Positions 1 to 55,024 of a DNA stretch of 55,024 nucleotides are shown here, in pieces. The stretch covers positions 56,232 to 111,255 of the forward strand of contig CAYFHS010000014.1 in NCBI GenBank assembly GCA_964342815.1, given 5' to 3'. A program made the translations under genes and the position numbers. How positions within the stretch are numbered: the first letter of the stretch is position 1; every line of letters begins with the position of its first letter. This stretch comes from an uncultured archaeon (GTDB lineage: Archaea > Thermoplasmatota > Penumbrarchaeia > JASLWR01). Below the pieces are notes generated by a model. That model was not told the DNA's origin and searched no databases. It saw only the letters and a list, made by a program, of their open reading frames with translations.

Positions 1-56
1 CTGACAAATGTTCGCTATAACCACTGACAAATGTTCGCTATAACCACTGACAAATT
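1..56. repeat. 23-bp tandem repeat CTGACAAATGTTCGCTATAACCA (2 full copies plus a partial third; may extend left of the window)
   Basis: Identical units at 1-23 and 24-46, partial CTGACAAATT from 47. Confidence 0.9.
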
Positions 57-220
57 TTCCATATTACTAGGTGAACATTCTTATTACAAAAGATTATATG
101 AAGGAATGACCTAAAGGATTCCTCTCCCCTCGACAAAAGATAAATCATTAATTAAAAAAATTAATCTAATAACAGATAGTTACTCCAACTACTATTGGAT
201 TCTTCAAGAAAGGCGATATC

Positions 221-586
221 ATGGATTCAACATTGAGATTGATCATAGTATTTACAGGAATGGGACTTGCAGTTCTTACCTTTACAATAATTAATTACTA
301 TCAGGTAAAGACCATCGAGCAGAACATCAAATCAATTATAATATATCAGGCGAAACTGTTGCCCATCATCGTTTGTTTCTCCATGGTGGTGGCAATCAGT
401 TTCAACCTGGGTATGAGAGCCTTCGCGAACAGGATCTGGGTGCCGTTCCTACTGTATCTAACCTTTGAAGTTGTGTTTGCAGCCCTAATGGCTTATGTCT
501 TTTTCAAGGAAGTACCATCCAAGGGAACGTTAGTAGGATCCATCATGTGTGTTACGGGAGCGGTATTGGCAATAGTCTGGAAGTAA
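221..586 (+). CDS. small 4-TM membrane protein, DMT/EamA-SMR-like transporter
   Basis: 121 aa, four hydrophobic segments, C-terminal FFKEVPSKGTLVGSIMCVTGAVL resembles DMT family ends. Confidence 0.6.
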   Translation: MDSTLRLIIVFTGMGLAVLTFTIINYYQVKTIEQNIKSIIIYQAKLLPIIVCFSMVVAISFNLGMRAFANRIWVPFLLYLTFEVVFAALMAYVFFKEVPSKGTLVGSIMCVTGAVLAIVWK

Positions 587-766
587 AGTCCGTCATCCCG
601 GTCATAGTTTTTGCCCTAGATTCTCGGTCCCTGCTAAAAAAAAGTGTTCATAAATGTGACTGGCATAAAAAAGAATAAATAATCGTAAGTTCAACAAGAA
701 AACATAATGTACAAGGCCAATATCGATAGTTTAGGACATTAATATTAACAAAATCGAGGAACTTAA

Positions 767-1456
767 ATGGTTTTAGATCGGTCGGAGATGAGGAATTGCC
801 CGGAATGTGATGTTCAGCTAAAGGTAAAAAACCTCCCGCGTCATTTTAAAAGAATTCACGGGATCGAGATCGGAAACAGCACGGTGGATATAGAACGTGC
901 CCTGAAAAGAAAAAACAATGGGACACTGTCCAAGTTCAGAAGCAGTCCAAGGATCCAAATCGCATTTTCAATTATCGTTGTCTTAATTCTGAGTCTATCG
1001 ATCTATTATGGAATGATATATGAGGGGTCATTTTCCGATTATGGTTTCCAACGTGCAAACATCTTTCCTATTATTCTGGACGATGATGGGATGGAGGAGC
1101 ACCACAAACAGGTTAAGATCCCGGTAAGCTACATAAGTCATAAAGCCAAATTCTACTACTATGATTCGAATGGCACCAAAATCCGGGTATTTGCAGTACT
1201 GGGATCCGATGAAAAACCGAGAGTTGCATTTGATGCAAGCGAAAATTCTTATCAGGAAAAAAAGGGATTCCGCCAGGATGGGGATAAAATGGTGGATAAT
1301 GCCGGAAATATGGAGTTTGATATCGACACGATCGGTAGTCTGACTTTAGATAACAAGTTCGCACCTGCACTTTTAACATGGGATTACTGCTGTGAGAAAA
1401 AAAATGTTGCCATCAACATCACCGATCTGAATACCCAAAGAGATCTGTTCAAATGA
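767..1456 (+). CDS. C2H2 zinc-finger + TM + DUF2318-like domain protein
   Basis: CPEC..HFKRIH finger, one TM, then KIRVFAVLGSDEKPRVAFDA..KKGFRQDGDKMV resembling DUF2318; GAGGA SD. Confidence 0.65.
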   Translation: MVLDRSEMRNCPECDVQLKVKNLPRHFKRIHGIEIGNSTVDIERALKRKNNGTLSKFRSSPRIQIAFSIIVVLILSLSIYYGMIYEGSFSDYGFQRANIFPIILDDDGMEEHHKQVKIPVSYISHKAKFYYYDSNGTKIRVFAVLGSDEKPRVAFDASENSYQEKKGFRQDGDKMVDNAGNMEFDIDTIGSLTLDNKFAPALLTWDYCCEKKNVAINITDLNTQRDLFK

Positions 1457-1878
1457 TCCAATAAATGGGATTGGCTGTACATAATGAAATGTATAAATTG
1501 GGCTCAACTAAGGAAATTCAGAAAAAAGTGTAAAATTTTTTGTCAAAAAAATAACTATTTTGCCTGTTTCTTCTCCTTTAAATGCTTGGCATATCGTAGT
1601 AGATCCTTATGGCAATCCGGACATGAAGTAAGCAGTCCGGTTTTTAGCCCGGTAATATGCTTCGGCATGGCTATCTGAGAACCACAGATATCACAAATGA
1701 AACCAAACGCCATGAGAAAATTCCTCCATAAGAGATAAGAATTAATATCCCAAACTCCTATTTATCCTGAAACTGTCCCCGTTCTTTATAAATGTTGGGC
1801 ATAGATTTCAATACTTTCCCAGTTTTTTCTTCAAGAAAAATCCAGTGCCGGCATGGATAATGGCAAACTGCTTAAACC

Positions 1879-4728
1879 CTATTCAACAGGTGGTGGTGGG
1901 CTCAGTTCGATGCTGTTATCGCAAATGGGGCATTGAAGCTCGAAGGTATTATGAGGTTCGTATACAATCACGGGGTATTCACAATTTGAACAAACCTTTT
2001 CATCAGGAGAATATGACGAAAAAACCTCTTCTTTTATGTCATCCGCTTTTTGTATTGCATCATTCATCAGATTAAGCGCGTCTATGAACTTGTCCTCGTC
2101 CATAAGCCTCCGGGCATTCTTGTCTATCTTTTCGATATCGTCGATTTTCACTCCTGCCGCGGAATATTCTTTCAGTACCCCTGACATTGAATTTATAGCA
2201 CTGCTGGTTATGAACTTCTGTTCCAGATGGTGCGCATCTTTCGCAACCTTCGAAATCAGTTTATCCGCGCTGGTATAATCCTTCTTCTTGTAAGTGGATT
2301 CGTATTCTGCAAATCTCTTCTCCAACTCGGTCGTATCCAATACCGTGTTTCTCAATTCGATCATCTTAGGCAGGAGAATCGTATTCGTCATATTACATTT
2401 AAGCTTGAAATATTCCTTTTCATCCATTCCTGCGGCCTTGTTGCTTTCGAGAGCGGTATTCCACGCCCTTAATACTTCATCGTTCTCCAACATCTTCTGT
2501 GATTTGGCCAGCAGCTCATTGGCATTTTTAATTTTACTTTCCTCCGCTTTCGATTTCTTGATGAAGCTATTGGCATATTTGATGGCTCCCTTGGTCTTCT
2601 TACGAAGGAATTTGAGCCTGCTCTCCTCCAGATCCTTCTCAAGCTGTCCCGCAACTGAGATAGCCTCCTCTGCCTTGCCAGCTTTCAATGCTTTGTTTCC
2701 TTTCTGAAGTTGTTTCTTGTGGGTACCTATGGCGATTCCCCACTTGTTGTAAGCGTTGATGATCTTTTCCGAGAACTCCAGGATTATCTCCGCTCGGTGG
2801 ATCGATATCTTTTTCTCTTCTTCCTTCAACATACCTATTATAGGTTCCGCCTTTTCCTTCACCAGATAGAATTTCTTTTCCGTGAACAACTTGTAGGCGA
2901 TCTTCAACTGCCGGTCTGCCTCAAAAATATCAACGTTTTTCTCCCGAGCTTCATCTATTGCCGCCTTCGATTCCTCGATTATCCTCTTCGCCGGTCCGAT
3001 TATTTCATTTGTGAATATTCGAGTTGCCTCGTTCTTTACTTCTTGGGTAACTTTCTCCAGCTCGCCGTACTTTTTATCCTTAAGGAGAGCAGGGGCTTTT
3101 TTCAATTTTTCCACAAGTGATTTAACATCCCATTTCTGTCCACGTATCTTCTGTACCGCTTTCATGGCTTCCGGGATCAATTTTTTGTACTCGGTGCTTG
3201 CTTTTTCTTCCTTTTCAATAGTAGTTTTTTTGATGATTTCCATAATTTGCCGGACAAATGAGGTGACCTCTTCATACCTTTTGTTCTCCAGAGCGAATTT
3301 GGCCTGACGCATCAGGTTCTCCGGCATGAGAGTATTCATACCTCCCGCCTTCGCTCTCGATATTGCTCTTGTAGCCTCCCCAATGCTCTTTTCCAGCTTT
3401 GGTACAATGGATTTGTCACGGCTTTTCTGTATCTGTGGTCCCAACCTCTTCACGATCCGGATTGATACCATGTAATCTCCAGTATCGTAGGCTTCCTGCG
3501 CCTTAGCGAATTGTTCCTCGATACGGGTCGTATCCATGCTTCCAGCCAAGTCTGAGATTTCTTTTCTTATCTTTTCGATCAGGTCTTCCGCTTTCTTCCG
3601 GTGGCCCTCTTTTTTCAGTTCTTCCGCGATGTTCGCCACCTTAATTGCAAGCTCCTCCGCCTTTCCGAAATCCTTATCTTCAAAGACGTCCTTAGCCTGC
3701 TGGAACAATTCTTCAACCTCATTTGTATCGGCATCGGTCTTCCGCAGATCGGCTAATATGAACTGGGCTCTAGATATAGCTTGTATCGCATCCTCGTCGG
3801 TTCGTTCACCTTCCCATTTATCGATGGATGTCTTTATCTGCACGGCATAAAAAATAACATCATCATAATCCTCGTAATCCAGAGCATCCTTTGCCTTCAA
3901 TAATGCCATGGCGGTACCTGGGACCGATTTTCCCGTTTTCTCCATTTCATTTACCATGGATTCAGCATGAGCATAAATGGATTCAGCCTGCTTATAGAGG
4001 TATTGCTCTTTCAACTGGTCCAGGGATTTTTCCGATTTTTTATAAAGCTGGATGGCTCCATCATAAGACTCTGAATTGTACTCCCTTTCAGCTTTACGAA
4101 TCAGGGTTTCGGCTTCATGAACCAATAGGAGTCCCACTCCCTTTATCTCGCCGAATATACGGACCCCATCCATAATAGTGTTGATCCGATTCCGGATCTC
4201 ATCACATTTCTTCTTTTTCCTCTCAATGGGTGATAAAAGAAGATCGACGGCCAAATTGGCCAATTCCAGGCTTTTCTGGCATTGTTTGGCCCTGAGAGCT
4301 TTCCTTGCTTCCTTAATAAGTTCGTCAGACCTCGTTACATCAACACCCTCGTCCCTTGCCTTCTTGATCCGGGGCCACGCTGTCTTGAGGGAATCTGCTG
4401 CCTTTTCATAAACCTTCTTCAATTCATGGGTTTTATGAATACACTCCTTCACATAATCCTCTGCTGAGGAATAATCTTTAATATCAATGGCAAGTTTGAC
4501 TTTTTTTAAGAGGATTTCTGCAGGTGCCGTGTCAATAGAATTCTTCAGTTCTTCGATCTCGTGCTTCACTTTTTCATATAGCGTTATGGCTTTTGGCTGC
4601 TCGGTATCCCTGGCCCCGATGGATGGTTTTGCGAGAGATAACATCGAAGAACCCATACGAGACGCACAATTTGGACAGTAAGGCATTTTTCCTTCTGTAG
4701 GCTTTCCACATGATTGACAAAATCCCAT
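1879..4728 (-). CDS. large helical/coiled-coil repeat protein with N- and C-terminal zinc ribbons
   Basis: About 949 aa, K/E/A-rich repeats of the type AKxAxxxxDYxxA; CQSC..CPNC at the N-terminus and CSNC..CPIC at the C-terminus; start placed at MGFCQ. Confidence 0.8.
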   Translation of the reverse strand: MGFCQSCGKPTEGKMPYCPNCASRMGSSMLSLAKPSIGARDTEQPKAITLYEKVKHEIEELKNSIDTAPAEILLKKVKLAIDIKDYSSAEDYVKECIHKTHELKKVYEKAADSLKTAWPRIKKARDEGVDVTRSDELIKEARKALRAKQCQKSLELANLAVDLLLSPIERKKKKCDEIRNRINTIMDGVRIFGEIKGVGLLLVHEAETLIRKAEREYNSESYDGAIQLYKKSEKSLDQLKEQYLYKQAESIYAHAESMVNEMEKTGKSVPGTAMALLKAKDALDYEDYDDVIFYAVQIKTSIDKWEGERTDEDAIQAISRAQFILADLRKTDADTNEVEELFQQAKDVFEDKDFGKAEELAIKVANIAEELKKEGHRKKAEDLIEKIRKEISDLAGSMDTTRIEEQFAKAQEAYDTGDYMVSIRIVKRLGPQIQKSRDKSIVPKLEKSIGEATRAISRAKAGGMNTLMPENLMRQAKFALENKRYEEVTSFVRQIMEIIKKTTIEKEEKASTEYKKLIPEAMKAVQKIRGQKWDVKSLVEKLKKAPALLKDKKYGELEKVTQEVKNEATRIFTNEIIGPAKRIIEESKAAIDEAREKNVDIFEADRQLKIAYKLFTEKKFYLVKEKAEPIIGMLKEEEKKISIHRAEIILEFSEKIINAYNKWGIAIGTHKKQLQKGNKALKAGKAEEAISVAGQLEKDLEESRLKFLRKKTKGAIKYANSFIKKSKAEESKIKNANELLAKSQKMLENDEVLRAWNTALESNKAAGMDEKEYFKLKCNMTNTILLPKMIELRNTVLDTTELEKRFAEYESTYKKKDYTSADKLISKVAKDAHHLEQKFITSSAINSMSGVLKEYSAAGVKIDDIEKIDKNARRLMDEDKFIDALNLMNDAIQKADDIKEEVFSSYSPDEKVCSNCEYPVIVYEPHNTFELQCPICDNSIELSPPPPVE

Positions 4729-4954
4729 AGCTCTCACTGGTTAAGCCAAATAGTAGTTCTTATTTAAGTACCTTTTGTCAATATAGAATCCGAGACATAT
4801 ATTTTATACCATTCGGTCTATAGGATTAAGCGAAATATCCTACTGAAGGACCCCGTTATTTTTTTCTATGGGTAAATTCTAAATACAATCTACCCAATTA
4901 TCTATCCGGTGTTGAGAAGTGTTCCACAGCATTATAAATGGGAAGGAGGGGGCT

Positions 4955-5707
4955 ATGGGGTGGTGGATAGTTTCTATGATTTTTTTATCAATTCTATCTT
5001 CTGGTTGTACATGGTTCGGAGGAGAAGGAGAAGAACGGATTCCCACCGCAGTACTTAAATCCGAAGGGAAAAATCCAGCGGGTTATTACTTGGTCAGGGT
5101 AGACCGGATCAACTATCCTATAAGGGTAAGAAATGTTGAAATTTCCTTTCTGGACAGGAACGATACGAAAGTTGTTTTTTCCGCCGGCAGGAACACAACC
5201 GGAATCACACTAGATCAGATATATTTTGCGGACCATTCCGGTGTCGACCATCGTTATCAAGTGATCTATTATGATATAGACAACGATCTGCGTCTTGCCG
5301 GTACAGAGGCAAATCATACGAAGGATTATTTTATCATTTACCCTAGACTTGGACTTATGAACTCGGGAAACAGCGAAAGTTGGCTTGCTAATCTGACACT
5401 GGTATTGTACTGGAGGGATGACTCCTACGTTGAGAAGAACAGGAACAACACCGAAGAATTGATAATCGGAAAGACATTGATAGATTCAAATAACACAATG
5501 GAGAAAAATATCATTGACCTGGAAAATAAAACAAATGAATCCGACACTGACGTTAATTCTCTTCTGATTATCGTTTTTATAATTGCTTTTCTTTGTATTG
5601 TCTTAATATTTACATTCTTGTTCAGAAAATCTGGAAAGTCCAGCGAAAATGATAATATAGAAATACCAAATAAAAACGAGAAAACGGCTCCAAATATGGA
5701 CGAATAA
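4955..5707 (+). CDS. secreted/membrane-anchored protein, possible lipoprotein
   Basis: Signal-like N-terminus ending LSSGC, C-terminal TM plus charged tail; GGAGG SD before ATG 4955. Confidence 0.7.
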   Translation: MGWWIVSMIFLSILSSGCTWFGGEGEERIPTAVLKSEGKNPAGYYLVRVDRINYPIRVRNVEISFLDRNDTKVVFSAGRNTTGITLDQIYFADHSGVDHRYQVIYYDIDNDLRLAGTEANHTKDYFIIYPRLGLMNSGNSESWLANLTLVLYWRDDSYVEKNRNNTEELIIGKTLIDSNNTMEKNIIDLENKTNESDTDVNSLLIIVFIIAFLCIVLIFTFLFRKSGKSSENDNIEIPNKNEKTAPNMDE

Positions 5708-6002
5708 GTGCTTTTCACCCCTACGGAAAAGGTAGTTTTAAGGCCTGTTATCTAAAGGGGACCCGTCCTCGCAGTTGATCAAATCGTTGTCGAGGTATAA
5801 ATTGAAGATGGTCATGGGTGGAAAAAAACTGAAATCATTGGCGGGGAACATCATCAAACATAGTCTAGGCTGGTGGGGAAATAATTGTCTAAATTCATTT
5901 TGAAAATCTATCGTGTGAGAAGGGGTTTCCACCGATTTAATAAAAATTTAAATAAATGTATATATCTGGAGAAGTATTACATAAAAACTAAGGGTGAATT
6001 AC

Positions 6003-7109
6003 ATGCTAGAATCAAGTCACTATATGGAGGAAAGTGACGTCTCAACCGCATATTTTCTCATGCCTGACGTATCCTTTAAGAGCTTGCACGAAGAGCTTGA
6101 GATCATAATGGGTGAGGATAAGACAGCAGACCTGTTATATAGGCTTGGATACCGATGCGGAGAAGGGGCTGCGAGGGATACAGCAGTGGACAGCCAGGAC
6201 TTTGATACAATTGAGAAATTCGTTGATGAGCTACCAGAACACTGGATACATATCGGTCTTTCCAGCATAGAGTTCCTTAGAGGTGATCTTGAAGATTTCT
6301 ATGTATCTCTTTGGGATACCTTAGAAGCAAAGGTGATGCGTCCAACAAAAACACCTTCATGCCAATTCACTAGGGGTTTTCTCGAAGGTGTGATAAGCGT
6401 TCTTTTCGATAAGAAATACACAGCTATAGAGAAAAAATGCATTGCCGTTGGAGACGAGCATTGCGAATTTCATGTTAAAGTGGATACCGGCGCACTGACA
6501 CCGGATAACGAGGAGATGGTAAAGACCAGCCAGAGATACGAATTAATGAAGGGAATGGCCTACATGGTAAAATATGAGGACGTTGAAGTACCTTTCAGGT
6601 TGTTCAAGGACATGGTGACCCATGGTCATCAGGGGCTTATTATCACCCGTCTATTCCCCCAGATGATCAGGGATTCTTACGATCTCAAGAAAAGTTCGAT
6701 CATATGGCTTTCCAGGGATACCGTAAAAGAAATCGCAACAATTCAACCGGGACAGCTGGGCCTCCTTCACCACAAGATACACGAATTCCTGAAAAAGAGT
6801 GAAAAGGGCGTGGTGCTATTGGACGGTGTGGAATACCTAATTACTCAGAACAGCTTTTCCTCTGTTTTGAAGGTTATCCAATTGATAACAGGTAAAGTTG
6901 CTCTGTTCGGCGCCAATCTCGTCGTTCCACTGAATCCGAACGCCTTCGAGAAAAAGGATTTTTCCCTGTTTTCACGAGAGTTCAGAACCTTTAGTCACCC
7001 CGATTTCGAAAAAGCAAAGATTGAATCCATACCCACCGTGAGAAAGGAAGAAACTCCAAAGAAAAAGGACACGGGCGGCCTTAGCATGTTTTCGAAGATG
7101 CTCAGATAA
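6003..7109 (+). CDS. V4R domain + DUF835 (KaiC-like inactive ATPase) sensor protein
   Basis: C.FTRGFLEG..E.KCIAVGDEHCEF V4R motif; GLIITR..P, IIWLS, VVLLDGVEYLITQNSF DUF835 motifs; GGTGA SD before ATG 6003. Confidence 0.8.
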   Translation: MLESSHYMEESDVSTAYFLMPDVSFKSLHEELEIIMGEDKTADLLYRLGYRCGEGAARDTAVDSQDFDTIEKFVDELPEHWIHIGLSSIEFLRGDLEDFYVSLWDTLEAKVMRPTKTPSCQFTRGFLEGVISVLFDKKYTAIEKKCIAVGDEHCEFHVKVDTGALTPDNEEMVKTSQRYELMKGMAYMVKYEDVEVPFRLFKDMVTHGHQGLIITRLFPQMIRDSYDLKKSSIIWLSRDTVKEIATIQPGQLGLLHHKIHEFLKKSEKGVVLLDGVEYLITQNSFSSVLKVIQLITGKVALFGANLVVPLNPNAFEKKDFSLFSREFRTFSHPDFEKAKIESIPTVRKEETPKKKDTGGLSMFSKMLR

Positions 7110-7228
7110 TTCCCCATCCATCACAAAGAAATAGTTAAATCATCAACAAAGGGTTAAACTTAAATTGAAAAAAAGTATTCACCTTAGAACCGATCGAGTT
7201 GGATTTGGTTAATAACCGAGGATATTTC

Positions 7229-7774
7229 ATGGAACACAAGATAATCAAGAGGAAGATTTGTCTTCTGGGATCTCCTTCCGTGGGGAAAACAAGTCTTATC
7301 AGAAAATTCGTTTTCGACTCGTTCTCGGACAAGTATATATCAACAGTTGGCACCAAGGTTACAAAAAAAGATATCGAGCTCGTGATAGCAAAGAGCAATC
7401 TGAAGATCACACTTTCTTTGATGATATGGGATGTTCTCGGCCAGACGGGATACAAATCTCTCCATGCAATGTTCTACCGCGGCGCCTCCGCGGCAATGAT
7501 TGTATGTGACCTTACCAAAAAGCCAACCTTCGACGGTCTCGATGAATGGGTCGAATCACTTTTCAAAGTGACAAAACCAATTCCGGTGATATTTTTAGCA
7601 AATAAAGCCGATCTTACAGATAATTACGCTTTCCAACCTGAAGATATAAACGAACTCTCACAAAAGATTAATACAATATATTATCCTACCTCAGCTAAGA
7701 CCGGTCTGAACGTACAGACCGCTTTTAATAGATTATCCAAAATTTTAATCAGAGACTTTCTTAAAAAGGCTTAA
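7229..7774 (+). CDS. Ras-superfamily (Rab/Roc-like) small GTPase
   Basis: G1 GSPSVGKTS, G2 YISTVG, G3 WDVLGQ, G4 NKAD, G5 TSAK. Confidence 0.9.
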   Translation: MEHKIIKRKICLLGSPSVGKTSLIRKFVFDSFSDKYISTVGTKVTKKDIELVIAKSNLKITLSLMIWDVLGQTGYKSLHAMFYRGASAAMIVCDLTKKPTFDGLDEWVESLFKVTKPIPVIFLANKADLTDNYAFQPEDINELSQKINTIYYPTSAKTGLNVQTAFNRLSKILIRDFLKKA

Positions 7775-7793
7775 GTACTTATCGAGTGAAAGT

Positions 7794-8028
7794 GACCCAT
7801 ACTGGTCCCCGACGCAATATCGGAGATATTGCTAGGGGTGCGTAGCAATCACTATTGCAAGCATTAGCAGAACTCGTTCTGCAATATCGGAGAAACTTGT
7901 TTCTCCACCACCTGTCGGTACGCAAGTACCGAAGGAGCAGGAGCATACTAATGCTCTGGAGCCCGTAGATTTCATCTTGAAATTGAGGGATTAGGGCAAT
8001 CTCTGATTGTCCAGAGTGAAACGGACTC
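7794..8028 (+). ncRNA. candidate structured RNA / hairpin-array element (R1)
   Basis: About ten consecutive short hairpins including a GCAA tetraloop; G-T pairs favour the + strand; homologous to the 20.5 kb element. Confidence 0.5.
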
Positions 8029-8105
8029 ACCATTCAGGACAAGAAATGATCGATCAAGTTAAATTTAGCTGGGTCTTTGCTTAGGTGCTCTTGGAGGGAA
8101 ACGAT

Positions 8106-8363
8106 ATGAGTGACGAAGAGAGAAAGGGATCCGAGGTTGACAACATACTTGCAGAGGTGGAGGAGGATGTTTTCAGGAATGAGAGAATGATCAAGCTCTC
8201 CATAGCATTGGAATATATGATCCAGCTCGTTGAACCGAAATATAAAGAAGCTTTCATAAGAGCAGAGAGGAATGCCAGATCCGTGGAGGAGATGAACCGG
8301 ATACTGGAACTGGCAAGGAAGCATATTGGGCAGCGAACAGCCATAACCATACTCGGCATTTGA
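8106..8363 (+). CDS. small helical hypothetical protein
   Basis: 85 aa, GGAGG SD, protein-like composition, T-rich tract after the stop. Confidence 0.7.
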   Translation: MSDEERKGSEVDNILAEVEEDVFRNERMIKLSIALEYMIQLVEPKYKEAFIRAERNARSVEEMNRILELARKHIGQRTAITILGI

Positions 8364-8479
8364 ATCTTTTTTTCTTTAACATGTAAATGATTCCCACATC
8401 TATGGGTCGTTTATTTCGATCTCAAGGGACCCCTACCGCTTCTCAATTCTTTTCTGTAATCCAAGGGAGGTATTGACAT

Positions 8480-9670
8480 ATGCAGATCGGAATCGTTGGA
8501 AAACCTAATGTAGGAAAATCAACCTTTTTTAATGGCGCTACTCTCGCCAGCGTAGAGATAGCAAACTACCCATTTACCACGATCGAAGCGAACAAAGGGA
8601 TCGCTTACCTCAGGACCAAATGTCCCCACATAGAGTTCAAAACCGACTGCACACCCAATAATTCCAAGTGTATTGAGGGCATAAGATACGTTCCGATAGA
8701 AATGATCGATGTGGCAGGTCTCGTTCCTGGAGCCCATGAAGGAAAGGGCCTGGGCAACAAGTTCCTGGATGACCTGAGACAGGCCGACGCGCTCATTCAT
8801 ATAATCGATGCTTCGGGAAGCACCGATTCCGAAGGAAATCCTTGCCCTAAGGGAAGCCATGATCCGCTGGATGACGTAGAATTTCTTGAAAATGAGATCG
8901 ACCTATGGTTCAAAAGCATTCTTTCGAAAAATTGGAGGCGTATATCGAAAAGAGGTCGCCTGGAGGGAACGAAACTGGAACTACTCATCCTGGAACAGGT
9001 AACAGGCTTGGGAATAACAAGGGAACAGGTACTCCATTCACTTCACAAGTGCAGTATCCAAGGAAACCCGGAGGACTGGAGTGAGAAGGAACTTTTAAGG
9101 CTGGCTGTCACACTTCGCAAGATCAGTAAACCATTCATCCTGGGAGCCAACAAATGCGATATTGCACCTACAGAGAACCTGGAGAAACTGACTGAGCTTA
9201 AAGATTACACAGTAATACCGGCCATGGCTGAGCTTGAATTGGCCCTTAATAATGCCACCTCTGCTGGTCTCCTGATATATAACAGAGGTGAGAGTGATTT
9301 TGAGGTTATTGATCCCAGCCGGTTGAACGAGAAGCAGAAGAAAGGATTGATGACCATAAGGAAGCACCTTCAAAAATGGAAACGGACCGGTGTTCAGAAA
9401 TGCATCGAGGAAGCCGCCTACAATCTTCTTGACCTGATAGTCGTATTTCCTGTAGAGGACGAAAACAAGCTCACGGACCATGAAGGTAGGGTACTACCGG
9501 ACGCTTATCTTATGAAAAAGGGGACTACCGCTCTTGATCTTGCTTTCAAGATCCATACCGATCTCGGGAAACACTTCATAAGGGCCATCGATGCAAGGAC
9601 AAAACGGGTAGTGGGAAAGGATCACGTTTTGAAACATGGGGACGTGATAAGTATAGTTTCCGGAAAATAA
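8480..9670 (+). CDS. ychF: YchF/OBG-family GTP/ATP-binding protein with TGS domain
   Basis: GIVGKPNVGKST, NYPFTTIEAN, DVAGLVPGAHEGKGLGNKFLDDLRQAD, NKCD, C-terminal TGS (IHTDLG..FIRAID). Confidence 0.9.
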   Translation: MQIGIVGKPNVGKSTFFNGATLASVEIANYPFTTIEANKGIAYLRTKCPHIEFKTDCTPNNSKCIEGIRYVPIEMIDVAGLVPGAHEGKGLGNKFLDDLRQADALIHIIDASGSTDSEGNPCPKGSHDPLDDVEFLENEIDLWFKSILSKNWRRISKRGRLEGTKLELLILEQVTGLGITREQVLHSLHKCSIQGNPEDWSEKELLRLAVTLRKISKPFILGANKCDIAPTENLEKLTELKDYTVIPAMAELELALNNATSAGLLIYNRGESDFEVIDPSRLNEKQKKGLMTIRKHLQKWKRTGVQKCIEEAAYNLLDLIVVFPVEDENKLTDHEGRVLPDAYLMKKGTTALDLAFKIHTDLGKHFIRAIDARTKRVVGKDHVLKHGDVISIVSGK

Positions 9671-9684
9671 ATTGTGGTGATGTC

Positions 9685-11181
9685 ATGCCCGAAACCGAAG
9701 TATACATGGAACTTCGAGAAGAACCAACCAAGATATCATCGAAAAAACTATCTGGCAAAACGGTAAAAATACTATCCGTTCTTATAATTACCTTGATCAT
9801 TATCGCCGTTATTGGTTATTACGTGCTGTATCCCGGTAAAGATGAGACGAAGTCTGAGATAGAACTATATTTTTTTGGGATCAACACAAGATGGTCGACC
9901 CATTTCAAAAACTATATCGTCACCTTTGAAAACACCCCGTCAAGGGAGAACGTAGAGATCAGGATATCAGCAGGCAACGAATCGAGAATTATCCGTGGAG
10001 ATGACTTGGCTCAGGTGAACGAACACCAGTTCCTTGTAGAACCTGACTTAATCCATGAGGCAGGGGAAACCGTAACAGTTGAAGTGTATGAGAAAGGGAT
10101 GCTGATCGGGGAAAGAATGATAGTACCAACTATGACGGATTGGATGAAAACTGCGGCAGGGGGTGAGTATGATTACGATTTTTACAATCTTCGCGATAAA
10201 AGAACTTACGATGGTACTGAAAGAGAGATCCAGAAAATGCTTGGGACGTTAAATATCATTAATTCGCAGGGAAATATTATATCTGATTTTACCGGCAAGG
10301 GAACTTCGAGGATAAAACAGAGCACTAGTGATCCCGAGATGGAGTTCAATATTGACTACAGGATTGAGCTGGATCAATTCACATCATCCACAAGTAAAGC
10401 AAACGGAAAGACCTTTGTGGAACATATGACCATGAGCGGAAATGGTGACGGGGATTTCTATATCAACGCCGAAGGTGTCGGAGAACTCACTGCCGATTTG
10501 ACCGTGGAGGAATATTATGTAGAAGCCCTGGAAAATAATCTTACGGATTCTTCCATGATTGCAAACGGGAATTTCCATGGTGACGTAACAGGGACGATTC
10601 AAATCGAGGATTTTACCACAGGAGAGGAGATCCACGATAATTATCTTGGCATCAATTATCCGTGTATAATCAATGAGGGCTCTATGAAAATAAAGATGAA
10701 TCAGGGACCGGTCCCCGTGTTCATCTCTTCCCAGTATCGGATGTGGAACGTAAAAAGCTTTGATTTCCAATACAACACGATATATTATGTGACGAACTCA
10801 ACAGTAAACAGCCAATCAGCGGGGGAGGATAGTGGGTACGTGGAGGACGCCCCGAAACCCGCCAACATTACAATCGATGACGTTACAGAGGTCCAGGGGC
10901 TTATCCCGAAGAATATTGATATTAACGATAGCTTCGTTCTATCTTCCCAATATGGTTATGAAGTAAGATATAGGGCAGTATCACCTGAAAAACCCGTTGA
11001 ACTAATTACAGAGATTTCAGATGAGCGGGTTGCTCTTGAGGGAGAGGTGATAAAAGAAGGTTACGGAGACGATTTAATCCTTTTAAACTACGACGATCTG
11101 GTCGGCTCGATACCAATAGAAAGACACTATTCCTTCGGCTGGGGTGACGAGTTTATTTCGGTAAACATGACAAAAAAATAG
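9685..11181 (+). CDS. N-terminally anchored extracellular protein of unknown function
   Basis: 498 aa, one N-terminal TM then a beta-rich acidic region; GGTGA SD. Confidence 0.7.
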   Translation: MPETEVYMELREEPTKISSKKLSGKTVKILSVLIITLIIIAVIGYYVLYPGKDETKSEIELYFFGINTRWSTHFKNYIVTFENTPSRENVEIRISAGNESRIIRGDDLAQVNEHQFLVEPDLIHEAGETVTVEVYEKGMLIGERMIVPTMTDWMKTAAGGEYDYDFYNLRDKRTYDGTEREIQKMLGTLNIINSQGNIISDFTGKGTSRIKQSTSDPEMEFNIDYRIELDQFTSSTSKANGKTFVEHMTMSGNGDGDFYINAEGVGELTADLTVEEYYVEALENNLTDSSMIANGNFHGDVTGTIQIEDFTTGEEIHDNYLGINYPCIINEGSMKIKMNQGPVPVFISSQYRMWNVKSFDFQYNTIYYVTNSTVNSQSAGEDSGYVEDAPKPANITIDDVTEVQGLIPKNIDINDSFVLSSQYGYEVRYRAVSPEKPVELITEISDERVALEGEVIKEGYGDDLILLNYDDLVGSIPIERHYSFGWGDEFISVNMTKK

Positions 11182-11196
11182 TAATTGTAGTGTCGT

Positions 11197-12129
11197 CTAG
11201 ATCTCAATATCGATCCCCAATTTGTCGGTGAGCTCCTTGTAACGGTTACGGATGGTAACCTCTGTAACTCCCGCCACATCCGCCACCTCTCTCTGTGTTC
11301 TCCTCTCGTTACACTTTATGGAGGATACGTATATGGCCGCTGCCGCCACTCCGGTGGGTCCTCTACCAGAGGTAAGTTCCTCTTTCTCGGCCCTTTTCAG
11401 AATCTCTATGGATTGGGCGTGTACTGCGCCGCTGAGCTTCAGCTCGGAACAAAACCTCGAAACGTAATCCTGAGGTGAAGTCGGGAGCAATCTAAGATTA
11501 AGCTCACGTGTCATGAAGCGGTATGTCCGCCCGATCTCCTTTCTGCCCACCCTTGATGTATTGGCAACTTCGTCCAGTGTGCGAGGCACGTTGGACTGCC
11601 TGCATGCAGCATACAGAGATGCCGCTACAACTCCTTCAATAGACCTGCCGCGGATTAGATTTTTGTTAACGGCTCTCCGATAGATCATTGCAGCGGTCTC
11701 CCGGACAGTTCGGGGCAGGTTCATACCGGAAGCCATACGATCCAACTCCGAGAGTGCAAAGGCGAGGTTGCGCTCCGTGGCGTTGGACACCCGAATCCTT
11801 CTCTGCCATTTTCTCAATCGATAGAGCTGTGCACGGTTCTTGGTGGGTATGGATTTTCCATAGGAATCCCTGTTCTTCCAGCCGATCTGTGTTGATAATC
11901 CCTTATCGTGTTTGGTGTATGTCATGGGGGCCCCGGTACGCGCTCTCTTTTCACCCTGTTCCGGGTCGAAAGCCCGCCATTCTGGCCCTTGATCAATAAA
12001 TGTGCTGTCCAGCACGAGACCGCAATCTTCGCAAATTAGTTCACCCCTCTCGTAATCCCTTGCAAGATGTTTGCTGTTACATTCGGGACAACTTGTAATC
12101 TCTTCCACGTTCTGAGTTCTTCTTACCAT
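11197..12129 (-). CDS. tfb: transcription initiation factor IIB
   Basis: CPEC..CEDC Zn ribbon, GPEWRAFD B-reader, two cyclin repeats, [23 protein letters not shown]. Confidence 0.97.
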
Positions 12130-12164
12130 AATAATCATCTCTCATCTGCTTTGGTTCCAGGGAT

Positions 12165-12407
12165 TTATTTTATGTATAGGTCTCGACCCACCAGGCTGAC
12201 GAGCCTTTCTTTATTCCCCGTAGGCTTCGCTTTCATATAGGGGGAATGCGTGGGACCGAATATCTTAATCACCCTGGCGATTTTTCGATTTCTCCTGTCA
12301 AATACACCCATCATCCGTTTTGGTGGACCAATATCATTTGAACATCTTAGGATCAGATAACCGTCCGTGGAGATATTCATCACTTTTACCGTTTTGGGAA
12401 TGGGCAT
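12165..12407 (-). CDS. gar1: H/ACA RNP subunit Gar1/Naf1
   Basis: VFDRRNRKIARVIKIFGPTHSPY motif; conserved adjacency upstream of tfb. Confidence 0.85.
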   Translation of the reverse strand: MPIPKTVKVMNISTDGYLILRCSNDIGPPKRMMGVFDRRNRKIARVIKIFGPTHSPYMKAKPTGNKERLVSLVGRDLYIK

Positions 12408-12666
12408 CACACCTGATATAACATTCATTCATTAGTATATTAATCGAATTGAACGCATCATGCACGGCATTCAAAGCACATATATGGAGGCAATTCTATA
12501 TAAGATTTCCCCACAGATTTAAATAATTTATTCTTTTATCATAAATAGTTTTTGTTAAATGAAGTGAACAAATTTTCTGTTAATCCACAAATGATCATCA
12601 ATCAAATTGTATTAAATTCGGCTTTTCATCGAATGTTAATGTTTTTTCAAAGAATTTTTTTTAAGG

Positions 12667-14826
12667 GTGAAATATTTATACATTCCTCGACCTAATAATA
12701 ATCCATTAGAAAAAGGTGATAAAATCATACACTTAAACCAATTTACCGTAAAATCCATCCTATACTTCACGGCTTTGGGATTGATATTTTCACTTATATT
12801 TACCTTGGTGGCCGATCCAATAATGGAAACTAGAAAAACGGAGATAAAAAATTATACAAACGCGTTTCCAATTGAGGAACTGGAAACGGAAACGAGAATA
12901 ATTATAACAGCAGAGACCTACCTTGAATTATATTCTCCTCCCAGAGCATATCACGAAGACCCCTATTATGTTTACGGAACGTTATACGAAAAAGGAGAGA
13001 CACTGGATATCGGGGCTCGGTATTGTCCACTTCACATATACTGGGATGATGAGCCGGTGGGTGAAGAATTTTTCATCAGTACATCCGGGGAGACAGGAAA
13101 TGAAGGATATTTCAGGGTACCCATTCCCGTCAACCAGACAGAGGGAACATACCCCATGTTCATCGAATTCCGCGGTCAGGTGATAATAAACAATACGAAT
13201 GTTTATGAATATGATCCGACGAATGAAACGCTCGACCCGGAAAAGAATCCTGATTCAACAATGTTCAGATATCCGAGTAATTTCACAGTGGACGTGGAAG
13301 TTTTTTATCATTCTTTTATAGACGCTTCCATATCTACAAGCTGGATTACGGCGGGAGAATCATTCTGGATCAATGGTTCTCTCAACGTCTATGAGACCGG
13401 AGAACCCATCTTCAATGCCCGAATGAACATTACGATGGATTCAAAAAAAATAGGAGAAATCAGATCATCACCGTCGGGTGAGTTCAATGAAAAATTGCGA
13501 TTAATGAACTCTACAGCCCCTGGCCCCCATAAGCTCAGGGTAGATTTCTGGCAGTTTCATTTCCAGGAAAATGCCCTCTATGGGAGTAGTTATACGACAT
13601 TCGATGTTCATTTCGTACAATTGGTGGTGATGGACTTTTCCGTAACATCTCTCACCAGCGGTGAGAAAATCTATATAAACGGGACTCTCAGCGATCTTAG
13701 AGGTGAATCTCTCCAGGACCCCATCGAACCGGATAAAATATATTATCTGGAGGGAGAAATTGTAAACTGTACCGAAGGGGATTCATACGGCCTCGATAGC
13801 ATTGAAGTGCTTAATGGAACATCTTATAATATCACTTCGGTCCTTCCAAAGAATTTCCGGGCTGGCCTTGCTAAAGTTATTCTCGCCTTTAACAAAGATA
13901 ACCTGTACGGTGATAGCGAATCAACGAAAGAAGTAATGATTAGTACGATTCCTTCAATAGAAATAGATTCTTTTTCATTCAACAAGCCGATAGAGAACGT
14001 TTCAGGTAGAGTGACAGACAGCGGTGGCCGGGGATTATCAATTCCCTTAAAAGCGTATATTAACGGGACTGAAGCGGGATTTGGCTCATCAGACGAAAAC
14101 GGAGATTTCAGGTTTGCGATATCCTTAACGGACGAAATTGGAATTGGATCTGTAAAAGTGCAAGTTGAGGCCATCTCAACATACAGGTCCCAGACTTCCC
14201 ATGAAGAAATTGAGATCGAAGTATATTCCTCGGCCGTGTTACGCTGCGAACTTATGATCGATAAGAATAATATAAAAATAGATTACGCTAGACCGGGAGA
14301 TGGAAAAGGATTGTTGAACATTACGTATATTGTCAGTAATGAAGGGAATGTGGTTTCTGAGCCGTGCCAGGTTTTCCTGCGTTCCTTACCTGAGCTTGAA
14401 AAATCCGTATTTCTCGATTCGATCCTTCCCGGTGATACGGTTGAAAAATATTTTCAATGGGCTGTAAAAGACAATATTACCATGGATTTCGTTGTTGACC
14501 CGGAGGGAATAGTATCGGAAATAGATGAAGGCAACAATATCATTTCGATTCGATTGGAACAGGACCTCTATGATCTTGACGGAGACGGTGATTACAATTA
14601 TGTCGACGAAGATACGGACGGAGACGAATTCCTAAATGATAAAGAGATCGAAGCCGGAAGCGATCCGTACGATAAAGATTCGATACCAGCTGAAGTGCCT
14701 GATGGAAATACGGATAAGAATGAAGGTGAGAAAAGTCCGTGGTGGATCTACATTATTGGAATATTTGTGGTGATCGGAGTTATAGCCATAATAACGATGA
14801 TTCTTAAAAGGAGCCATCAGAAATAG
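12667..14826 (+). CDS. surface protein with Ig-like repeats, CARDB domain, Ca-binding DxDGDG repeat and C-terminal TM
   Basis: VDPEGIVSEIDEGNN CARDB motif; DLDGDGD..DTDGD..E..GSDP; C-terminal TM plus KR. Confidence 0.8.
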   Translation: MKYLYIPRPNNNPLEKGDKIIHLNQFTVKSILYFTALGLIFSLIFTLVADPIMETRKTEIKNYTNAFPIEELETETRIIITAETYLELYSPPRAYHEDPYYVYGTLYEKGETLDIGARYCPLHIYWDDEPVGEEFFISTSGETGNEGYFRVPIPVNQTEGTYPMFIEFRGQVIINNTNVYEYDPTNETLDPEKNPDSTMFRYPSNFTVDVEVFYHSFIDASISTSWITAGESFWINGSLNVYETGEPIFNARMNITMDSKKIGEIRSSPSGEFNEKLRLMNSTAPGPHKLRVDFWQFHFQENALYGSSYTTFDVHFVQLVVMDFSVTSLTSGEKIYINGTLSDLRGESLQDPIEPDKIYYLEGEIVNCTEGDSYGLDSIEVLNGTSYNITSVLPKNFRAGLAKVILAFNKDNLYGDSESTKEVMISTIPSIEIDSFSFNKPIENVSGRVTDSGGRGLSIPLKAYINGTEAGFGSSDENGDFRFAISLTDEIGIGSVKVQVEAISTYRSQTSHEEIEIEVYSSAVLRCELMIDKNNIKIDYARPGDGKGLLNITYIVSNEGNVVSEPCQVFLRSLPELEKSVFLDSILPGDTVEKYFQWAVKDNITMDFVVDPEGIVSEIDEGNNIISIRLEQDLYDLDGDGDYNYVDEDTDGDEFLNDKEIEAGSDPYDKDSIPAEVPDGNTDKNEGEKSPWWIYIIGIFVVIGVIAIITMILKRSHQK

Positions 14827-14993
14827 GAGGATTTATTGATCTTACTTTCAGTCAAATTCAAGTCCTGAAAAGATATATAATATAAATGCCAGTATATCGG
14901 ATCAAATATGTTCCTATATAAGCTTTACTTTCACCCGCCCCCCTTAAAAAACCTTTTATAAGAACTCTGGAATATATGGTTCAGGTGAAATAA

Positions 14994-16007
14994 ATGCCTA
15001 GAAAAAAGAAGAATATAGAAAAAGATGAAGAAATTATTGACGATAATATTGGTAACGAGGTTGGAGAGGGTGTGGATGACCTTAGCCTGCTTCCTGGTGT
15101 TGGACCAGCCACTGCCGAGAAATTAAGAGAAAGCGGTTTTACAGATTTAATGGCCATCGCTGTTACGTCTCCATCGAATCTCTCGGAGATGTGTTCAATT
15201 GGAGAGGGGACTGCGGCGAAGATCATAAGTTCGGCGCGGAAGTTGGCCGATGTAGGAAATTTCCTTACCGGCGTAGAAGTTATAGAACGGAGAAAAAGCG
15301 TGGAAAAATTGACAACGTCATCAAAAGCCTTAGACGAGCTTCTGGGTGGTGGTGTCGAGACCCAGGCAATTACCGAGGTTTACGGGGAGTTCGGCTGCGG
15401 TAAAACTCAGATCGCCCATCAATTAGCCGTGAATTGTACCACGGCCAAGGAAAAAAGCGGATTCGACAGTCACGTGGTGATCATTGATACCGAAAATACC
15501 TTCAGACCTGAGAGAATATCACAGATGGCCGAGGGCCATGGGATCGAACCCATAGAGGTCATGAAAAGAATTCATGTTGGTAGAGCCTACAATTCACACC
15601 ACCAGATGCTGCTTGTTGACAAGGCTGGAGAACTAGCAAGGGAATTCCCGGTAAAACTTCTGATTGTGGATTCTCTCACCGCTCATTTCAGATCAGAGTA
15701 TATGGGAAGAGGCGCATTGGCAGAGAGGCAGCAAAAACTCAACAAGCACATTCACGAACTGCAGAAGTTCTCAGACAAGTTCAACTGTGCGGTCCTTGTA
15801 ACCAACCAAGTGATGTCCAGACCCGATGTTTTCTTCGGAGATCCGACAAAACCAATCGGGGGTCACATATTAGGTCATGCGTCCACATTCAGGATATATT
15901 TGAGAAAATCAAAAGGTGATAAAAGGATCGCAAGACTAGTTGATTCCCCCTGCCTACCTGAAGCCGAAGCGGTCATGACCATTGTCACCGATGGCATTCG
16001 GGATTGA
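14994..16007 (+). CDS. radA: DNA repair and recombination protein RadA
   Basis: Hh[13 protein letters not shown], Walker [33 protein letters not shown]. Confidence 0.97.
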
Positions 16008-16013
16008 TTTTAA

Positions 16014-17321
16014 TCAAGCTTTCTTTTTCAGGCTTATAAAATGTCTGATAAGTGACCGGTGGACCCTGTGACTGACTGCATTTTCCAGAAATAATCCTTC
16101 GGATAGATTGGATAGATATGTCATGGAAGGCAGTATCATTGCACATCGTCCGCCGTTTTTCAATATTTTTTCCGCGGAGACGAACATTCTACTGTAAAGG
16201 TTTTCCATTTTCTCACCACCGGTTGATGTGGATCTTCCATAGGGAGGGTCGGTGATGACGGCATCCATTACCGGAAAAATATCAACTGCTTTCTCAATAT
16301 CACACGCCTCAATATGTTGATAACCGAGATTGAAGAAAGCAAAATTCTCTTTCGTTCCCTCAACCATCCTAATGTCAATATCGGATCCGTAGATCCGGGC
16401 GCCGATCATGGCAGATTCCAAAAGGATCCCTCCCGTACCGCAAAAAGGATCGAGTATGCATTGATTTTTTTCCACTCTAGCCATATTCATCAACACTCTC
16501 GATAGATTGGGGGAGAGTGTGATGGGCAGCGAAAAGGGGCGGAATTGATTTCTTCTTTTCCTCATACTTTCGCGGTCCGCCAAGGCGATCTGTTCCCCGA
16601 TAAAGATATTTCTGGAAATGATGACTGTGACAACTTTCTGCGGTAAATCGAGATCCAGCTTGCCCCCACCATCAGTGATCAATTTACCGATTGCCTTTTT
16701 TATCGTAGTTCCCGAGACCTTTTGGAAGGCACCCTGTACCCTTATTGATTTGAGACCCAAGCTGCTTTTTGATGCCAGCCATTCACAAAAGAATCTGGAA
16801 TTTGTAGATAGAATTTCCAAAATATCATCAAAATGAACATCATCCCGTTCTTCTATAATTCGTTCAATTTTCTTTGTTAGCAGCTGAGACGGAAAAAGTT
16901 CTCGATATATCCCAATAACATGGCCCGTCCTTTCAGCGATCTCCTCCCAATGGTTCTCCGACGCGTTGCTCCTGACAAGAACTACCTGTGGTGAGATATC
17001 CACGATCTCAGAATTCATTCCGGTAGAGGCCATAGCTCCTTCAAGTTCCGTTAGGGCCAGGCTAAGACTTTCCCCGGAAGTGAGTATGAAGATCAGTCCC
17101 GAGCCCCCTAATGAGTTAAAAGAATTCAATTGAAAAACACCTGCAAACATTTTCATAGTGGGAAGAACTACGAATATTGTTTTCATAAAAATTGTTTTCG
17201 GTGTCGTGTCCTTAGCATTTAGTCCGCTGTCTTGAAATTTCCAAACATATCCAAAATTAATTATCCAATAATGCAATAAAGAGACATAAATTAGCTTTTT
17301 GCCCGATTGATATGGCAACAA
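16014..17321 (-). CDS. tRNA (guanine-10-N2)-methyltransferase Trm11/TrmG10 (THUMP + MTase); true start probably about 200 nt inside the ORF
   Basis: RPFSLPITLSP, LDPFCGTGGILLE, DPPYGRS, VHRSLIRH motifs. Confidence 0.85.
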   Translation of the reverse strand: MLPYQSGKKLIYVSLLHYWIINFGYVWKFQDSGLNAKDTTPKTIFMKTIFVVLPTMKMFAGVFQLNSFNSLGGSGLIFILTSGESLSLALTELEGAMASTGMNSEIVDISPQVVLVRSNASENHWEEIAERTGHVIGIYRELFPSQLLTKKIERIIEERDDVHFDDILEILSTNSRFFCEWLASKSSLGLKSIRVQGAFQKVSGTTIKKAIGKLITDGGGKLDLDLPQKVVTVIISRNIFIGEQIALADRESMRKRRNQFRPFSLPITLSPNLSRVLMNMARVEKNQCILDPFCGTGGILLESAMIGARIYGSDIDIRMVEGTKENFAFFNLGYQHIEACDIEKAVDIFPVMDAVITDPPYGRSTSTGGEKMENLYSRMFVSAEKILKNGGRCAMILPSMTYLSNLSEGLFLENAVSHRVHRSLIRHFISLKKKA

Positions 17322-20291
17322 GGTATTAGCAAACAGGAGGGAATTGTAATCAGACAGAAAATATTGATATTCGTGATATTATTTTGCCTGATCATATCAC
17401 CCCTCCGGGTAGGAACATATAAGCATGCGGAAATTGATTTAACTTATTACGATGTAGCTGAGCCTGGGCACAACGAAGAAAATTTTTTTAATACCACAAT
17501 CCGCTCTGATGCATGTTCTGAATGGGCCGGAAAACCCATAAGCATAGATGGATTACCTGACGAATGGATCCGGGATTATTTCCCAACTCCCGTGGGTGCC
17601 GCCGGAGAGAACGTCGATCTTTACATGGCAAACAATGATACTTTCCTGTATATCTGTGTGGATGTGTTATCCGACAACACGAATGAAGAGAGCGCTGACG
17701 ATGCGATTCTGTTATTGTTTGACGGAGATAACAGCAATAACGTGAGCAACAGAACCTCGGTACCCTATTCGGATGATGATCTCGTTGGAAATAATGACAA
17801 CTGGGTAAGTATATGTGGGGATCCTTCCTCGAAAAGCACCCCTGGTGCAACCGCTCTGAACTGCCATAATGATGCAGGTTATATTCTGAAATATCCGGAT
17901 AACGATACTCTCTTGCTGGTTCACGACGACAATAAATGGATAAATGAGTGGAAATACAAATGGAATGTCAGTCTGAATGGTTCGCCCGCACGTATGGTTT
18001 ATGAGTTACGTATACCACTTGATAAATGGGGTTGGTCACCTGGCTATACCATAGGTGGAACTCTGGCAGTCTTCAAGGATGGCAATAATTCACCTATTGG
18101 CATCTGGCCCTCAAATCTTCAAACCGGGGATGCCAAAGATCCCAGCCTATGGCTTGATTTCACTCTTGGAACTCCAAATGAGAAACCCACTATAAAAAGA
18201 GCGTCAGCCACACCTTCCATAGTTGAGAATGATGGCGAGACTGAAGTTTTGTTCACTGTGGATGCTGAAGATGCCGATGGCCCGCTGTCGATAGTTACCA
18301 TTAACTTAACAGATATCCGGCAAAACGGGAATGCTGAGATGTTGGATGATGGAACCGGGGGAGACGAGATCAGTGGTGATGGTACATATTCGTACAGCAC
18401 CACCATATCATCCTCGATTTCACCGGGAAAATACGATTTGCCTATCACCGTAACCGATGATCACAGCCCCAATGCAGGATTGGCGACGAAAAAAATAGAG
18501 CTGGAGGTCGCTCAGGCTAACAGAGAGCCGCATTTCGTTCAGGTGAACGGGACCGACATCACAGGATTGAACAGGATCGAGCTGACCGCCTATGAAGACG
18601 TTGATAATACATTCGATTTCACAGCTGAAGATGACGATGATGATCTTCTAATTTATTCCATCAATGTCGGCGAGGTCTTTTTCGATCTCGTAAAAGGAGT
18701 AGATTACCGTTTCGACCTGGCAACCGGGAAGCTCGAAATCAAACCGAAACAAGAAAATGTCGGTTCACACGGACTAAAATTGGACGTAAGTGATGGAAGA
18801 GGCGGAAGCGATAATATCGAAATCACACTATATATCGAAAACACGAATGACAAACCGCAGTTAAACGATATAAAAACTCAAGTTGTTTTCCAGGACTCGT
18901 GGTTGAATCTCACTCCAACGGTAGTTGACGAGGACGATGATATGTTCACATTTTCAACTAATTTCACAGAATTATTCGAAGGGAATCTCTCTAAGGATCA
19001 TTTCAAATTTCAGAACGGTACGGGCGATTTCCGGTTCAAACCCGACAAAAAGATGGTAAAGAAATTTCACACGTATATAAGAGTTGAAGACTCTGCTGGG
19101 ACATTCACCAGAGAAGATTTTATAATTGATGTGATAAACGTCAACGATCCGCCCGAATCTGCTTCATTCAATTATTCAATTGAACAATACGATCCCATGG
19201 TCTCTTTTTCGGCAAATGAAGGGACCGATCCCGATAACGATCCCATCACTTATACCTGGAACTTCGGGGATGATACGAAAAATCAATCCGGAGAGAGGCT
19301 GCTGGAGGTGGAACACAGCTACCAATCCGAGGGTACATTTACCGTTAATTTGACATTGAGCGACAATCAGGGATTCAGCATCCAATGTTCAAGAGAAATT
19401 TCTGTAACCCTCCCACAATTAAGAGGAAAAATAACAGAAATGAATGTTGGGGGAATTCCTGGATGTGACATAGGAATAAATCGGATCGATAAAGCACGGA
19501 AAGTAATTAACCTAACCACGGGAGCAAATGGGGAATTCAGCACTCCCCTAGTACCGGGGACATACAATATCACTATAAGAAAGGAGGGATTCGTAACTGA
19601 AAAAACTCAAATTACAATGACCACCAGTGTGATTTGGTGGAATAAAACCATTACCAAAATCCAGTCCGATGATGTTGAGCCGGTAACGAAAACCGAGTCA
19701 GACGAAAGCGGCGGATGGGTATATTGTATCCTTGGTGTTGGAGCTTTATTGTTCGTAGGTGCGGTGGCGATTATGATGATGATGAGGCGGAAGAAGAAAA
19801 TGGAAACTCCGCACCCTGAGCCTGAATTAACATATGGTATAAGCCAGCAGAACCAGAGAATCTTCCAGGCTGCACCGGCTCGCACATTTGCAACTCCTCA
19901 ATATTCACCACCATCCTCAAACATTACTCATACAGCTCCCGACATTGACCAGACGCCGGTAAGAACGGAAAATACTTCCGTACCGGAAATACCAGTGAAA
20001 AAACAGCATAAGAAACCAACCATCGTTTCTGAGATATGGCCGGAGAAAAGGGAGAAAGAGAAAAAAATCGACGTGATCAAGGTTATCAAGAAAAAAAAGG
20101 ATGAAGATATCCAGGAAATTTTTGGCGGTTCAAGAGAACTAGCACTAGTTCCTATCGAAGAGGAAATAACACCGGAGACGACTCAGAAAATGAGCGAGTC
20201 CGAGCTTTCTCATAGCAACAGCCCGGAAATCGCGGATTCACTCAAGAACATGGCAGAGATATTAAAATCGTTCTCAAAAAAGAACGACTGA
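17307..20291 (+). CDS. multidomain surface protein (DOMON/CBM9-like, DDG..GD..GDG repeat, cadherin-like repeats, PKD, TM, cytoplasmic tail)
   Basis: YELRIPL; MLDDGTGGDEISGDGTYS; NVNDPP; YTWNFGD PKD motif; TM near residue 810; start codon uncertain. Confidence 0.8.
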   Translation: MIWQQGISKQEGIVIRQKILIFVILFCLIISPLRVGTYKHAEIDLTYYDVAEPGHNEENFFNTTIRSDACSEWAGKPISIDGLPDEWIRDYFPTPVGAAGENVDLYMANNDTFLYICVDVLSDNTNEESADDAILLLFDGDNSNNVSNRTSVPYSDDDLVGNNDNWVSICGDPSSKSTPGATALNCHNDAGYILKYPDNDTLLLVHDDNKWINEWKYKWNVSLNGSPARMVYELRIPLDKWGWSPGYTIGGTLAVFKDGNNSPIGIWPSNLQTGDAKDPSLWLDFTLGTPNEKPTIKRASATPSIVENDGETEVLFTVDAEDADGPLSIVTINLTDIRQNGNAEMLDDGTGGDEISGDGTYSYSTTISSSISPGKYDLPITVTDDHSPNAGLATKKIELEVAQANREPHFVQVNGTDITGLNRIELTAYEDVDNTFDFTAEDDDDDLLIYSINVGEVFFDLVKGVDYRFDLATGKLEIKPKQENVGSHGLKLDVSDGRGGSDNIEITLYIENTNDKPQLNDIKTQVVFQDSWLNLTPTVVDEDDDMFTFSTNFTELFEGNLSKDHFKFQNGTGDFRFKPDKKMVKKFHTYIRVEDSAGTFTREDFIIDVINVNDPPESASFNYSIEQYDPMVSFSANEGTDPDNDPITYTWNFGDDTKNQSGERLLEVEHSYQSEGTFTVNLTLSDNQGFSIQCSREISVTLPQLRGKITEMNVGGIPGCDIGINRIDKARKVINLTTGANGEFSTPLVPGTYNITIRKEGFVTEKTQITMTTSVIWWNKTITKIQSDDVEPVTKTESDESGGWVYCILGVGALLFVGAVAIMMMMRRKKKMETPHPEPELTYGISQQNQRIFQAAPARTFATPQYSPPSSNITHTAPDIDQTPVRTENTSVPEIPVKKQHKKPTIVSEIWPEKREKEKKIDVIKVIKKKKDEDIQEIFGGSRELALVPIEEEITPETTQKMSESELSHSNSPEIADSLKNMAEILKSFSKKND

Positions 20292-20435
20292 ATTATATTT
20301 ATCACACTTTGCGTGAGCTTAGATGTTTTCTTATCATACAATGTAGATTTGATGTCCGCAAAGAATGCGATAAATGTTCCCCGCTGTTATCTATTACATT
20401 TGTCAAGAATATTTGCCAAGATAAGTTTCCGGGAC

Positions 20436-20855
20436 TGCTTTACGTGTAAAGCCGACCTATTCTGGCTCAACTTTACCAAGAAGACGGTCACTTTGTTCCT
20501 GTCTTTACGTGTAAAGCCGACCCATTCTGGCACCCGACATAGAATCGAGGATTCTATTAGGGTTAATAGAAACTTGTTTCTATGTCACCCGTAGGCATAC
20601 TTGCCGAGGGTGCAGCAATAGCATGGGTATTGCACATGACTATCGGGCAACCACCCGATAGTCGCAGCAACACTTTAGAGTGTTGCGGAGCAAAGCGGGC
20701 ACAACTTTACCAAGAAGACGGTCACTTTGTTCCCGTCTTTACTTGAAAAGACGGAGACTACTAGCCCATCTTGGCATGGCTTGCCCGGTAACGTCCGGAC
20801 AAGTGAGACGTGTCGGTAAACGCGTCAACAGTGACGTGCCATTATGGTACGTCTT
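20436..20855 (+). ncRNA. candidate structured RNA / hairpin-array element (R2) with internal duplications
   Basis: More than 12 short hairpins; duplications 20438-20466/20503-20531 and 20468-20508/20702-20742; covarying homology with R1. Confidence 0.5.
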
Positions 20856-20944
20856 AACCCATCACGGTATACAGGATTTCTACAAGGAATCGAGACTATT
20901 GAATGAGAAAATTTTAATATCGAACAGCCGGTTATGTTTAAAAT

Positions 20945-21718
20945 ATGACGCCGTGTCCGAACTGCCGTCAGCCGATCCCCTACAATACACGGATATGCCC
21001 GACCTGCAGGACAGATACTTTACAATTTTATATCATGGCCTACCAGCAGCAGATGATGATGTACCAACAGTATATTCAATATCTGCAGTACATGCAGTAC
21101 CTTCAGCAGCTTCAGTATCAATACCGCCAGGGACTGGGGCAGGGGGGACGATACGGACCTTATGCTACGGACACCACACCTCAGACATATTCAGGTGCAT
21201 ATGCTCAATATTACAGTCCAGGAGGGTACCAACCTCCAATTGCACCCCCCCAGATGCCGCAGCAGATAAACGTGGTGGATTTCTACAAACCTTCCCCTCG
21301 ACTTGCCCTGCCTTCGGAGATCGAAGAACGGACCGAGGAAGCTGATGATCTGTCATACCAGTACGAACCAGAGGGGGGCGGATATACAGTGGACACTCCG
21401 GTCGAAAAGCCTCAATGGGGAGCACCACTTACAATGGATGATGGGTCTACTAAAGGACAAAGTTCGGATGAAACTGTTATGCCGATACCAGCCAGAAAGG
21501 CACCAAGAGCCATTCCGGTCCACCAGGAAGAACCATATGCAAGCCATACCGAAGAGCAGGAATTCCCTCCGGACATGGCCCCGATTGAGGGACAAGATGA
21601 AGGTGAATTATTCGAAGTATTGTGCTTCGCCTGCGAAAACCCAATTCCAATATACACGGATGAAAGGCCTCTATATATAACATGCCCCAACTGCGGCCAG
21701 GAAGGAGAAATCGATTGA
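20945..21718 (+). CDS. zinc-ribbon-flanked Q/Y/P-rich low-complexity protein
   Basis: CPNC..CPTC N-terminus, YQQQMMMYQQYIQYLQYMQYLQQLQYQY tract, C-terminal CFAC..CPNC. Confidence 0.75.
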   Translation: MTPCPNCRQPIPYNTRICPTCRTDTLQFYIMAYQQQMMMYQQYIQYLQYMQYLQQLQYQYRQGLGQGGRYGPYATDTTPQTYSGAYAQYYSPGGYQPPIAPPQMPQQINVVDFYKPSPRLALPSEIEERTEEADDLSYQYEPEGGGYTVDTPVEKPQWGAPLTMDDGSTKGQSSDETVMPIPARKAPRAIPVHQEEPYASHTEEQEFPPDMAPIEGQDEGELFEVLCFACENPIPIYTDERPLYITCPNCGQEGEID

Positions 21719-21984
21719 TCAAATTTACAAAATCTACTTATAAGAATCATACATTACGGGAGCGAATTTGAGATTGAATCGCCACCAAATTGATTATTTC
21801 AATTTGCTAATCAGAATTTGCCCACTCACAATGGGCCCGTCTCGAAGACAAACCTTACGGTTCGCTTCTGACGTGCTCATTACTCATTCGCTAGAGCTCA
21901 TTCGTAATGGGCCCGTAGCGCCATATACTTGCAGTACATGGCTGACGAGCCCACAACCCCAACAAAGATCCCCATTCCATGTGT

Positions 21985-22058
21985 GGGCCCGTAGATCAGC
22001 CTGGAAGATCGCCTGCTTTGCAAGCAGGAGGCCTCGGGTTCAAATCCCGACGGGTCCA
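21985..22058 (+). tRNA. tRNA-Ala(TGC)
   Basis: Full cloverleaf GGGCCCG...CGGGTCCA with G3-U70, anticodon loop TT-TGC-AA, TTCAAAT T-loop. Confidence 0.97.
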
Positions 22059-22060
22059 TA

Positions 22061-22083
22061 AAATTTTTCGAACGAAAAAATTT
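22061..22083 (+). terminator. A/T-rich hairpin and T-tract after tRNA-Ala
   Basis: AAATTTTTCG-AA-CGAAAAAATTT immediately 3' of the tRNA. Confidence 0.45.
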
Positions 22084-22356
22084 CGGAATCCGTCTCGGTT
22101 CTCTGAAAACTCATTTCATTCTTTTCCCTGCGGTCCCGACGGATATGAAATACGTCTGTTTCTTCATAAAACCTATGGTTTTATTGCGTTCCCGACGGGT
22201 CCTTTATCTTATGGGTTTAAAATCTGTGATTTCTTGTTTATTTTAGTTTTAAAGAATTTGACAATTTCCAAACTGCCATACCGTATACGTCAAATATCAC
22301 CAAAACAAAAAAGAATTTATATACTGATGAATATTCCCTGCTTCAAATTACGGTAT

Positions 22357-22479
22357 CCCGTCTTAGCATAGACTGGCCAATGCGGCGGACTGTAGTTGGA
22401 AAACGGATTAAAGGGAGGAACCCACCGTCGTCCAGTGGCCATCCGCAGACCCCCGGTTCAAATCCGGGAGACGGGACCA
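22357..22479 (+). tRNA. tRNA-Tyr(GTA) with a 45-nt intron at 37/38 (22396-22440) and encoded CCA
   Basis: C1-G72 acceptor CCCGTCT/AGACGGG-A-CCA, anticodon stem GCGGA/TCCGC, CT-GTA-G then intron forming a relaxed BHB. Confidence 0.93.
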
Positions 22480-22537
22480 TTTTTTTCCTTGCATGCCGAG
22501 CAGGGTGACCCCGAGTTTTGGGATTTTCGTTTTTAAT

Positions 22538-22786
22538 AACCGACAAATGTTCGGCCCATCACCAACAATATTAACTATACTTAGGATGAATATCTCCATT
22601 AATGATGAATTTATGCAGTTGAATCCATCGACAAATGTTCCCCATTCCATCTGACTAATGTTCGATCATCTCTATTATCACACCATCCAAACCTCACCGT
22701 CCAAAACAGAGGCTATTATTAATACGGTCTTACTTTCACTCACCCCCCTCCCCCCTTCATCTTTAAATACACTTTGAACATTTGTC
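22538..22786. repeat. dispersed GACAAATGTTC motif cluster (3 direct, 1 inverted)
   Basis: 22542-22552, 22630-22640, 22653-22663 (GACTAATGTTC), reverse copy 22776-22786; same core as the repeat at 1-56. Confidence 0.7.
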
Positions 22787-22848
22787 CATCAGTGATGGGA
22801 TTTCCGTTGCCTATCTCCAACAAGAAAAAGATCAACGGGAGAGATATT

Positions 22849-23271
22849 ATGAACAAACAAAAGAACAAAGATAATAAAAAAGAATATCAAAAGCAAATAA
22901 AAGTCATAGAAAGAAAAATAAAGAACAAAATCTCCAGAATGGAAGCCAAATTACTGCTGCACGTTCTCATATACGATTTCGATGGTTTTGCACGCCAGCA
23001 ACAACTAATAATTGAACATATGTCCTCTAGATTCCATTGGGGGAATAAACGTACTATTAGAGTGTTAAAAACAATAGCTGCAATTGGAGTAGTTGATCGC
23101 TGGAAGTCCAAAGCTGACAACTGGTCCCTATTCTATCTGATCAAAGGATTCTTTGAAACATGCAAGAATAGGATAAAACGAGCAGGAAAGGCCATCAAGC
23201 AAAGGGTCCGACAATACCGACATGCGATTTTCTTGATCTCGCGTAAAGAGAAAGACAATACCTTAACCTGA
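22849..23271 (+). CDS. basic winged-helix (MarR-like) DNA-binding protein
   Basis: 140 aa, TIRVLKTIAAIGVVDRWKSKADNWSLFYL resembles a recognition helix plus wing; K/R-rich ends. Confidence 0.55.
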   Translation: MNKQKNKDNKKEYQKQIKVIERKIKNKISRMEAKLLLHVLIYDFDGFARQQQLIIEHMSSRFHWGNKRTIRVLKTIAAIGVVDRWKSKADNWSLFYLIKGFFETCKNRIKRAGKAIKQRVRQYRHAIFLISRKEKDNTLT

Positions 23272-23301
23272 TTTTTCCTTCCTTTACTATCAATTCGCTT
23301 T

Positions 23302-24639
23302 TCAAATCGAATTATACATTCGTAGGTATTCATCTGCAGCTTTCGCCCATGATGAGTCATATTCTATGGCCTTCTCCCTTACTTTTTGCATGTTCCCGGA
23401 GTTTTCGTAAAGCTTCCTTGCTCGCTCGATTGCCCCCATTAGAGATTCGGAGGAAAGATCATCGAATCGGATACCCCATCCTTCTTCCTTTATATCCCTA
23501 ACCGTCTCCGCAAGTCCACCAGTGGATCTCACCACCGGTATGGTCCCGTATCTCATGGCAATGAGCTGTCCCAGGCCGCAAGGTTCGAACTTTGACGGCA
23601 TCAAGAAGAAATCTCCTCCGGCATATACCCGGTGAGCTTCCACCTCGTCGTATCTAATAAGGGCAATCAGGTTTCCATATCGCTCAGATAGATCCGACAG
23701 ACTCTTTTCCAGGTCCGCCTCGCCAGTACCAAGAATGAACAACGACGATTTGTCTACAATTTCGGGAAGGGCTTTTATAAGTATATCAATACCCTTTTGT
23801 TTAGCCAGACGGCTCACCATTCCAAATAGCGGCAGACTTGGGTCCAGTCCGTACTTTTGACATAACTGTTCTTTATTGTAGGATTTGTCCCTGATGCTTT
23901 TTCTATCGTAGTTCTTGTCAATGAAACCATCCGTGGCTGGACCCCATACTTTAGTATCGATCCCGTTCGTTATCCCTCTCAACTTTTTTTGATGGATCCT
24001 AATATGGGCTTCAAGCCCATAACCGTACTCTTTGGATCTTATTTCTCCAGCATAAGTTTCGCTGACCACGTTGAACGCGTCGCAACTCCTGATACCGGCC
24101 AAAAGAAAGTTAAGGCCCCTTTTTTCCCGTAATACCTCTTTATCATTGAGGGAAAGTGATGCTCCGATCTCACTCGGAAATATCCCCTGATATTGAATAT
24201 TATGTATGCTCAATATTCGTTTGGCTCTCAGATCTCTTTCCTTTGCAAAAGCCAGTGTAAGGGAAGCGTGCCAATCATTTGCATGAATCAGGTCATTGTT
24301 CAATTTCTCACAAAGTAAGGCAGCTCCTTGGGAAAAAGCGGCAAACCTCTTTGCCGTATTCTCAGAATGATAGATATCCTCGCCATCAAAGAGATTTTTT
24401 TTTTCCACCAGATAAACTGGTATATCAAGGTCAGATCGGAAGTAGAAAATAAAATTCTTCGTATCAGACAGATCCATTCTTTTCCCTTTATCAAGAAATG
24501 AATATGCCGGTAAGACAACCGAAACGTCAAGGCCAAGTTGCCGTAGAGCGACAGGCAAGCTTCCGGCGACGTCACCCAAACCTCCCACCTTGACCAGTGG
24601 ATACATCTCTGCGCTCACATAAAGGACTTTCAGGCTCAT
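23302..24639 (-). CDS. glgA: glycogen synthase (GT5)
   Basis: SAEMYPLVKVGGLGDV, HANDWH, SIHNIQYQG, SRLAKQKG, MPSKFEPCGLGQLIAMRYG. Confidence 0.93.
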   Translation of the reverse strand: MSLKVLYVSAEMYPLVKVGGLGDVAGSLPVALRQLGLDVSVVLPAYSFLDKGKRMDLSDTKNFIFYFRSDLDIPVYLVEKKNLFDGEDIYHSENTAKRFAAFSQGAALLCEKLNNDLIHANDWHASLTLAFAKERDLRAKRILSIHNIQYQGIFPSEIGASLSLNDKEVLREKRGLNFLLAGIRSCDAFNVVSETYAGEIRSKEYGYGLEAHIRIHQKKLRGITNGIDTKVWGPATDGFIDKNYDRKSIRDKSYNKEQLCQKYGLDPSLPLFGMVSRLAKQKGIDILIKALPEIVDKSSLFILGTGEADLEKSLSDLSERYGNLIALIRYDEVEAHRVYAGGDFFLMPSKFEPCGLGQLIAMRYGTIPVVRSTGGLAETVRDIKEEGWGIRFDDLSSESLMGAIERARKLYENSGNMQKVREKAIEYDSSWAKAADEYLRMYNSI

Positions 24640-24649
24640 CGTCACCGAC

Positions 24650-25804
24650 TCATAACAGTTCTTTCAAACCCCGTAAAGGTATTTTCACATTCGCCGGGCG
24701 GTTCTTAGCTTCGTAGCATATCTCGTAAATCGCTCTTTCCAAAAGCCAAGGATATATTTGTTCCCTTTGGACCCCATATCCGTCCATTATCTTTTCAGCA
24801 ATTTGATTACTCCACCTTACTCCCATTTCACGATCATTCCGGGGAAGATCCCGGATCATGTAGTCAAAGGACCGTATTAAGGATGCCACGTCTCGTTCTC
24901 GTGGAAAAAAAGGAGGAGAATCATGATCGGGCTCACCCTCGAAATCGATAAATTTGTAACAATCCTCATAGTATAATATCTGGCTCAAGTGAAGATCCCC
25001 ATGAGTCATCTGAATTTTTTCCATGTGATCGATCATGCCGAGGAAACGCTTTGCTGCATCGTCCACATATCGAAAATCGGGTTCCCCAAGTATTACGGAA
25101 AGGAATTTCAGCCTCTCCATCATCTTCTCCTTCATTTCCCAACGCCATTTGCTTAATTCCGGAGGATCAATGAAATCAACTAGATTTCTATGTAACTCTC
25201 GTATGCTTCGACCCAGTTCCCATGCATTTATTCCGATAGTTTTTTTTTCTAAAAAATCAAGTAGATCTCCATAGTAAATTTCTCCCGTGTCACGACCTTC
25301 TTCGAACTTAAAAAAAGAATGTAAACACATACTGTTGTATTTTACCGCCCCGTAGCAATCCGGGACCGAATTGAAATTTTGTCCTCTAAGCCATATTATC
25401 AGATCCGCTTCAAAATTATTTCTTCTAAGTCTCCTGTAGGATTTCGAGATCATACCATCCGCCTTGCACAAAACATTCGAAGTTCCTGAAAAATGTATCT
25501 CAACGGACTCCACTTGGGGAATTTGCCGATGTCCAGAGATTATTGTTAACCCATTTCCCCCCGTCCCTGATAAATTCATTTTTTCAATCAATGTATTGAG
25601 ATATTGAGGATCGGAATCGCACTCACAACCGCTTCCGGTATGAATTGGAATTGCATATTTTTCGCTCATGGAATCAGATACCGCCGATATGATGAGAATT
25701 TCATATTTGCCCAGTTCCACCCGGTCGGTAATTGATATTCGTGAAGAAAATCCCTTCTGGGCAAACCATCTTTTTCCTTCAAGAAACTCAAGATCTATCG
25801 ACAT
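24650..25804 (-). CDS. maltokinase (Mak/Pep2)-like kinase
   Basis: KSYRR, HGDLHLSQIL, IDFEGEP, RDVASLIRSFDY, ERAIYEICYE..NRP motifs; start placed at MSIDL. Confidence 0.8.
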   Translation of the reverse strand: MSIDLEFLEGKRWFAQKGFSSRISITDRVELGKYEILIISAVSDSMSEKYAIPIHTGSGCECDSDPQYLNTLIEKMNLSGTGGNGLTIISGHRQIPQVESVEIHFSGTSNVLCKADGMISKSYRRLRRNNFEADLIIWLRGQNFNSVPDCYGAVKYNSMCLHSFFKFEEGRDTGEIYYGDLLDFLEKKTIGINAWELGRSIRELHRNLVDFIDPPELSKWRWEMKEKMMERLKFLSVILGEPDFRYVDDAAKRFLGMIDHMEKIQMTHGDLHLSQILYYEDCYKFIDFEGEPDHDSPPFFPRERDVASLIRSFDYMIRDLPRNDREMGVRWSNQIAEKIMDGYGVQREQIYPWLLERAIYEICYEAKNRPANVKIPLRGLKELL

Positions 25805-26946
25805 CTTGCGATTACCTTCCTGTAGAATTTTATCGTTTCGTTTGCCACCATGTCCCATGAAAAACGACTTTTCAGAATTTTACTTCCTCGGCAAATATAT
25901 TTCAAGCGCAAGTCCTCGTTAGAATTTAGATGATTGACCTTATCAGCCATACCCTGGATATCTCCCGCCTCGAAAAGAATACCGTTGTAACCATCCTCGA
26001 TCACCTCAGGTATACCACCAACATTTGCTGCAACAACAGGGCATTCGCATGCCATTGCCTCCAGATTGATTATCCCGAAGGGTTCGTATCGGCTTGGGCA
26101 CAGAAAGACCCTTGCGTTGGTATATAATGCACGGGTCATCTCATATGAAAGCATCTTATTTATCCATAAGACGTTGTCCAGATTCTTTATTTCTTTTTCC
26201 ACCTTATTATAAATCTCATTTGTATCCGCGGCGCCCGTAACCAATACCAGATTTCGGTCGAACAGCTTTTTCCTGCAGGCTTCCAGAAGGTCGAAGATGC
26301 CTTTTTGTCGCGACAAACGTCCGAGGAAGAGAAAATAATCGTCTTCTATATTCAATTTTTTCAATATTTTTTTATCGTGGTTCGGTTTGAATTTTGCAAG
26401 ATCGATACCGTTATGTATCACCGATATTTTCTCAGTATCCACCTCGGGGTATACTTCAAGGAGGTCTCGCTTGGTGGCGGCGCTTACCGTAATTATTCCG
26501 TCGGCCATACCATATAGTGATCGCTCGAGGTGGGTGGTCAAATCATATCCACTGCCCAACTGCTCCCGTTTCCAGGGCCTATGCGGTTCCAGGCTGTGTA
26601 CTGTAGCCACAATGGGTATTCCATACAACTTTCGAATCACCTGGGCGGCAAAGGTCATGTACCAGGTATGACTGTGGACAATATCGACATTCTCCAGCTC
26701 TAGGGTCATATCCATGTCCAAGACCATTGTGTTTAATACCTTAGAATAGATCATCCCAGAATATCGGTCGCCCATTGGATAAAATTTCACATGTGGATTT
26801 TCTTTAACACTCTCACGAGGATCGCCACACGCCCTAATCTCCACTTCCATTTCTTTTGCCAAAGCCTTCGATAGATTGTTTACGTGAACACCCGCACCCC
26901 CATATACATAAGGGGGATATTCAAGTGACAAGATGCATACTTTCAT
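25795..26946 (-). CDS. glgM: alpha-maltose-1-phosphate synthase (GT4, actinobacterial GlgM type)
   Basis: EYPPYVYGGAGVHV, HSHTWY, HSLEPHRPWKREQLGSGY, YEPFGIINLEAMAC. Confidence 0.85.
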   Translation of the reverse strand: MKVCILSLEYPPYVYGGAGVHVNNLSKALAKEMEVEIRACGDPRESVKENPHVKFYPMGDRYSGMIYSKVLNTMVLDMDMTLELENVDIVHSHTWYMTFAAQVIRKLYGIPIVATVHSLEPHRPWKREQLGSGYDLTTHLERSLYGMADGIITVSAATKRDLLEVYPEVDTEKISVIHNGIDLAKFKPNHDKKILKKLNIEDDYFLFLGRLSRQKGIFDLLEACRKKLFDRNLVLVTGAADTNEIYNKVEKEIKNLDNVLWINKMLSYEMTRALYTNARVFLCPSRYEPFGIINLEAMACECPVVAANVGGIPEVIEDGYNGILFEAGDIQGMADKVNHLNSNEDLRLKYICRGSKILKSRFSWDMVANETIKFYRKVIARCR

Positions 26947-27134
26947 CGTTCATCTTAAAAATCCTTATAGTAGATTAAATTAGCGATGGTGAAATCAGGG
27001 GGGGTCTTTGTGTGTATATTTTTTTTGAAGTTGATAAGCAACAGATATAAAGTATTCATTGTATTTCCTTCGGAAATTATAAGTAAAAGTCATACTGCTC
27101 TAACTGAATTGCTTGAAAGAACTAGTGATGCTTC

Positions 27135-28427
27135 ATGGAATCTGGAAACATTAAGGAGAACGACATCTCAAAACTTGAACATCCGCTTTGCCTGAACTGT
27201 CTGGGCCGTCTTTTCGGGAAAATGGGACACGGTTTGACAAACAGAGAGCGAGGGCGTTCCATATCCGAATTTCAGAAAAAAGGGATAATTCCGAAGGAAC
27301 TATCGGTATCCAAAAGCATGCTTTCAGAGGAAAATTCGGAGGCAGATGCAACGCAAGAGGATTGTTATATTTGTCAAGGATTATTACTTGAGATTCCGAC
27401 TTTTGCAGAGCTTGCTATCTGTGAGATGAAGAAATATGAATACGATAATTTCCAGATTGGGGTAAAGGTTGATCCGGAGATATCACAAAGGGAAGAGCAG
27501 GTCTGGAGAGAGATAAATGCAACAGAACAGGAGCTTATAAAAGCAGAATTGAATCGAGAGATCGGAAAGCTCGTCCAGAAAAATACTGGAAAAGAAGTTG
27601 AGTTCTCAACACCACAGTTGGTTGCCATAATCGATACGTCGTTCGATCACGTCATGCTTCAAGTTTCTCCAATATTCATATACGGTAGATACCGGAAATT
27701 TCAAAGGGGCATTCCTCAGACAAAATGGCCCTGCAGGAAATGCCGCGGGGCAGGATGCGAGAGCTGTGGTCAAACCGGAAAACTGTACGAAGAGACCGTG
27801 GAAGAACTCATCTCCGAAAGGGTTTTACATCTAACTAACGGGGAAAGAGCCAAGTTCCACGGGATGGGGCGGGAAGATATCGATGCAAGAATGTTGGGGA
27901 ACGGCCGCCCCTTCGTTCTGGAGATATCCAAGCCTGTGAAACGGAACTTGGACCTTGGGGAATTGGAAGAAGGGATCAATCTTACACGACGGGATAAAAT
28001 AGCAGTATCGGATCTGGAATGGGTTTCTCGCGATAAGGTAAAGTGGATCAAGGCAGCTACCTTTCCAAAGTCTTATTCTGCTAGAGTGAAATTCTCAAGA
28101 AAGGTCACTCCCGATGAATTGAAGATTGCCTGCACAAAATTGGACGGAGTAACCCTCAACCAGCGAACGCCTCAAAGGGTGTCACACAGGAGAGCGGATC
28201 TTGTTCGCCAACGTAAAATAATCGACATTAGAATTGTTGAATACGACGAGAAAGAAGAACTATGGGCTGTTATCACCATAAAGGGAGAAAGCGGGTTGTA
28301 CATTAAGGAATTGTTACATTCGGATGAAGGCCGTACATCTCCTAGTTTGAAAGAATTACTTGGGGTAAATGGTCCCGTTGAAGTATCAATAGATTACCTT
28401 GACGTGATCGAAGTATGTGATACATAG
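27135..28427 (+). CDS. pus10: tRNA pseudouridine(54/55) synthase
   Basis: N-terminal C..CLGRLF, GRYRK..RGIPQTKWPC, FHGMGREDIDARMLGNGRPFV, GLYIKEL..DEGRT.PS. Confidence 0.95.
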   Translation: MESGNIKENDISKLEHPLCLNCLGRLFGKMGHGLTNRERGRSISEFQKKGIIPKELSVSKSMLSEENSEADATQEDCYICQGLLLEIPTFAELAICEMKKYEYDNFQIGVKVDPEISQREEQVWREINATEQELIKAELNREIGKLVQKNTGKEVEFSTPQLVAIIDTSFDHVMLQVSPIFIYGRYRKFQRGIPQTKWPCRKCRGAGCESCGQTGKLYEETVEELISERVLHLTNGERAKFHGMGREDIDARMLGNGRPFVLEISKPVKRNLDLGELEEGINLTRRDKIAVSDLEWVSRDKVKWIKAATFPKSYSARVKFSRKVTPDELKIACTKLDGVTLNQRTPQRVSHRRADLVRQRKIIDIRIVEYDEKEELWAVITIKGESGLYIKELLHSDEGRTSPSLKELLGVNGPVEVSIDYLDVIEVCDT

Positions 28428-28428
28428 A

Positions 28429-30984
28429 TCACTCTTTATTCGATCTTTTTTCTGCCAGAACTTCTTCCAGCTTTTTCAACTCCTTTTCCGACTTCGCGAC
28501 ACCTTTCGACGTACTGACGTATATTACGATCAACACCACGATAATGACAAGACCTATGACAAACCCCAGGATCAATCCATCGGAGTCCGAACCCTCTTCA
28601 CCCATATTTTGCAGGTCTTCCTGATCGGGAGTTTCTCCGGGTAATTTCACACGGATGGTCAATATCGCGCTTTTTTGTCCGATCTTGTCGATGCTTCTCG
28701 TCTGTATTATCCATTCTCCCCCATCTGGAGCGTTCCAATCGAAGTTCCAGTCCTTATTGCCGTTCACACCGTTCCAGTCTTGTTCCGGGTCCGTACTCCC
28801 TTCCTCCCAGGGGCGGAGAAATCTTATTTCCACCTGCTCAATGAGCCCCGTATCATCATCGGCGTTTCCCTGGATATTGATGTTGAGACTATCTATGAAA
28901 TCGTTATCGCTGGGTCCGATTATTGTTACCCCAGGCATCTGATGGTCGGAATAAATGGTAATAAAATTGATACTTTGCCTGCCCACAACATCCGTGACTC
29001 GTACGTAAATAAAATTCTTTCCACTGTTGATATTTATATCCGTCCCCCAATCCATATCATTACCCTGAATATCCTCTTCGTGAACTAGGTCGCCATTAAT
29101 ATCCCCTGAAGCATCCGGATTACCACCATCCTGGTTCCCGCGGTTATCTGCGAATATCTCGATATGAGCGAGATTTGCATTATCCGAGGCGTGTACACCT
29201 ATGTGAACACTTCCGCCCTCGATAACATCTCCATCACCCGGCTCGTTTATCTGTACAGCCGGTTCCTCCTTGTCCAATATAACGTTGTAGGATGTGGAGG
29301 TTTGACGGCCACCGATATCTATAATCATGAGCTCCATGTTGTGCTCACCTTCGGGAATATCTACATCCATTTGCTGCCCGTGATCCTTCGGGGGAGCTCC
29401 CTGACCAGGATCATGATTGTAATACTCCATCCAATCACCGTCATCGAACTTGTACTGCACCAAAAGGATTCCAACGTTGTCATTTACCTGGAGGTTGAAT
29501 GATAGAGGATTGTCCGATATGACATATTGATTTTCCTCCGGTTGAGGTGATTGTATCTGCGGGGGCTGTGTGTCAAAAATGAACCTGACCCTGTTATCTG
29601 CGTGTTTTTCGTTGGTCCGATCCCAGGCCTGAACCGCGACCTCGTATATTCCATCACCTTCGAATCTCAGGTGTGTCTTCCAATCGACCTTGGAGTTGAA
29701 TGTAGGTAAGCCATCATCTATGATAGTGAAAGCACCCGCCTCAGAACCTTTTTGTTCTTCTCCTAATTCGTTATACATCTTCCATTCCAACCACTGAACC
29801 CCACATGAATCCTCGACATAACCTACAAGGTCGCCTTCGTAGCTCGATTCATCCAATATATAGTATGGGACACCATCACCAAAATCCTTTTTCTCTACGC
29901 GCCAATCACCATGCCAGTCTTCGGGAATCAGATAATCGGATATCTCCACAATAGGGTCATCCGAATCATGGTATATTGTAATACTCTTCTCATCGTGCGC
30001 TCCTGTCATGTCCGTTGCCCTTATGGTGAAGGCGTTCGCTCCATCCTGCAGATCGATCACCTGGTTCCAGACATTATCCCCATCACTTGCGAGAATCTCC
30101 ATTTGAAATGGTCCATCACTGTTCAACCAGTATACTAATTCCGAAATTTGGTTATCATCACGGGCCCACCCATCCATTGTTATCGGACTTCCACCCTCGG
30201 TGAACACCTGGTCGGGGTTTGGGTAAGTGATGGAAACCTCGGGTGGATCGAGATCCACGTTGAACCGGCTATCCACCGTATCACTCTCCCGTCCTGCCCA
30301 ATCCAAAGCCTTCACATCCAACGTATGAACGCCAGGCCCGATGTTAATCTCCCGTGAAGACCAATCTGTCTGTGTAGGTTTATCCTGAAGGGAAATGGTT
30401 TCCGCCGATCCGTCCAATATGAAAACGATCTCTTTTAATCCGAAATTGTCATTGGCGGTTCCCGCCAAAGTGATCATATTGCCCTGGTGTACTTGATTCT
30501 TTTGAGGGTATTCAAGATCAATTGTGGGGGCCGATCCATCCACGGCGAAGCGAATGTCGGCACTCCATTCGGTCCAGTCCTCGGGAACACCGTTATCGTT
30601 CTGGTCTCTTACTCCAAAGACATGAAAGAACCACCATCCCTCGTCAAAATCGACGTCATTAAGGTTCAGCGAATGGCTTGTTCCATCAACCCTACCTTCA
30701 GCTCCTCTAAGCTGTGAATAATTTCCGTTATCACCTCTTTTGCCCGGGTCGTCAGTCCATTCGATTCGGTACCAGTCTACATCGGCAACGGGAGCCCATT
30801 CGATTTGCATGCTCCCGTGTAAACTGAAGATCGAATCCACTGCCGGCTGCCTGATCTCCGGTGTACCAGGAATCCCGGCTCCGGATGCGTTGCCATTCCC
30901 GGGTGCCTGTACAAGAAATAACATACTGCACGCAATCAAAATGAACAAGATAGTTATCGCACTGATCCTTTGTATTATTGTCAT
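28429..30984 (-). CDS. surface protein with tandem Ig-like domains and C-terminal TM
   Basis: Signal peptide, repeated D..PP.V.I..P Ig linkers, C-terminal TM and basic tail; GGTGA SD. Confidence 0.8.
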   Translation of the reverse strand: MTIIQRISAITILFILIACSMLFLVQAPGNGNASGAGIPGTPEIRQPAVDSIFSLHGSMQIEWAPVADVDWYRIEWTDDPGKRGDNGNYSQLRGAEGRVDGTSHSLNLNDVDFDEGWWFFHVFGVRDQNDNGVPEDWTEWSADIRFAVDGSAPTIDLEYPQKNQVHQGNMITLAGTANDNFGLKEIVFILDGSAETISLQDKPTQTDWSSREINIGPGVHTLDVKALDWAGRESDTVDSRFNVDLDPPEVSITYPNPDQVFTEGGSPITMDGWARDDNQISELVYWLNSDGPFQMEILASDGDNVWNQVIDLQDGANAFTIRATDMTGAHDEKSITIYHDSDDPIVEISDYLIPEDWHGDWRVEKKDFGDGVPYYILDESSYEGDLVGYVEDSCGVQWLEWKMYNELGEEQKGSEAGAFTIIDDGLPTFNSKVDWKTHLRFEGDGIYEVAVQAWDRTNEKHADNRVRFIFDTQPPQIQSPQPEENQYVISDNPLSFNLQVNDNVGILLVQYKFDDGDWMEYYNHDPGQGAPPKDHGQQMDVDIPEGEHNMELMIIDIGGRQTSTSYNVILDKEEPAVQINEPGDGDVIEGGSVHIGVHASDNANLAHIEIFADNRGNQDGGNPDASGDINGDLVHEEDIQGNDMDWGTDININSGKNFIYVRVTDVVGRQSINFITIYSDHQMPGVTIIGPSDNDFIDSLNINIQGNADDDTGLIEQVEIRFLRPWEEGSTDPEQDWNGVNGNKDWNFDWNAPDGGEWIIQTRSIDKIGQKSAILTIRVKLPGETPDQEDLQNMGEEGSDSDGLILGFVIGLVIIVVLIVIYVSTSKGVAKSEKELKKLEEVLAEKRSNKE

Positions 30985-31053
30985 TTACCATTCACCTCGG
31001 CAAGAAAAAACGATTTTTATATAACTCATTCTCAATATAAAAGGATTTCCGAT

Positions 31054-31290
31054 AGAATGAATCACCCACAGATGAAGCTGCGGGTTTCATTCTCGGCGCT
31101 TGCGGACCGGAACGCTGCGCTGCATCCACAGGGTAATATCCCGAGGATGCAAGGGCATCTCGATGCCATGGAGGGAAACGGGCATCCCTCGGAAACAAGT
31201 TTCCATCAGGACAATGCAGAATCTGCTTCCCCTTCTCCTCAGCTATCGATTGATAATGTAGGAGAAATGGATTCCTGCAGATATAATGGC
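31054..31290 (-). ncRNA. candidate structured hairpin-array element (R3)
   Basis: Series of hairpins including GGAAAC-TT-GTTTCC (minus strand), GGCATC-GA-GATGCC and a 40-nt stem at 31054-31093. Confidence 0.4.
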
Positions 31291-31316
31291 AAGAATCGTT
31301 CGCATAACAACGGGAA

Positions 31317-32195
31317 TCATCGGGTCTCCTTTGACAACATCTCTGCAATCTCTACATAGAAAGATAGGTGATCGAAATAACCGTCGTTGAACCGTCGGAT
31401 GAATTTCAGAGAAAGCTCCCGAATTTTTTCCGGTACCTTCAGGTTCTCAGGTATATTTATAAAATTCCCCCAACCGATCTGTTCCAGGTGGTCTGCGTCA
31501 ATTGTCCTGATATATTCCCCCCATTTCGATCCTTCCACGGTGACCAGGCCGTCGTTGGGACCGAAATTCTCAGTCAGGTACATAAACGACGTATGGAAAA
31601 ACTCCCTTCTGTGGATGTATTTCTTGGCACCTGCATACGAAAAATATTTCACTCCTGGAGCGTCGGGAGTGGTCTCATTGAACTCTTGGATGGACTTCGT
31701 TGTCAGGTCTCCGAAAGCTTCCATATCGACGAAGAGTTTTTTCAGGACATCGATTATTTTCAGTTCCTCGCCAAATGCCGTTGGTATAAGATCTATAACG
31801 GGATCGAAGGTATGGGGTGTGCTGATGGTGGTGAGAGAGTCCACATAAGTGTCCATTCCCAAGCGGGAGATCATATATCTTGCATCCAGGCCGCCCATGC
31901 TGTGAGCGATTATATTTAGACCAGGAACTATTGAGCCATCAATTTTGGTGTTTCCGTTTCCCTTTTCCAAAACTACCAGTCTTTCGGACAGTTCGGGAAT
32001 GTTGAGGATAGCTTCTTTTAGCTCACCAGCACGTTTAGCAATACTTCCCGCCTTGCTCACCTTGGTGGAATATGCCTCGTAGCCTTTCTCGCGGAGCTGG
32101 CTTAAAACGCCATTGAAATATCGGATGAAGAATATCCTGTTAAAACCCAGTACACCGTGGGCAAGGATTATTGGTCCTAATTCCTTATGATCCAT
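31317..32195 (-). CDS. alpha/beta hydrolase, triacylglycerol lipase-like
   Basis: PIILAHG, IIAHSMGGLDARY nucleophile elbow, TTISTPH, NDGLV, DHLEQIG. Confidence 0.88.
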   Translation of the reverse strand: MDHKELGPIILAHGVLGFNRIFFIRYFNGVLSQLREKGYEAYSTKVSKAGSIAKRAGELKEAILNIPELSERLVVLEKGNGNTKIDGSIVPGLNIIAHSMGGLDARYMISRLGMDTYVDSLTTISTPHTFDPVIDLIPTAFGEELKIIDVLKKLFVDMEAFGDLTTKSIQEFNETTPDAPGVKYFSYAGAKKYIHRREFFHTSFMYLTENFGPNDGLVTVEGSKWGEYIRTIDADHLEQIGWGNFINIPENLKVPEKIRELSLKFIRRFNDGYFDHLSFYVEIAEMLSKETR

Positions 32196-32278
32196 CCCTG
32201 ATGGCGCTTTAAGTTCCCTATGCATTGGAATCACTGCTTATTGAGCGGATTTATCACTGTGTGGCTATCACAAGAAGG

Positions 32279-34636
32279 TTATCCCCAAGCACTCTTGAAC
32301 TCATCCACGGTCTTCTTGCCACCTTCGATCTCGGTTGCGTCCTCCAATAGAAAATTTGCTTCCTCTATCCCGTCTTTGTCACCGATCTGTGTAAATATAT
32401 TTATCGCTCCCTTGAGCGTTTCCTTCGCTGATCTTATCTTGTTGTCCCCGATCTGCTTCTTCGCGATTTCGTTATATGTGTCACCGAGGGTCCGTATCGT
32501 GTTAGTTATGTTCGCTATATCGGATATTTCCCTGAAGATGTTCAGCGATTGATTGAAATGCTCCAAGGATTCCTGAAAATGTTTCTCTTTGGTTGACATC
32601 ACACCCATTTGGAAATAGATCTCGGCAACCCCCTTTTTCGAGGCAACCTCTTTTAAAATCTCAAGACTTTTCTTGTAATATTTTGCAGCGCTGTCGTATT
32701 TCTTCTTGAGAAAATGGATGTTTGCCATCTGGTGAAGCGTCTCCCCATAACCATTCTTATCCCGTATTTCCTTGAATATCTTCTGTGATTTATTGTAATG
32801 TCCTAAAGCCTTCGTGTATTTGTAGTCCAGGTGATAAATGGAGGCCAGCTTGTGATGAACCATTGCAGTCATTTTTTTGTTTTCGGTTTCCTCAAAAAGG
32901 TCCATCGCGCTCGAATAATTCTTATGGGCATCTTCGAAATCCTCCTTGATCTGATATAGTGTCCCAATATTCATCAATGTGTTCGCAATATTTTCTTTCT
33001 CTTCGTTCTTCCGGTAAATTCGAAGTGTCTGGTTGTAGTATTTCAATGAGCTATCAAAATCCCCCATGAACTGATAAATAGCAGCCATACGCTGAAGAGC
33101 GATACATTTGTTGTTGATATCTCCTTCCGAGGTGAAATGGTCAACAAGCATGTTATGAAGTTCCAGTGCTTTCGCCCACCGCTGGTTCTTTTCAAGTACT
33201 TTGACGAGTTTTTCGATAACCGATATGCGGTACTCGTCGTTCCCTAGCATCATTGCATCCGAGAGCGCTCGTTCGTATCCCAGAAGAGCCACATCCGAAC
33301 TGCCCGACAAAAAACCTTCATGAGCCATGAAAGTGTTGTAAGAATAGGATTTCTCCCTTTCTCCAGAGTTAAAATAGTGATGACAAATGCACCACATCAG
33401 CTTGAAATCGAATTTCTTTTCCCGGTCTGTTTCGTTCCTGAATCTTTCCTCGTAATATTCACCCATATTCTGGTGATAGGCTTTTCTCCGTTCCTCGTCG
33501 ATGGATTCAGACAAGTGTTTCCTGATCAAAGGATGGAAAAAATATCCATTCTCGTCCATTATATCCAGTGATACCGCTTTTTCCAAAAGATTGCTAATTT
33601 CTTCCTCTGAGAATGGAAATATCTTCGTCAATTCTGTAATGTCAGACCTTCTGAGAAGCAATGAATACTGCTCAATGAATCTCGTGAACTTCTTTCCTTG
33701 TTTCTCGATTTCCTTCCGCAGGAAATTTGCGTATATTTGCGGGCCCTCCCTTCCTTCCGCTTTCTTAAATGCGTCCGAATTCTCCAAAAGAAAACCAAAG
33801 TAAAAGGCGTTGCTTTTTGAGACCTTCTTGAAATCGGAAAGGTCTTCATTGGAAAGTTTCTTATCATTGACTGCGGAATACCAGTTAGAAATACATCCTG
33901 AATCGATCCCGTTCACTTCCAACAATCTGCTGTTCTGTAATCCGGAAGTAAAGTTGATCTTTTCCGCAGTATGCTCTTCGTCATCGAATACCATGATGAA
34001 ATAAACATTATCCAGCGATCTCGAAACCACATTAGCTATATTGGTTAGAGCCGTGAATAATATGTTTTGTGCTCTCGGAAAGTAAAGGACAAATTTCATT
34101 TTAGATCGTTTCAAATATCCCGCGATATTCTCGAAAAGATGGACGGTAGCATTTATGAAAATCTGTTGATTGTTCTTTTGATAGTCATCCGGCTCCGGAA
34201 GTGTCATAATGACACCGTCTTCGTCTTTTGGTTGAATGTTCAGGAATCCGTAGAACTCGCTATCGAATTTACTCTTGAAACGTTCCCTCAACCGAGAGTA
34301 AATATCATGAAGCAGTACGATTGTTGCCTCCCTTTCACCTTTTCGTATCCTTCTTGTAGAAGCAACAAGAACCTTGCGCCTTTTTGAATTTTCTTCGTCG
34401 ACCGCACCCGTAGTGAGATTTTCTATAAGGTCGGTAAGTGATTCCACCAGGGCTTCACAATCCCTACCGATACCATCAGCCCTGTATACGCCTTTCACCG
34501 CCCTTCCCGCCATTAAATATTTGCCCAGTACATTTTCGATAAGAGAGCTTTTGCCAGCTCCAACCGCTCCTTTGACCACAAGACAACCCTTTCCGCTCTT
34601 TAGAAAATCCAGGAAAGTCAATCTCTCCTTCTTCAT
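32279..34636 (-). CDS. P-loop (STAND/AAA-like) domain + TPR-repeat protein
   Basis: GAVGAGKSSL Walker A, FFHPLIR wHTH-region motif, about 7-8 TPRs with GDFDSSLKYY-type repeats; start placed at MKKER. Confidence 0.75.
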   Translation of the reverse strand: MKKERLTFLDFLKSGKGCLVVKGAVGAGKSSLIENVLGKYLMAGRAVKGVYRADGIGRDCEALVESLTDLIENLTTGAVDEENSKRRKVLVASTRRIRKGEREATIVLLHDIYSRLRERFKSKFDSEFYGFLNIQPKDEDGVIMTLPEPDDYQKNNQQIFINATVHLFENIAGYLKRSKMKFVLYFPRAQNILFTALTNIANVVSRSLDNVYFIMVFDDEEHTAEKINFTSGLQNSRLLEVNGIDSGCISNWYSAVNDKKLSNEDLSDFKKVSKSNAFYFGFLLENSDAFKKAEGREGPQIYANFLRKEIEKQGKKFTRFIEQYSLLLRRSDITELTKIFPFSEEEISNLLEKAVSLDIMDENGYFFHPLIRKHLSESIDEERRKAYHQNMGEYYEERFRNETDREKKFDFKLMWCICHHYFNSGEREKSYSYNTFMAHEGFLSGSSDVALLGYERALSDAMMLGNDEYRISVIEKLVKVLEKNQRWAKALELHNMLVDHFTSEGDINNKCIALQRMAAIYQFMGDFDSSLKYYNQTLRIYRKNEEKENIANTLMNIGTLYQIKEDFEDAHKNYSSAMDLFEETENKKMTAMVHHKLASIYHLDYKYTKALGHYNKSQKIFKEIRDKNGYGETLHQMANIHFLKKKYDSAAKYYKKSLEILKEVASKKGVAEIYFQMGVMSTKEKHFQESLEHFNQSLNIFREISDIANITNTIRTLGDTYNEIAKKQIGDNKIRSAKETLKGAINIFTQIGDKDGIEEANFLLEDATEIEGGKKTVDEFKSAWG

Positions 34637-34744
34637 CCCATAGAACCGAGCTTGGGAACCCTTTTTTTCATCCGTTAGTTCTGTCAAACAATCACCTGTC
34701 ACAAAGGATAGACACAATCCTTGAAAAGGTTATTAATTTTTTCA

Positions 34745-35803
34745 TTACGATTCACAGCTCCGGTACCACGGCCGAAATGAGTAACTTCGCAGGTCACCAT
34801 CTTTTTTCAAACTGTAATTCTTACCAAGGAACTTCTCAAAGATTCGTAGACCGGTCAAGAAATGGCGGCTGGGATTCTTCACGCATATTTCTCCACCAAA
34901 CAATCCAACATAAGGAAATATTTGATCTGCTAGATTTGAATCAATACAAGGCTGTTCAATCTGGTTTAAATGATCTCTTGCCAACTTTTTTCCTATACGC
35001 TCGGTCGGAATATTTTTCATACCACATCGGGAACGTGCAATTATTCCACTTTCGAATTTCGTTACCGAGCATGCGCTCACACCTACCCGCCAGGTATCGG
35101 GGGAGTACGTATTATTCACAATAAAATTAATATCATCAAAATGATTACGGGATATTATTTTCATCTCCTTATCGAAGGATGAGCATAACCGCCTTGATAT
35201 GTGATCAGGGAGATTGGTGGATGTTACATATAGCGAGGTTTCTTTTTGATCACCCTTTTCCAGAAAAGAGAGAGGAGCCAGTGCAGAATTTCTTTCCACC
35301 GATAAACGGATTTTCCCTTTTCCTAAAGGAAAATATCCCCTTTTTAATACCGATAAATCAATCTTGGAGAAAAAACCCGATAGAAGTGGAAGAAAGGCAT
35401 GCTGGAAATATGAGGACGTGGGAGCGAATGGGACATCCGTACCACCACGTACATTAAGGCAGCAAGCGCCATCCGCAACCAATGCAATCGGCAGGAATAC
35501 CGATACCAAAAGAGTTATACTACCTCCCACGATGTCCACTGAGAAAATTCCTGGTTTCGCCTTGCCCGGTATGAAAGATAGTCCACGGGTACCCACATTC
35601 ACTTCGCTTATGTAAGCCCCAGTCATCTGTTCGGCCAGCTTTACACAACCCACATGTTGTTTTCTAAGCCCGGGTTTGGGGCGGTTTCCCCTTATATTTA
35701 CAATTCGAAACTGCTTCCCCGTAAGCGCCGAGTACACCAGGGATGTTCTAAGTATCTGCCCACCTCCTTCCCCTAAAGAGCCGTCTATCGTAATGCTTTC
35801 CAT
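34745..35803 (-). CDS. rtcA: RNA 3'-terminal phosphate cyclase
   Basis: IDGSLGEGGGQILRTSL, RPKPGLRKQH, GGTDV..AP, RGYFPLGKG, LADQI, SRH. Confidence 0.9.
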   Translation of the reverse strand: MESITIDGSLGEGGGQILRTSLVYSALTGKQFRIVNIRGNRPKPGLRKQHVGCVKLAEQMTGAYISEVNVGTRGLSFIPGKAKPGIFSVDIVGGSITLLVSVFLPIALVADGACCLNVRGGTDVPFAPTSSYFQHAFLPLLSGFFSKIDLSVLKRGYFPLGKGKIRLSVERNSALAPLSFLEKGDQKETSLYVTSTNLPDHISRRLCSSFDKEMKIISRNHFDDINFIVNNTYSPDTWRVGVSACSVTKFESGIIARSRCGMKNIPTERIGKKLARDHLNQIEQPCIDSNLADQIFPYVGLFGGEICVKNPSRHFLTGLRIFEKFLGKNYSLKKDGDLRSYSFRPWYRSCES

Positions 35804-35936
35804 AGGTGATATAGAAAGCTATTCTATATAATAAATAAAGGTACGCTTTTCCATAGTTACCAATTTTAAAAATACTTCCCCAGCAAATCATCCAATTCTA
35901 AGAACCCCCTCAAATAATTCTAAATTTCTAGGATTA

Positions 35937-37952
35937 TCATTGTTTATTATGATCGCAACCCATATTGATGCATATGATCCAGGGTTTCCTCCCTCTTGTA
36001 ATTACCTTAATTTTAGGTGCCTGGCAAACGGGACACTTTTCTCCAAGTATCAAAATACGTCCCCTCTGGGGTAACGGATAAGAGTTCCGGCATTTCGGAT
36101 AACCACCACAAGATGCAAATCTTTTACCCCGTCTTGATTCCCTTATGGCCATATCGTTACCGCATTTCGGGCATTCACCCAAAATCTTCTGATCTTCCAA
36201 TGCCTTCTTAATGCTGTCGCCGATCTTCGTTCGGTTTTTCACGAGAACCTCAAATATCCTAGAAAGCATTTCACGGGATTCTCTTGAAACATCATCAGGA
36301 TTCATCTTGCCCTCCGCGATGAGGTCCATGTCTTTCTCTAACTGCTTAGTCATGTCGGGAAGAGTAATTGGTTTTGAATACTTTTCCATAGCTTCGATGA
36401 CCGCTTTTCCTGATAGTGTCGGACCCAGCGGTGAAGAGATGACGAATTCACGGTCCACTAATTTTTTGATTATCTCATGACGGGTAGATTTGGTTCCCAA
36501 TCCTAGTTTATCCATATCGGATATCAACGAACCCTGAGAGTATCTCGATGGTGGTTTGGTTTCCTTATCTTCCTTGAATACCTTGATGACATCCACCATG
36601 TCGCCAGCTTTCATTTCGGGAAGACTTTTTTCTGTTATACCATTAAAGGTATAATATTTCCTCCACCCGGAACTAATAATGGCCAGTGATTTAGCGACAA
36701 ATATTTCTCCAGAAATGTCAATGTTCACGGTTCCGTTCTTTACTATGCAGTTCTCCCCTAGTGTGGCAAAAAATCTTCTTACCACAAGATCGAATATTTT
36801 TTTCCCCTCTCCTCCCAGTTCGTTCTCCTTAGGACAGTTAGTTGGATGTATTGGAGGATGATCCGTCGCCTCCTTTTTTCCCCTCGTTGGATGAAGCTTT
36901 TTTCCTGATAGAATCTCTCTAGCAAAGTCTCGGTATGCATCCAGTCCCTCGAAGATTTCGAGAATAGAACGTAGGTTCAAGCTTTTGGGATAAACTGTGT
37001 TATCGGTTCTTGGATAGCTTATAAAACCGCGAGTGTAAAGGTCCTCGGCAACAGACATGGCTTTTGAAGCTGTTAGTCCAAGCTTGGTGGCGTCTTTTAA
37101 AAACGAAGTAGTATTGAAGGGGGCGGGTGGACGTTGAGTTGTCTTTCTTCCCACGACATTCGTCACCTCGGCCTTCTCTTCGCTCTTAATCTTCAAGAGG
37201 ATTTTTTCTGCTTCATCCCTGCTCTTGAATTTTCCTTTTGTATGTTTTGATAAGAATGAGGACCCTTTTTTTAGTTCCGCTTTTATTAAAAAATACTGTT
37301 CTGGGACGAAAGCTTCGATCTGACGTTCACGGTTCACAAGAAGTGCCAAAGTAGGTGTCTGGACCCTCCCAATTGAGAGAAAATCATATCCCAGCCGTTC
37401 CGAAGCCAATGAGATGAACCTTGTTAGAGAAGCACCCCAAACCAGATCCAGATGCTGTCTTGTGTATGCCGCATTGGCAAGATTCCGGTCGATCTCCCCC
37501 AATTCAGTGAATGCCTTCATTATCTCAAACTTGGTAAGTGATGAAAAACGGACCCGGTTGACATTGAGACCATCCCGATTGATAATATCAAGGGCCTCAG
37601 TACCAATCAACTCTCCCTCCCGATCATAATCGGTAGCTATGATGACATTATCATGCAGCTTCACAAGAGCCTTCAATGCCCGGATAATGCTTATTTCCTT
37701 GTTTACCGTCTCGGTTTCAATATGTATGAGGTCTTTTGGATCAATCCCTTGCCAGTTATTATATTTCGGGGGAAAATCGAGGGCCACGATATGACCTCTC
37801 AGGCCAATGATATCGTAATCTTCTCCTGATAAAGAAAATGAATAATAAGGACGATTATATTTCCGGACCATCTTCATATTGTTGTCGGATAGTATTCGTG
37901 ATATCCTTTGTGCTGCATTGTTCTTCTCGCATATTATCAGTGTCATGGTCAT
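35937..37952 (-). CDS. topA: DNA topoisomerase I (type IA)
   Basis: TOPRIM IICEK / IATDYDREGE, SIGRVQTPTL, active-site ISYPRTD, GLGTKSTR, C-terminal Zn ribbons. Confidence 0.96.
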   Translation of the reverse strand: MTMTLIICEKNNAAQRISRILSDNNMKMVRKYNRPYYSFSLSGEDYDIIGLRGHIVALDFPPKYNNWQGIDPKDLIHIETETVNKEISIIRALKALVKLHDNVIIATDYDREGELIGTEALDIINRDGLNVNRVRFSSLTKFEIMKAFTELGEIDRNLANAAYTRQHLDLVWGASLTRFISLASERLGYDFLSIGRVQTPTLALLVNRERQIEAFVPEQYFLIKAELKKGSSFLSKHTKGKFKSRDEAEKILLKIKSEEKAEVTNVVGRKTTQRPPAPFNTTSFLKDATKLGLTASKAMSVAEDLYTRGFISYPRTDNTVYPKSLNLRSILEIFEGLDAYRDFAREILSGKKLHPTRGKKEATDHPPIHPTNCPKENELGGEGKKIFDLVVRRFFATLGENCIVKNGTVNIDISGEIFVAKSLAIISSGWRKYYTFNGITEKSLPEMKAGDMVDVIKVFKEDKETKPPSRYSQGSLISDMDKLGLGTKSTRHEIIKKLVDREFVISSPLGPTLSGKAVIEAMEKYSKPITLPDMTKQLEKDMDLIAEGKMNPDDVSRESREMLSRIFEVLVKNRTKIGDSIKKALEDQKILGECPKCGNDMAIRESRRGKRFASCGGYPKCRNSYPLPQRGRILILGEKCPVCQAPKIKVITRGRKPWIICINMGCDHNKQ

Positions 37953-38207
37953 TCCGCCGGAGGAAGTTTGGTGAACATGAATAATTTATAAAAAGATGTT
38001 GGCGATAATCTTTGGCCATTGTCGGTACTCAGGGAGCAAAAAATACCTAATATGTAGTCCTTAACCATTAAGAATAACCCATGGAAACCCACATTGTTTA
38101 AAGAAATCCACCCCTGCTTTAAGAAAATCCTGGAAAAAAACCAGTAATATTTATCTACTATAAACCTACAATCAATTTATATATTATTTAGACGAGGAAA
38201 TGAGAAT

Positions 38208-41200
38208 ATGACGCCCTTTAAAGGAAAGGAATTTGTGGTATTAGTTTCAGTGCTATTATGCCTCCCGGTTCTCGGTCTTACCGTACAAGATGGTAATGAT
38301 GAATCGTTAAAAAGGACTTGCACCACAAATCCTGTTGTTTGGCCCGATGGGGACCGGTTTCTCGATTCCCAAGAGCGGTCCAGTGTTGATCATGATTGGC
38401 CAGTATTTGGAAAGGATATGGGGCACACTCATTACCAGCCCACGGTAACGAGAGGTATCGGTGATGTAAAAGTAAAATGGGATAGGGATATTGACGTTCT
38501 CTCTTGGGCAACGGTGGTAGGTGATTTTTCAGCCAATATTATCGGTCCTGCACCCACAGGTCGTCAACACGTTGTGTACACTACTGGAAGTTATCTGTAT
38601 GTGGTCGACGGAGCCACAGGAGAAGATATGTGGATTATGAATATAGAGGCTATCAATGAGAGTTCTCTGGGTGATATAGTTAGCGCAGCCCCGGCAATTG
38701 AAGATTTCGATAAGAATGGTAAAATGGAAATCGCCATAGTAACGGACAATAATATACTCGGGGAAGGGGCTCTATATGTTTTTGAACCCAACATCACTTA
38801 CAATGATTCCGCTTATCACTGGAATGAAGAAAATCAAATTCTGGAAAAAAGATTTGAATATCCCTACAATGGAAATACAGGCGAGTCCTCGCCTGTAATA
38901 GGAGATATAAACAATGACGGTCGTGAAGACCTTTTGCTGACAATGGGGATGCACCTCATTGCCCTAGACATATACAATCAAAAGGTTATTTATGATTACG
39001 ATCGGCTGGAGGGAAATCGTGTAAGCCCACCCGTGTTGTTCCCCTATACACCGAATGACCTGCGATCCGTTATCACAAGCCGGGATGGCTCTACATTGAA
39101 CATATACATGGTAGACCATAATGGGAACACTGCATGGAATCGATCGATCCCAATCTCTTCGATACCCTCAAACGGACCTGTGACTTTTCTACCGTCCCCT
39201 GCCGTTGGTGAGATCAATCTGGTCCATGATGGAAATGAAATTGTGATATTGACCCCCTTTGAAAATGGTAATGGATATGTCCGACTATTCTCAAGAGACG
39301 GTGAGGAACTATGGTTATCTCCATTCAAAGCTGAAGGTCAGTTCGATTCGTCTCCGGCACTGGCCGATGTGGACGGTGACCTTCTATCGGAGATCGCTGT
39401 TGTCTCCTGGAGAGCTGCTCTGTTTCCCAACCGCCTCGAATCGCATGCATACCTGCTTGATAACGGTGGTTCAATGATATGGGAATTTATAAAGAACGAG
39501 ACCGCGACAGTCGAGGCAACTGTGGCATCCCCAATATTCACTCATATCAACCTAGACGAGCCTGCCGATATGGTTTTTGCCACAACTAATACTATTATAG
39601 CTATTGATGGTGGCCGAGGTGAAAGTTTGTGGCAGATCGCCCCCCAGAGCGGAGTTATATCTTCCTCACCTGCTGCTGGGGAGTTCGACGATGACAACTT
39701 CCTAGATATTACATTAGAGGGATTCGTATTATCTAACAAGGAAGTAGACCTTACACTAAACAGTACGGATATCACTTTCACCGATACCACGATATATGAT
39801 GGTGTCGAGGTTGGCGTAATCGCCATAATTCACAATTTGGGCGAGGACGAAGCCGGGAAAGTGGAGGTAAGGTTCTACGAAGAGACGAAATTGATTGGAA
39901 ACGATACCTTGGATTCCATCCCCGAGGGGGACTCTAGACAGGCCACCGTAGGATGGATTCCCGGTGAGAAGGGTGAAAAAGAGATCACTATTATCGTGGA
40001 TTTTGACAACAATATCTCTGAAACAGATGAAGAAAACAACAGAGTAAGTGTCACAGTCGATGTCCATGAAGCACTGCCGGACCTGAAGATCATGAAAGTG
40101 GATCTGAAAAGGGGTGATGGGATAATCGTTGATAACGAAAATACGCATATCGTTGCGGGAGAGGATTCTTTAATTAACGTAACAATAGAGAACCCCGGAT
40201 TGAAAAAGGCTGCGGGATGCAATCTCTTTATTAAGGTGGACGATAACGTAATAATCGATCGTAATAACTTGGGCTCCTTTGAGCCAGGACAGATAAGATT
40301 TGCCGAGATAGCCCATCGGTTCGAGGAGGGAGAATCCGGTCTGAACGTTACCGTAGATCCCGACGATATCATTAAAGAAATGAACAATTCCAATAATTAT
40401 TTTAATGAGCTGTTGACGATAATAGATGATGATCCCGGGGAAGCATCATATACCATTGAAGGTTATGTTCACAAGAGCGACCTAACAACCGCCCCCGGTG
40501 CAAGCATAAGAGTGCTGAACGTCGAAACCACCGAAGAACTCATCACAGCATCAGATTCGTCTGGCAGATATTATGTCAACCTCGCCGACCTTGACCATGG
40601 GTATTCCGAAGGTGACGAGATTAAGTTGTTTGCCGCTTTGGGTAACGAAAGTGATATCATTACGATTTTCGCATACTCGGAAGATAAAGGAATCATAAGG
40701 ACAATCATTCTCGAACAAGGAACTTCAAATATTTTCAGTCTGGCATTTCGAGATTCTTCCGATATCACAGTACCCCCGGGGAAATCATCGGTTTTCGTCA
40801 TACACGTAATAAATGAGATAGACGAAAGAAATGTTATAGAATTCGACGAAGTAGAGATTCGAGATAATAACGATACTAAACTCTGGTGGACCGCCGTATT
40901 ATCCGAGGATACCGTATCCCTCGAGGCAAAGACCACTTATGAGATCACATTGCTTGTAGAGGTCCCCGACGATGATAATCTGGTTGGGACGGTGGCAGAG
41001 GTGACAATTGCAGGCAGTCCTGAAAATGAACCCGGTATGAAACAAACCTTGACTGCTGTGCTACGAATCAACGTATCCACTGGTTTTATTCTAACGCCAA
41101 AAGAGACTAACAGATCACTGATGACACCATCGAAGACTACGGAGACATTTTTTCAATACAATATAATTAATTCTGGCGAAATGGAAGATTCATTTGCGGT

Positions 41201-42566
41201 AACGGTAAAAGTGAGTCCGAATCTAGATAAAGAGTACCATCGATATTTCACTCTAGGTGCTGGAGAAATCTCCCTTCGGAACATTACTCTCGAAGTAATG
41301 ACAACAAGTTCTGGCACCTACGAGGTTTCTCTTGAAGTGGTCTCTAACTCTACGGGGATCGAAAAAGAATTATTATTCATTCTACAGGTGGGTAATCCCG
41401 AACTGAGCATTTCAGGGGGAGATATCAACATTGCACCAACGGATCCACAGCTGGATGACGAGATAATAATATCGATATTGGTGTACAATAACGGCACCTT
41501 CGATGCACCCGAATTTCGGGTTAAGCTGGAAGAGTTGAACACTGGAGAAATTGGCGTACTTGAAAAGACAGCTAACCCAATCGATAGAGATACCCAGAGC
41601 CTAATAAATTTCAAAGTCAACTTTACGGCATATGCACTATACGAATTCCAGGTTACTCTGGACCCCACGAGGGAAATATCCGAATCCGATAGGGAAGATA
41701 ATAAAGCCACAAGGGAATTCGACCTTCGGCCCGATCTGGTCATAGAGGAAATATTGCTAGTAGCTTTGCCGGATTCGAACGATAATCTCACATCCGTTGT
41801 TAAGGGTGAAGGGGCCTATTTGAAGGTTGTTCTTTCGAACCGTGGTAACATTGATGTCGTCATTCCCTTCATAATCAAAATATATGATTCCACCTCTTTT
41901 AACGAGAAAGTATATGCCACTCACCTGATAGAAGATGTTATCAGAGTGGGAGAGAGTGAAGAATACTCGATAAAACTCGATTTCCACGAGGCTGAAAGCG
42001 GAGAACGTACCATCGAAATCGAGTTGGATTCCACGGAGAACATCACTGAGTCCGAAGAGGATAACAATCAGATCTCCATAACTATAATGATTGAAGATGA
42101 GGGTGTAGAGACGTCGGCTTCATTAAGCAGCACTGAAAAATTATACATACTCCTAGGTGCAGGTGTTATTTTGATCGTCCTTTTTATATTCGTTAGATGG
42201 CGGAAAAGAATAACTGTTTCATCCCCCGAAGAGGCAAATGAACCGATAATAGTGGAGGCCATTGCTGTTGAGCCCATTGATGAGGAAGTGGAAATACCTG
42301 AAGAGAAAAGGGTCGACCCAAAAAAGAAAAGAAAGAGGTCAATCCAAGAACTGGTTTCACAGCTTGAAAAGACCATAGACGAGGAGGAACCGGAAAAGGA
42401 AAAAGATGAGGATGGAAAATCCATTAACATAAAAGAAGTAGGAAATGGGCCCATCGACCAGGAGTTCTCGGACATTCTGGATATAGATGAAATGGAGGAT
42501 GAAGCTGAGTCAAAGGAGGATTTTATTGATACTCTGCGGGGGGAGATGAGCAGTATGAAGCTGTAG
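38208..42566 (+). CDS. 1452-aa surface protein: FG-GAP/PQQ-like propeller, several CARDB domains, TM, acidic tail
   Basis: SSPVIGDINNDG / SSPALADVDGD repeats; PDL..., I.ETDEENN CARDB motifs repeated four times; C-terminal TM. Confidence 0.85.
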   Translation: MTPFKGKEFVVLVSVLLCLPVLGLTVQDGNDESLKRTCTTNPVVWPDGDRFLDSQERSSVDHDWPVFGKDMGHTHYQPTVTRGIGDVKVKWDRDIDVLSWATVVGDFSANIIGPAPTGRQHVVYTTGSYLYVVDGATGEDMWIMNIEAINESSLGDIVSAAPAIEDFDKNGKMEIAIVTDNNILGEGALYVFEPNITYNDSAYHWNEENQILEKRFEYPYNGNTGESSPVIGDINNDGREDLLLTMGMHLIALDIYNQKVIYDYDRLEGNRVSPPVLFPYTPNDLRSVITSRDGSTLNIYMVDHNGNTAWNRSIPISSIPSNGPVTFLPSPAVGEINLVHDGNEIVILTPFENGNGYVRLFSRDGEELWLSPFKAEGQFDSSPALADVDGDLLSEIAVVSWRAALFPNRLESHAYLLDNGGSMIWEFIKNETATVEATVASPIFTHINLDEPADMVFATTNTIIAIDGGRGESLWQIAPQSGVISSSPAAGEFDDDNFLDITLEGFVLSNKEVDLTLNSTDITFTDTTIYDGVEVGVIAIIHNLGEDEAGKVEVRFYEETKLIGNDTLDSIPEGDSRQATVGWIPGEKGEKEITIIVDFDNNISETDEENNRVSVTVDVHEALPDLKIMKVDLKRGDGIIVDNENTHIVAGEDSLINVTIENPGLKKAAGCNLFIKVDDNVIIDRNNLGSFEPGQIRFAEIAHRFEEGESGLNVTVDPDDIIKEMNNSNNYFNELLTIIDDDPGEASYTIEGYVHKSDLTTAPGASIRVLNVETTEELITASDSSGRYYVNLADLDHGYSEGDEIKLFAALGNESDIITIFAYSEDKGIIRTIILEQGTSNIFSLAFRDSSDITVPPGKSSVFVIHVINEIDERNVIEFDEVEIRDNNDTKLWWTAVLSEDTVSLEAKTTYEITLLVEVPDDDNLVGTVAEVTIAGSPENEPGMKQTLTAVLRINVSTGFILTPKETNRSLMTPSKTTETFFQYNIINSGEMEDSFAVTVKVSPNLDKEYHRYFTLGAGEISLRNITLEVMTTSSGTYEVSLEVVSNSTGIEKELLFILQVGNPELSISGGDINIAPTDPQLDDEIIISILVYNNGTFDAPEFRVKLEELNTGEIGVLEKTANPIDRDTQSLINFKVNFTAYALYEFQVTLDPTREISESDREDNKATREFDLRPDLVIEEILLVALPDSNDNLTSVVKGEGAYLKVVLSNRGNIDVVIPFIIKIYDSTSFNEKVYATHLIEDVIRVGESEEYSIKLDFHEAESGERTIEIELDSTENITESEEDNNQISITIMIEDEGVETSASLSSTEKLYILLGAGVILIVLFIFVRWRKRITVSSPEEANEPIIVEAIAVEPIDEEVEIPEEKRVDPKKKRKRSIQELVSQLEKTIDEEEPEKEKDEDGKSINIKEVGNGPIDQEFSDILDIDEMEDEAESKEDFIDTLRGEMSSMKL

Positions 42567-42698
42567 ATAGATGATTGTTTTGTCGGGAAAAATACGTCGA
42601 TTGAAAAGCAAAAGTTACAAGAATATATAGTTTAATCCATCGATTACAACAATGCGGTCAAAGATTGTCCAGTACCCTCTTTTGCGCCTAATCTTATT

Positions 42699-44156
42699 TT
42701 ATCTAGTTACAGTATTGATCAGCCCCAGTATTCCACCAATAAAAAGGATTATACCTATGATTATACCTACAATCGCCATCTGTCTTCCTTTATATTGAAG
42801 AGGTTCCTTATCGATCTTACGCATGGAAATAGCGTTAAAGTACATCCCTGCTATACCAAATAAGATACCAAAAATCACAATTCCCACAATACTGACAGGA
42901 CGAGGAATGAGTCTGGAGACCACGAAAATAGAAACTGCAATTACGCCTACGATAGACAAAATAAAAGTGATAAGTGCCAAACTATAGATTTTTTGTTGAT
43001 GATCTGGAGATGATGATGGAGATGACGATGAAACAGCAGCGGGCTCATCAACTCTAATAGTTTTCTCAGTCGGGTTTGATAAATGATCCTGTGAAATCGG
43101 TGAAACAGCCGTGGTCTTTTCTGCACTTATGGTTTTCTTCTGCAGAGTCGATATATCAATGGAATCCTGTACGAGGCTCTGAGTAATTTCAGGATATTCT
43201 GCAATAGTTTTTGGACCCGAATCGGGCTGCAGATCCGGAAAACGGATTATTTTCTTTTCACTTATCTCCTTTAACTTGTACAACATTACATCTGTACCCC
43301 AACGATCTTCTTTTCGTTTTTTTAGCGCTCCCATGATCACTTCGTCCAGTTCCTCGGGTACTTCGGGATTTAGTGCACTTGGTTGTTCGGGTTGATCCAT
43401 AAGGACTTTCCCCATACAATCGGCAATGTCCTCCCCTTTAAAAGGATTTTTTCCGGTAACCATCTTGTAAAACATCACACCTATCTGGAAGATATCCGTC
43501 TGCCAATCTACATTACCATACTCTCGTTTATTGAATTGTTCCGGTGCACTGTGGGAAAGTGTTCCTTTAAAATCCCTGGATCCCGTTACAGATTCAGAGG
43601 CCATGAATTTTCCAATACCCCAATCGGTGATTTTCGCCACTCCTCGAGATGTGAAAAGAATGTTCTCCGACTTGATATCCCTGTGAACGGAAGCCATTTT
43701 ATGTGCATATGAAAGACCCTCCAGAACCTGTACCATTATTTGGACAGACTCCCCGACCGTCAGATCATGCTTTTTCATTAACTGTTTAAGACTGCCTCCC
43801 TCCATTAATTCCATAGCCATGTGCGGTACTGGTTCAGTTTTTATACTAAAGAGTTTAACAATATTACGATTTTTTAATCTCATCCAGAGTTCACCCTCAG
43901 ATTTGAAACGGCCGATTACCTTTTCATCCATACTGATCAGGTTACCATCCGTTTTTGGGATCTTCAACGCAAGCTCCTTCCCATGCTCATCAATACCCAT
44001 ATATACATCCGCAAAGCCACCTGAACCAAGAAGATGATAGATTTGATATCCTGGTAGAAGGTCCCGTATGTTATCAGGTGCAGGTTTAGGTGGAGGGGGT
44101 GGAAGGAAGTCTCGGAACGAATCAGATTGTGCAATGGGTGAATTCATGTATTTCAT
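42699..44156 (-). CDS. Hanks-type Ser/Thr protein kinase with C-terminal membrane (DUF4190-like) domain
   Basis: LGSGGFADVY, ALKIP, HRDIKSEN, DWG, APEQ, DIFQIG; C-terminal TMs with KGRQMAIVGIIIG. Confidence 0.9.
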   Translation of the reverse strand: MKYMNSPIAQSDSFRDFLPPPPPKPAPDNIRDLLPGYQIYHLLGSGGFADVYMGIDEHGKELALKIPKTDGNLISMDEKVIGRFKSEGELWMRLKNRNIVKLFSIKTEPVPHMAMELMEGGSLKQLMKKHDLTVGESVQIMVQVLEGLSYAHKMASVHRDIKSENILFTSRGVAKITDWGIGKFMASESVTGSRDFKGTLSHSAPEQFNKREYGNVDWQTDIFQIGVMFYKMVTGKNPFKGEDIADCMGKVLMDQPEQPSALNPEVPEELDEVIMGALKKRKEDRWGTDVMLYKLKEISEKKIIRFPDLQPDSGPKTIAEYPEITQSLVQDSIDISTLQKKTISAEKTTAVSPISQDHLSNPTEKTIRVDEPAAVSSSSPSSSPDHQQKIYSLALITFILSIVGVIAVSIFVVSRLIPRPVSIVGIVIFGILFGIAGMYFNAISMRKIDKEPLQYKGRQMAIVGIIIGIILFIGGILGLINTVTR

Positions 44157-44257
44157 CGTCGGAATTATTCTGTGGATATAAAAACATTATTGAATGAAAG
44201 CTTCTGAAAGGATTTCGCAATTTCCATTCTCCATTTGTTTTGGTTTCTATCCAAAAT

Positions 44258-44356
44258 GTATAACGACCTGCGGGTATACGAAGTTCCGACCAAAGGGAGG
44301 TTATTTGGGCATAGCACGAAGAATATCGTGCGGCGCCGAGAACTCGTTAGTTAGGC
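44258..44356. repeat. attC-like site A (terminal, most degenerate)
   Basis: GTATAAC...GTTAGGC, 99 bp, internal GCACGA-AGAATA-TCGTGC hairpin. Confidence 0.75.
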
Positions 44357-44574
44357 GAGGGTGAAGTCCTCCCACAAGCGCAGAGTGGGGTACGTGGGTG
44401 TTGAATTTCCAATATCCTCTCTTTTTTTTCAGATTTTTTATCTGTCATCCGCTTCTATATCTTCCACTCGACTATGAAACATTCGAAGTTGGACAAAGGT
44501 TAATAATATCCCCTCCAATCAATTAATTAACTTGGCCATTCGTGGTATAATAATATACGTTCCAGAATCAGTCT

Positions 44575-45024
44575 TTAGTTTCGATCAACACTGGATAAAA
44601 TCTCCAGATCGGCCTCGTCCTGTTTCCGCGTTGATGCCTGTTTATTTTTAACCAATTCCCGTATCCCAATAAAATAAACCTTCTCGTTTCCATAAATTCC
44701 GAGCTTTTTACCATTCCATACCTCTTTAAACATGCAACCATCAATTGAAGTAAGAATGTCCACTCTTACCGGTTCATATCCCAGCTGAACAATTTTACCA
44801 ATTTGGCTAAAATCCTCCTCCGATAGATTCAAGCATTCAAATCCAAATTCGTTGAGGGCTTCCACAATACCCTTTCCGTTTTCAATACTTGGTTCTACGA
44901 AGATGGTCATATCTTTTGTATATCGGGGGATGGCATGAAAGGCAACTGCATAGGCACCAATAATACAGTATTTTACATCATATTTATTGAATAACCTTAA
45001 CAACTCTTCGAAGTCCTTTTCCAC
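44575..45024 (-). CDS. nucleotidyltransferase-fold protein (cassette 1)
   Basis: IIGAYAVAFHAIPRYTKD, VDILTSIDG, NKQASTRKQDEADLE. Confidence 0.8.
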   Translation of the reverse strand: MEKDFEELLRLFNKYDVKYCIIGAYAVAFHAIPRYTKDMTIFVEPSIENGKGIVEALNEFGFECLNLSEEDFSQIGKIVQLGYEPVRVDILTSIDGCMFKEVWNGKKLGIYGNEKVYFIGIRELVKNKQASTRKQDEADLEILSSVDRN

Positions 45025-45181
45025 TCTCGCTTTTATCCCCCTTTTTCATTTTATCATATGATTCTCTTAAAAACTGAAACGTATCTAATCTCATTGTCTT
45101 ACCCATAAATAAATAATAATCCTGATCAAATCTTTTAGCGGCTTCAAATGTGTCTGTCTTATGTATCCAAATTTTTGCCAT
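44984..45181 (-). CDS. small partner protein upstream of the nucleotidyltransferase (TA-like pair)
   Basis: 65 aa overlapping the NT start; FE.A...D..YY....RL....FLR...LRRV.KV pattern typical of such partner genes. Confidence 0.65.
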   Translation of the reverse strand: MAKIWIHKTDTFEAAKRFDQDYYLFMGKTMRLDTFQFLRESYDKMKKGDKSESGKGLRRVVKVIQ

Positions 45182-45624
45182 TTTGCTTGAAACCCCCGCT
45201 TTATTTCTATAAACTCTTTTTCAATCGGAAGCGATTTTTCTATCACTACGGCATTTCTGAAAGTCACACAATGCCCCAATCACCTCTAAATCAAAATCTA
45301 CTAATCTCCTCACTTATCACCTGTTGGATTTATCTTCTGTTTTTGCATATTTGTGTTGCATTCCTTCATTGAAGTACGCAGATAAATATTTTTTCTGTGA
45401 TTGTACAAAAATAATCTTCCACATTTCGCAATCATAGGAAAATTATTCACCAAGCGAGCATCAATACTCGTCTTTTCAAGTAACATGTTTGCATGATGAG
45501 TTTCATAGTCGATTAAATTGAACACACTATTCATTCCTAAGAAGCAGATACAGCTTTACATTCCCATTATAGGATATGGGAAATTCAACTTTGGTGGGAC
45601 GGTGTGGGGCGAGTGCCACATTTC

Positions 45625-45747
45625 GCCTAACGTCTTGCCAATTTCCGAACTTCCGATGGGGGGAACAACACCTATGAGATCGCCATTGGTGGGGTGGGAA
45701 GTTGCAGCGGAGCCGACAAGCGAGAGCCTGAAACTCGTTAGTTATAC
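45625..45747. repeat. attC-like site B
   Basis: GCCTAAC...GTTATAC, 123 bp, GAACTTCC/GGAAGTT inner stem. Confidence 0.85.
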
Positions 45748-46328
45748 GAGCCCGCTAGGGCCAAGAATTTGCGGGTGGTTTCGGGGGTTATTTAAGGGAA
45801 AATTCGCAGTTATCGGAGTCGACCGAAAACGCCTTTAGTGCATAGTTTTTTCCGTTTTGAATAAACGGAGAAGATTTCACATATCGACCGTTATGTGAAA
45901 CCCCATGTTTCATCGTTCCTTCCTCTCCTTGTTGGTCCGATATACGAAACACCAAATGGCGAATTTTTCGGTCTTGCCCTACGGTAGTAAAAAATCCCCT
46001 GTGAGCGTATTTTTCTACATGAAGAAAGGAATGAGGAAAATTCGATTAACGTGATCTCATCGTGTTATACTGCCTCGTTACAAGGCGAGGCATGGATTTA
46101 TAAAACGAAGTGGAAGAAATCCGCAATGTTTAAATGAACTTTTTGTATTTTGGGGGAAGTATAGGGACTTATTTATACTTCTTTGATTCTCAAAACTTGA
46201 CTGACTTTTCCTTGATTGAAATCCTTATCTTCCCATAATGGTTTGCTCATTGGCTACAACTCTGGCTCATTATCTTATCCATCAAGCATAATTTGTATTC
46301 CAAACGCAATTATAATAGGAAGAGTTAT

Positions 46329-46357
46329 TTACTACTTAGTAAATTACTACACAGTAA
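46329..46357 (+). promoter_or_regulatory. tandem palindromic operator TTACT-N4-AGTAA x2
   Basis: TTACTACTTAGTAA 46329-46342 and TTACTACACAGTAA 46344-46357 directly before ATG 46360. Confidence 0.6.
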
Positions 46358-46359
46358 AT

Positions 46360-47730
46360 ATGTTTTCAGACAGAAAAGTTGAGCTAAAAGCACTCAAGGA
46401 CTATTACAAGATGGCTTCCAAAAGAAGTCAATTACTGGTGATTTACGGCAGGCGGCGCGTGGGTAAGACTACACTTGTAAAGGAGTTTTTAAAGGAGGTC
46501 AAAGGAGTTTACATTTTCATTGAGCCAAAGAGCGAAGAACTAATCTTGAAGGATTGTGAGGATGTATTTGGGAAAATAATAGGACGCACCCCTCGTTTAG
46601 ATTCCTGGGAAACACTATTTAATGTGGCCCTATCTGAAAAACTGACGCTCGTACTTGACGAGTTTCAGAACCTGGGTGTGGTAAATCCTCACCTTTTCTC
46701 AAAAATCCAAAAGATATGGGATGAGATTGGGTCTGAACCAGGTTTGCTTTTTATCACAATCGGATCTTATGTAGGTATGATAAAGAAAATATTCAGGGAT
46801 GGAAAACAACCGCTTTTTGGTAGGGCATCAGGAATGATGAGGTTAGACCCATTTGATATTTTCGCCACAACCGAATTCCTAATGAGCGAAGGAATGAGTT
46901 TTGAACAATGTTTAAGGGGATATGCTATAGTCGGTGGCGTACCCCGATATTTAGTTGAACTTGGGCTTAAAGGCGACAATATCGAGAGACTTTTTTTTGA
47001 TTCGACATCACCATTGAGGGAAGAGGGTATTAATATTCTCGCTTTAGAATTCGGTTCACGACACAAGGGATATTTTTCAGTACTTGAAAGTGTGAGTAAA
47101 GGTAAGTCCACTCCAAAAGAGATTGCCGATTATGCCGGAATGAAAATTGCAACAGTATCAAAATATCTTGGAGAACTCTCAGATGAATATGAGATGGTAA
47201 TGGCCGAACGTCCCGTGACCACAACAAAGAAACGATTCGTTAGATATCGTATTAAGGACAATTTCTTCGATTTCTGGTTTAGGTACGTGTACTCAAAAGC
47301 CTCCTTAATTGAAATCGATCCAGAGGGGGTATTAGTTGATACACTGAAACAATTACCTCAGTACATCTCTATAAAGATGGAATATGTAATAAAAAATATT
47401 ATCATTAAGAAGAAGCCAATCTTTCCGCCAACAGCTATAGGCCGATGGTGGGACCGGAAAGGAGAGGAAATTGATGTTGTTGCAATCGATGAGAAGAGCT
47501 CTAGAATACTATTCGTTGAGATAAAATGGCGAAAAAAATCGGTAGGCTGGAATCTTGTCGAAGAACTGAAACGTAAATCACAACTGGTCCAGTGGAGAAG
47601 ATACAATAGGAAAGAAACACTATTATTCGTATCGAAACAAGGTTTCACAAAAAGTTGTCTTAAAAGAATGGATTCCGAAGGAATACTTCACTGGGATCTT
47701 AAGGATGTGGAAAAGCTAATACTGAGTTAG
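46360..47730 (+). CDS. archaeal-type AAA ATPase + wHTH + DUF234/PD-(D/E)XK nuclease domain (cassette 2, inverted)
   Basis: F.DR..EL, YGRRRVGKT, LDEFQNL, GGVPRYL, DNFFDFWFRY, EIDVV..ILFVEIKW. Confidence 0.9.
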   Translation: MFSDRKVELKALKDYYKMASKRSQLLVIYGRRRVGKTTLVKEFLKEVKGVYIFIEPKSEELILKDCEDVFGKIIGRTPRLDSWETLFNVALSEKLTLVLDEFQNLGVVNPHLFSKIQKIWDEIGSEPGLLFITIGSYVGMIKKIFRDGKQPLFGRASGMMRLDPFDIFATTEFLMSEGMSFEQCLRGYAIVGGVPRYLVELGLKGDNIERLFFDSTSPLREEGINILALEFGSRHKGYFSVLESVSKGKSTPKEIADYAGMKIATVSKYLGELSDEYEMVMAERPVTTTKKRFVRYRIKDNFFDFWFRYVYSKASLIEIDPEGVLVDTLKQLPQYISIKMEYVIKNIIIKKKPIFPPTAIGRWWDRKGEEIDVVAIDEKSSRILFVEIKWRKKSVGWNLVEELKRKSQLVQWRRYNRKETLLFVSKQGFTKSCLKRMDSEGILHWDLKDVEKLILS

Positions 47731-47873
47731 AACTTCAAGTTAATCAGTGTTATGTGTTGTTTTTCTTTATGCTCTACGGGGTGGGGTTGAAGAAAAAAAG
47801 TTCATTTTATTTACACGTTAATCGAAGTTCACAGGGGATTTTGCGTTAAACTGTAGGGCGATTCCGATATTTC

Positions 47874-47974
47874 GTATAACGACTGGCAGGTTCACGAAGT
47901 TTTCGACCGAAGGGAGAGAATTTGGGCGGAGCACGAAGGAATATCGTGTGTAGCCTTGAACCTGTTAGTTATAC
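47874..47974. repeat. attC-like site C
   Basis: GTATAAC-GAC-TGGCAGGTTCA...TGAACCTGTTA-GTTATAC, 101 bp. Confidence 0.88.
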
Positions 47975-48400
47975 GTGTCCGAAAGGACCGAGCACCGCAG
48001 ACCCGGAGGGTCGAGGAGCGCAGAGTATCAGAATCGTTCGGGATTCAGTTCTGACCGTCTTTTTTCCAGCTGGCGATGTCAACGGAAAAAGTTTGGCTTC
48101 TGCCGTGAACAGAGGGTTATGCGAGGTTATGGAAACGCAGATTTCCGTAATTTCTACTCTTTCCCTTTTTTTTTCCTATTCACGAAATGTCAGCACGTTA
48201 AGAATCCCGAATGGAAATGTTGTGGATTGAGGAAAATGGTGTATGGTGGAGGCCCGAAGAACCGGAGCCCATGCCGACTGGAGAGAGGCAGCATATTTTG
48301 ATAATTTCACCTCAATCCGACATTTCCACATGGAGAGTTTTTTCATCGACAAGAGGGGCGTCAGTCCCTTCTTGGACATATAGTAATAATGTTGATCGCC

Positions 48401-48658
48401 CTAAAGTTCTTTTTCATAGATATTCTTCCGATGCCCTATTGCCACTATCCAAAGTTGCTCTCTTTCTCTTCTCCAATCAATTATTGCCCTATAATCACCA
48501 ATACGCAGACTGAAATAGATAGAGCCTTTTAGGGGTTTTAAAAAGTGATCGGGCCACTCCTTCATTGTTTTCATTTTGGCGACAATCCGTTTTCGGATTT
48601 CTTTATCCAAATTTGAGAATTGGCCCAAAGCCGGATCTGTGAAGAGTACCTCAGTCAT
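48401..48658 (-). CDS. RelE/ParE-family toxin (cassette 3)
   Basis: LDKEIRKRI..K, LKG..YFSLRIGDYRAI, AIGHRKNIY; start overlaps the antitoxin stop (ATGACTGA). Confidence 0.9.
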   Translation of the reverse strand: MTEVLFTDPALGQFSNLDKEIRKRIVAKMKTMKEWPDHFLKPLKGSIYFSLRIGDYRAIIDWRREREQLWIVAIGHRKNIYEKEL

Positions 48659-48890
48659 AGAGGTCCTTCTCCACTTCTTCCAACGTTTTTCCTTTTCCAC
48701 TTTTTACCTGCTGTTTTCCAGCTTCTATCACTTTCAATGTTTCCTTGGACAATCGACTTTCATCTTCGATAAGATGTCGGATTGCATCGCGTACCATCTC
48801 ACTTTTGTTCATGTAGTAAGGGTGTATATCAAGGAAATCGTTGATTTTGGTTTCCATCCCTTCAGATATCTTGACATTGATCGAAGTCAT
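48651..48890 (-). CDS. ribbon-helix-helix antitoxin (cassette 3)
   Basis: TSINVKIS, YMNKSEMVRDAIRHL RHH motif; upstream of and overlapping the toxin. Confidence 0.88.
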   Translation of the reverse strand: MTSINVKISEGMETKINDFLDIHPYYMNKSEMVRDAIRHLIEDESRLSKETLKVIEAGKQQVKSGKGKTLEEVEKDLYD

Positions 48891-48899
48891 TTTATCACC

Positions 48900-48932
48900 A
48901 TGGTAATACTATGGTAAAACACAATATATAAG
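48900..48932 (-). promoter_or_regulatory. TATA box and operator of the RelBE-like cassette
   Basis: Minus-strand CTTATATA at 48925-48932; ATGGTAA repeated 11 bp apart (48900, 48911); GGTGA SD. Confidence 0.6.
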
Positions 48933-49108
48933 TGCATCGGTAAAAATCTCACTTTTAAGGCACTCTTATTCATTATTTCCCATAAGACCGCTTTAATGAT
49001 AATAATCTTCGAAATGGAAGGGAGTGATTGATCCTCAACAATCAATCGTAACGAGCTTGATGTTGATAAACTCCTATTATAAAACTCTCCGGGCGATTAT
49101 GGTATTAC

Positions 49109-49228
49109 GTATAACGTCTTGCCAATTTCCGAACTTCCGATGGGGGGAACCGGTCAATGATTACAGCATTGGCGGGGTAGGAGTTGGGCGGAGGCGTCAG
49201 CCGAGAGCCGTGAACTTGTTAGTTATGC
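49109..49228. repeat. attC-like site D
   Basis: GTATAAC...GTTATGC, 120 bp; left arm nearly identical to site B. Confidence 0.85.
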
Positions 49229-49498
49229 GAGCCCGCTAGGGCCAAGGAGGACCGAAGGTCCGACGCAGTTTTTCGTCACCGACGAAAAATCGTTTTGGGG
49301 CGGAATTTTCCAACATCCACTTGGAAAAGTTATTAAATCCCATAGGTTATACGAAGATTTGAGTTCGTATCTCTTCTCTCTTGGTCGGATTTAAGAAGTC
49401 CCAAAACGGTAATTTTTCTGTCTTTACCTATTGTAGTAAGAACCTATTCAGTTGCTCATATTATTGTACCAGAACCCAAACCATAAAATGAAACTTCT

Positions 49499-49885
49499 TT
49501 AATCACCTAAATAAATAACATTTTCTAGACCCTTGAAATGGGAATCTCCGGTTACCACTATTCCACCATATTTCTTTTGAAATGCGATAATTAACGAATC
49601 GATCATTCCAAAATGTTTACGAGTTTTTCTCATATCATGCCTAATCTTAGCAGCATCCACCCAATCTTCGATATGAATGGAGTGTATTTCGGAATTAGCT
49701 CGAACAATAGTATATGACTCTTCGAAATCGGATCCCTGCCGCAAGCAATACCCTTTTAATTCTGCGATATTACATTCAAGTGTTATTATCGTATCATCTT
49801 GTTCTTCGACGATCCTATTAACGATCTCACCTTTATCAGAGCCAATGAAGTACTCAATCCAGGCATATGTATCAAAAATGAACAT
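49499..49885 (-). CDS. PIN-domain toxin, VapC-like (cassette 4)
   Basis: FIFDTYAWIEY, AEL, GMIDSLIIA, VTGDSHF; GGTGA SD before ATG 49885. Confidence 0.92.
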   Translation of the reverse strand: MFIFDTYAWIEYFIGSDKGEIVNRIVEEQDDTIITLECNIAELKGYCLRQGSDFEESYTIVRANSEIHSIHIEDWVDAAKIRHDMRKTRKHFGMIDSLIIAFQKKYGGIVVTGDSHFKGLENVIYLGD

Positions 49886-49889
49886 AAAT

Positions 49890-50099
49890 TCACCACAAGT
49901 TTTCGTGCTCATCATCATCTTCTCGAATAAAAGCTGGTTTTCCCTTGAATATACCAAAACCACTGATATGTTCCTTCTTTTTGATATCGATATCTAATTT
50001 ATCATGCTCCGTTATACCCATATCTAGAGCACTCTGTCTAGGGAGGATAATTCCTAGTGAATTCCCCCACTTCTTTACCTCTACAGTTATATGTGTCAT
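49890..50099 (-). CDS. AbrB/MazE-family antitoxin, VapB-like (cassette 4)
   Basis: VEVKKWGNSLGIILP motif; upstream TTTAAATA and GGTGA. Confidence 0.9.
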   Translation of the reverse strand: MTHITVEVKKWGNSLGIILPRQSALDMGITEHDKLDIDIKKKEHISGFGIFKGKPAFIREDDDEHENLW

Positions 50100-50275
50100 C
50101 ACTTTCACCTATTATGTATATGTACTTCTTAATATTTAAAAGTTATACTCATACGTCTAACTTTTCGGCATGAATGATTCGTTTCTTAAAGGGTTCTGGT
50201 ACATATCTTTTCACAGATTTCTTGACTTTCTGCATTAGGGTTTTTACGTAAAACAATAGGCGGTGACGAAATTTC

Positions 50276-50374
50276 GCATAACGTGTAGCAGGTTCCCGAA
50301 GTTCCCCTGAGTATAACGAAGGGGAATTTGGGCGGAGGCCGATAGGCCGAGAGCCGGGAACCTGCTAGTTATAC
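50276..50374. repeat. attC-like site E
   Basis: GCATAAC-GTG-TAGCAGGTTCCCG...CGGGAACCTGCTA-GTTATAC (perfect 13-bp stem), 99 bp. Confidence 0.9.
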
Positions 50375-50705
50375 GAGCCCGTTAGGGCCAAGGATTTTAC
50401 GGAATAGAATGGAGTAAAATCTGCCGTTTATCAGAATCGTCCGTAGGGATGAAAATTTATTGTGATTGTGCTTTCGCACATGAAACACTTCCCCCGGAAA
50501 TTTCAATTTACGTCTTAGCGCGCTAGCTAGACAAGCGCAATCTTAAGAGCAAAGTCACATTTCTTTACGCAGAAGGGCAGATTGATATTTCTCTACAGCC
50601 TCAATTTATACTTTCGATATATATTATCCATAGTAATGCTACCGACTCATATATATTGTTCCCGCACCGAGTGAAAACACTGTCGGAGTATAATGATGCC
50701 GGACC

Positions 50706-51860
50706 TCACTTTGAACTTTCGACCTTTCTTTTAAGTAGGAGGGATATCCCAACTGCTCCGATAAATAATATCAACTGGAACCCTGGGGTCTTACTTGTCT
50801 CCTCACTGAAATAGATTCTCTCAATATCGCTTGATCCTTGGTTTCCTACCGCTTGTATTAGAATACTTTCTACTTGTATCGTCGTGTTGGTATCCGATTT
50901 CGGGGCATAAATGGTAATATAGAATTTAACAGTTCCACCTTTCTCAATATGCCTAATTCGGGGTGTTATATTAATCTCCAGGTTCGAATCTTCAAGGATT
51001 ACGATATGAACGTTAGTTACGGACACATATTGACATGTTACCTCGATCGGGATTGTCCTACTCTCTCCCGGTTTTATTGCTCCCACATTTTCTACTTCGG
51101 GGGATATTACCAGAATATGAGCATTTTTTCCCTCTCCTTTTTGCCATCGATCAGGATCATAAGGATAATAATCATCCTCATTTGGAACCCCATCTCCATC
51201 TATATCCGGGTCAGTTAAATCAGGAATTCCGTCTTTATCACGGTCAGTGGTCGGAAAGGAGGTCCTATCAAGAGGGTCTGTGGATTCTATATATTCATCC
51301 AAATTTGTATAACCATCTCCATCACTATCAGCTTTTGCGTCACTTGAATCCTCTGGATCTAGACCATACTTGAGTTCCCAATCATCAGGCATACCATCCC
51401 CATCGGAATCCATGTCAATATTTGATTTTATTGATCCCATCGGTGCAAAAACAGTTAAATGTGATAAATTTCCCCATACATAGTTCTTTTGAATGTCCAC
51501 CCCCGTGTTTGTTAATTCACTCCATTTCGAGCCAGCCCAATAAAATAATCTCATACTGGATTCATCCATCCCGCTAGGAATATCACTATCGGAGTAAGGT
51601 ATCTGGATATAAATCCATTTGAAACCATCTGCTATGATTTCAACAAATATGCCAATATTTCTCATGTCTGCTGGATCATCACCTGGACTCGGACATTCAT
51701 TAATACTAACATTACTAGGTTCCAAGGTGCACACTTTAACAGAAATTCCAGTATCAGGATCCGTAAATGTTTCGATAGTATTTTCTCCAATAACATCTGT
51801 AGATGGAAAAATAAATGTCAGTAACGTTATCAAAATTATCGTACATGTCTTCCAATTCAT
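50706..51860 (-). CDS. secreted Ca-binding (DxDGDG/TSP3-like) surface protein with PGF-CTERM-like sorting signal (cassette 5)
   Basis: Signal peptide; DSDGDGMPDDWELKYGLDP repeats; C-terminus TPGF + TM + KRK. Confidence 0.82.
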   Translation of the reverse strand: MNWKTCTIILITLLTFIFPSTDVIGENTIETFTDPDTGISVKVCTLEPSNVSINECPSPGDDPADMRNIGIFVEIIADGFKWIYIQIPYSDSDIPSGMDESSMRLFYWAGSKWSELTNTGVDIQKNYVWGNLSHLTVFAPMGSIKSNIDMDSDGDGMPDDWELKYGLDPEDSSDAKADSDGDGYTNLDEYIESTDPLDRTSFPTTDRDKDGIPDLTDPDIDGDGVPNEDDYYPYDPDRWQKGEGKNAHILVISPEVENVGAIKPGESRTIPIEVTCQYVSVTNVHIVILEDSNLEINITPRIRHIEKGGTVKFYITIYAPKSDTNTTIQVESILIQAVGNQGSSDIERIYFSEETSKTPGFQLILFIGAVGISLLLKRKVESSK

Positions 51861-52200
51861 ATTATCACCCCGAGAGATGGCATTCCAGTATATAATAGAA
51901 TTTTGGTACAACTATACAAATGTAGATTTCCCGTTGAAACATGGTCTTACTCGTAACGGTTTCTTCATGGAAAGCAGTCTCCCCAGGAGACCTAAATAGT
52001 AATATTCAAAATAATCAAGGTTTTAGAGAGTATTTTGATTTTGATAACTGCCCTCCTGCGTACCTCTTCATATACCAAGCCTTTTAGCGTATAACCCCAG
52101 AATCTAGTGACTTTGCTCTAATCTCACCCAAATTCTTCGTTAATTGAGGGGAAGATACTCCAAATTTTCAACATTCCCCTACGGGCGATTTTGATATTTC

Positions 52201-52322
52201 GTATAACGACTGGCGGGTTCACGAACTCCGTCGGGGGGAACCTTCCAATGATTTCAGGGTTGGTGGGGTAGGAGTTGCAGTGGAGGCCGACAGGCCGAGA
52301 ACCGTGAACCCGTTAGTTAGGC
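52201..52322. repeat. attC-like site F
   Basis: GTATAAC-GAC-TGGCGGGTTCACG...CGTGAACCCGTTA-GTTAGGC, 122 bp. Confidence 0.9.
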
Positions 52323-52850
52323 GAGTCCGCTAGGACCGAGGAGCACCGCAGGTGCGACGAAGGGCTGCGGACTCGTCCAGAATTTAGTTTACCTGCCCGT
52401 AGTTTCCCTGATGGCGAAGTCATGGGGAAATTTGCGAAACTGATGTGCAGTTTCCGTGAATCGTTAGGTTATGCGAAGTGAAGAATAATCCGCTAATTAT
52501 TCGTAACTTTATCTTCTTTTTCTCCCTTTCCGATTCACGAAGGGCTAAACGTATAAATTCTGGATGATAATGCTGTTTCGGGATGAAAGGCACATTGAAC
52601 TTCAGATCACAATGATGCCGTCAAAAATGGCCGTTGGTTGGTTCAATCGCCCGAAGGGTGATTTACGAGGCATGAAGTGCCGAAGTCAGCAGGCACGAAG
52701 TAACTGCTATCCCAACCCCTGCCATTGATTCATCCGATACTGCATTGTCACCTGAAGGAGATTGTTGAATATTCCGCCGTAAACATGTGGTCAAATCATT
52801 GGATTGACCATTATACTGATTTCCAGGAGGCTTATTTTTCATTTATGAAT

Positions 52851-53204
52851 CTACCTTTTCTTGTACCCAAATTTTTTATTGTAATCTTTGTGATCAATTA
52901 TATCCAATACAAAGGCGATTATTTCAATAACGGTTTCCCCATCAGTTAATGTATACAACATTCTCCAGTAATTCGATAAACTCACTCGAAATAGATTCGT
53001 TACCCCATATTTCTCCATATATTCTTGAGGAATTAGCTTTTTTGAAAGAGGGTCACCATAATGAGGATTTGCCTTTATCAATTCTACTTTCTTGTTTATC
53101 GAATTCAATATTGATTTCTCAATTTTAGATTCTGATGAGTGCTTATTTAGGTATTTGTAGACCTCCTCAGCGTCTTCAGATAATATTACCCGCACCATTT
53201 TCAT
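52851..53204 (-). CDS. RelE-like toxin (cassette 6)
   Basis: VRVILSEDA, L..NPHYG, LFRVSLSNYWRMLYT, DHKDYNKKFGY; overlaps the upstream gene stop. Confidence 0.72.
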   Translation of the reverse strand: MKMVRVILSEDAEEVYKYLNKHSSESKIEKSILNSINKKVELIKANPHYGDPLSKKLIPQEYMEKYGVTNLFRVSLSNYWRMLYTLTDGETVIEIIAFVLDIIDHKDYNKKFGYKKR

Positions 53205-53491
53205 AGTTCAAGCCCCATTGCAATTGCTTTTCTAATGTTTGGATTTGAATTAAATATCCAAGTAATACCATCTACTGTTACCACTATTTTATTACTCTGT
53301 TCAAGATATCGCAATATTGTTTTCAATTTATTATGATTTACCTTTTTAGGAAGGCGCCTTTTCAATTCTGCAATTGTGATCACACTCTCCTCAATATTTC
53401 TAAGGACATCTTCTACCATTATCACTGTGTTCAATGTTGGAGAATGCTCAAGTCTATGTTCATATACATTATTCGCCATTATTGCTTCCAT
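53201..53491 (-). CDS. winged-helix putative antitoxin (cassette 6)
   Basis: SPTLNTVIMVE, ELKRRLPKKVNHNKLKTILRYLEQSNKI; GGTGA SD; 4-bp overlap with the toxin. Confidence 0.72.
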   Translation of the reverse strand: MEAIMANNVYEHRLEHSPTLNTVIMVEDVLRNIEESVITIAELKRRLPKKVNHNKLKTILRYLEQSNKIVVTVDGITWIFNSNPNIRKAIAMGLEL

Positions 53492-53850
53492 CTTATCACC
53501 ATCTGATACAGAATAGTATCAATAATGTACACATCAGTATTAATACATTTCTATTGAATTGTCATTAGATTAAGTATTAGCCCTCCTGGAAATCTTCTAC
53601 AATTACTGTTCGTATCCAAAACCTTGTACTCTCCTGTTTTCGGTGAATGTAGCGTTTAACGGGTACGTTAGACGACATAGGCAATCCAATGATTTAGGAA
53701 AATTATATGTGCAAATAGTTCCACTATTAGGAAGTTGGGCAGGCGGGGATGGGGAATTGGAGGAAGCCCAACGAACAATGCACATGGTGGGGCGGTTTTA
53801 CGGCATAAAAGGAATATTTCGACAATCTTCAAAGGCGAGTACGCAATTTC

Positions 53851-53975
53851 GCATAACGTCTCGCCGGTTTCCGAACTTCCGACGGGGGGATCAACACCTT
53901 TAACATCTCCATTGGTGGGTAAGGAAGTTGCAGCGGAGGCCGACAGGCCGAGAGCCTGAAACCGGCCAGTTATAC
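53851..53975. repeat. attC-like site G
   Basis: GCATAAC-GTCTC-GCCGGTTTC...GAAACCGGC-CA-GTTATAC, 125 bp. Confidence 0.9.
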
Positions 53976-54285
53976 GAGGGCGCTAGCCCCGAGTACCGAA
54001 GGAGGCGAAGTCTCCGAGGAACGCAAGTTTATCAGAATCGCCGAAAAATGCTTTTGGGACGTAGCTTTCCGTTGGCGAATGCAGCAGGAAAATTTCGGAA
54101 ACCGTGCTTTATGCGGAACGAAGTTTCACCCCCTCCTTTTTCATCTTGGTCCGGTTTCCGAAGTACCGAAGGGGTAATTTTTCGGTCTTGCCCTATGGTA
54201 GCCGAAAGTTACTTTATGAACCACAAAGTACAAAGAGACCAGAAGATGAATATCCATACCGATGTATGGAATTCCCAAATACCAA

Positions 54286-54966
54286 TTACTTCTTTGGCGG
54301 AAAAAGAGCATTTTTTATCTTGGCCTTGCCCTCCTCGTAATGAAATCTTTTTTCTATTAACCAATCATTATTTCTCTCAATTGAAATGTTATCATATTCT
54401 TTCTTTTTTTCTAAAATATAATTATTGATTTTTTCCAATTCGTCTTTTGATCCTAATGCCGCTTCATCAATGGTTATATCTTCATCGTTTGCCATGACGG
54501 TTAAAGAGTAAGTATAACCCATTCGCGTATGTCCCGATGAGACAATTTCCTTAACATAGGCCGCATGTGAGATTTCAGACCAAAGCGCATCAAACTTCTT
54601 TTTCTTTCCAACCCAATACTGAAATCTTGTGTTATCTAACATTACCTTTCGGATTCTCAGTGTGAAAGGCATGAGAATTGCTCCTATAATAAAAAGAGCG
54701 ATCCCAATTAAAATCCACCATAATTGATAACCCAACCGCCCTTCTATTCCGACAAACAATGCCATAAGTCCAAAAAGGCATAGAGAGGACGCCCCAACTA
54801 CATATGCCCATGGTCTTTTAGATATGATAAGTGGTTTGGATACAATGCAAATTCCTCCTAACTTTTTACTGAATATTGCCATATTAATTATGGATTTTAT
54901 CTCTAACCTATAACATTTATTAAAATCTTCTGGCCTCGCTTTCATACAATCTCTTCGTTTATTCAA
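54286..54966 (-). CDS. 2-TM membrane protein with C-terminal PH-like soluble region (cassette 7)
   Basis: Two hydrophobic helices then a beta-rich segment; fills the cassette; start uncertain. Confidence 0.65.
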   Translation of the reverse strand: MNKRRDCMKARPEDFNKCYRLEIKSIINMAIFSKKLGGICIVSKPLIISKRPWAYVVGASSLCLFGLMALFVGIEGRLGYQLWWILIGIALFIIGAILMPFTLRIRKVMLDNTRFQYWVGKKKKFDALWSEISHAAYVKEIVSSGHTRMGYTYSLTVMANDEDITIDEAALGSKDELEKINNYILEKKKEYDNISIERNNDWLIEKRFHYEEGKAKIKNALFPPKK

Positions 54967-54999
54967 ATGAATAAATATAACTTTCGGCGTTAACCATTG

Positions 55000-55024
55000 G
55001 GCGATTCTGATATTTCGTATAACG
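55000..55024. repeat. left end of attC-like site H (truncated by the window edge)
   Basis: GGCGATTCTGATATTTC-GTATAAC-G, same leader as sites C and F. Confidence 0.85.

Follow-up and report, generated by a model that had tools for sequence, protein, structure and literature searches.

Hairpin arrays in a marine Thermoplasmatota genome look like lineage-restricted palindromic mosaic DNA repeats

Hairpin modules at R1, R2 and R3

The window analysed here, a stretch of 55,024 nt from a marine Thermoplasmatota genome (89% complete), contains two intergenic hairpin arrays, R1 and R2, and a third site, R3, at which a single hairpin of the same sequence occurs. The arrays consist of hairpin modules (B, C, D and others) together with intact, interrupted or degenerate copies of a 63-nt palindromic unit, here called a carrier; sequence enclosed by the two arms of a carrier is called cargo. 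The features, in window coordinates, are as follows.

7786-8043, plus strand: R1 as a whole
7786-7807, plus strand: left end of R1, a degenerate carrier end GTGAAAG..CCCATACTGGTC, kin to the left arm GTAAAG..CTGGCAC of the 63-nt unit
7808-7837, plus strand: R1 module B, CCCGAC-GCAATATC-GGA-GATATTGC-TAGGG
7838-7882, plus strand: two extra hairpins between B and C (7838-7862 and 7867-7882)
7889-7906, plus strand: R1 module C hairpin, GGAGAAAC-TT-GTTTCTCC
7909-7941, plus strand: R1 D-type hairpin with a GCAA loop
7909-8043, plus strand: the D hairpin, three more hairpins and a degenerate right end
20438-20742, plus strand: R2 as a whole
20438-20445, plus strand: left junction of R2, CTTTAC-GT before the first unit
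20446-20508, plus strand: 63-nt carrier unit GTAAAG..CTTTAC, complete and without cargo, then a 2-nt linker GT
20511-20533, plus strand: left arm of a second carrier unit, whose CTGGCAC end is the insertion point
20534-20702, plus strand: 169-nt cargo; GGCAC forms its right end and also stands directly before it
20533-20562, plus strand: R2 module B, CCCGAC, 8-bp stem, loop, stem, TAGGG
20566-20583, plus strand: R2 module C
20586-20612, plus strand: R2 module D with GTAG at 20589-20592
20615-20633, 20638-20663 and 20667-20686, plus strand: R2 hairpins E, F and G, within the cargo
20703-20742, plus strand: remaining right arm of the carrier unit that the cargo interrupts (..CTTTACC, 7-bp hairpin, CTTTAC)
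20743-20867, plus strand: low-copy hairpin sequence downstream of R2
31191-31204, minus strand: R3, a solitary GGAAACTTGTTTCC hairpin; the intergenic region around it is rich in hairpins

The first-pass annotation had aligned R1 with R2 module by module, and this alignment held: B, C and D lie in both arrays where it had placed them, and R1 has the two extra hairpins. In a copy on contig 18 these two hairpins are missing, with the 12-nt direct repeat GCAATATCGGAG bounding the deletion; the hairpin number varies among copies, as had been proposed, and short shared ends bound the modules that are lost or gained. One of the three R1 hairpins that follow D has the form CCC-GTAG..TGA-GGG (GTAG at 7965-7968). 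R3 had been credited with the same hairpin as the two arrays, and GGAAACTTGTTTCC is indeed present there on the minus strand, but nothing else of the B-C family accompanies it and the covariance model gives no match at that site. Other dispersed repeats lie at 31050-31096 in the same intergenic region.

Both arrays fold strongly as compared with shuffled sequences (z = -4.4 for R1 and -7.8 for R2). The 8-bp B stems of R1 and R2 differ in their letters and are both fully paired, and 10 of 18 stem pairs are changed on both sides with none changed on one side only, a result reached by 0/500 shuffles, in agreement with the compensatory changes noted earlier. Among 51 distinct copies from three populations, the stem-pair cells counted on the covariance-model alignment comprise 889 Watson-Crick pairs, one G-T and one A-C. 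The bases flanking the variable stems (CCCGAC, TAGGG, ATC/GAT) are invariant in all three populations, and the loops vary freely, GCAA tetraloops and GNRA-, CUUG- and CTTG/TTCG-like loops being among them. A covariance model built from the other copies matched R1 at E = 5.5e-7, so that its likeness to the family is not due to chance. No Rfam family corresponds to the R1/R2 repeats, either at the gathering score or at E up to 10, two tRNAs and lncRNA noise being the only matches, and the description of the family as unrecognised stands.

Such properties could be those of a structured non-coding RNA family, in which arrays transcribed alone or as 3' UTRs would serve as mRNA stabilisers or protein scaffolds and the compensatory changes would reflect selection on an RNA fold. 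The strong folding, the covarying stems, the GCAA and CTTG/TTCG-like loops, a core sequence conserved between species and the same-strand gene that precedes each of R1, R2 and R3 all agree with this reading, which we nevertheless consider improbable. Several stem columns alternate between A-T and G-C, yet about 900 paired cells hold a single G-U, and the hairpin of the 63-nt carrier has A-C as well as G-T intermediates; the freedom of the loops to vary and the missing Rfam match also count against it, as does the arrangement of the copies across the genome.

Carriers, cargo and genomic placement

R1 and R2 belong to one connected network that includes 203 of the 317 repeated intergenic segments in the genome (20.6 kb, 0.47% of its length). 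The GACCYATWCTGG motif has 27 copies, and the pattern CCCGAC..TAGGG has 28 matches, 21 of them true B hairpins. The first-pass annotation had proposed a structured non-coding RNA family or, in brackets, single-stranded DNA; a structure-preserving family is real and the bracketed option fits it, but discrete RNA genes at a few loci are not supported, given a mosaic of 203 segments. These repeats break assemblies (33/232 contig ends terminate inside a network repeat), yield spurious small ORFs and are prone to being misread as new structured RNAs.

Carriers take two forms. The first is the 63-nt palindromic unit GTAAAG..CTTTAC, with 6-bp terminal inverted repeats, which has 86 matches at 44 loci and forms head-to-tail arrays with a tandem period of 65 nt, the whole period being 86-100% identical; the second is a 32-nt hairpin, GCGGAATCG..CGATTCCGC, with 9-bp terminal inverted repeats. 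Cargo follows CTGGCAC in 14 units of the 63-nt form and measures 169, 58 or 66 nt, the 66-nt sequence being unrelated, and other units are empty at this point; the 32-nt carrier is empty in 11 cases and filled in 13, with 93-230 nt between its ends when filled. In both carriers the cargo occupies a single fixed point, directly 3' of a small CCN-TTC-NGG hairpin, and is flanked by a direct repeat of 4-5 nt (GGCAC or GGGC). Repeats of this length beside the cargo could equally arise by deletion between short repeats. The family is also nested inside itself, as where a hairpin string lies within a carrier unit.

No constant target duplication was seen at the outer ends of the carriers when these were compared across copies. 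Of 23 left flanks of the 63-nt unit, 9 read TTAC and 20 have AC or TC as their last two bases; this would suit insertion 3' of a fixed tetranucleotide, as in IS200/IS605-derived PATEs, but the bases could also be decayed unit ends. The cargo (up to 230 nt) holds no ORF, and no gene was found between carrier ends 31-495 bp apart, a range that covers all end pairs in the 89% complete genome but two (1,870 and 3,283 bp). Given the 65-nt tandem period, loops that differ by 1-2 nt and the absence of any RNA family match, the repeat sequence is not coding. Two other candidates were rejected: a CRISPR array, as the 86-100% identity runs through the full 65-nt period and leaves no unique spacers, and a group II intron fragment, as no intron family was matched in the Rfam scans.

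The arrays had been described as lying downstream of a same-strand gene. This is true of R1, R2 and R3 but does not extend to the family, whose orientation relative to neighbouring genes is random: the gene upstream of the 63-nt unit is on the same strand in 18 cases and on the opposite strand in 19, and for module B the counts are 7 and 14. Random orientation, tandem 65-nt arrays, self-nesting and presence or absence at orthologous sites (see below) argue further against an RNA family. Arrays are mildly over-represented in gaps between convergent genes (8/28, against a background of 15%), and 6/28 lie in divergent, promoter-side gaps.

Sister genomes and known repeat systems

At the orthologous sites of a sister genome, G001, the R1 interval (7791-8078) is missing and the R2 interval (20381-20867) is replaced by 15 nt, both on its syntenic contig 75. 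The reverse also occurs, with elements present in three sister-population contigs (L100, L094 and L102) where the sites in the host genome are empty, and cargo present in a fourth (L089) where the host genome has an empty carrier. Repeat copies are 97% alike while the flanking genes are 75-87% identical between species, which points to recent spread of the repeats. The B-C cores are near-identical across species whose genes differ by about 20%, which suggests sequence constraint or exchange; a host function would fit this too. The family is limited to one genus and one neighbouring genus: when 185,579 species genomes were scanned for the exact pattern, the main B type was found only in Thermoplasmatota archaeon ETNP2_MAG_1, and viral contigs contained no B-C core and no 63-nt unit. 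In DNA contigs from four sequencing runs, the unitigs (60-400 nt) have joints that repeat paralogous module combinations already present in the genome, and they are therefore uninformative on locus-specific polymorphism.

REP sequences are sites for gyrase, IHF and Pol I, and the repeats could likewise be protein-binding palindromes domesticated by the host for chromosome topology or end-of-operon insulation, spreading mainly by recombination or gene conversion and not by transposition. The stem-flanking bases invariant in three populations, the mild excess in convergent gaps and the failure to find a cognate transposase are all in line with such a role. We judge it quite improbable, however, for a family that is confined to one genus and a neighbour, whose filled sites differ among sister species, and of which 6/28 arrays lie on the promoter side of genes; the same pattern has been read as parasitic for BOX, RUP and SPRITE (Croucher et al., PMC3049150).

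Taken together, the high copy number, random orientation, tandem and nested build, presence/absence differences and rarity of G-U pairs fit DNA that is repeated or mobile and in which the hairpins are important while it is single-stranded. R1 and R2 are thus probably composite copies within a family of DNA repeats that is non-coding, palindromic, mosaic and restricted to one lineage, an archaeal counterpart of REP/BIME, ERIC and BOX. They look like small parasitic DNA and not like a new RNA gene, and their best reading is as non-autonomous, structure-dependent repeated DNA. To our knowledge, interspersed palindromic repeats have been well studied in few bacteria and barely in archaea, and the literature searched held no published counterpart of this family.

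The REP/BIME elements of Enterobacteria and Pseudomonas comprise GTAG-tagged REPs and REPINs with RAYT transposases (PMC3733652, PMC3116915, PMC2817692). The archaeal repeats resemble them as short, imperfect, high-copy palindromes that are exclusively intergenic, occur in mosaic clusters with units in both orientations, have covarying stems with fixed flanking bases and are species-specific in distribution. Some modules, of D type, carry GTAG at the foot of the stem (CCC-GTAG-stem..CGA-GGG), but here the tetranucleotide is part of an internal loop that CCC/GGG closes, and the commonest module, B, has GAC instead. They further differ in their archaeal host, in the nesting of units at a fixed internal point and in that no RAYT was found, the Y1 genes of relatives scoring as IS200 and being unflanked by repeats.

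ERIC (IRU) is reportedly a single unit of about 127 nt, conserved across genera of Enterobacteria, and is said to be an imperfect palindrome with short forms and with longer forms that have extra sequence at fixed internal sites. Additions at fixed internal sites of a palindrome recur here, in units of far shorter length, greater number and stronger mosaicism.

The pneumococcal BOX element has the structure boxA - boxB(n) - boxC, and BOX, RUP and SPRITE are read as rarely moving parasitic DNA (PMC3049150). The archaeal family has a similar plan of terminal modules with a variable count of internal hairpin modules, extensive predicted structure and restriction to one species group. It has no sequence relation to BOX, and differs in that several unrelated cargo types share one site in two carriers and that the carriers form 65-nt tandem arrays.

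A further comparison is with MITEs and with the PATEs of haloarchaea, which derive from IS200/IS605 (PMC3119063, PMC7290912). Non-autonomy, terminal inverted repeats (6 and 9 bp) and presence/absence polymorphism are shared with these elements, and some left flanks of the 63-nt unit are TTAC-like, perhaps as decayed unit ends. No regular target duplication was seen in the family, and the search gave no autonomous partner that has its ends; these ends are also dissimilar to the IS200 ends of the sister genomes G001 and G003.

We infer a mechanism in which the units would fold as hairpins in single-stranded DNA, where a structure-specific recombinase or transposase acting in trans could read the invariant bases (CCCGAC/TAGGG, ATC/GAT, CTGGC) and insert units beside or inside existing ones. 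Slippage or unequal recombination between related modules may then alter the hairpin number. Pairing would be maintained either by the enzyme's need for a hairpin or by template switching that self-corrects the palindromes, and arrays that happened to be co-transcribed would form stable RNA folds as a side effect.

A more specific proposal, which we hold to be doubtful, is that the hairpin strings are the cargo of a novel structure-guided insertion system, in which a single-strand DNA recombinase would set unrelated cassettes 3' of the CCN-TTC-NGG mini-hairpin in two palindromic carriers. If true, archaea would have a new class of mobile element that is nested and free of genes and whose hairpin target is defined and might be reused. 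Empty carriers, filled carriers and orthologous empty and filled sites form a natural series at one point of a folded palindrome, which makes the mobiliser or builder of such repeats without RAYT a testable question.

Candidate mobilising enzymes

The co-occurring mobilising protein envisaged by the first-pass annotation did not emerge: no transposase or recombinase with ends matching the repeats was found, and the host genome, at 89% completeness, yielded no Y1 transposase. Across 37 related genomes of the class, Y1 genes are present in two of the three other repeat-matching genomes (G001 and G003, but not G002, whose two repeat matches are both weak) and in 4/33 genomes without repeats. As these genomes are related, the co-occurrence is only a hint of a link, and the four with Y1 genes but none of these repeats count against it. 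For the Y1 genes of G001 and G003 the IS200 score exceeds that for RAYT (115 vs 26 bits). BLAST of all family segments against the six Y1 transposase loci of these two genomes gave no match, the IS200 copies being unflanked by repeats, and the IS200 copies had no match in the host genome. As mobiliser, an IS200-type Y1 transposase working in trans is a weak candidate, with about one chance in four.

Among the four tyrosine recombinases encoded by the host genome is one that was scored as 'XerA / integron integrase', and in both of the unrelated carriers the cargo occupies a single fixed position on the folded palindrome. Both observations would suit hairpin-directed tyrosine recombination of the integron attC kind, with carriers as folded sites and cargo exchanged by a XerA/IntI-like recombinase. 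This seems a very remote prospect: read from the sequence, the ends CTTTAC/GTAAAG misfit the core sites RYYYAAC/GTTRRRY, the cargo is gene-free, and all four recombinase genes are more than about 5 kb away from any repeat of the network (component 0). An integron attC in the strict sense was rejected on the same direct reading of the ends and on cargo of at most 230 nt without an ORF.

The recombinase gene on contig 7 adjoins a separate cassette-repeat family, distinct from that of R1 and R2. A separate 170-bp element on contigs 40 and 36 is a PATE-like IS200 relic, whose ends share homology with the LE and RE hairpins of an IS200/IS605 element.

Composition and abundance of the R1 and R2 elements

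The two hairpin-rich intergenic loci R1 (7786-8043) and R2 (20438-20742) share three hairpin modules, B, C and D, which align module by module as described in the first-pass annotation; two additional hairpins, likewise noted there, occur between B and C in R1 only.

Hairpin modules of R1 and R2
R1 7808-7837; R2 20533-20562: B hairpin, CCCGAC-8 bp stem-loop-stem-TAGGG
R1 7889-7906; R2 20566-20583: C hairpin
R1 7909-7941; R2 20586-20612: D hairpin

R1 (z = -4.4) and R2 (z = -7.8) fold considerably more stably than their shuffled sequences, and an Rfam scan of both returned no known family even at E = 10. R3 (31191-31204, minus strand), proposed as a third member, has only a 14-nt hairpin in common with R1 and R2 and was not matched by a model of the B-C core (the adjacent B and C modules). 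The intergenic region around R3 (30985-31316) forms many hairpins on folding and houses further dispersed repeats, at 31050-31096 (~9 additional copies) and 31219-31240 (several). The gene immediately upstream of R1 (7199-7774) encodes a small GTPase of the Ras/Roc family (E = 2e-35 to Pfam Ras), here in a genome of the Thermoplasmatota.

Across the surrounding genome (G000; 4.35 Mb in 116 contigs, 89% complete) the R1/R2 motifs occur 13-38 times each, and window positions 20432-20530 recur in ~50 copies by BLAST. Unbiased self-comparison of all intergenic DNA of the genome yielded 317 repeated segments, 203 of which, including R1 and R2, form a single connected network that adds up to 20.6 kb, or 0.47% of the genome. 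Of the 232 contig ends, 33 fall inside a network repeat. The R1/R2 family is a high-copy mosaic repeat. Further homologs were indeed present: using BLAST and a covariance model, we found the B-C core at ~22 loci in G000 and ~50 in its sister genome, Thermoplasmatota archaeon ETNP2_MAG_1 (G001); G002 gave two weak matches, and the 33 remaining class genomes gave none.

Carriers, cargo and turnover between species

The left part of R2 is built from a unit of 63 nt, GTAAAG..CTTTAC, with 2 nt after it. Repeated head to tail, this unit makes up arrays whose period is 65 nt (86 profile matches at 44 loci).

Organization of R2
20446-20508: first 63-nt unit, intact
20511-20533: second 63-nt unit, left part, up to CTGGCAC
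20534-20702: hairpin cargo, 169 nt, interrupting the second unit
20703-20742: second 63-nt unit, continuation

Genome-wide, 14 of the 63-nt units are interrupted at the identical point, after CTGGCAC, by the 169-nt cargo (4 copies), by a 58-nt form of this cargo, or by a 66-nt cargo of unrelated sequence (7 copies). Every cargo terminates in G(G/A)CAC, an exact or near repeat of the bases preceding it, and this end-cargo-end layout with its 5-nt duplication holds genome-wide. A second carrier, the 32-nt hairpin GCGGAATCG..CGATTCCGC, was found in 11 empty and 13 filled copies, the ends of the latter lying 93-230 nt apart; its filling point, as in the 63-nt unit, is directly after a small CCN-TTC-NGG hairpin. 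A fixed insertion point, defined by structure and common to two carriers, is the notable feature of these mosaic repeats. Copies differ by entire modules, bordered by the short common ends GCAATATCGGAG, CACCCG and GCAGCAA. The 63-nt unit is present in G000 and a third relative, G003, and the B-C core in G000 and G001, so that carrier and cargo distributions differ; neither was found in the viral contigs searched.

G001 is syntenic with window positions 135-22060 at 75-86% identity, and at the orthologous sites it has 45 nt as compared with 289 in the window for R1, and 16 as compared with 488 for R2. The reverse case was found in metagenome contigs of a sister population, three of which (L100, L094 and L102) carry elements at sites empty in G000, while another (L089) has a 124-nt cargo at the exact site of an empty 32-nt carrier in G000. 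Within-genome copies are 97% alike over 231-275 nt, much closer than the orthologous genes of the two species, which means that the arrays spread or were homogenised after the species split. Separately, a 3.3-kb segment (23626-26965) is missing from the syntenic G001 contig, and synteny stops at ~28.4 kb (beyond 28421).

Orientation and base pairing

The reported position of R1, R2 and R3, each behind a gene on the same strand, is a coincidence, given that repeat orientation relative to neighbouring genes is random (same versus opposite strand to the upstream gene: 18 versus 19 for the 63-nt unit; 7 versus 14 for the B module). When 20 B-C cores were aligned, both sides had changed in 10 of the 18 pairs and a single side in none; 0 of 500 shuffles matched this and slid controls collapsed, so that pairing has genuinely been kept. 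In a set of 51 distinct cores, drawn from three populations, 889 cells were Watson-Crick, one was G-T and one A-C, with A-T to G-C switches, in either direction, in four columns; the carrier hairpin shows intermediates of both kinds, A-C and G-T. Loops vary freely, and CCCGAC, TAGGG and the ATC/GAT stem top are invariant.

The proposal of a structured non-coding RNA is only partly supported: structure is kept by paired changes, but a one-strand RNA is a poor fit to the pairing pattern. That pattern fits a palindrome required to pair as DNA, a protein-recognised hairpin, or self-correction via template switching, and as evidence it is moderate, short of proof. Coding sequence is excluded by the 65-nt period and by loop length changes of 1-2 nt.

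Candidate mobilisers and other mobile features

No Y1 transposase (the class including IS200 type and RAYT) or TnpB was detected in the 89%-complete G000, and no mosaic-family repeat lies within ~5 kb of any of its four tyrosine recombinases. IS200-type genes occur in G001 (two full, three partial) and G003 (one) and were not found in G002; the Y1 genes of G001 and G003 scored as IS200, not RAYT. The IS200 copy common to these two genomes has TTTAC on either side. CTTTAC is also the end of the 63-nt unit, whose left flank is often TTAC, possibly a decayed unit end. This element (~756 bp; L033, G001 contig 158, and L032, G003 contig 1) is conserved across two genera, with end hairpins CCAGTGCC-TTTA-GGCTCTGG and CCAGCTCC-TTTA-GGGGCTGG. 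A second IS200 element (G001 contig 65, L031) is a full copy with transposase. Its end-to-end relics, resembling PATEs (IS200/IS605-derived miniature elements), number >10 in G001 and two in G000; each consists of the two end hairpins, left and right, of this element and is distinct from the mosaic family.

PATE-like relics in G000
contig 40, ~4950-5130: relic, ~170 bp
contig 36, ~42970-43140: relic, ~170 bp

Such relics show that the lineage has known Y1 activity. For moving the mosaic repeats, a trans-acting Y1 enzyme is only a candidate, because the IS200 ends are dissimilar to the mosaic family and four other genomes of the class have Y1 genes without the repeats. In their workings the repeats resemble REP/BIME, ERIC and BOX elements. 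Since they did not qualify as REP/RAYT systems, as classical MITEs with a partner IS, or as PATEs, we file them as a variant form, with an archaeal host, of interspersed palindromic repeats of mosaic build.

Two other repeat families occur in the window. One (15 segments genome-wide, based on ..CTGACAAATGTTCG.. with a 23-nt period; window 1-85 and 22534-22666) adjoins the two tRNA genes; the interval between them is ~2.3 kb longer in G001, suggestive of a hot spot for integration. A tRNA gene at 22357-22476 has a 48-nt intron and was seen in a local scan only (50.6 bits), being missed by ARAGORN and the whole-window Rfam scan. The other family (22 segments genome-wide), separate from the mosaic repeats, provides the co-oriented conserved block of 170-400 nt that spaces an array of small gene cassettes at 44300-55024 (PIN toxin, ParE-like toxin and partner, DUF234/ATPase_2 protein, unknowns). 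On contig 7 a tyrosine recombinase of 391 aa, which scores 222 bits against a cut-off of 220 as 'XerA / integron integrase', is ~2 kb away from cassette repeats, and array and recombinase may constitute an integron-like cassette platform.

Follow-up and report, generated by a model that had tools for sequence, protein, structure and literature searches.

What enzyme moves the gene cassettes of an integron-like array that has no integrase in view? An integrase with one specific insertion is what defines an integron and what searches look for. Arrays that lack this gene are classed as orphan CALINs, which in the sense of Cury et al. 2016 are two or more attC sites, spaced by less than 4 kb, that have no integrase nearby. 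CALINs are more numerous than complete integrons in Bacteria and Archaea alike. The 55,024-nucleotide stretch of archaeal DNA analysed here (the window) is exactly such a cluster when taken alone, judged by the number and spacing of its attC-like sites and by the absence of an integrase from view; unlike a CALIN, it has a candidate integrase at the predicted end of its array. We argue that the stretch probably represents the distal portion of an integron-like platform that is carried on the chromosome of a marine archaeon and run by a recombinase that is not IntI.

Sites, cassettes and differences in cassette order

Eight attC-like sites lie at the end of the window. An earlier note, made from sequence alone, had described eight palindromes with RYMTAAC and GTTAKRC ends, and all eight lie where that note had placed them, from 44255 to 55024: seven complete sites, recovered by a covariance model (R1), and one truncated. 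The complete sites are all on the plus strand, with R1 scores of 53.6–132.5 bits and E values of 4e-11 to 7e-31: the terminal site A at 44255..44358 (53.6 bits, E 4e-11), B at 45622..45749 (125.8 bits), C at 47871..47976 (75.5 bits), D at 49106..49230 (113.1 bits), E at 50273..50376 (94.8 bits; fold −27.8 kcal/mol), F at 52198..52324 (116.8 bits) and G at 53848..53977 (132.5 bits). The eighth, H (55014..55024, plus strand), is cut by the end of contig C14; the first site on contig C69 is its continuation. No R1 copies were found in the window's first 44 kb, and an Rfam search with the sites gave no match, Rfam having no attC family. The left-box pattern occurs seven times in the window, six times at array sites and once as a stray match at 12974; shuffled windows contain a mean of 0.11, and 0 of 100 shuffles reached seven.

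The array sites meet the integron criterion of a palindrome with consensus ends, conserved structure and variable sequence. They begin with TCGYMTAAC and finish with GTTAKRCGA. Within the 9-bp R box (TCGYATAAC/GTTATRCGA), GYATAAC and GTTATRC each fit the integron consensus RYYYAAC/GTTRRRY at six of seven positions. The 10-bp L box keeps its pairing and not its sequence, with compensatory changes at 6 of 10 pairs. These changes support the attC fold, as does the fraction of paired cells, which is 90.3% in the proposed structure and drops to 22–45% when the partners are slid. Beyond the L box the top of the site is branched and variable. On the better-folding strand an internal loop is asymmetric, with 5 nt on the 5' arm and 2 nt on the 3' arm, apparently unlike the canonical extrahelical-base pattern of sedentary chromosomal integrons. 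Canonical attC sites (MacDonald 2006, Bouvier 2009) reportedly have an unpaired central spacer and extrahelical bases on the R''/L'' arm of the bottom strand, whereas the asymmetry here lies on the arm with the inferred cleavage site.

Folding favors the plus strand. Over the 20 copies in the genome this strand carries 749 G and 498 C and gains 46 G-T pairs, as against 14 possible only on the minus strand, and it is the more stable fold in 17 of 20 copies (mean −19.1 versus −16.6 kcal/mol). The note's claim of a G-rich plus strand that gains G-T pairs on folding held; its size of 99–125 bp needs one correction, in that the conserved element is larger and exceeds the hairpin by about 20 nt on the left and 60–250 nt on the right.

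Seven unrelated units lie between the sites, with open reading frames on the minus strand in six and on the plus strand only between B and C. Read on the minus strand, the layout runs from 5'-TTATRCGAAAT through one or two genes and a conserved spacer of 200–350 nt to an attC hairpin ending in G. Cassette 1 (44359..45621, minus) has open reading frames of 149 aa (44575-45024) and 74 aa (45310-45534) from no known family. Cassette 2 (45750..47870, plus) carries an archaeal ATPase_2/DUF234 gene at 46216-47730 (PF03008 75 bits, PF01637 58 bits). Cassette 3 (47977..49105, minus) encodes a ParE toxin (48401-48700, PF05016 28.7 bits) with an upstream 79-aa partner (48651-48890), and cassette 4 (49231..50272, minus) a PIN toxin (49499-49963, PF01850 38.3 bits) with a MazE/AbrB-like antitoxin (49890-50108, weak PF04014). 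The 401-aa protein of cassette 5 (50377..52197, minus; gene 50706-51911) has only weak TSP3-repeat matches, all below Pfam cut-offs. Cassette 6 (52325..53847, minus) pairs a ParE-like gene (52851-53204) with a 96-aa partner (53201-53491) and also holds a degenerate second R box (52454-52476). Cassette 7 (53978..55013, minus) has a 226-aa open reading frame (54286-54966) of no known family. Open reading frames and Pfam matches thus bear out the earlier description of seven unrelated units, six on the minus strand, and show toxin-antitoxin cargo. At the distal end, conservation to the left of site A stops at GTATAAC, and the left flank conserved in the rest of the attC family is absent; a 485-aa Ser/Thr protein kinase gene (42699..44156, minus, Pkinase 151.5 bits) forms the chromosomal flank.

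This organization resembles known integrons. Like the archaeal integrons of Ghaly et al. 2022 (Sci Adv, PMC9668308), the array consists of tandem short open reading frames, mostly in one orientation, with folding attC sites between them and cargo rich in toxin-antitoxin and unknown families. Long homogeneous attC arrays, toxin-antitoxin cassettes and a bottom-strand folding bias are also features of sedentary chromosomal integrons (the Vibrio superintegron with its VCR sites), which differ in lacking the roughly 200–350 nt of extra conserved spacer per cassette.

Cassette order differs between related genomes. The order 4-5-6-7 in the genome that holds the window (G000) is 6'-4 in its relative G003, where homologous cassettes have different neighbors and the breakpoints fall at the sites. 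The G003 copy of cassette 4 (contig C193) is 84% identical, with attC sites on both sides and a different neighbor; the G003 homologue of cassette 6 lacks the ParE-like pair, which is found on another contig. Context differs in G001 too: an 81%-identical homologue of cassette 1 adjoins a CARDB gene, with no attC detected beside it. In run X3, from another sample, a contig is identical from 47876 onward and has a different left neighbor at site C. The earlier note had inferred an active or recently active system and proposed comparing cassette order and searching for circular junctions. The inference is only partly borne out: order and context differ among relatives and site C has a second neighbor, but no excision circle, circular junction or deletion joint was seen in the contigs examined, every joint there being accounted for by paralogous attC loci within the genome itself.

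Could the sites instead be REP/MITE-like structured intergenic elements, such as terminators or insulators, spread by another route without cassette movement? In favor of this, the conserved unit, at about 300–450 nt, is large and composite and includes additional hairpins and a second, degenerate box; single copies occur at six other loci of the genome, and no excision joint was seen. That the element, much larger than an attC, is a composite repeat remains possible. Against it, only 20 copies exist in 4.35 Mb, 12 of them on the array contigs C14, C69 and C7, where they share one orientation relative to the cassette genes. The solitary copies have an attI-like partner about 1 kb off in the expected orientation; solitary cassettes on C4, C42, C68 and C47 have a compact attI-like palindrome on one side and a correctly oriented attC on the other. 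The breakpoints in G003, and the link to one recombinase family that recurs across domains (below), likewise weigh against this reading, which we regard as highly improbable. By copy number and location, the genome-wide REP/MITE-like spread that the note had named as refuting an integron is not seen.

A candidate recombinase and its putative attachment site

The array continues beyond the window. The window ends with contig C14, whose last 55 nt overlap exactly with the start of C69, bringing the array to 11 tandem sites; the same junction is present in contigs from two runs of other studies, X4 and X6. The end of a third contig, C7, carries the same attC family, in the orientation expected if the recombinase lies rightward of the window. 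There, on a single strand and in an orientation agreeing with the window array, lie a recombinase gene, a first cassette, an attC, a PIN_2 toxin-antitoxin cassette, a partial attC and the contig end. No contig physically joining C69 to C7 was found, and the terminal site of C7 breaks off into unrelated sequence; that C69 adjoins C7 is inferred. The earlier note had placed the recombinase past 55024 or elsewhere in the genome and suggested extending the sequence rightward. Extension by overlap reached C69, and the "elsewhere" part is supported by the gene on C7, whose link to the array and activity are inferred.

This gene probably encodes the platform's recombinase, although its action on these sites is inferred. 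The product is a 391-aa tyrosine recombinase (C7:140389-141561, cassette strand, PF00589 142.5 bits), co-directional with its cassettes as in the "inverted integrase" group (PMC4889954). Its catalytic set (R219, K244, H310, R313, H336, Y345; RKHRH-Y) is invariant in 42 homologues, meeting that integron criterion, and its best fold matches are 2a3v (IntI) and XerA.

The enzyme fails a second integron criterion, the IntI-specific additional domain near patch III. It has 29 aa where VchIntIA has 70 (residues 171–240), and eight homologues likewise lack the insertion. TIGR02249 scores 203 bits against a cut-off of 265, in two pieces (5–168 and 234–314) that skip positions 169–233. Its N-terminus bears an extra conserved alpha/beta domain of about 95 aa (beta-beta-alpha-beta-beta-alpha-beta), and in the tree its family forms a clade separate from IntI and from the short archaeal XerA of the same class. 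Identity as IntI was rejected on the missing insertion, the TIGR02249 score and the separate clade. Archaeal IntIs are reported to carry the additional domain (PMC9668308); the C7 enzyme differs from them in having the N-terminal extension instead. No match above the TIGR02249 cut-off was found in 41 related genomes, four of which carry the attC family. The note's "IntI or another tyrosine recombinase" is thus settled for the second option.

An attI-like site lies directly beside the gene. About 110 nt past the recombinase stop codon is a dif-like 11-6-11 sequence, AGTCGGCAATA-GGGGAG-TTATGCGTAAT. G000, G001 and a 76%-identical relative share roughly 130 nt of conserved sequence after the stop codon, as far as GGGAGTTATRCGWAAT, beyond which the sequences are unrelated; the break among orthologous loci is exactly G|TTATRCG. 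The same core as GGGAGTTATRCGWAAT closes each attC, so the integron criterion of an attI beside the gene with a shared core is met, and archaeal integrons likewise have a putative attI immediately downstream of the integrase gene (PMC9668308). Attachment cores match within a genome and differ between genomes: in G010 the attI and attC boxes both read GTTAGGCGAAAT. In the 76%-identical relative, no attC was detectable in the 10 kb downstream of attI.

Recurrence and the remaining alternatives

The arrangement of recombinase, attI, cassette and attC is seen in this genome and recurs in other lineages. In G010, which belongs to another archaeal family, a recombinase homologue is followed by an attC (68.9 bits). 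In Latescibacteria, a homologue lies ahead of acetyltransferase, cupin and SDR genes with RYYYAAC...GTTRRRY hairpins between them, and a second bacterial homologue has 14 copies of a 155-nt GYCTAAC...GTTAGRC repeat downstream and none upstream. Archaeal homologues sit at contig ends in 6 of 6 cases. Three things tie the attC array to a recombinase without the IntI insertion: its orientation, the conservation of the attI boundary, and the reappearance of the link in four independent lineages, of which two are bacterial.

A referee may prefer a canonical archaeal integron or CALIN, as described by Ghaly et al. 2022, in which the cassettes are moved by a true IntI that is unassembled or acts in trans and the Xer-like gene on C7 is a bystander. 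Archaeal integrons are mostly CALINs in fragmented metagenome-assembled genomes (PMC9668308). With this genome at 88.9% completeness, the assembly could have missed a true intI, and the C69–C7 link is not shown. The R boxes fit the integron consensus at all but one position each, and Cury et al. 2016 (PMC4889954) judged recombinases without the IntI domain near attC not to be integron integrases. Against this, none of the 41 related genomes exceeds the TIGR02249 cut-off, including the four with the attC family; the C7 family lies directly upstream of attC in G010 and two unrelated bacteria; the attI-like conservation break adjoins the C7-type gene; and attI and attC cores agree within a genome while differing between genomes. 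We consider a hidden IntI unlikely.

A second alternative takes the enzyme for a housekeeping XerA, the adjacent site for the chromosomal dif, and the array for a pile-up of Xer-exploiting elements (IMEX-like; compare CTX-phage and pdif modules) without a dedicated cassette system. The enzyme has an Xer-like core that passes the NCBIfam XerA model NF040815 (222.4 bits, cut-off 220), and a search of four genomes of its family (G000–G003) turned up no Xer-class gene other than the C7-type one; for these two reasons it may be a housekeeping enzyme. Like dif, the attI has the form of an inverted repeat with an 11-6-11 layout, and the R box TTCGCATAA is similar to GGTGCGCATAA, the XerC arm of dif in E. 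coli. Single-recombinase systems such as XerS/difSL and XerH/difH keep dif beside the gene, and the gene-adjacent 11-6-11 site recalls them; cassettes bounded by Xer-type sites recall the pdif modules of Acinetobacter.

Other observations count against XerA/dif. The criterion of a plain two-domain build of about 270–300 aa that groups with archaeal XerA (PMC2958812) is not met: the C7 family is a clade apart from the short form, with an extra N-terminal domain, and G035 holds both the long form and a short XerA. Nor is that of one dif per chromosome, since the genome has about ten attI-like 11-6-11 sites besides 20 attC hairpins, a number hazardous for a dimer-resolution site. The attC sites are structured hairpins of 100–130 nt, not 28-bp duplexes, and in Thermococcales dif is not beside xerA (PMC2958812). 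This explanation, too, is unlikely.

Proposed mechanism and wider meaning

On our preferred reading, a dedicated non-IntI platform, the non-coding strand, which is the plus strand of the window, would fold and present its R and L boxes to the C7 recombinase for binding; the single-strand mechanism is inferred. The enzyme would then exchange one strand at GYATAA|C with G|TTATRC, the latter belonging either to attI or to a different attC; the crossover point is also inferred. Replication would resolve the product. IntI acts in this way on attC and XerCD on the folded attP of CTX phage, so a folded single-stranded hairpin substrate has precedent.

A bolder reading goes further than the evidence yet persuades us to go. 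C7-type recombinases may be a second, ancient family of cassette integrases common to Bacteria and Archaea, combining an Xer/IntI-like core and an added N-terminal domain with recombination of a folded attC and a dif-like attI just after their own gene. We offer this joint claim tentatively, as more apt to fail than to hold by a small margin. Were it true, many arrays filed as integrase-less CALINs would be complete integrons of a second type, and structured single-stranded sites could be recombined without the IntI insertion.

Standard tools, where they detect its attC sites, would still label this locus a CALIN, because its candidate integrase escapes the IntI definition. A possible experimental handle is the cultured Bacteroidota strain Persicobacter sp. 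JZB09 (CP012852.1), which carries a C7-family recombinase. If the C7 enzyme recombines these sites, the integron would need a wider definition, an integrase could be assigned to many CALINs, and it would become possible to test how a tyrosine recombinase lacking the IntI domain reads a folded single strand.

Architecture and extent of the attC-like array

The end of the window carries a tandem array of attC-like sites. Repeat finding and direct reading recovered one structured repeat, complete seven times and truncated once, confirming the positions at which the earlier note had placed eight related palindromes, between 44258 and 55024. A covariance model (R1) built from 20 copies found in the source genome scored the seven window copies at 53.6–132.5 bits, all on the plus strand, and detected none within the first 44 kb of the window. 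The left-box pattern matched seven times in the window, six of them at array sites (chance expectation 0.11). Six of the seven units between sites carry minus-strand ORFs. Cargo comprises a ParE pair, a PIN toxin with a MazE-like antitoxin, a ParE-like pair, a plus-strand ATPase_2/DUF234 gene, a protein with weak TSP3-repeat matches and several ORFs without a family. Kinship of two 226-aa cassette ORFs, one in the window and one on contig C69, was rejected, their sequences being unrelated.

The array continues beyond the window. The window (G000:C14:56232-111255, G000 being the source genome) and contig C14 share one end point. Contigs of this assembly overlap by 55 nt, and the C14 end matches the start of C69 by an exact 55-nt overlap. 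The truncated copy, H, therefore opens the series of four sites on C69, and the array holds at least 11 tandem sites. The same junction occurs in contigs of other studies' marine metagenomes. Genome-wide we counted 20 copies: seven on C14, four on C69, one complete and one partial on C7, two on C2, and single copies on C42, C18, C4, C47, C68 and C1. These copies are not spread genome-wide in the manner of REP elements, a spread that the earlier note had listed among its refuting conditions.

All copies share one anatomy. Aligned, the 20 copies resolve into an R box of 9 bp (TCGYATAAC/GTTATRCGA), an asymmetric internal loop (5' side 5 nt, 3' side 2 nt, as read on the plus strand), an L box of 10 bp and a branched, variable top. 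Standard pairs fill 90.3% of cells with the proposed structure, versus 22–45% when partners are slid by 1–3 columns, and in 6 of 10 L-box pairs both partners vary. The plus strand, rich in G, gains G-T pairs (46 versus 14 possible for the minus strand alone) and forms the more stable fold in 17 of 20 copies; the earlier note's claim that it resembles an attC bottom strand is thereby confirmed. A scanner for generic hairpins, combining NNNNAAC...GTTNNNN with fold energy, was discarded as a statistic: it was too noisy in GC-rich loci and missed one known copy.

Shared sequence extends outside the hairpin, to the left by about 20 nt (GGGCGATT..GATATTTCG) and to the right by 60–250 nt; the latter flank holds small hairpins, a second R box that is degenerate, and an outer repeat in inverted orientation that brackets attC. 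The outer repeat reads GGCGATTCTGATA / TATCAGAATCGCC. In each cassette a conserved non-coding stretch of 200–350 nt separates the ORF from attC (window 45750-46215, 49231-49498, 52325-52850 and 53978-54285, and also on C69); it holds the degenerate R-like box (e.g. 52454-52476) and small GC hairpins.

Two attC copies, at L005:9880-10000 (G000:C7:144633-144753) and L031:2013-2192 (C65), break off into unrelated AT-rich sequence past one arm, as if an insertion had occurred. A group II intron was considered as the cause and rejected, as Rfam had no match there. Across the window, C7, C69 and C65 together the sole Rfam match is one tRNA gene, at window 21985-22058.

A tyrosine recombinase and a candidate attI site on contig C7

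Against the integron-integrase model, the genome's best match is on C7, 3.3 kb before the contig ends. There, all on the plus strand, a 391-aa tyrosine recombinase gene is followed by a Schlafen/AlbA_2-HATPase_c_4 gene, an attC (72.8 bits), a PIN_2 toxin-antitoxin pair and the beginning of a further attC, where the contig ends. Every element has the orientation expected if C7 were the array head. No contig linking C69 to C7 was found, and the join that would make C7 the head of the window's array is inferred.

The C7 recombinase is not an IntI. The integron-integrase model TIGR02249 gives 203 bits against a cut-off of 265, the match being split in two with positions 169-233 left out, and the IntI insertion is missing, with 29 residues where VchIntIA has 70. 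The catalytic set is intact and invariant across 42 homologues. The best fold match is 2a3v, the IntI structure, and the C terminus bears the IntI-like motif SPLD; the enzyme also just passes the archaeal XerA model (222.4 versus 220). Its N-terminal domain is conserved, about 95 aa long and beta-beta-alpha-beta-beta-alpha-beta in order; a Pfam search gave it no family, its single-sequence fold was poor (pLDDT 62.8) and its Atlas feature hits were all below 0.9. In a tree, the C7 family forms a clade apart from IntI1, a second plasmid-borne IntI, the short XerA of its own archaeal class and an IS91-associated recombinase, with bacterial and archaeal members interleaved and the deep branching order unresolved. 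One main rival reading holds that a true IntI exists and went unassembled; no IntI-model match over the cut-off occurs in any of 41 related genomes.

Conservation downstream of the C7 recombinase marks a candidate attI. About 130 nt past the stop codon are conserved in the source genome, its congener G001 and a 76%-identical relative, up to GGGAGTTATRCGWAAT, beyond which the three sequences are unrelated. This break is the pattern expected for an insertion site with differing first cassettes. The site, AGTCGGCAATA-GGGGAG-TTATGCGTAAT, is an 11-6-11 inverted repeat whose right arm recurs as the R' arm in each attC. The boxes of attI and attC alike read GTTAGGCGAAAT in the related archaeal genome G010, so the two change together between genomes. 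Cassette polarity is gene then attC, as in canonical integrons, because the first attC follows the first gene and terminal copy A lacks left-flank conservation.

The 11-6-11 repeat is of the same type as Xer/dif sites. A second main rival makes the C7 enzyme the housekeeping XerA, with its dif site gathering Xer-exploiting elements; it cannot be excluded, because no other XerA was found in genomes G000–G003.

Related compact palindromes are present at about ten other places in the genome. On C4, C42, C68 and C47 such an attI-like palindrome and a solitary attC, oriented as expected, are 0.85–1.7 kb apart, together forming solitary cassettes. The compact palindromes are about 66 nt long and comprise two back-to-back attI-like half sites (CGYATAAC-TCCCC-...-GGGGA-GTTATRCG); those at C4:14809-14900, C42:17920-17980 and C68:4300-4365 each have a solitary attC at a distance of about 1 kb.

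Cassette order in relatives and marine metagenomes

Cassette order differs between related genomes; identical order and content in all relatives was among the conditions that the earlier note had listed as refuting a cassette system. The related archaeal genome G003 has a cassette-4 homologue (84% identical) flanked by attCs, but placed after the cassette-6 homologue, which lacks the toxin-antitoxin pair; there the pair is on another contig. In G001 the cassette-7 homologue and a kinase-plus-attC unit stand in different contexts, and the cassette-1 homologue has no adjoining attC.

Two neighbourhoods deserve separate mention. The ParE-like toxin-antitoxin pair of cassette 6 (window 52794-53553) is 85% identical on the other G003 contig, and seems to move independently of cassette 6. 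In the window, a gene for a 1452-aa CARDB/FG-GAP repeat protein (38208-42566; 76% identical in G001) adjoins the kinase. Compared with window 42699-44358, the kinase-plus-attC unit in G001 (C84, C55) adjoins a segment found on C30 in G000; the neighbouring C30 segment is flanked in G001 by the CARDB gene on one side and the cassette-1 homologue on the other, and the swap is unresolved.

Metagenomes gave one variant junction. One contig of run X3 matches the window without a difference for 1.8 kb, and to the left of the attC C boundary it carries a neighbour not found in G000; the same run holds the G000-type junction too. Overall, contigs from four marine runs contained no excision, deletion or circular junctions; at 0.2–1.8 kb they are too short for bridging cassettes, and all their joints and most of their loose ends come from paralogous attC loci within one and the same genome. 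With no circular or deletion junction seen, the suggestion that the system was recently active rests on inference only. A third main rival reading is that the sites are a passive composite repeat.

Recurrence across archaea and bacteria

The integron-like arrangement recurs in related archaea. The attC family has 15 matches in G001 and 9 in G003, and in G010, of the same class and another family, the recombinase gene comes with an attI-like box, a single cassette and an attC scoring 68.9 bits. In the 76%-identical relative (L057) the attI is present, but neither R1 nor a box scan of its contig found an attC. Full-length recombinase homologues occur in six related archaeal genomes, at a contig end in all six. 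The source genome yielded a full-length archaeal SSU rRNA; McrA was not found, so the organism is not a methanogen.

The recombinase family is large, with members in Bacteria and Archaea alike, and all eight sampled members lack the IntI insertion. Two bacterial members stand at the head of arrays. Behind the Latescibacteria member lie acetyltransferase, cupin and SDR genes in the same direction, with RYYYAAC...GTTRRRY hairpins between them. On a bacterial 781-kb contig the recombinase precedes a 155-nt GYCTAAC...GTTAGRC repeat present in 14 copies, none of them upstream of the gene, as well as many small toxin-antitoxin genes. In Clostridia-like L064 and Persicobacter L066 the recombinase is followed by a series of small genes, without a clear attC family.

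Cultured Persicobacter sp. JZB09 (Bacteroidota; L066, CP012852.1:466708-487658) encodes a 363-aa member, 38.6% identical and unannotated in the record, followed by small genes and 4-kb duplicated modules. A 289-aa relative on a Sinorhizobium fredii plasmid (L069, NZ_CP023072.1; 36.6% identical) sits immediately upstream of a gene for an IS91-family transposase, and a Y2_Tnp gene lies near the homologue in L064.

In published archaeal integrons the IntIs have the additional domain and attI lies immediately downstream of intI (PMC9668308). Recombinases that lack the IntI domain and lie near attC sites were examined by Cury et al. (2016), who judged them not to be integron integrases (PMC4889954). 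In the literature searched, whose coverage is incomplete, we found no paper assigning attC arrays to such a recombinase. The present locus fails the integrase test that defines integrons, but its inferred working is integron-like.

Follow-up and report, generated by a model that had tools for sequence, protein, structure and literature searches.

The DNA analyzed here is a stretch of 55,024 nucleotides (hereafter, the window), the right-hand part of which, from position 44256 to the end, most probably represents the integrase-distal half of a chromosomal integron-type cassette array in a marine Thermoplasmatota-like archaeon (estimated probability, about 85%). Together with an adjoining tyrosine recombinase gene, the array displays an attI half box, attC-type sites, a boundary footprint in the site ends, and cassette mobility; counting against a bona fide integron, the recombinase lacks the IntI-specific domain, no bulges are evident in the L'' arm of the sites, and no circle was observed. 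We propose that cassettes enter and leave by recombinase-mediated exchange within the conserved GTT/AAC core. With the exchange inside the core, box bases beyond the exchange point would belong to the neighboring cassette, and the two end 9-mers of one cassette would be the halves of the terminal stem of its site in the circular form, so that ends pair across cassettes and not within the sites of the array. The footprint is known biology because it equals the classical integron cassette-boundary rule, re-deriving how cassettes are delimited; the unusual part is the enzyme, with its lack of the IntI-specific domain and an extra N-terminal domain.

Array layout and cassette content

The full array comprises 12 cassettes and extends from a Ser/Thr kinase gene at the left of the window to an attI-like site by the recombinase gene on contig C7. 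The contig that bears the window (C14) ends at the window end and overlaps the start of contig C69 by 55 nt; a single ENA contig of 182,938 nt bears the recombinase gene, the attI box, and the same array to its end and also holds the Pus10 gene of the window. The array terminates in a lone GTTATGCGT box about 105 nt past the stop codon of the co-directional recombinase gene. At the opposite end, site S1 lies about 100 nt upstream of the Ser/Thr kinase gene, which itself is outside the array; the 485-aa gene at 42699-44156, considered as a candidate integrase, was rejected as a Ser/Thr kinase.

Each cassette consists of genes, a conserved non-coding trailer (~250 nt), and one attC-type site. 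Cassette boundaries were inferred from the mapping of the attI junction, such that a unit runs from the C of AAC through the site body, right box, trailer, and genes to the ..TAA of the next left box, and all seven cassettes of the window are oriented along the minus strand. Cassette 1 (44264-45630) contains two open reading frames (ORFs; 44575-45024 and 45310-45534, minus strand) without a Pfam family match, and cassette 2 (45631-47879) encodes a DUF234/ATPase_2 protein (ORF listed as 46216-47730, TTG start, plus strand), the only gene inverted relative to the array. Cassette 3 (47880-49114) encodes a ParE-like toxin (48401-48700, minus) and an overlapping upstream ORF (48651-48890, minus) that has no family match and, by position, is likely the antitoxin. 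Similarly, cassette 4 (49115-50281) combines a PIN-domain toxin (49499-49963, minus) with an ORF (49890-50108, minus) that likely encodes the antitoxin, given a weak, below-cut-off MazE/AbrB-like match. Cassette 5 (50282-52206) encodes a 401-aa protein (50706-51911, minus) with weak, below-cut-off TSP3-repeat matches; cassette 6 (52207-53856), a protein with a weak ParE-like match just below the cut-off (52851-53204, minus) and a 96-aa partner (53201-53491, minus); and cassette 7 (53857-55022), a 226-aa protein without a family match (54286-54966, minus). The integrase-sense strand encodes the genes in six of the seven cassettes, and the cargo genes are unrelated to each other.

The sites and their fold

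The sites are imperfect palindromes of the attC type, 103-129 nt long and all in a single orientation (minus strand). The integrase-distal last attC-like site, S1 (44256-44358, 103 nt), is flanked by the boxes ATGTATAAC (left) and GTTAGGCGA (right), followed by S2 (45623-45749, 127 nt; TCGCCTAAC and GTTATACGA), S3 (47872-47976, 105 nt; TCGTATAAC and GTTATACGT), S4 (49107-49230, 124 nt; ACGTATAAC and GTTATGCGA), S5 (50274-50376, 103 nt; TCGCATAAC and GTTATACGA), S6 (52199-52324, 126 nt; TCGTATAAC and GTTAGGCGA), and S7 (53849-53977, 129 nt; TCGCATAAC and GTTATACGA). Only the left box of S8 (TCGTATAAC, 55015-55024) is in the window; the site is cut by the contig end, and the remainder is on contig C69. 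The only Rfam match in the window at gathering thresholds is a tRNA.

As in attC, the sites contain RYYYAAC and GTTRRRY boxes and an inner L stem, and structure is conserved to a greater extent than sequence; most boxes read GYATAAC/GTTATRC, one position away from the RYYYAAC consensus. Fifteen sites fit one fold with a 9-bp end stem, a second stem, and a branched inner part, and compensatory double changes are present in 10 of the 26 pairs of this consensus fold. In the L'' arm of the consensus fold, no bulged bases are evident where canonical attC has them. On the R'-L' side, a 3-nt stretch that separates the cut AAC from the L stem is unpaired, and published archaeal attCs likewise have a longer spacer there. 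The possibility that this bulge is the equivalent of the extrahelical bases, which would make the window plus strand the top strand with the cut in the right box, was rejected because it is contradicted by the attI junctions and by the published archaeal attC polarity: the top strand of the published Hadarchaeota attC ends in ..CAGTC GTTATAC and matches the window minus strand of the sites described here, which resemble Hadarchaeota attC in the R boxes and the ..AGTC GTTATAC end.

The recombinase adjacent to attI

The gene next to the attI-like site encodes a 391-aa tyrosine recombinase (PF00589, 145 bits) that lacks the additional domain specific to IntI (I2 helix region near patch III). Relative to IntI1, this protein and five relatives are missing a 31-aa and a 10-aa segment, and 29 residues stand opposite 70 in VchIntIA (2a3v). 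The integron integrase model TIGR02249 matches only across positions 5-168 and 234-314 (score of 203.5 against a cut-off of 265, which no gene in the genome passes). The literature (PMC7790495) treats the IntI-specific domain as the innovation that enables single-strand attC recombination. We infer that this neighboring recombinase acts on the array, where its substrate would be a folded single strand, by analogy with integrons.

An attI-like ‘(R)GGA|GTTA’ box is located 60-140 nt past the stop codon of full-length homologues from the same genus, family, and class and is also found in one Latescibacteria and one Spirochaetota genome with canonical-looking attC cassettes. For loci of distant homologues, a crude attC finder gave a mixed picture, with clear arrays only in those of Latescibacteria, Spirochaetota, and Cytophagales. 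Compared to the solved XerA structure, the recombinase is extended by an N-terminal domain of some 90 aa. A Foldseek search of the PDB with this domain gave no match at E ≤ 0.001, VIA-align yielded Z-scores of 6-7.3, in the range that this tool calls common, and a Pfam HARP match (E = 0.056) came from one relative only. Mason is said to have linked the HARP, XPB, and UvsW domains in 2014.

The same layout and footprint could, in principle, result from classical double-strand Xer-type recombination at short duplex core sites, in the manner of Acinetobacter plasmid pdif modules or of elements exploiting Xer at dif. The enzyme, indeed, does not have the IntI insertion and can be aligned end to end with Pyrococcus XerA; its catalytic and core-binding domains are Xer-like, as in XerA/dif and Xer-dependent modules (pdif and IMEX), and it scores 2 bits above the XerA_Arch cut-off (NCBIfam NF040815; 222.4 versus 220 bits); no other protein encoded in the 89%-complete genome comes near this cut-off (next best, 97.6 bits). 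The short, typical XerA-like genes of other relatives are only 35%-40% identical to the recombinase. The sites, however, are at odds with this explanation. The pdif modules contain compact 28-bp XerC/XerD sites in alternating orientation, whereas the array has no compact 28-bp duplex site and its palindromes of 103-129 nt all face the same way. In duplex DNA, about 100 nt separate the boxes of a site, which would meet only in a hairpin or cruciform, and compensatory changes have preserved the intervening stems. Furthermore, the contrast between the attI half site and the palindromic cassette sites is the asymmetry typical of integrons, and XerA has no counterpart of the extra N-terminal domain. 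We therefore regard Xer-type duplex recombination as unlikely and favor the integron-type reading.

The attI junction, exchange point, and cassette mobility

The attI-like site consists of a constant part, ending in GGGGA (..GGCAATAGGGGA), followed by G|TTATGCGT. Assemblies from other marine samples encode an identical recombinase, and across five assemblies an identical attI constant part is combined with three different first cassettes, which begin with GTTATGCGT, GTTATGCGA, or GTTATACGA. Next to the cassette encoding 106-aa and 96-aa proteins, one context has the attI constant part and nine others have a full site body; the two kinds of sequence part ways immediately after AAC, at the very next base. 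Because the sequences cease to be identical immediately next to G-T-T-A-T, the crossover can be placed in the core, in line with the position at or next to the GTT/AAC triplet that the initial annotation had proposed, and the exchange point is limited to these five bases of the integrase-sense strand, which include the canonical G|TT. The pairing of the 9-mers is symmetric and by itself does not distinguish between the boxes; the attI junctions assign the cut to the left one (..TAA|C, window plus strand). It follows that the site to the left of a cassette (in window coordinates) belongs to that cassette and that the ‘top’ strand is the integrase-sense strand, the minus strand of the window; the plus strand would be expected to fold and recombine.

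Comparison of two assemblies (L010 against L011) shows that four cassettes have gone missing together with precisely as many site bodies, four, and that no empty tandem sites remain. This joint loss fits cassette-wise, site-specific gain or loss, consistent with the original proposal of cassette insertion rather than tandem duplication, and misfits both tandem duplication and transposons landing between pre-existing sites. The latter scenario, in which palindromic repeats were already arrayed in tandem and the cassettes, as small transposable elements ending in 9-bp inverted repeats, were inserted among them, draws on the inverted repeats at the unit ends (9 bp and a second repeat of 11-15 nt). 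Against it stands the joint absence of the four cassettes and their site bodies; moreover, no transposase was found in or beside the array by Pfam search, and where the array meets the integrase-proximal half site, the arrangement is that of a canonical attI. Hence, we consider individual transposition of the cassettes highly improbable compared with site-specific integron-type exchange.

The overall inference that circular units were inserted by site-specific crossover is supported, having withstood both refuting conditions set in the initial annotation (cross-pairing on a longer array and the position of the crossover relative to the core), and free cassette circles presumably exist. Logan contigs, rather than raw reads, from four marine runs yielded the joints 45736>49218, 47941>45732, and 55019>45628; considered as evidence of circles, these are explained by paralogous off-window sites (the first site of C69 and the C7 site) matched to their look-alikes in the window. 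The joints speak neither for nor against circles, and no excised circles were observed among the Logan contigs of these runs. In one of the runs (X7), a loose end at 47864 hints at a third cassette order.

Pairing of the cassette ends

The left boxes of the window start at positions 44256, 45623, 47872, 49107, 50274, 52199, 53849, and 55015, and the right boxes at 44350, 45741, 47968, 49222, 50368, 52316, and 53969. All the 9-mers originally reported, including the rare variants, are present at the positions given for them, and the central claim derived from them holds: in six of the seven cases, the right 9-mer of one site and the left 9-mer of the site that follows are exact reverse complements (0, 0, 0, 0, 0, 1, and 0 mismatches), whereas none of the seven sites has a perfect pair of its own (4, 2, 1, 2, 1, 2, and 1 mismatches). 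The lone miss is a single base, between the right box of S6 (GTTAGGCGA) and the left box of S7 (TCGCATAAC). In the window, the complementarity across cassettes spans exactly 9 bp and none beyond.

In an exact permutation of the seven downstream left boxes, 24 of the 5,040 orders reach six perfect pairs (P = 0.0048), the maximum possible with this set of boxes. The longer array (12 sites and the terminal box) gives 11 perfect pairs of 12 across cassettes, the end boxes of the remaining cassette differing by one base, compared to 2 of 12 within sites (P ~ 2e-5). Chance, or tandem duplication followed by drift among the only five to six box variants, mostly GTTATACGA or GTTATGCGA, which make some matches cheap, is already refuted by these composition-keeping permutations and does not account for the correct pairing of every rare variant or for the unrelated cargo genes.

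A second inverted repeat of 11-15 nt, located farther out, also pairs cassette-wise (P ~ 1e-5). When the 18 nt to the left of each left box were compared to the stretch 32-80 nt past the right box, the mean match was 11.8/18 across cassettes and 9.6/18 within sites; this repeat comes in cassette-specific variants, such as TTTCGTCACCG, TTACAAACTG, and TCATGAAGTGC. When cassettes were circularized in silico, the 9-bp end stem became fully paired in 10 of 12, with a gain of about 2.9 kcal/mol. One independent case comes from a different genus within the family (G003:C193), where the exact partner of a right box is located 752 nt downstream. In this genome and one other (G001), related sites are scattered over short contigs, and only this one further cross pair could be scored.

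Comparison with known integrons

Sedentary chromosomal integrons, such as the Vibrio superintegron with its VCR sites, are long arrays with homogeneous sites and many toxin-antitoxin cassettes, and in the ‘reverse’ integrons of Spirochaetes (Treponema type), intI is co-directional. The array described here resembles both in its chromosomal location and length, long, near-uniform sites, toxin-antitoxin cassettes, and co-directional integrase. Unlike those of sedentary integrons, its integrase lacks the IntI insertion and has the roughly 90-aa N-terminal domain, the inner part of the sites is branched without evident L'' bulges, and each cassette carries a conserved trailer of ~250 nt.

An integron cassette begins with the first T of R' and ends with the G of the R' that follows (ACID paper, PMC2674596), a rule that goes back to Hall 1991 (Hall, Brookes and Stokes), as cited in PMC5027507. 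The present array agrees with classical cassettes in the crossover at the GTT/AAC core, in the attI half site next to the integrase, in that the true site would exist only in the circular cassette, and in that the core bases past the crossover are part of the next cassette and complement the inverse core site of that same cassette. It differs in that the complementarity extends over 9 bp instead of 7, the second cassette-specific inverted repeat is present farther out, and most boxes are one position off RYYYAAC.

Archaeal integrons, Thermoplasmatota arrays among them, were published in 2022 (PMC9668308). In that work (Ghaly et al. 2022, Sci Adv), attI is located immediately downstream of intI, the co-directional orientation of the integrase is noted, the archaeal IntIs carry the IntI-specific domain, and attC clusters from Thermoplasmatota are included in which no IntI was detected. 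The arrays share the archaeal chromosomal setting, attI beside a co-directional integrase gene, and cargo rich in toxin-antitoxin modules. In contrast to those systems, the enzyme here is devoid of the IntI-specific domain; a single contig links the integrase and attI to a 12-cassette array, unlike in the published Thermoplasmatota arrays; and natural cassette polymorphism was seen.

Implications

The footprint shows this archaeal array of repeats to be a cassette platform that is in working order or was so until recently and, combined with public assemblies, pins the crossover to five bases and assigns sites to genes without experiment. The domain that is absent from the recombinase is the defining mark of integron integrases for both the field and the standard software. 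If the array is run by this enzyme, either folded attC is handled without the IntI domain, or an Xer-like enzyme builds integron-like arrays in another way, and this would explain why many archaeal and bacterial attC clusters seem integrase-less. A broader, tentative possibility, which we consider rather less probable than its opposite, is that the array is one member of a widespread, largely unrecognized class of integron-like platforms in Archaea and Bacteria, whose integrase never had or lost the I2 domain. The N-terminal domain of such integrases might adopt a HARP/XPB-DRD/UvsW-N-like fold for structure-specific DNA binding and would read the folded cassette site, the stem of which would extend past the R boxes via the second cassette-specific inverted repeat. 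Should such a class exist, standard integron finders would file these arrays as integrase-less attC clusters.

Pairing of site ends across cassettes

The last 10.8 kb of the window contains seven complete attC-like sites of 103–129 nt (S1 to S7) and the first bases of an eighth, each beginning with a 9-mer that ends in TAAC (left box) and, where complete, finishing with a 9-mer that starts with GTTA (right box). The initial annotation had claimed that these ends pair across each gene unit rather than within each site. When all boxes were located and scored, the right box of each site was found to be the exact reverse complement of the left box of the next site in six of the seven cases, with S6/S7 (one base off) as the sole imperfect pair, whereas the two boxes of the same site never matched perfectly (0/7, one to four mismatches). 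The three rare box variants quoted in support of the claim are indeed present (44350/45623, 47968/49107 and 49222/50274). The complementarity extends over exactly 9 bp. In an exact permutation test on the window, 24 of 5,040 orders of the seven downstream left boxes gave six perfect pairs, the ceiling for this box set (p = 0.0048). In the longer array described below, cross pairing was perfect in 11 of 12 cassettes, compared with 2 of 12 for own-site pairing (permutation p ~ 2e-5). In another genus of the same family, the exact 9-mer partner of the right box of one site lies 752 nt downstream (one case).

A second inverted repeat, e.g., TATCAGAATCGCC, pairs the two ends of each cassette, with several cassette-specific variants. 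When the 18 nt preceding each left box were compared with the stretch 32–80 nt after the right box, the mean match was 11.8/18 with the other end of the same cassette versus 9.6 with the other flank of the same site (permutation p ~ 1e-5). In the circular form, this repeat would lengthen the stem of the site.

Extent of the array

The gene to the left of S1 encodes a Ser/Thr kinase, which rules it out as the integrase. The contig carrying the window (C14) ends where the window ends, and its last 55 nt overlap the start of a 4.2-kb contig (C69) with four further sites that point the same way. The best-scoring tyrosine recombinase in this genome (391 aa) is encoded near the end of a third contig (C7), where its stop codon is followed by ~105 nt, a lone GTTATGCGT box, a gene for a 464-aa protein, a complete site, and a toxin-antitoxin pair, after which the contig ends. 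An identical-protein look-up identified the same recombinase on a 182,938-nt ENA contig that contains the recombinase, the box, and the cassettes in the order C7, C69, C14, and also the Pus10 gene of the window. Thus, the array consists of 12 sites and a terminal half site, and the window covers the half distal to the integrase. Most cassette genes are read in the same direction as the recombinase gene (window minus strand). The Pus10 protein has named relatives in Thermoplasmata/Thermoplasmatota (45–48% identity), and parts of the array were found in seawater and marine metagenomes from 10 studies.

At the C7 end (positions 9930–10000 of the extracted locus L005), there is an odd junction, ..GCATTTAAC GGCTA GTTATACGA, in which just 5 nt of site body accompany a right box; at the same place, the site on the ENA contig is complete. 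This junction may reflect an assembly end effect or a secondary-site event.

Crossover point and polarity

The 9-mer pairing is symmetric, that is, it would look the same after exchange at the right box (G|TT, plus strand of the window) or at the left box (AA|C, plus strand). Natural variation among assemblies was therefore used to discriminate between the two. The identical recombinase is encoded in five assemblies of other marine samples, where it is followed by identical sequence ending ..GGCAATAGGGGA; after this constant attI (insertion half site) sequence, the assemblies show cassette-wise variation: the first cassette begins with GTTATGCGT and carries the 464-aa gene, begins with GTTATGCGA and carries a 106/96-aa gene pair, or begins with GTTATACGA and is unrelated. 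Assembly L010 lacks the four integrase-proximal cassettes present in L011, and exactly four site bodies are gone with them. Twenty contigs carry the 106/96-aa cassette. In window orientation, its end, ..TCGCATAAC, leads into either the constant attI sequence or a site body, with divergence between the two versions starting at the base directly after AAC. On the integrase strand, the attI junction and the internal junction are identical from the G of GTTATGCGA onward. Thus, exchange occurs within the five core bases G-T-T-A-T, which include the canonical G|TT, and the box that is cut is the left one on the window plus strand. In window coordinates, a cassette accordingly starts with the site body on its left, continues through the right box, a trailer, and the genes, and ends at the ..TAA of the next left box. 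Given that the junction repeats are 9–14 nt long whereas the k values of the assemblers were 55–127, the junction-variant contigs are unlikely to be assembly chimeras. The original proposal that each unit was inserted as a putative circle by crossover at GTT/AAC is supported, having withstood both conditions named for its refutation: the permutation over the longer array and the mapping of the exchange to the core.

The top strand of a published archaeal attC ends in ..CAGTC GTTATAC (PMC9668308). This end agrees with the minus strand of the window sites, the integrase-sense strand, and supports the polarity derived from attI. A 3-nt bulge beside AAC, considered as a counterpart of the extrahelical bases, would imply the opposite polarity and was dropped because the attI-derived polarity contradicts it.

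The recombinase

By the additional domain that marks IntI, the recombinase falls outside the integron integrases. In the alignment, this protein and five archaeal and bacterial relatives lack the 31-aa and 10-aa segments of IntI1, and 29 of its residues stand opposite 70 in the solved VchIntIA structure. The NCBIfam integron-integrase model matches it in two pieces that skip model positions 169–233 (score 203.5 against a cut-off of 265), and among all genes of this 89% complete genome, none reaches that cut-off. The recombinase narrowly passes the XerA_Arch model (222.4 against 220).

The recombinase also carries an extra N-terminal domain of ~90 residues (first ~95 codons, L005 5636–5920), common to the archaeal and bacterial relatives, with invariant W37, W44, P47, and F60. 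The structure model is confident over residues 1–73 (pLDDT about 89) and predicts a beta-beta-alpha repeat. The best neighbors in structural comparison include the N-terminal domain of UvsW (Z-score = 7.3, rmsd 5.8 over 71 residues), the damage-recognition domain of XPB (Z-score = 6.0, rmsd 2.4 over 55; Foldseek probability 0.9), and the HARP domain of SMARCAL1 (Z-score = 4.2, rmsd 1.9 over 48), and one relative of the recombinase shows a weak Pfam HARP match (E = 0.056). These three domains reportedly form a known set of one structure-specific DNA-binding fold (attributed to Mason et al., 2014). The scores for this weak similarity are in a commonly seen range, and we regard it as a lead rather than a finding.

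Folding of the sites and the proposed recombination mechanism

A single site folds into a terminal stem of 9 bp, three unpaired nucleotides, another stem of 9–13 bp, and a branched inner part. The 15 aligned sites of this genome are conserved and share one consensus fold, with compensatory double changes in 10 of 26 pairs. The position at which pairing is most frequently broken belongs to the terminal stem, in line with the hybrid nature of the array sites. When circular cassettes were reconstructed in silico, the 9-bp stem was fully paired in 10 of 12, with a mean gain of 2.9 kcal/mol.

The neighboring recombinase probably performs the exchange, an assignment with good support. The main alternative to an integron-like route is double-strand recombination of the Xer type, for which the Xer-like build of the enzyme is the sole favorable point; the geometry and covariation of the sites speak against it. 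By analogy with integrons, the integron-like route would involve folding of the window plus strand, cleavage between A and C, and resolution by replication. The 9-bp stem and the second repeat would then be maintained by selection, since both would form in the excised circle.

Directly after the right box, each cassette contains a conserved non-coding module of ~250 nt (45750–46000, 47977–48230, 49231–49440, 52325–52560, and 53978–54210 in the window). It starts with two or three small hairpins in which pairing is kept via compensatory changes (GCCC..GGGC, GTCC..GGAC, GGGC..GCCC), followed by another GTTATGCGA-like box, a run rich in C and T, and a block similar to the left arm of a site.

Homologs and sites elsewhere

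Full-length homologs of the recombinase are found within the genus, the family, and the class, usually at contig ends, and also in Latescibacteria, Spirochaetota, Gemmatimonadota, Firmicutes, Bacteroidota, and Undinarchaeales. In the homolog loci inspected, an attI-like (R)GGA|GTTA box follows the stop codon, and in Latescibacteria and Spirochaetota, canonical-looking cassettes come next. In the Latescibacteria MAG GCA_012103555.1 (L018 9152–13000), the homolog is 42% identical. It is followed by a nearly identical attI, TTCGGCAATAAGGAA|GTTATACGA, and then by attC cassettes of canonical appearance that carry CPT, amidohydrolase, methyltransferase, and acetyltransferase genes; at this locus, up to 10 of 11 bases match in cross pairing versus 8 in own pairing. 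In a related species with a 76% identical integrase (L015 11285–21167), the conserved attI box precedes RadC and then a block of >9 kb encoding a ResIII helicase, an N6/N4 methyltransferase, and a UvrD/Cas4-like nuclease, with no further box within 10 kb. The N-extended recombinase is the only Xer-like gene (E ≤ 1e-30) in the source genome (89% complete) and three related genomes, and its place is taken by a short XerA-like gene in other members of the class.

Outside the array, the source genome also contains solitary full sites and one truncated site (C2:81981–82106, minus strand; C18:27597–27722, plus; C42:18965–19083, minus; C65:~2020–2110), all with mismatched own ends. On C18, the left box of the site has its exact partner in a lone GTTATGCGA box 1,225 nt upstream.

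Relationship to known integrons

The array combines a recombinase and an attI half site with cassettes that end in attC-type palindromes. These are the features of an integron, and the end pairing is the classical cassette-boundary rule, which PMC5027507 traces to Hall, Brookes, and Stokes (1991). In the ACID paper, a cassette begins at the first T of R' and stops at the G of the next R', and the site counted as its own is the one present in the circular form (PMC2674596). Archaeal integrons, with attI immediately downstream of intI, were published in 2022, as were attC clusters without an integrase in Thermoplasmatota genomes (PMC9668308). Thus, the principle is textbook, and this kind of element has already been published for Archaea; the present array is a variant integron because its integrase lacks the domain that defines the family.
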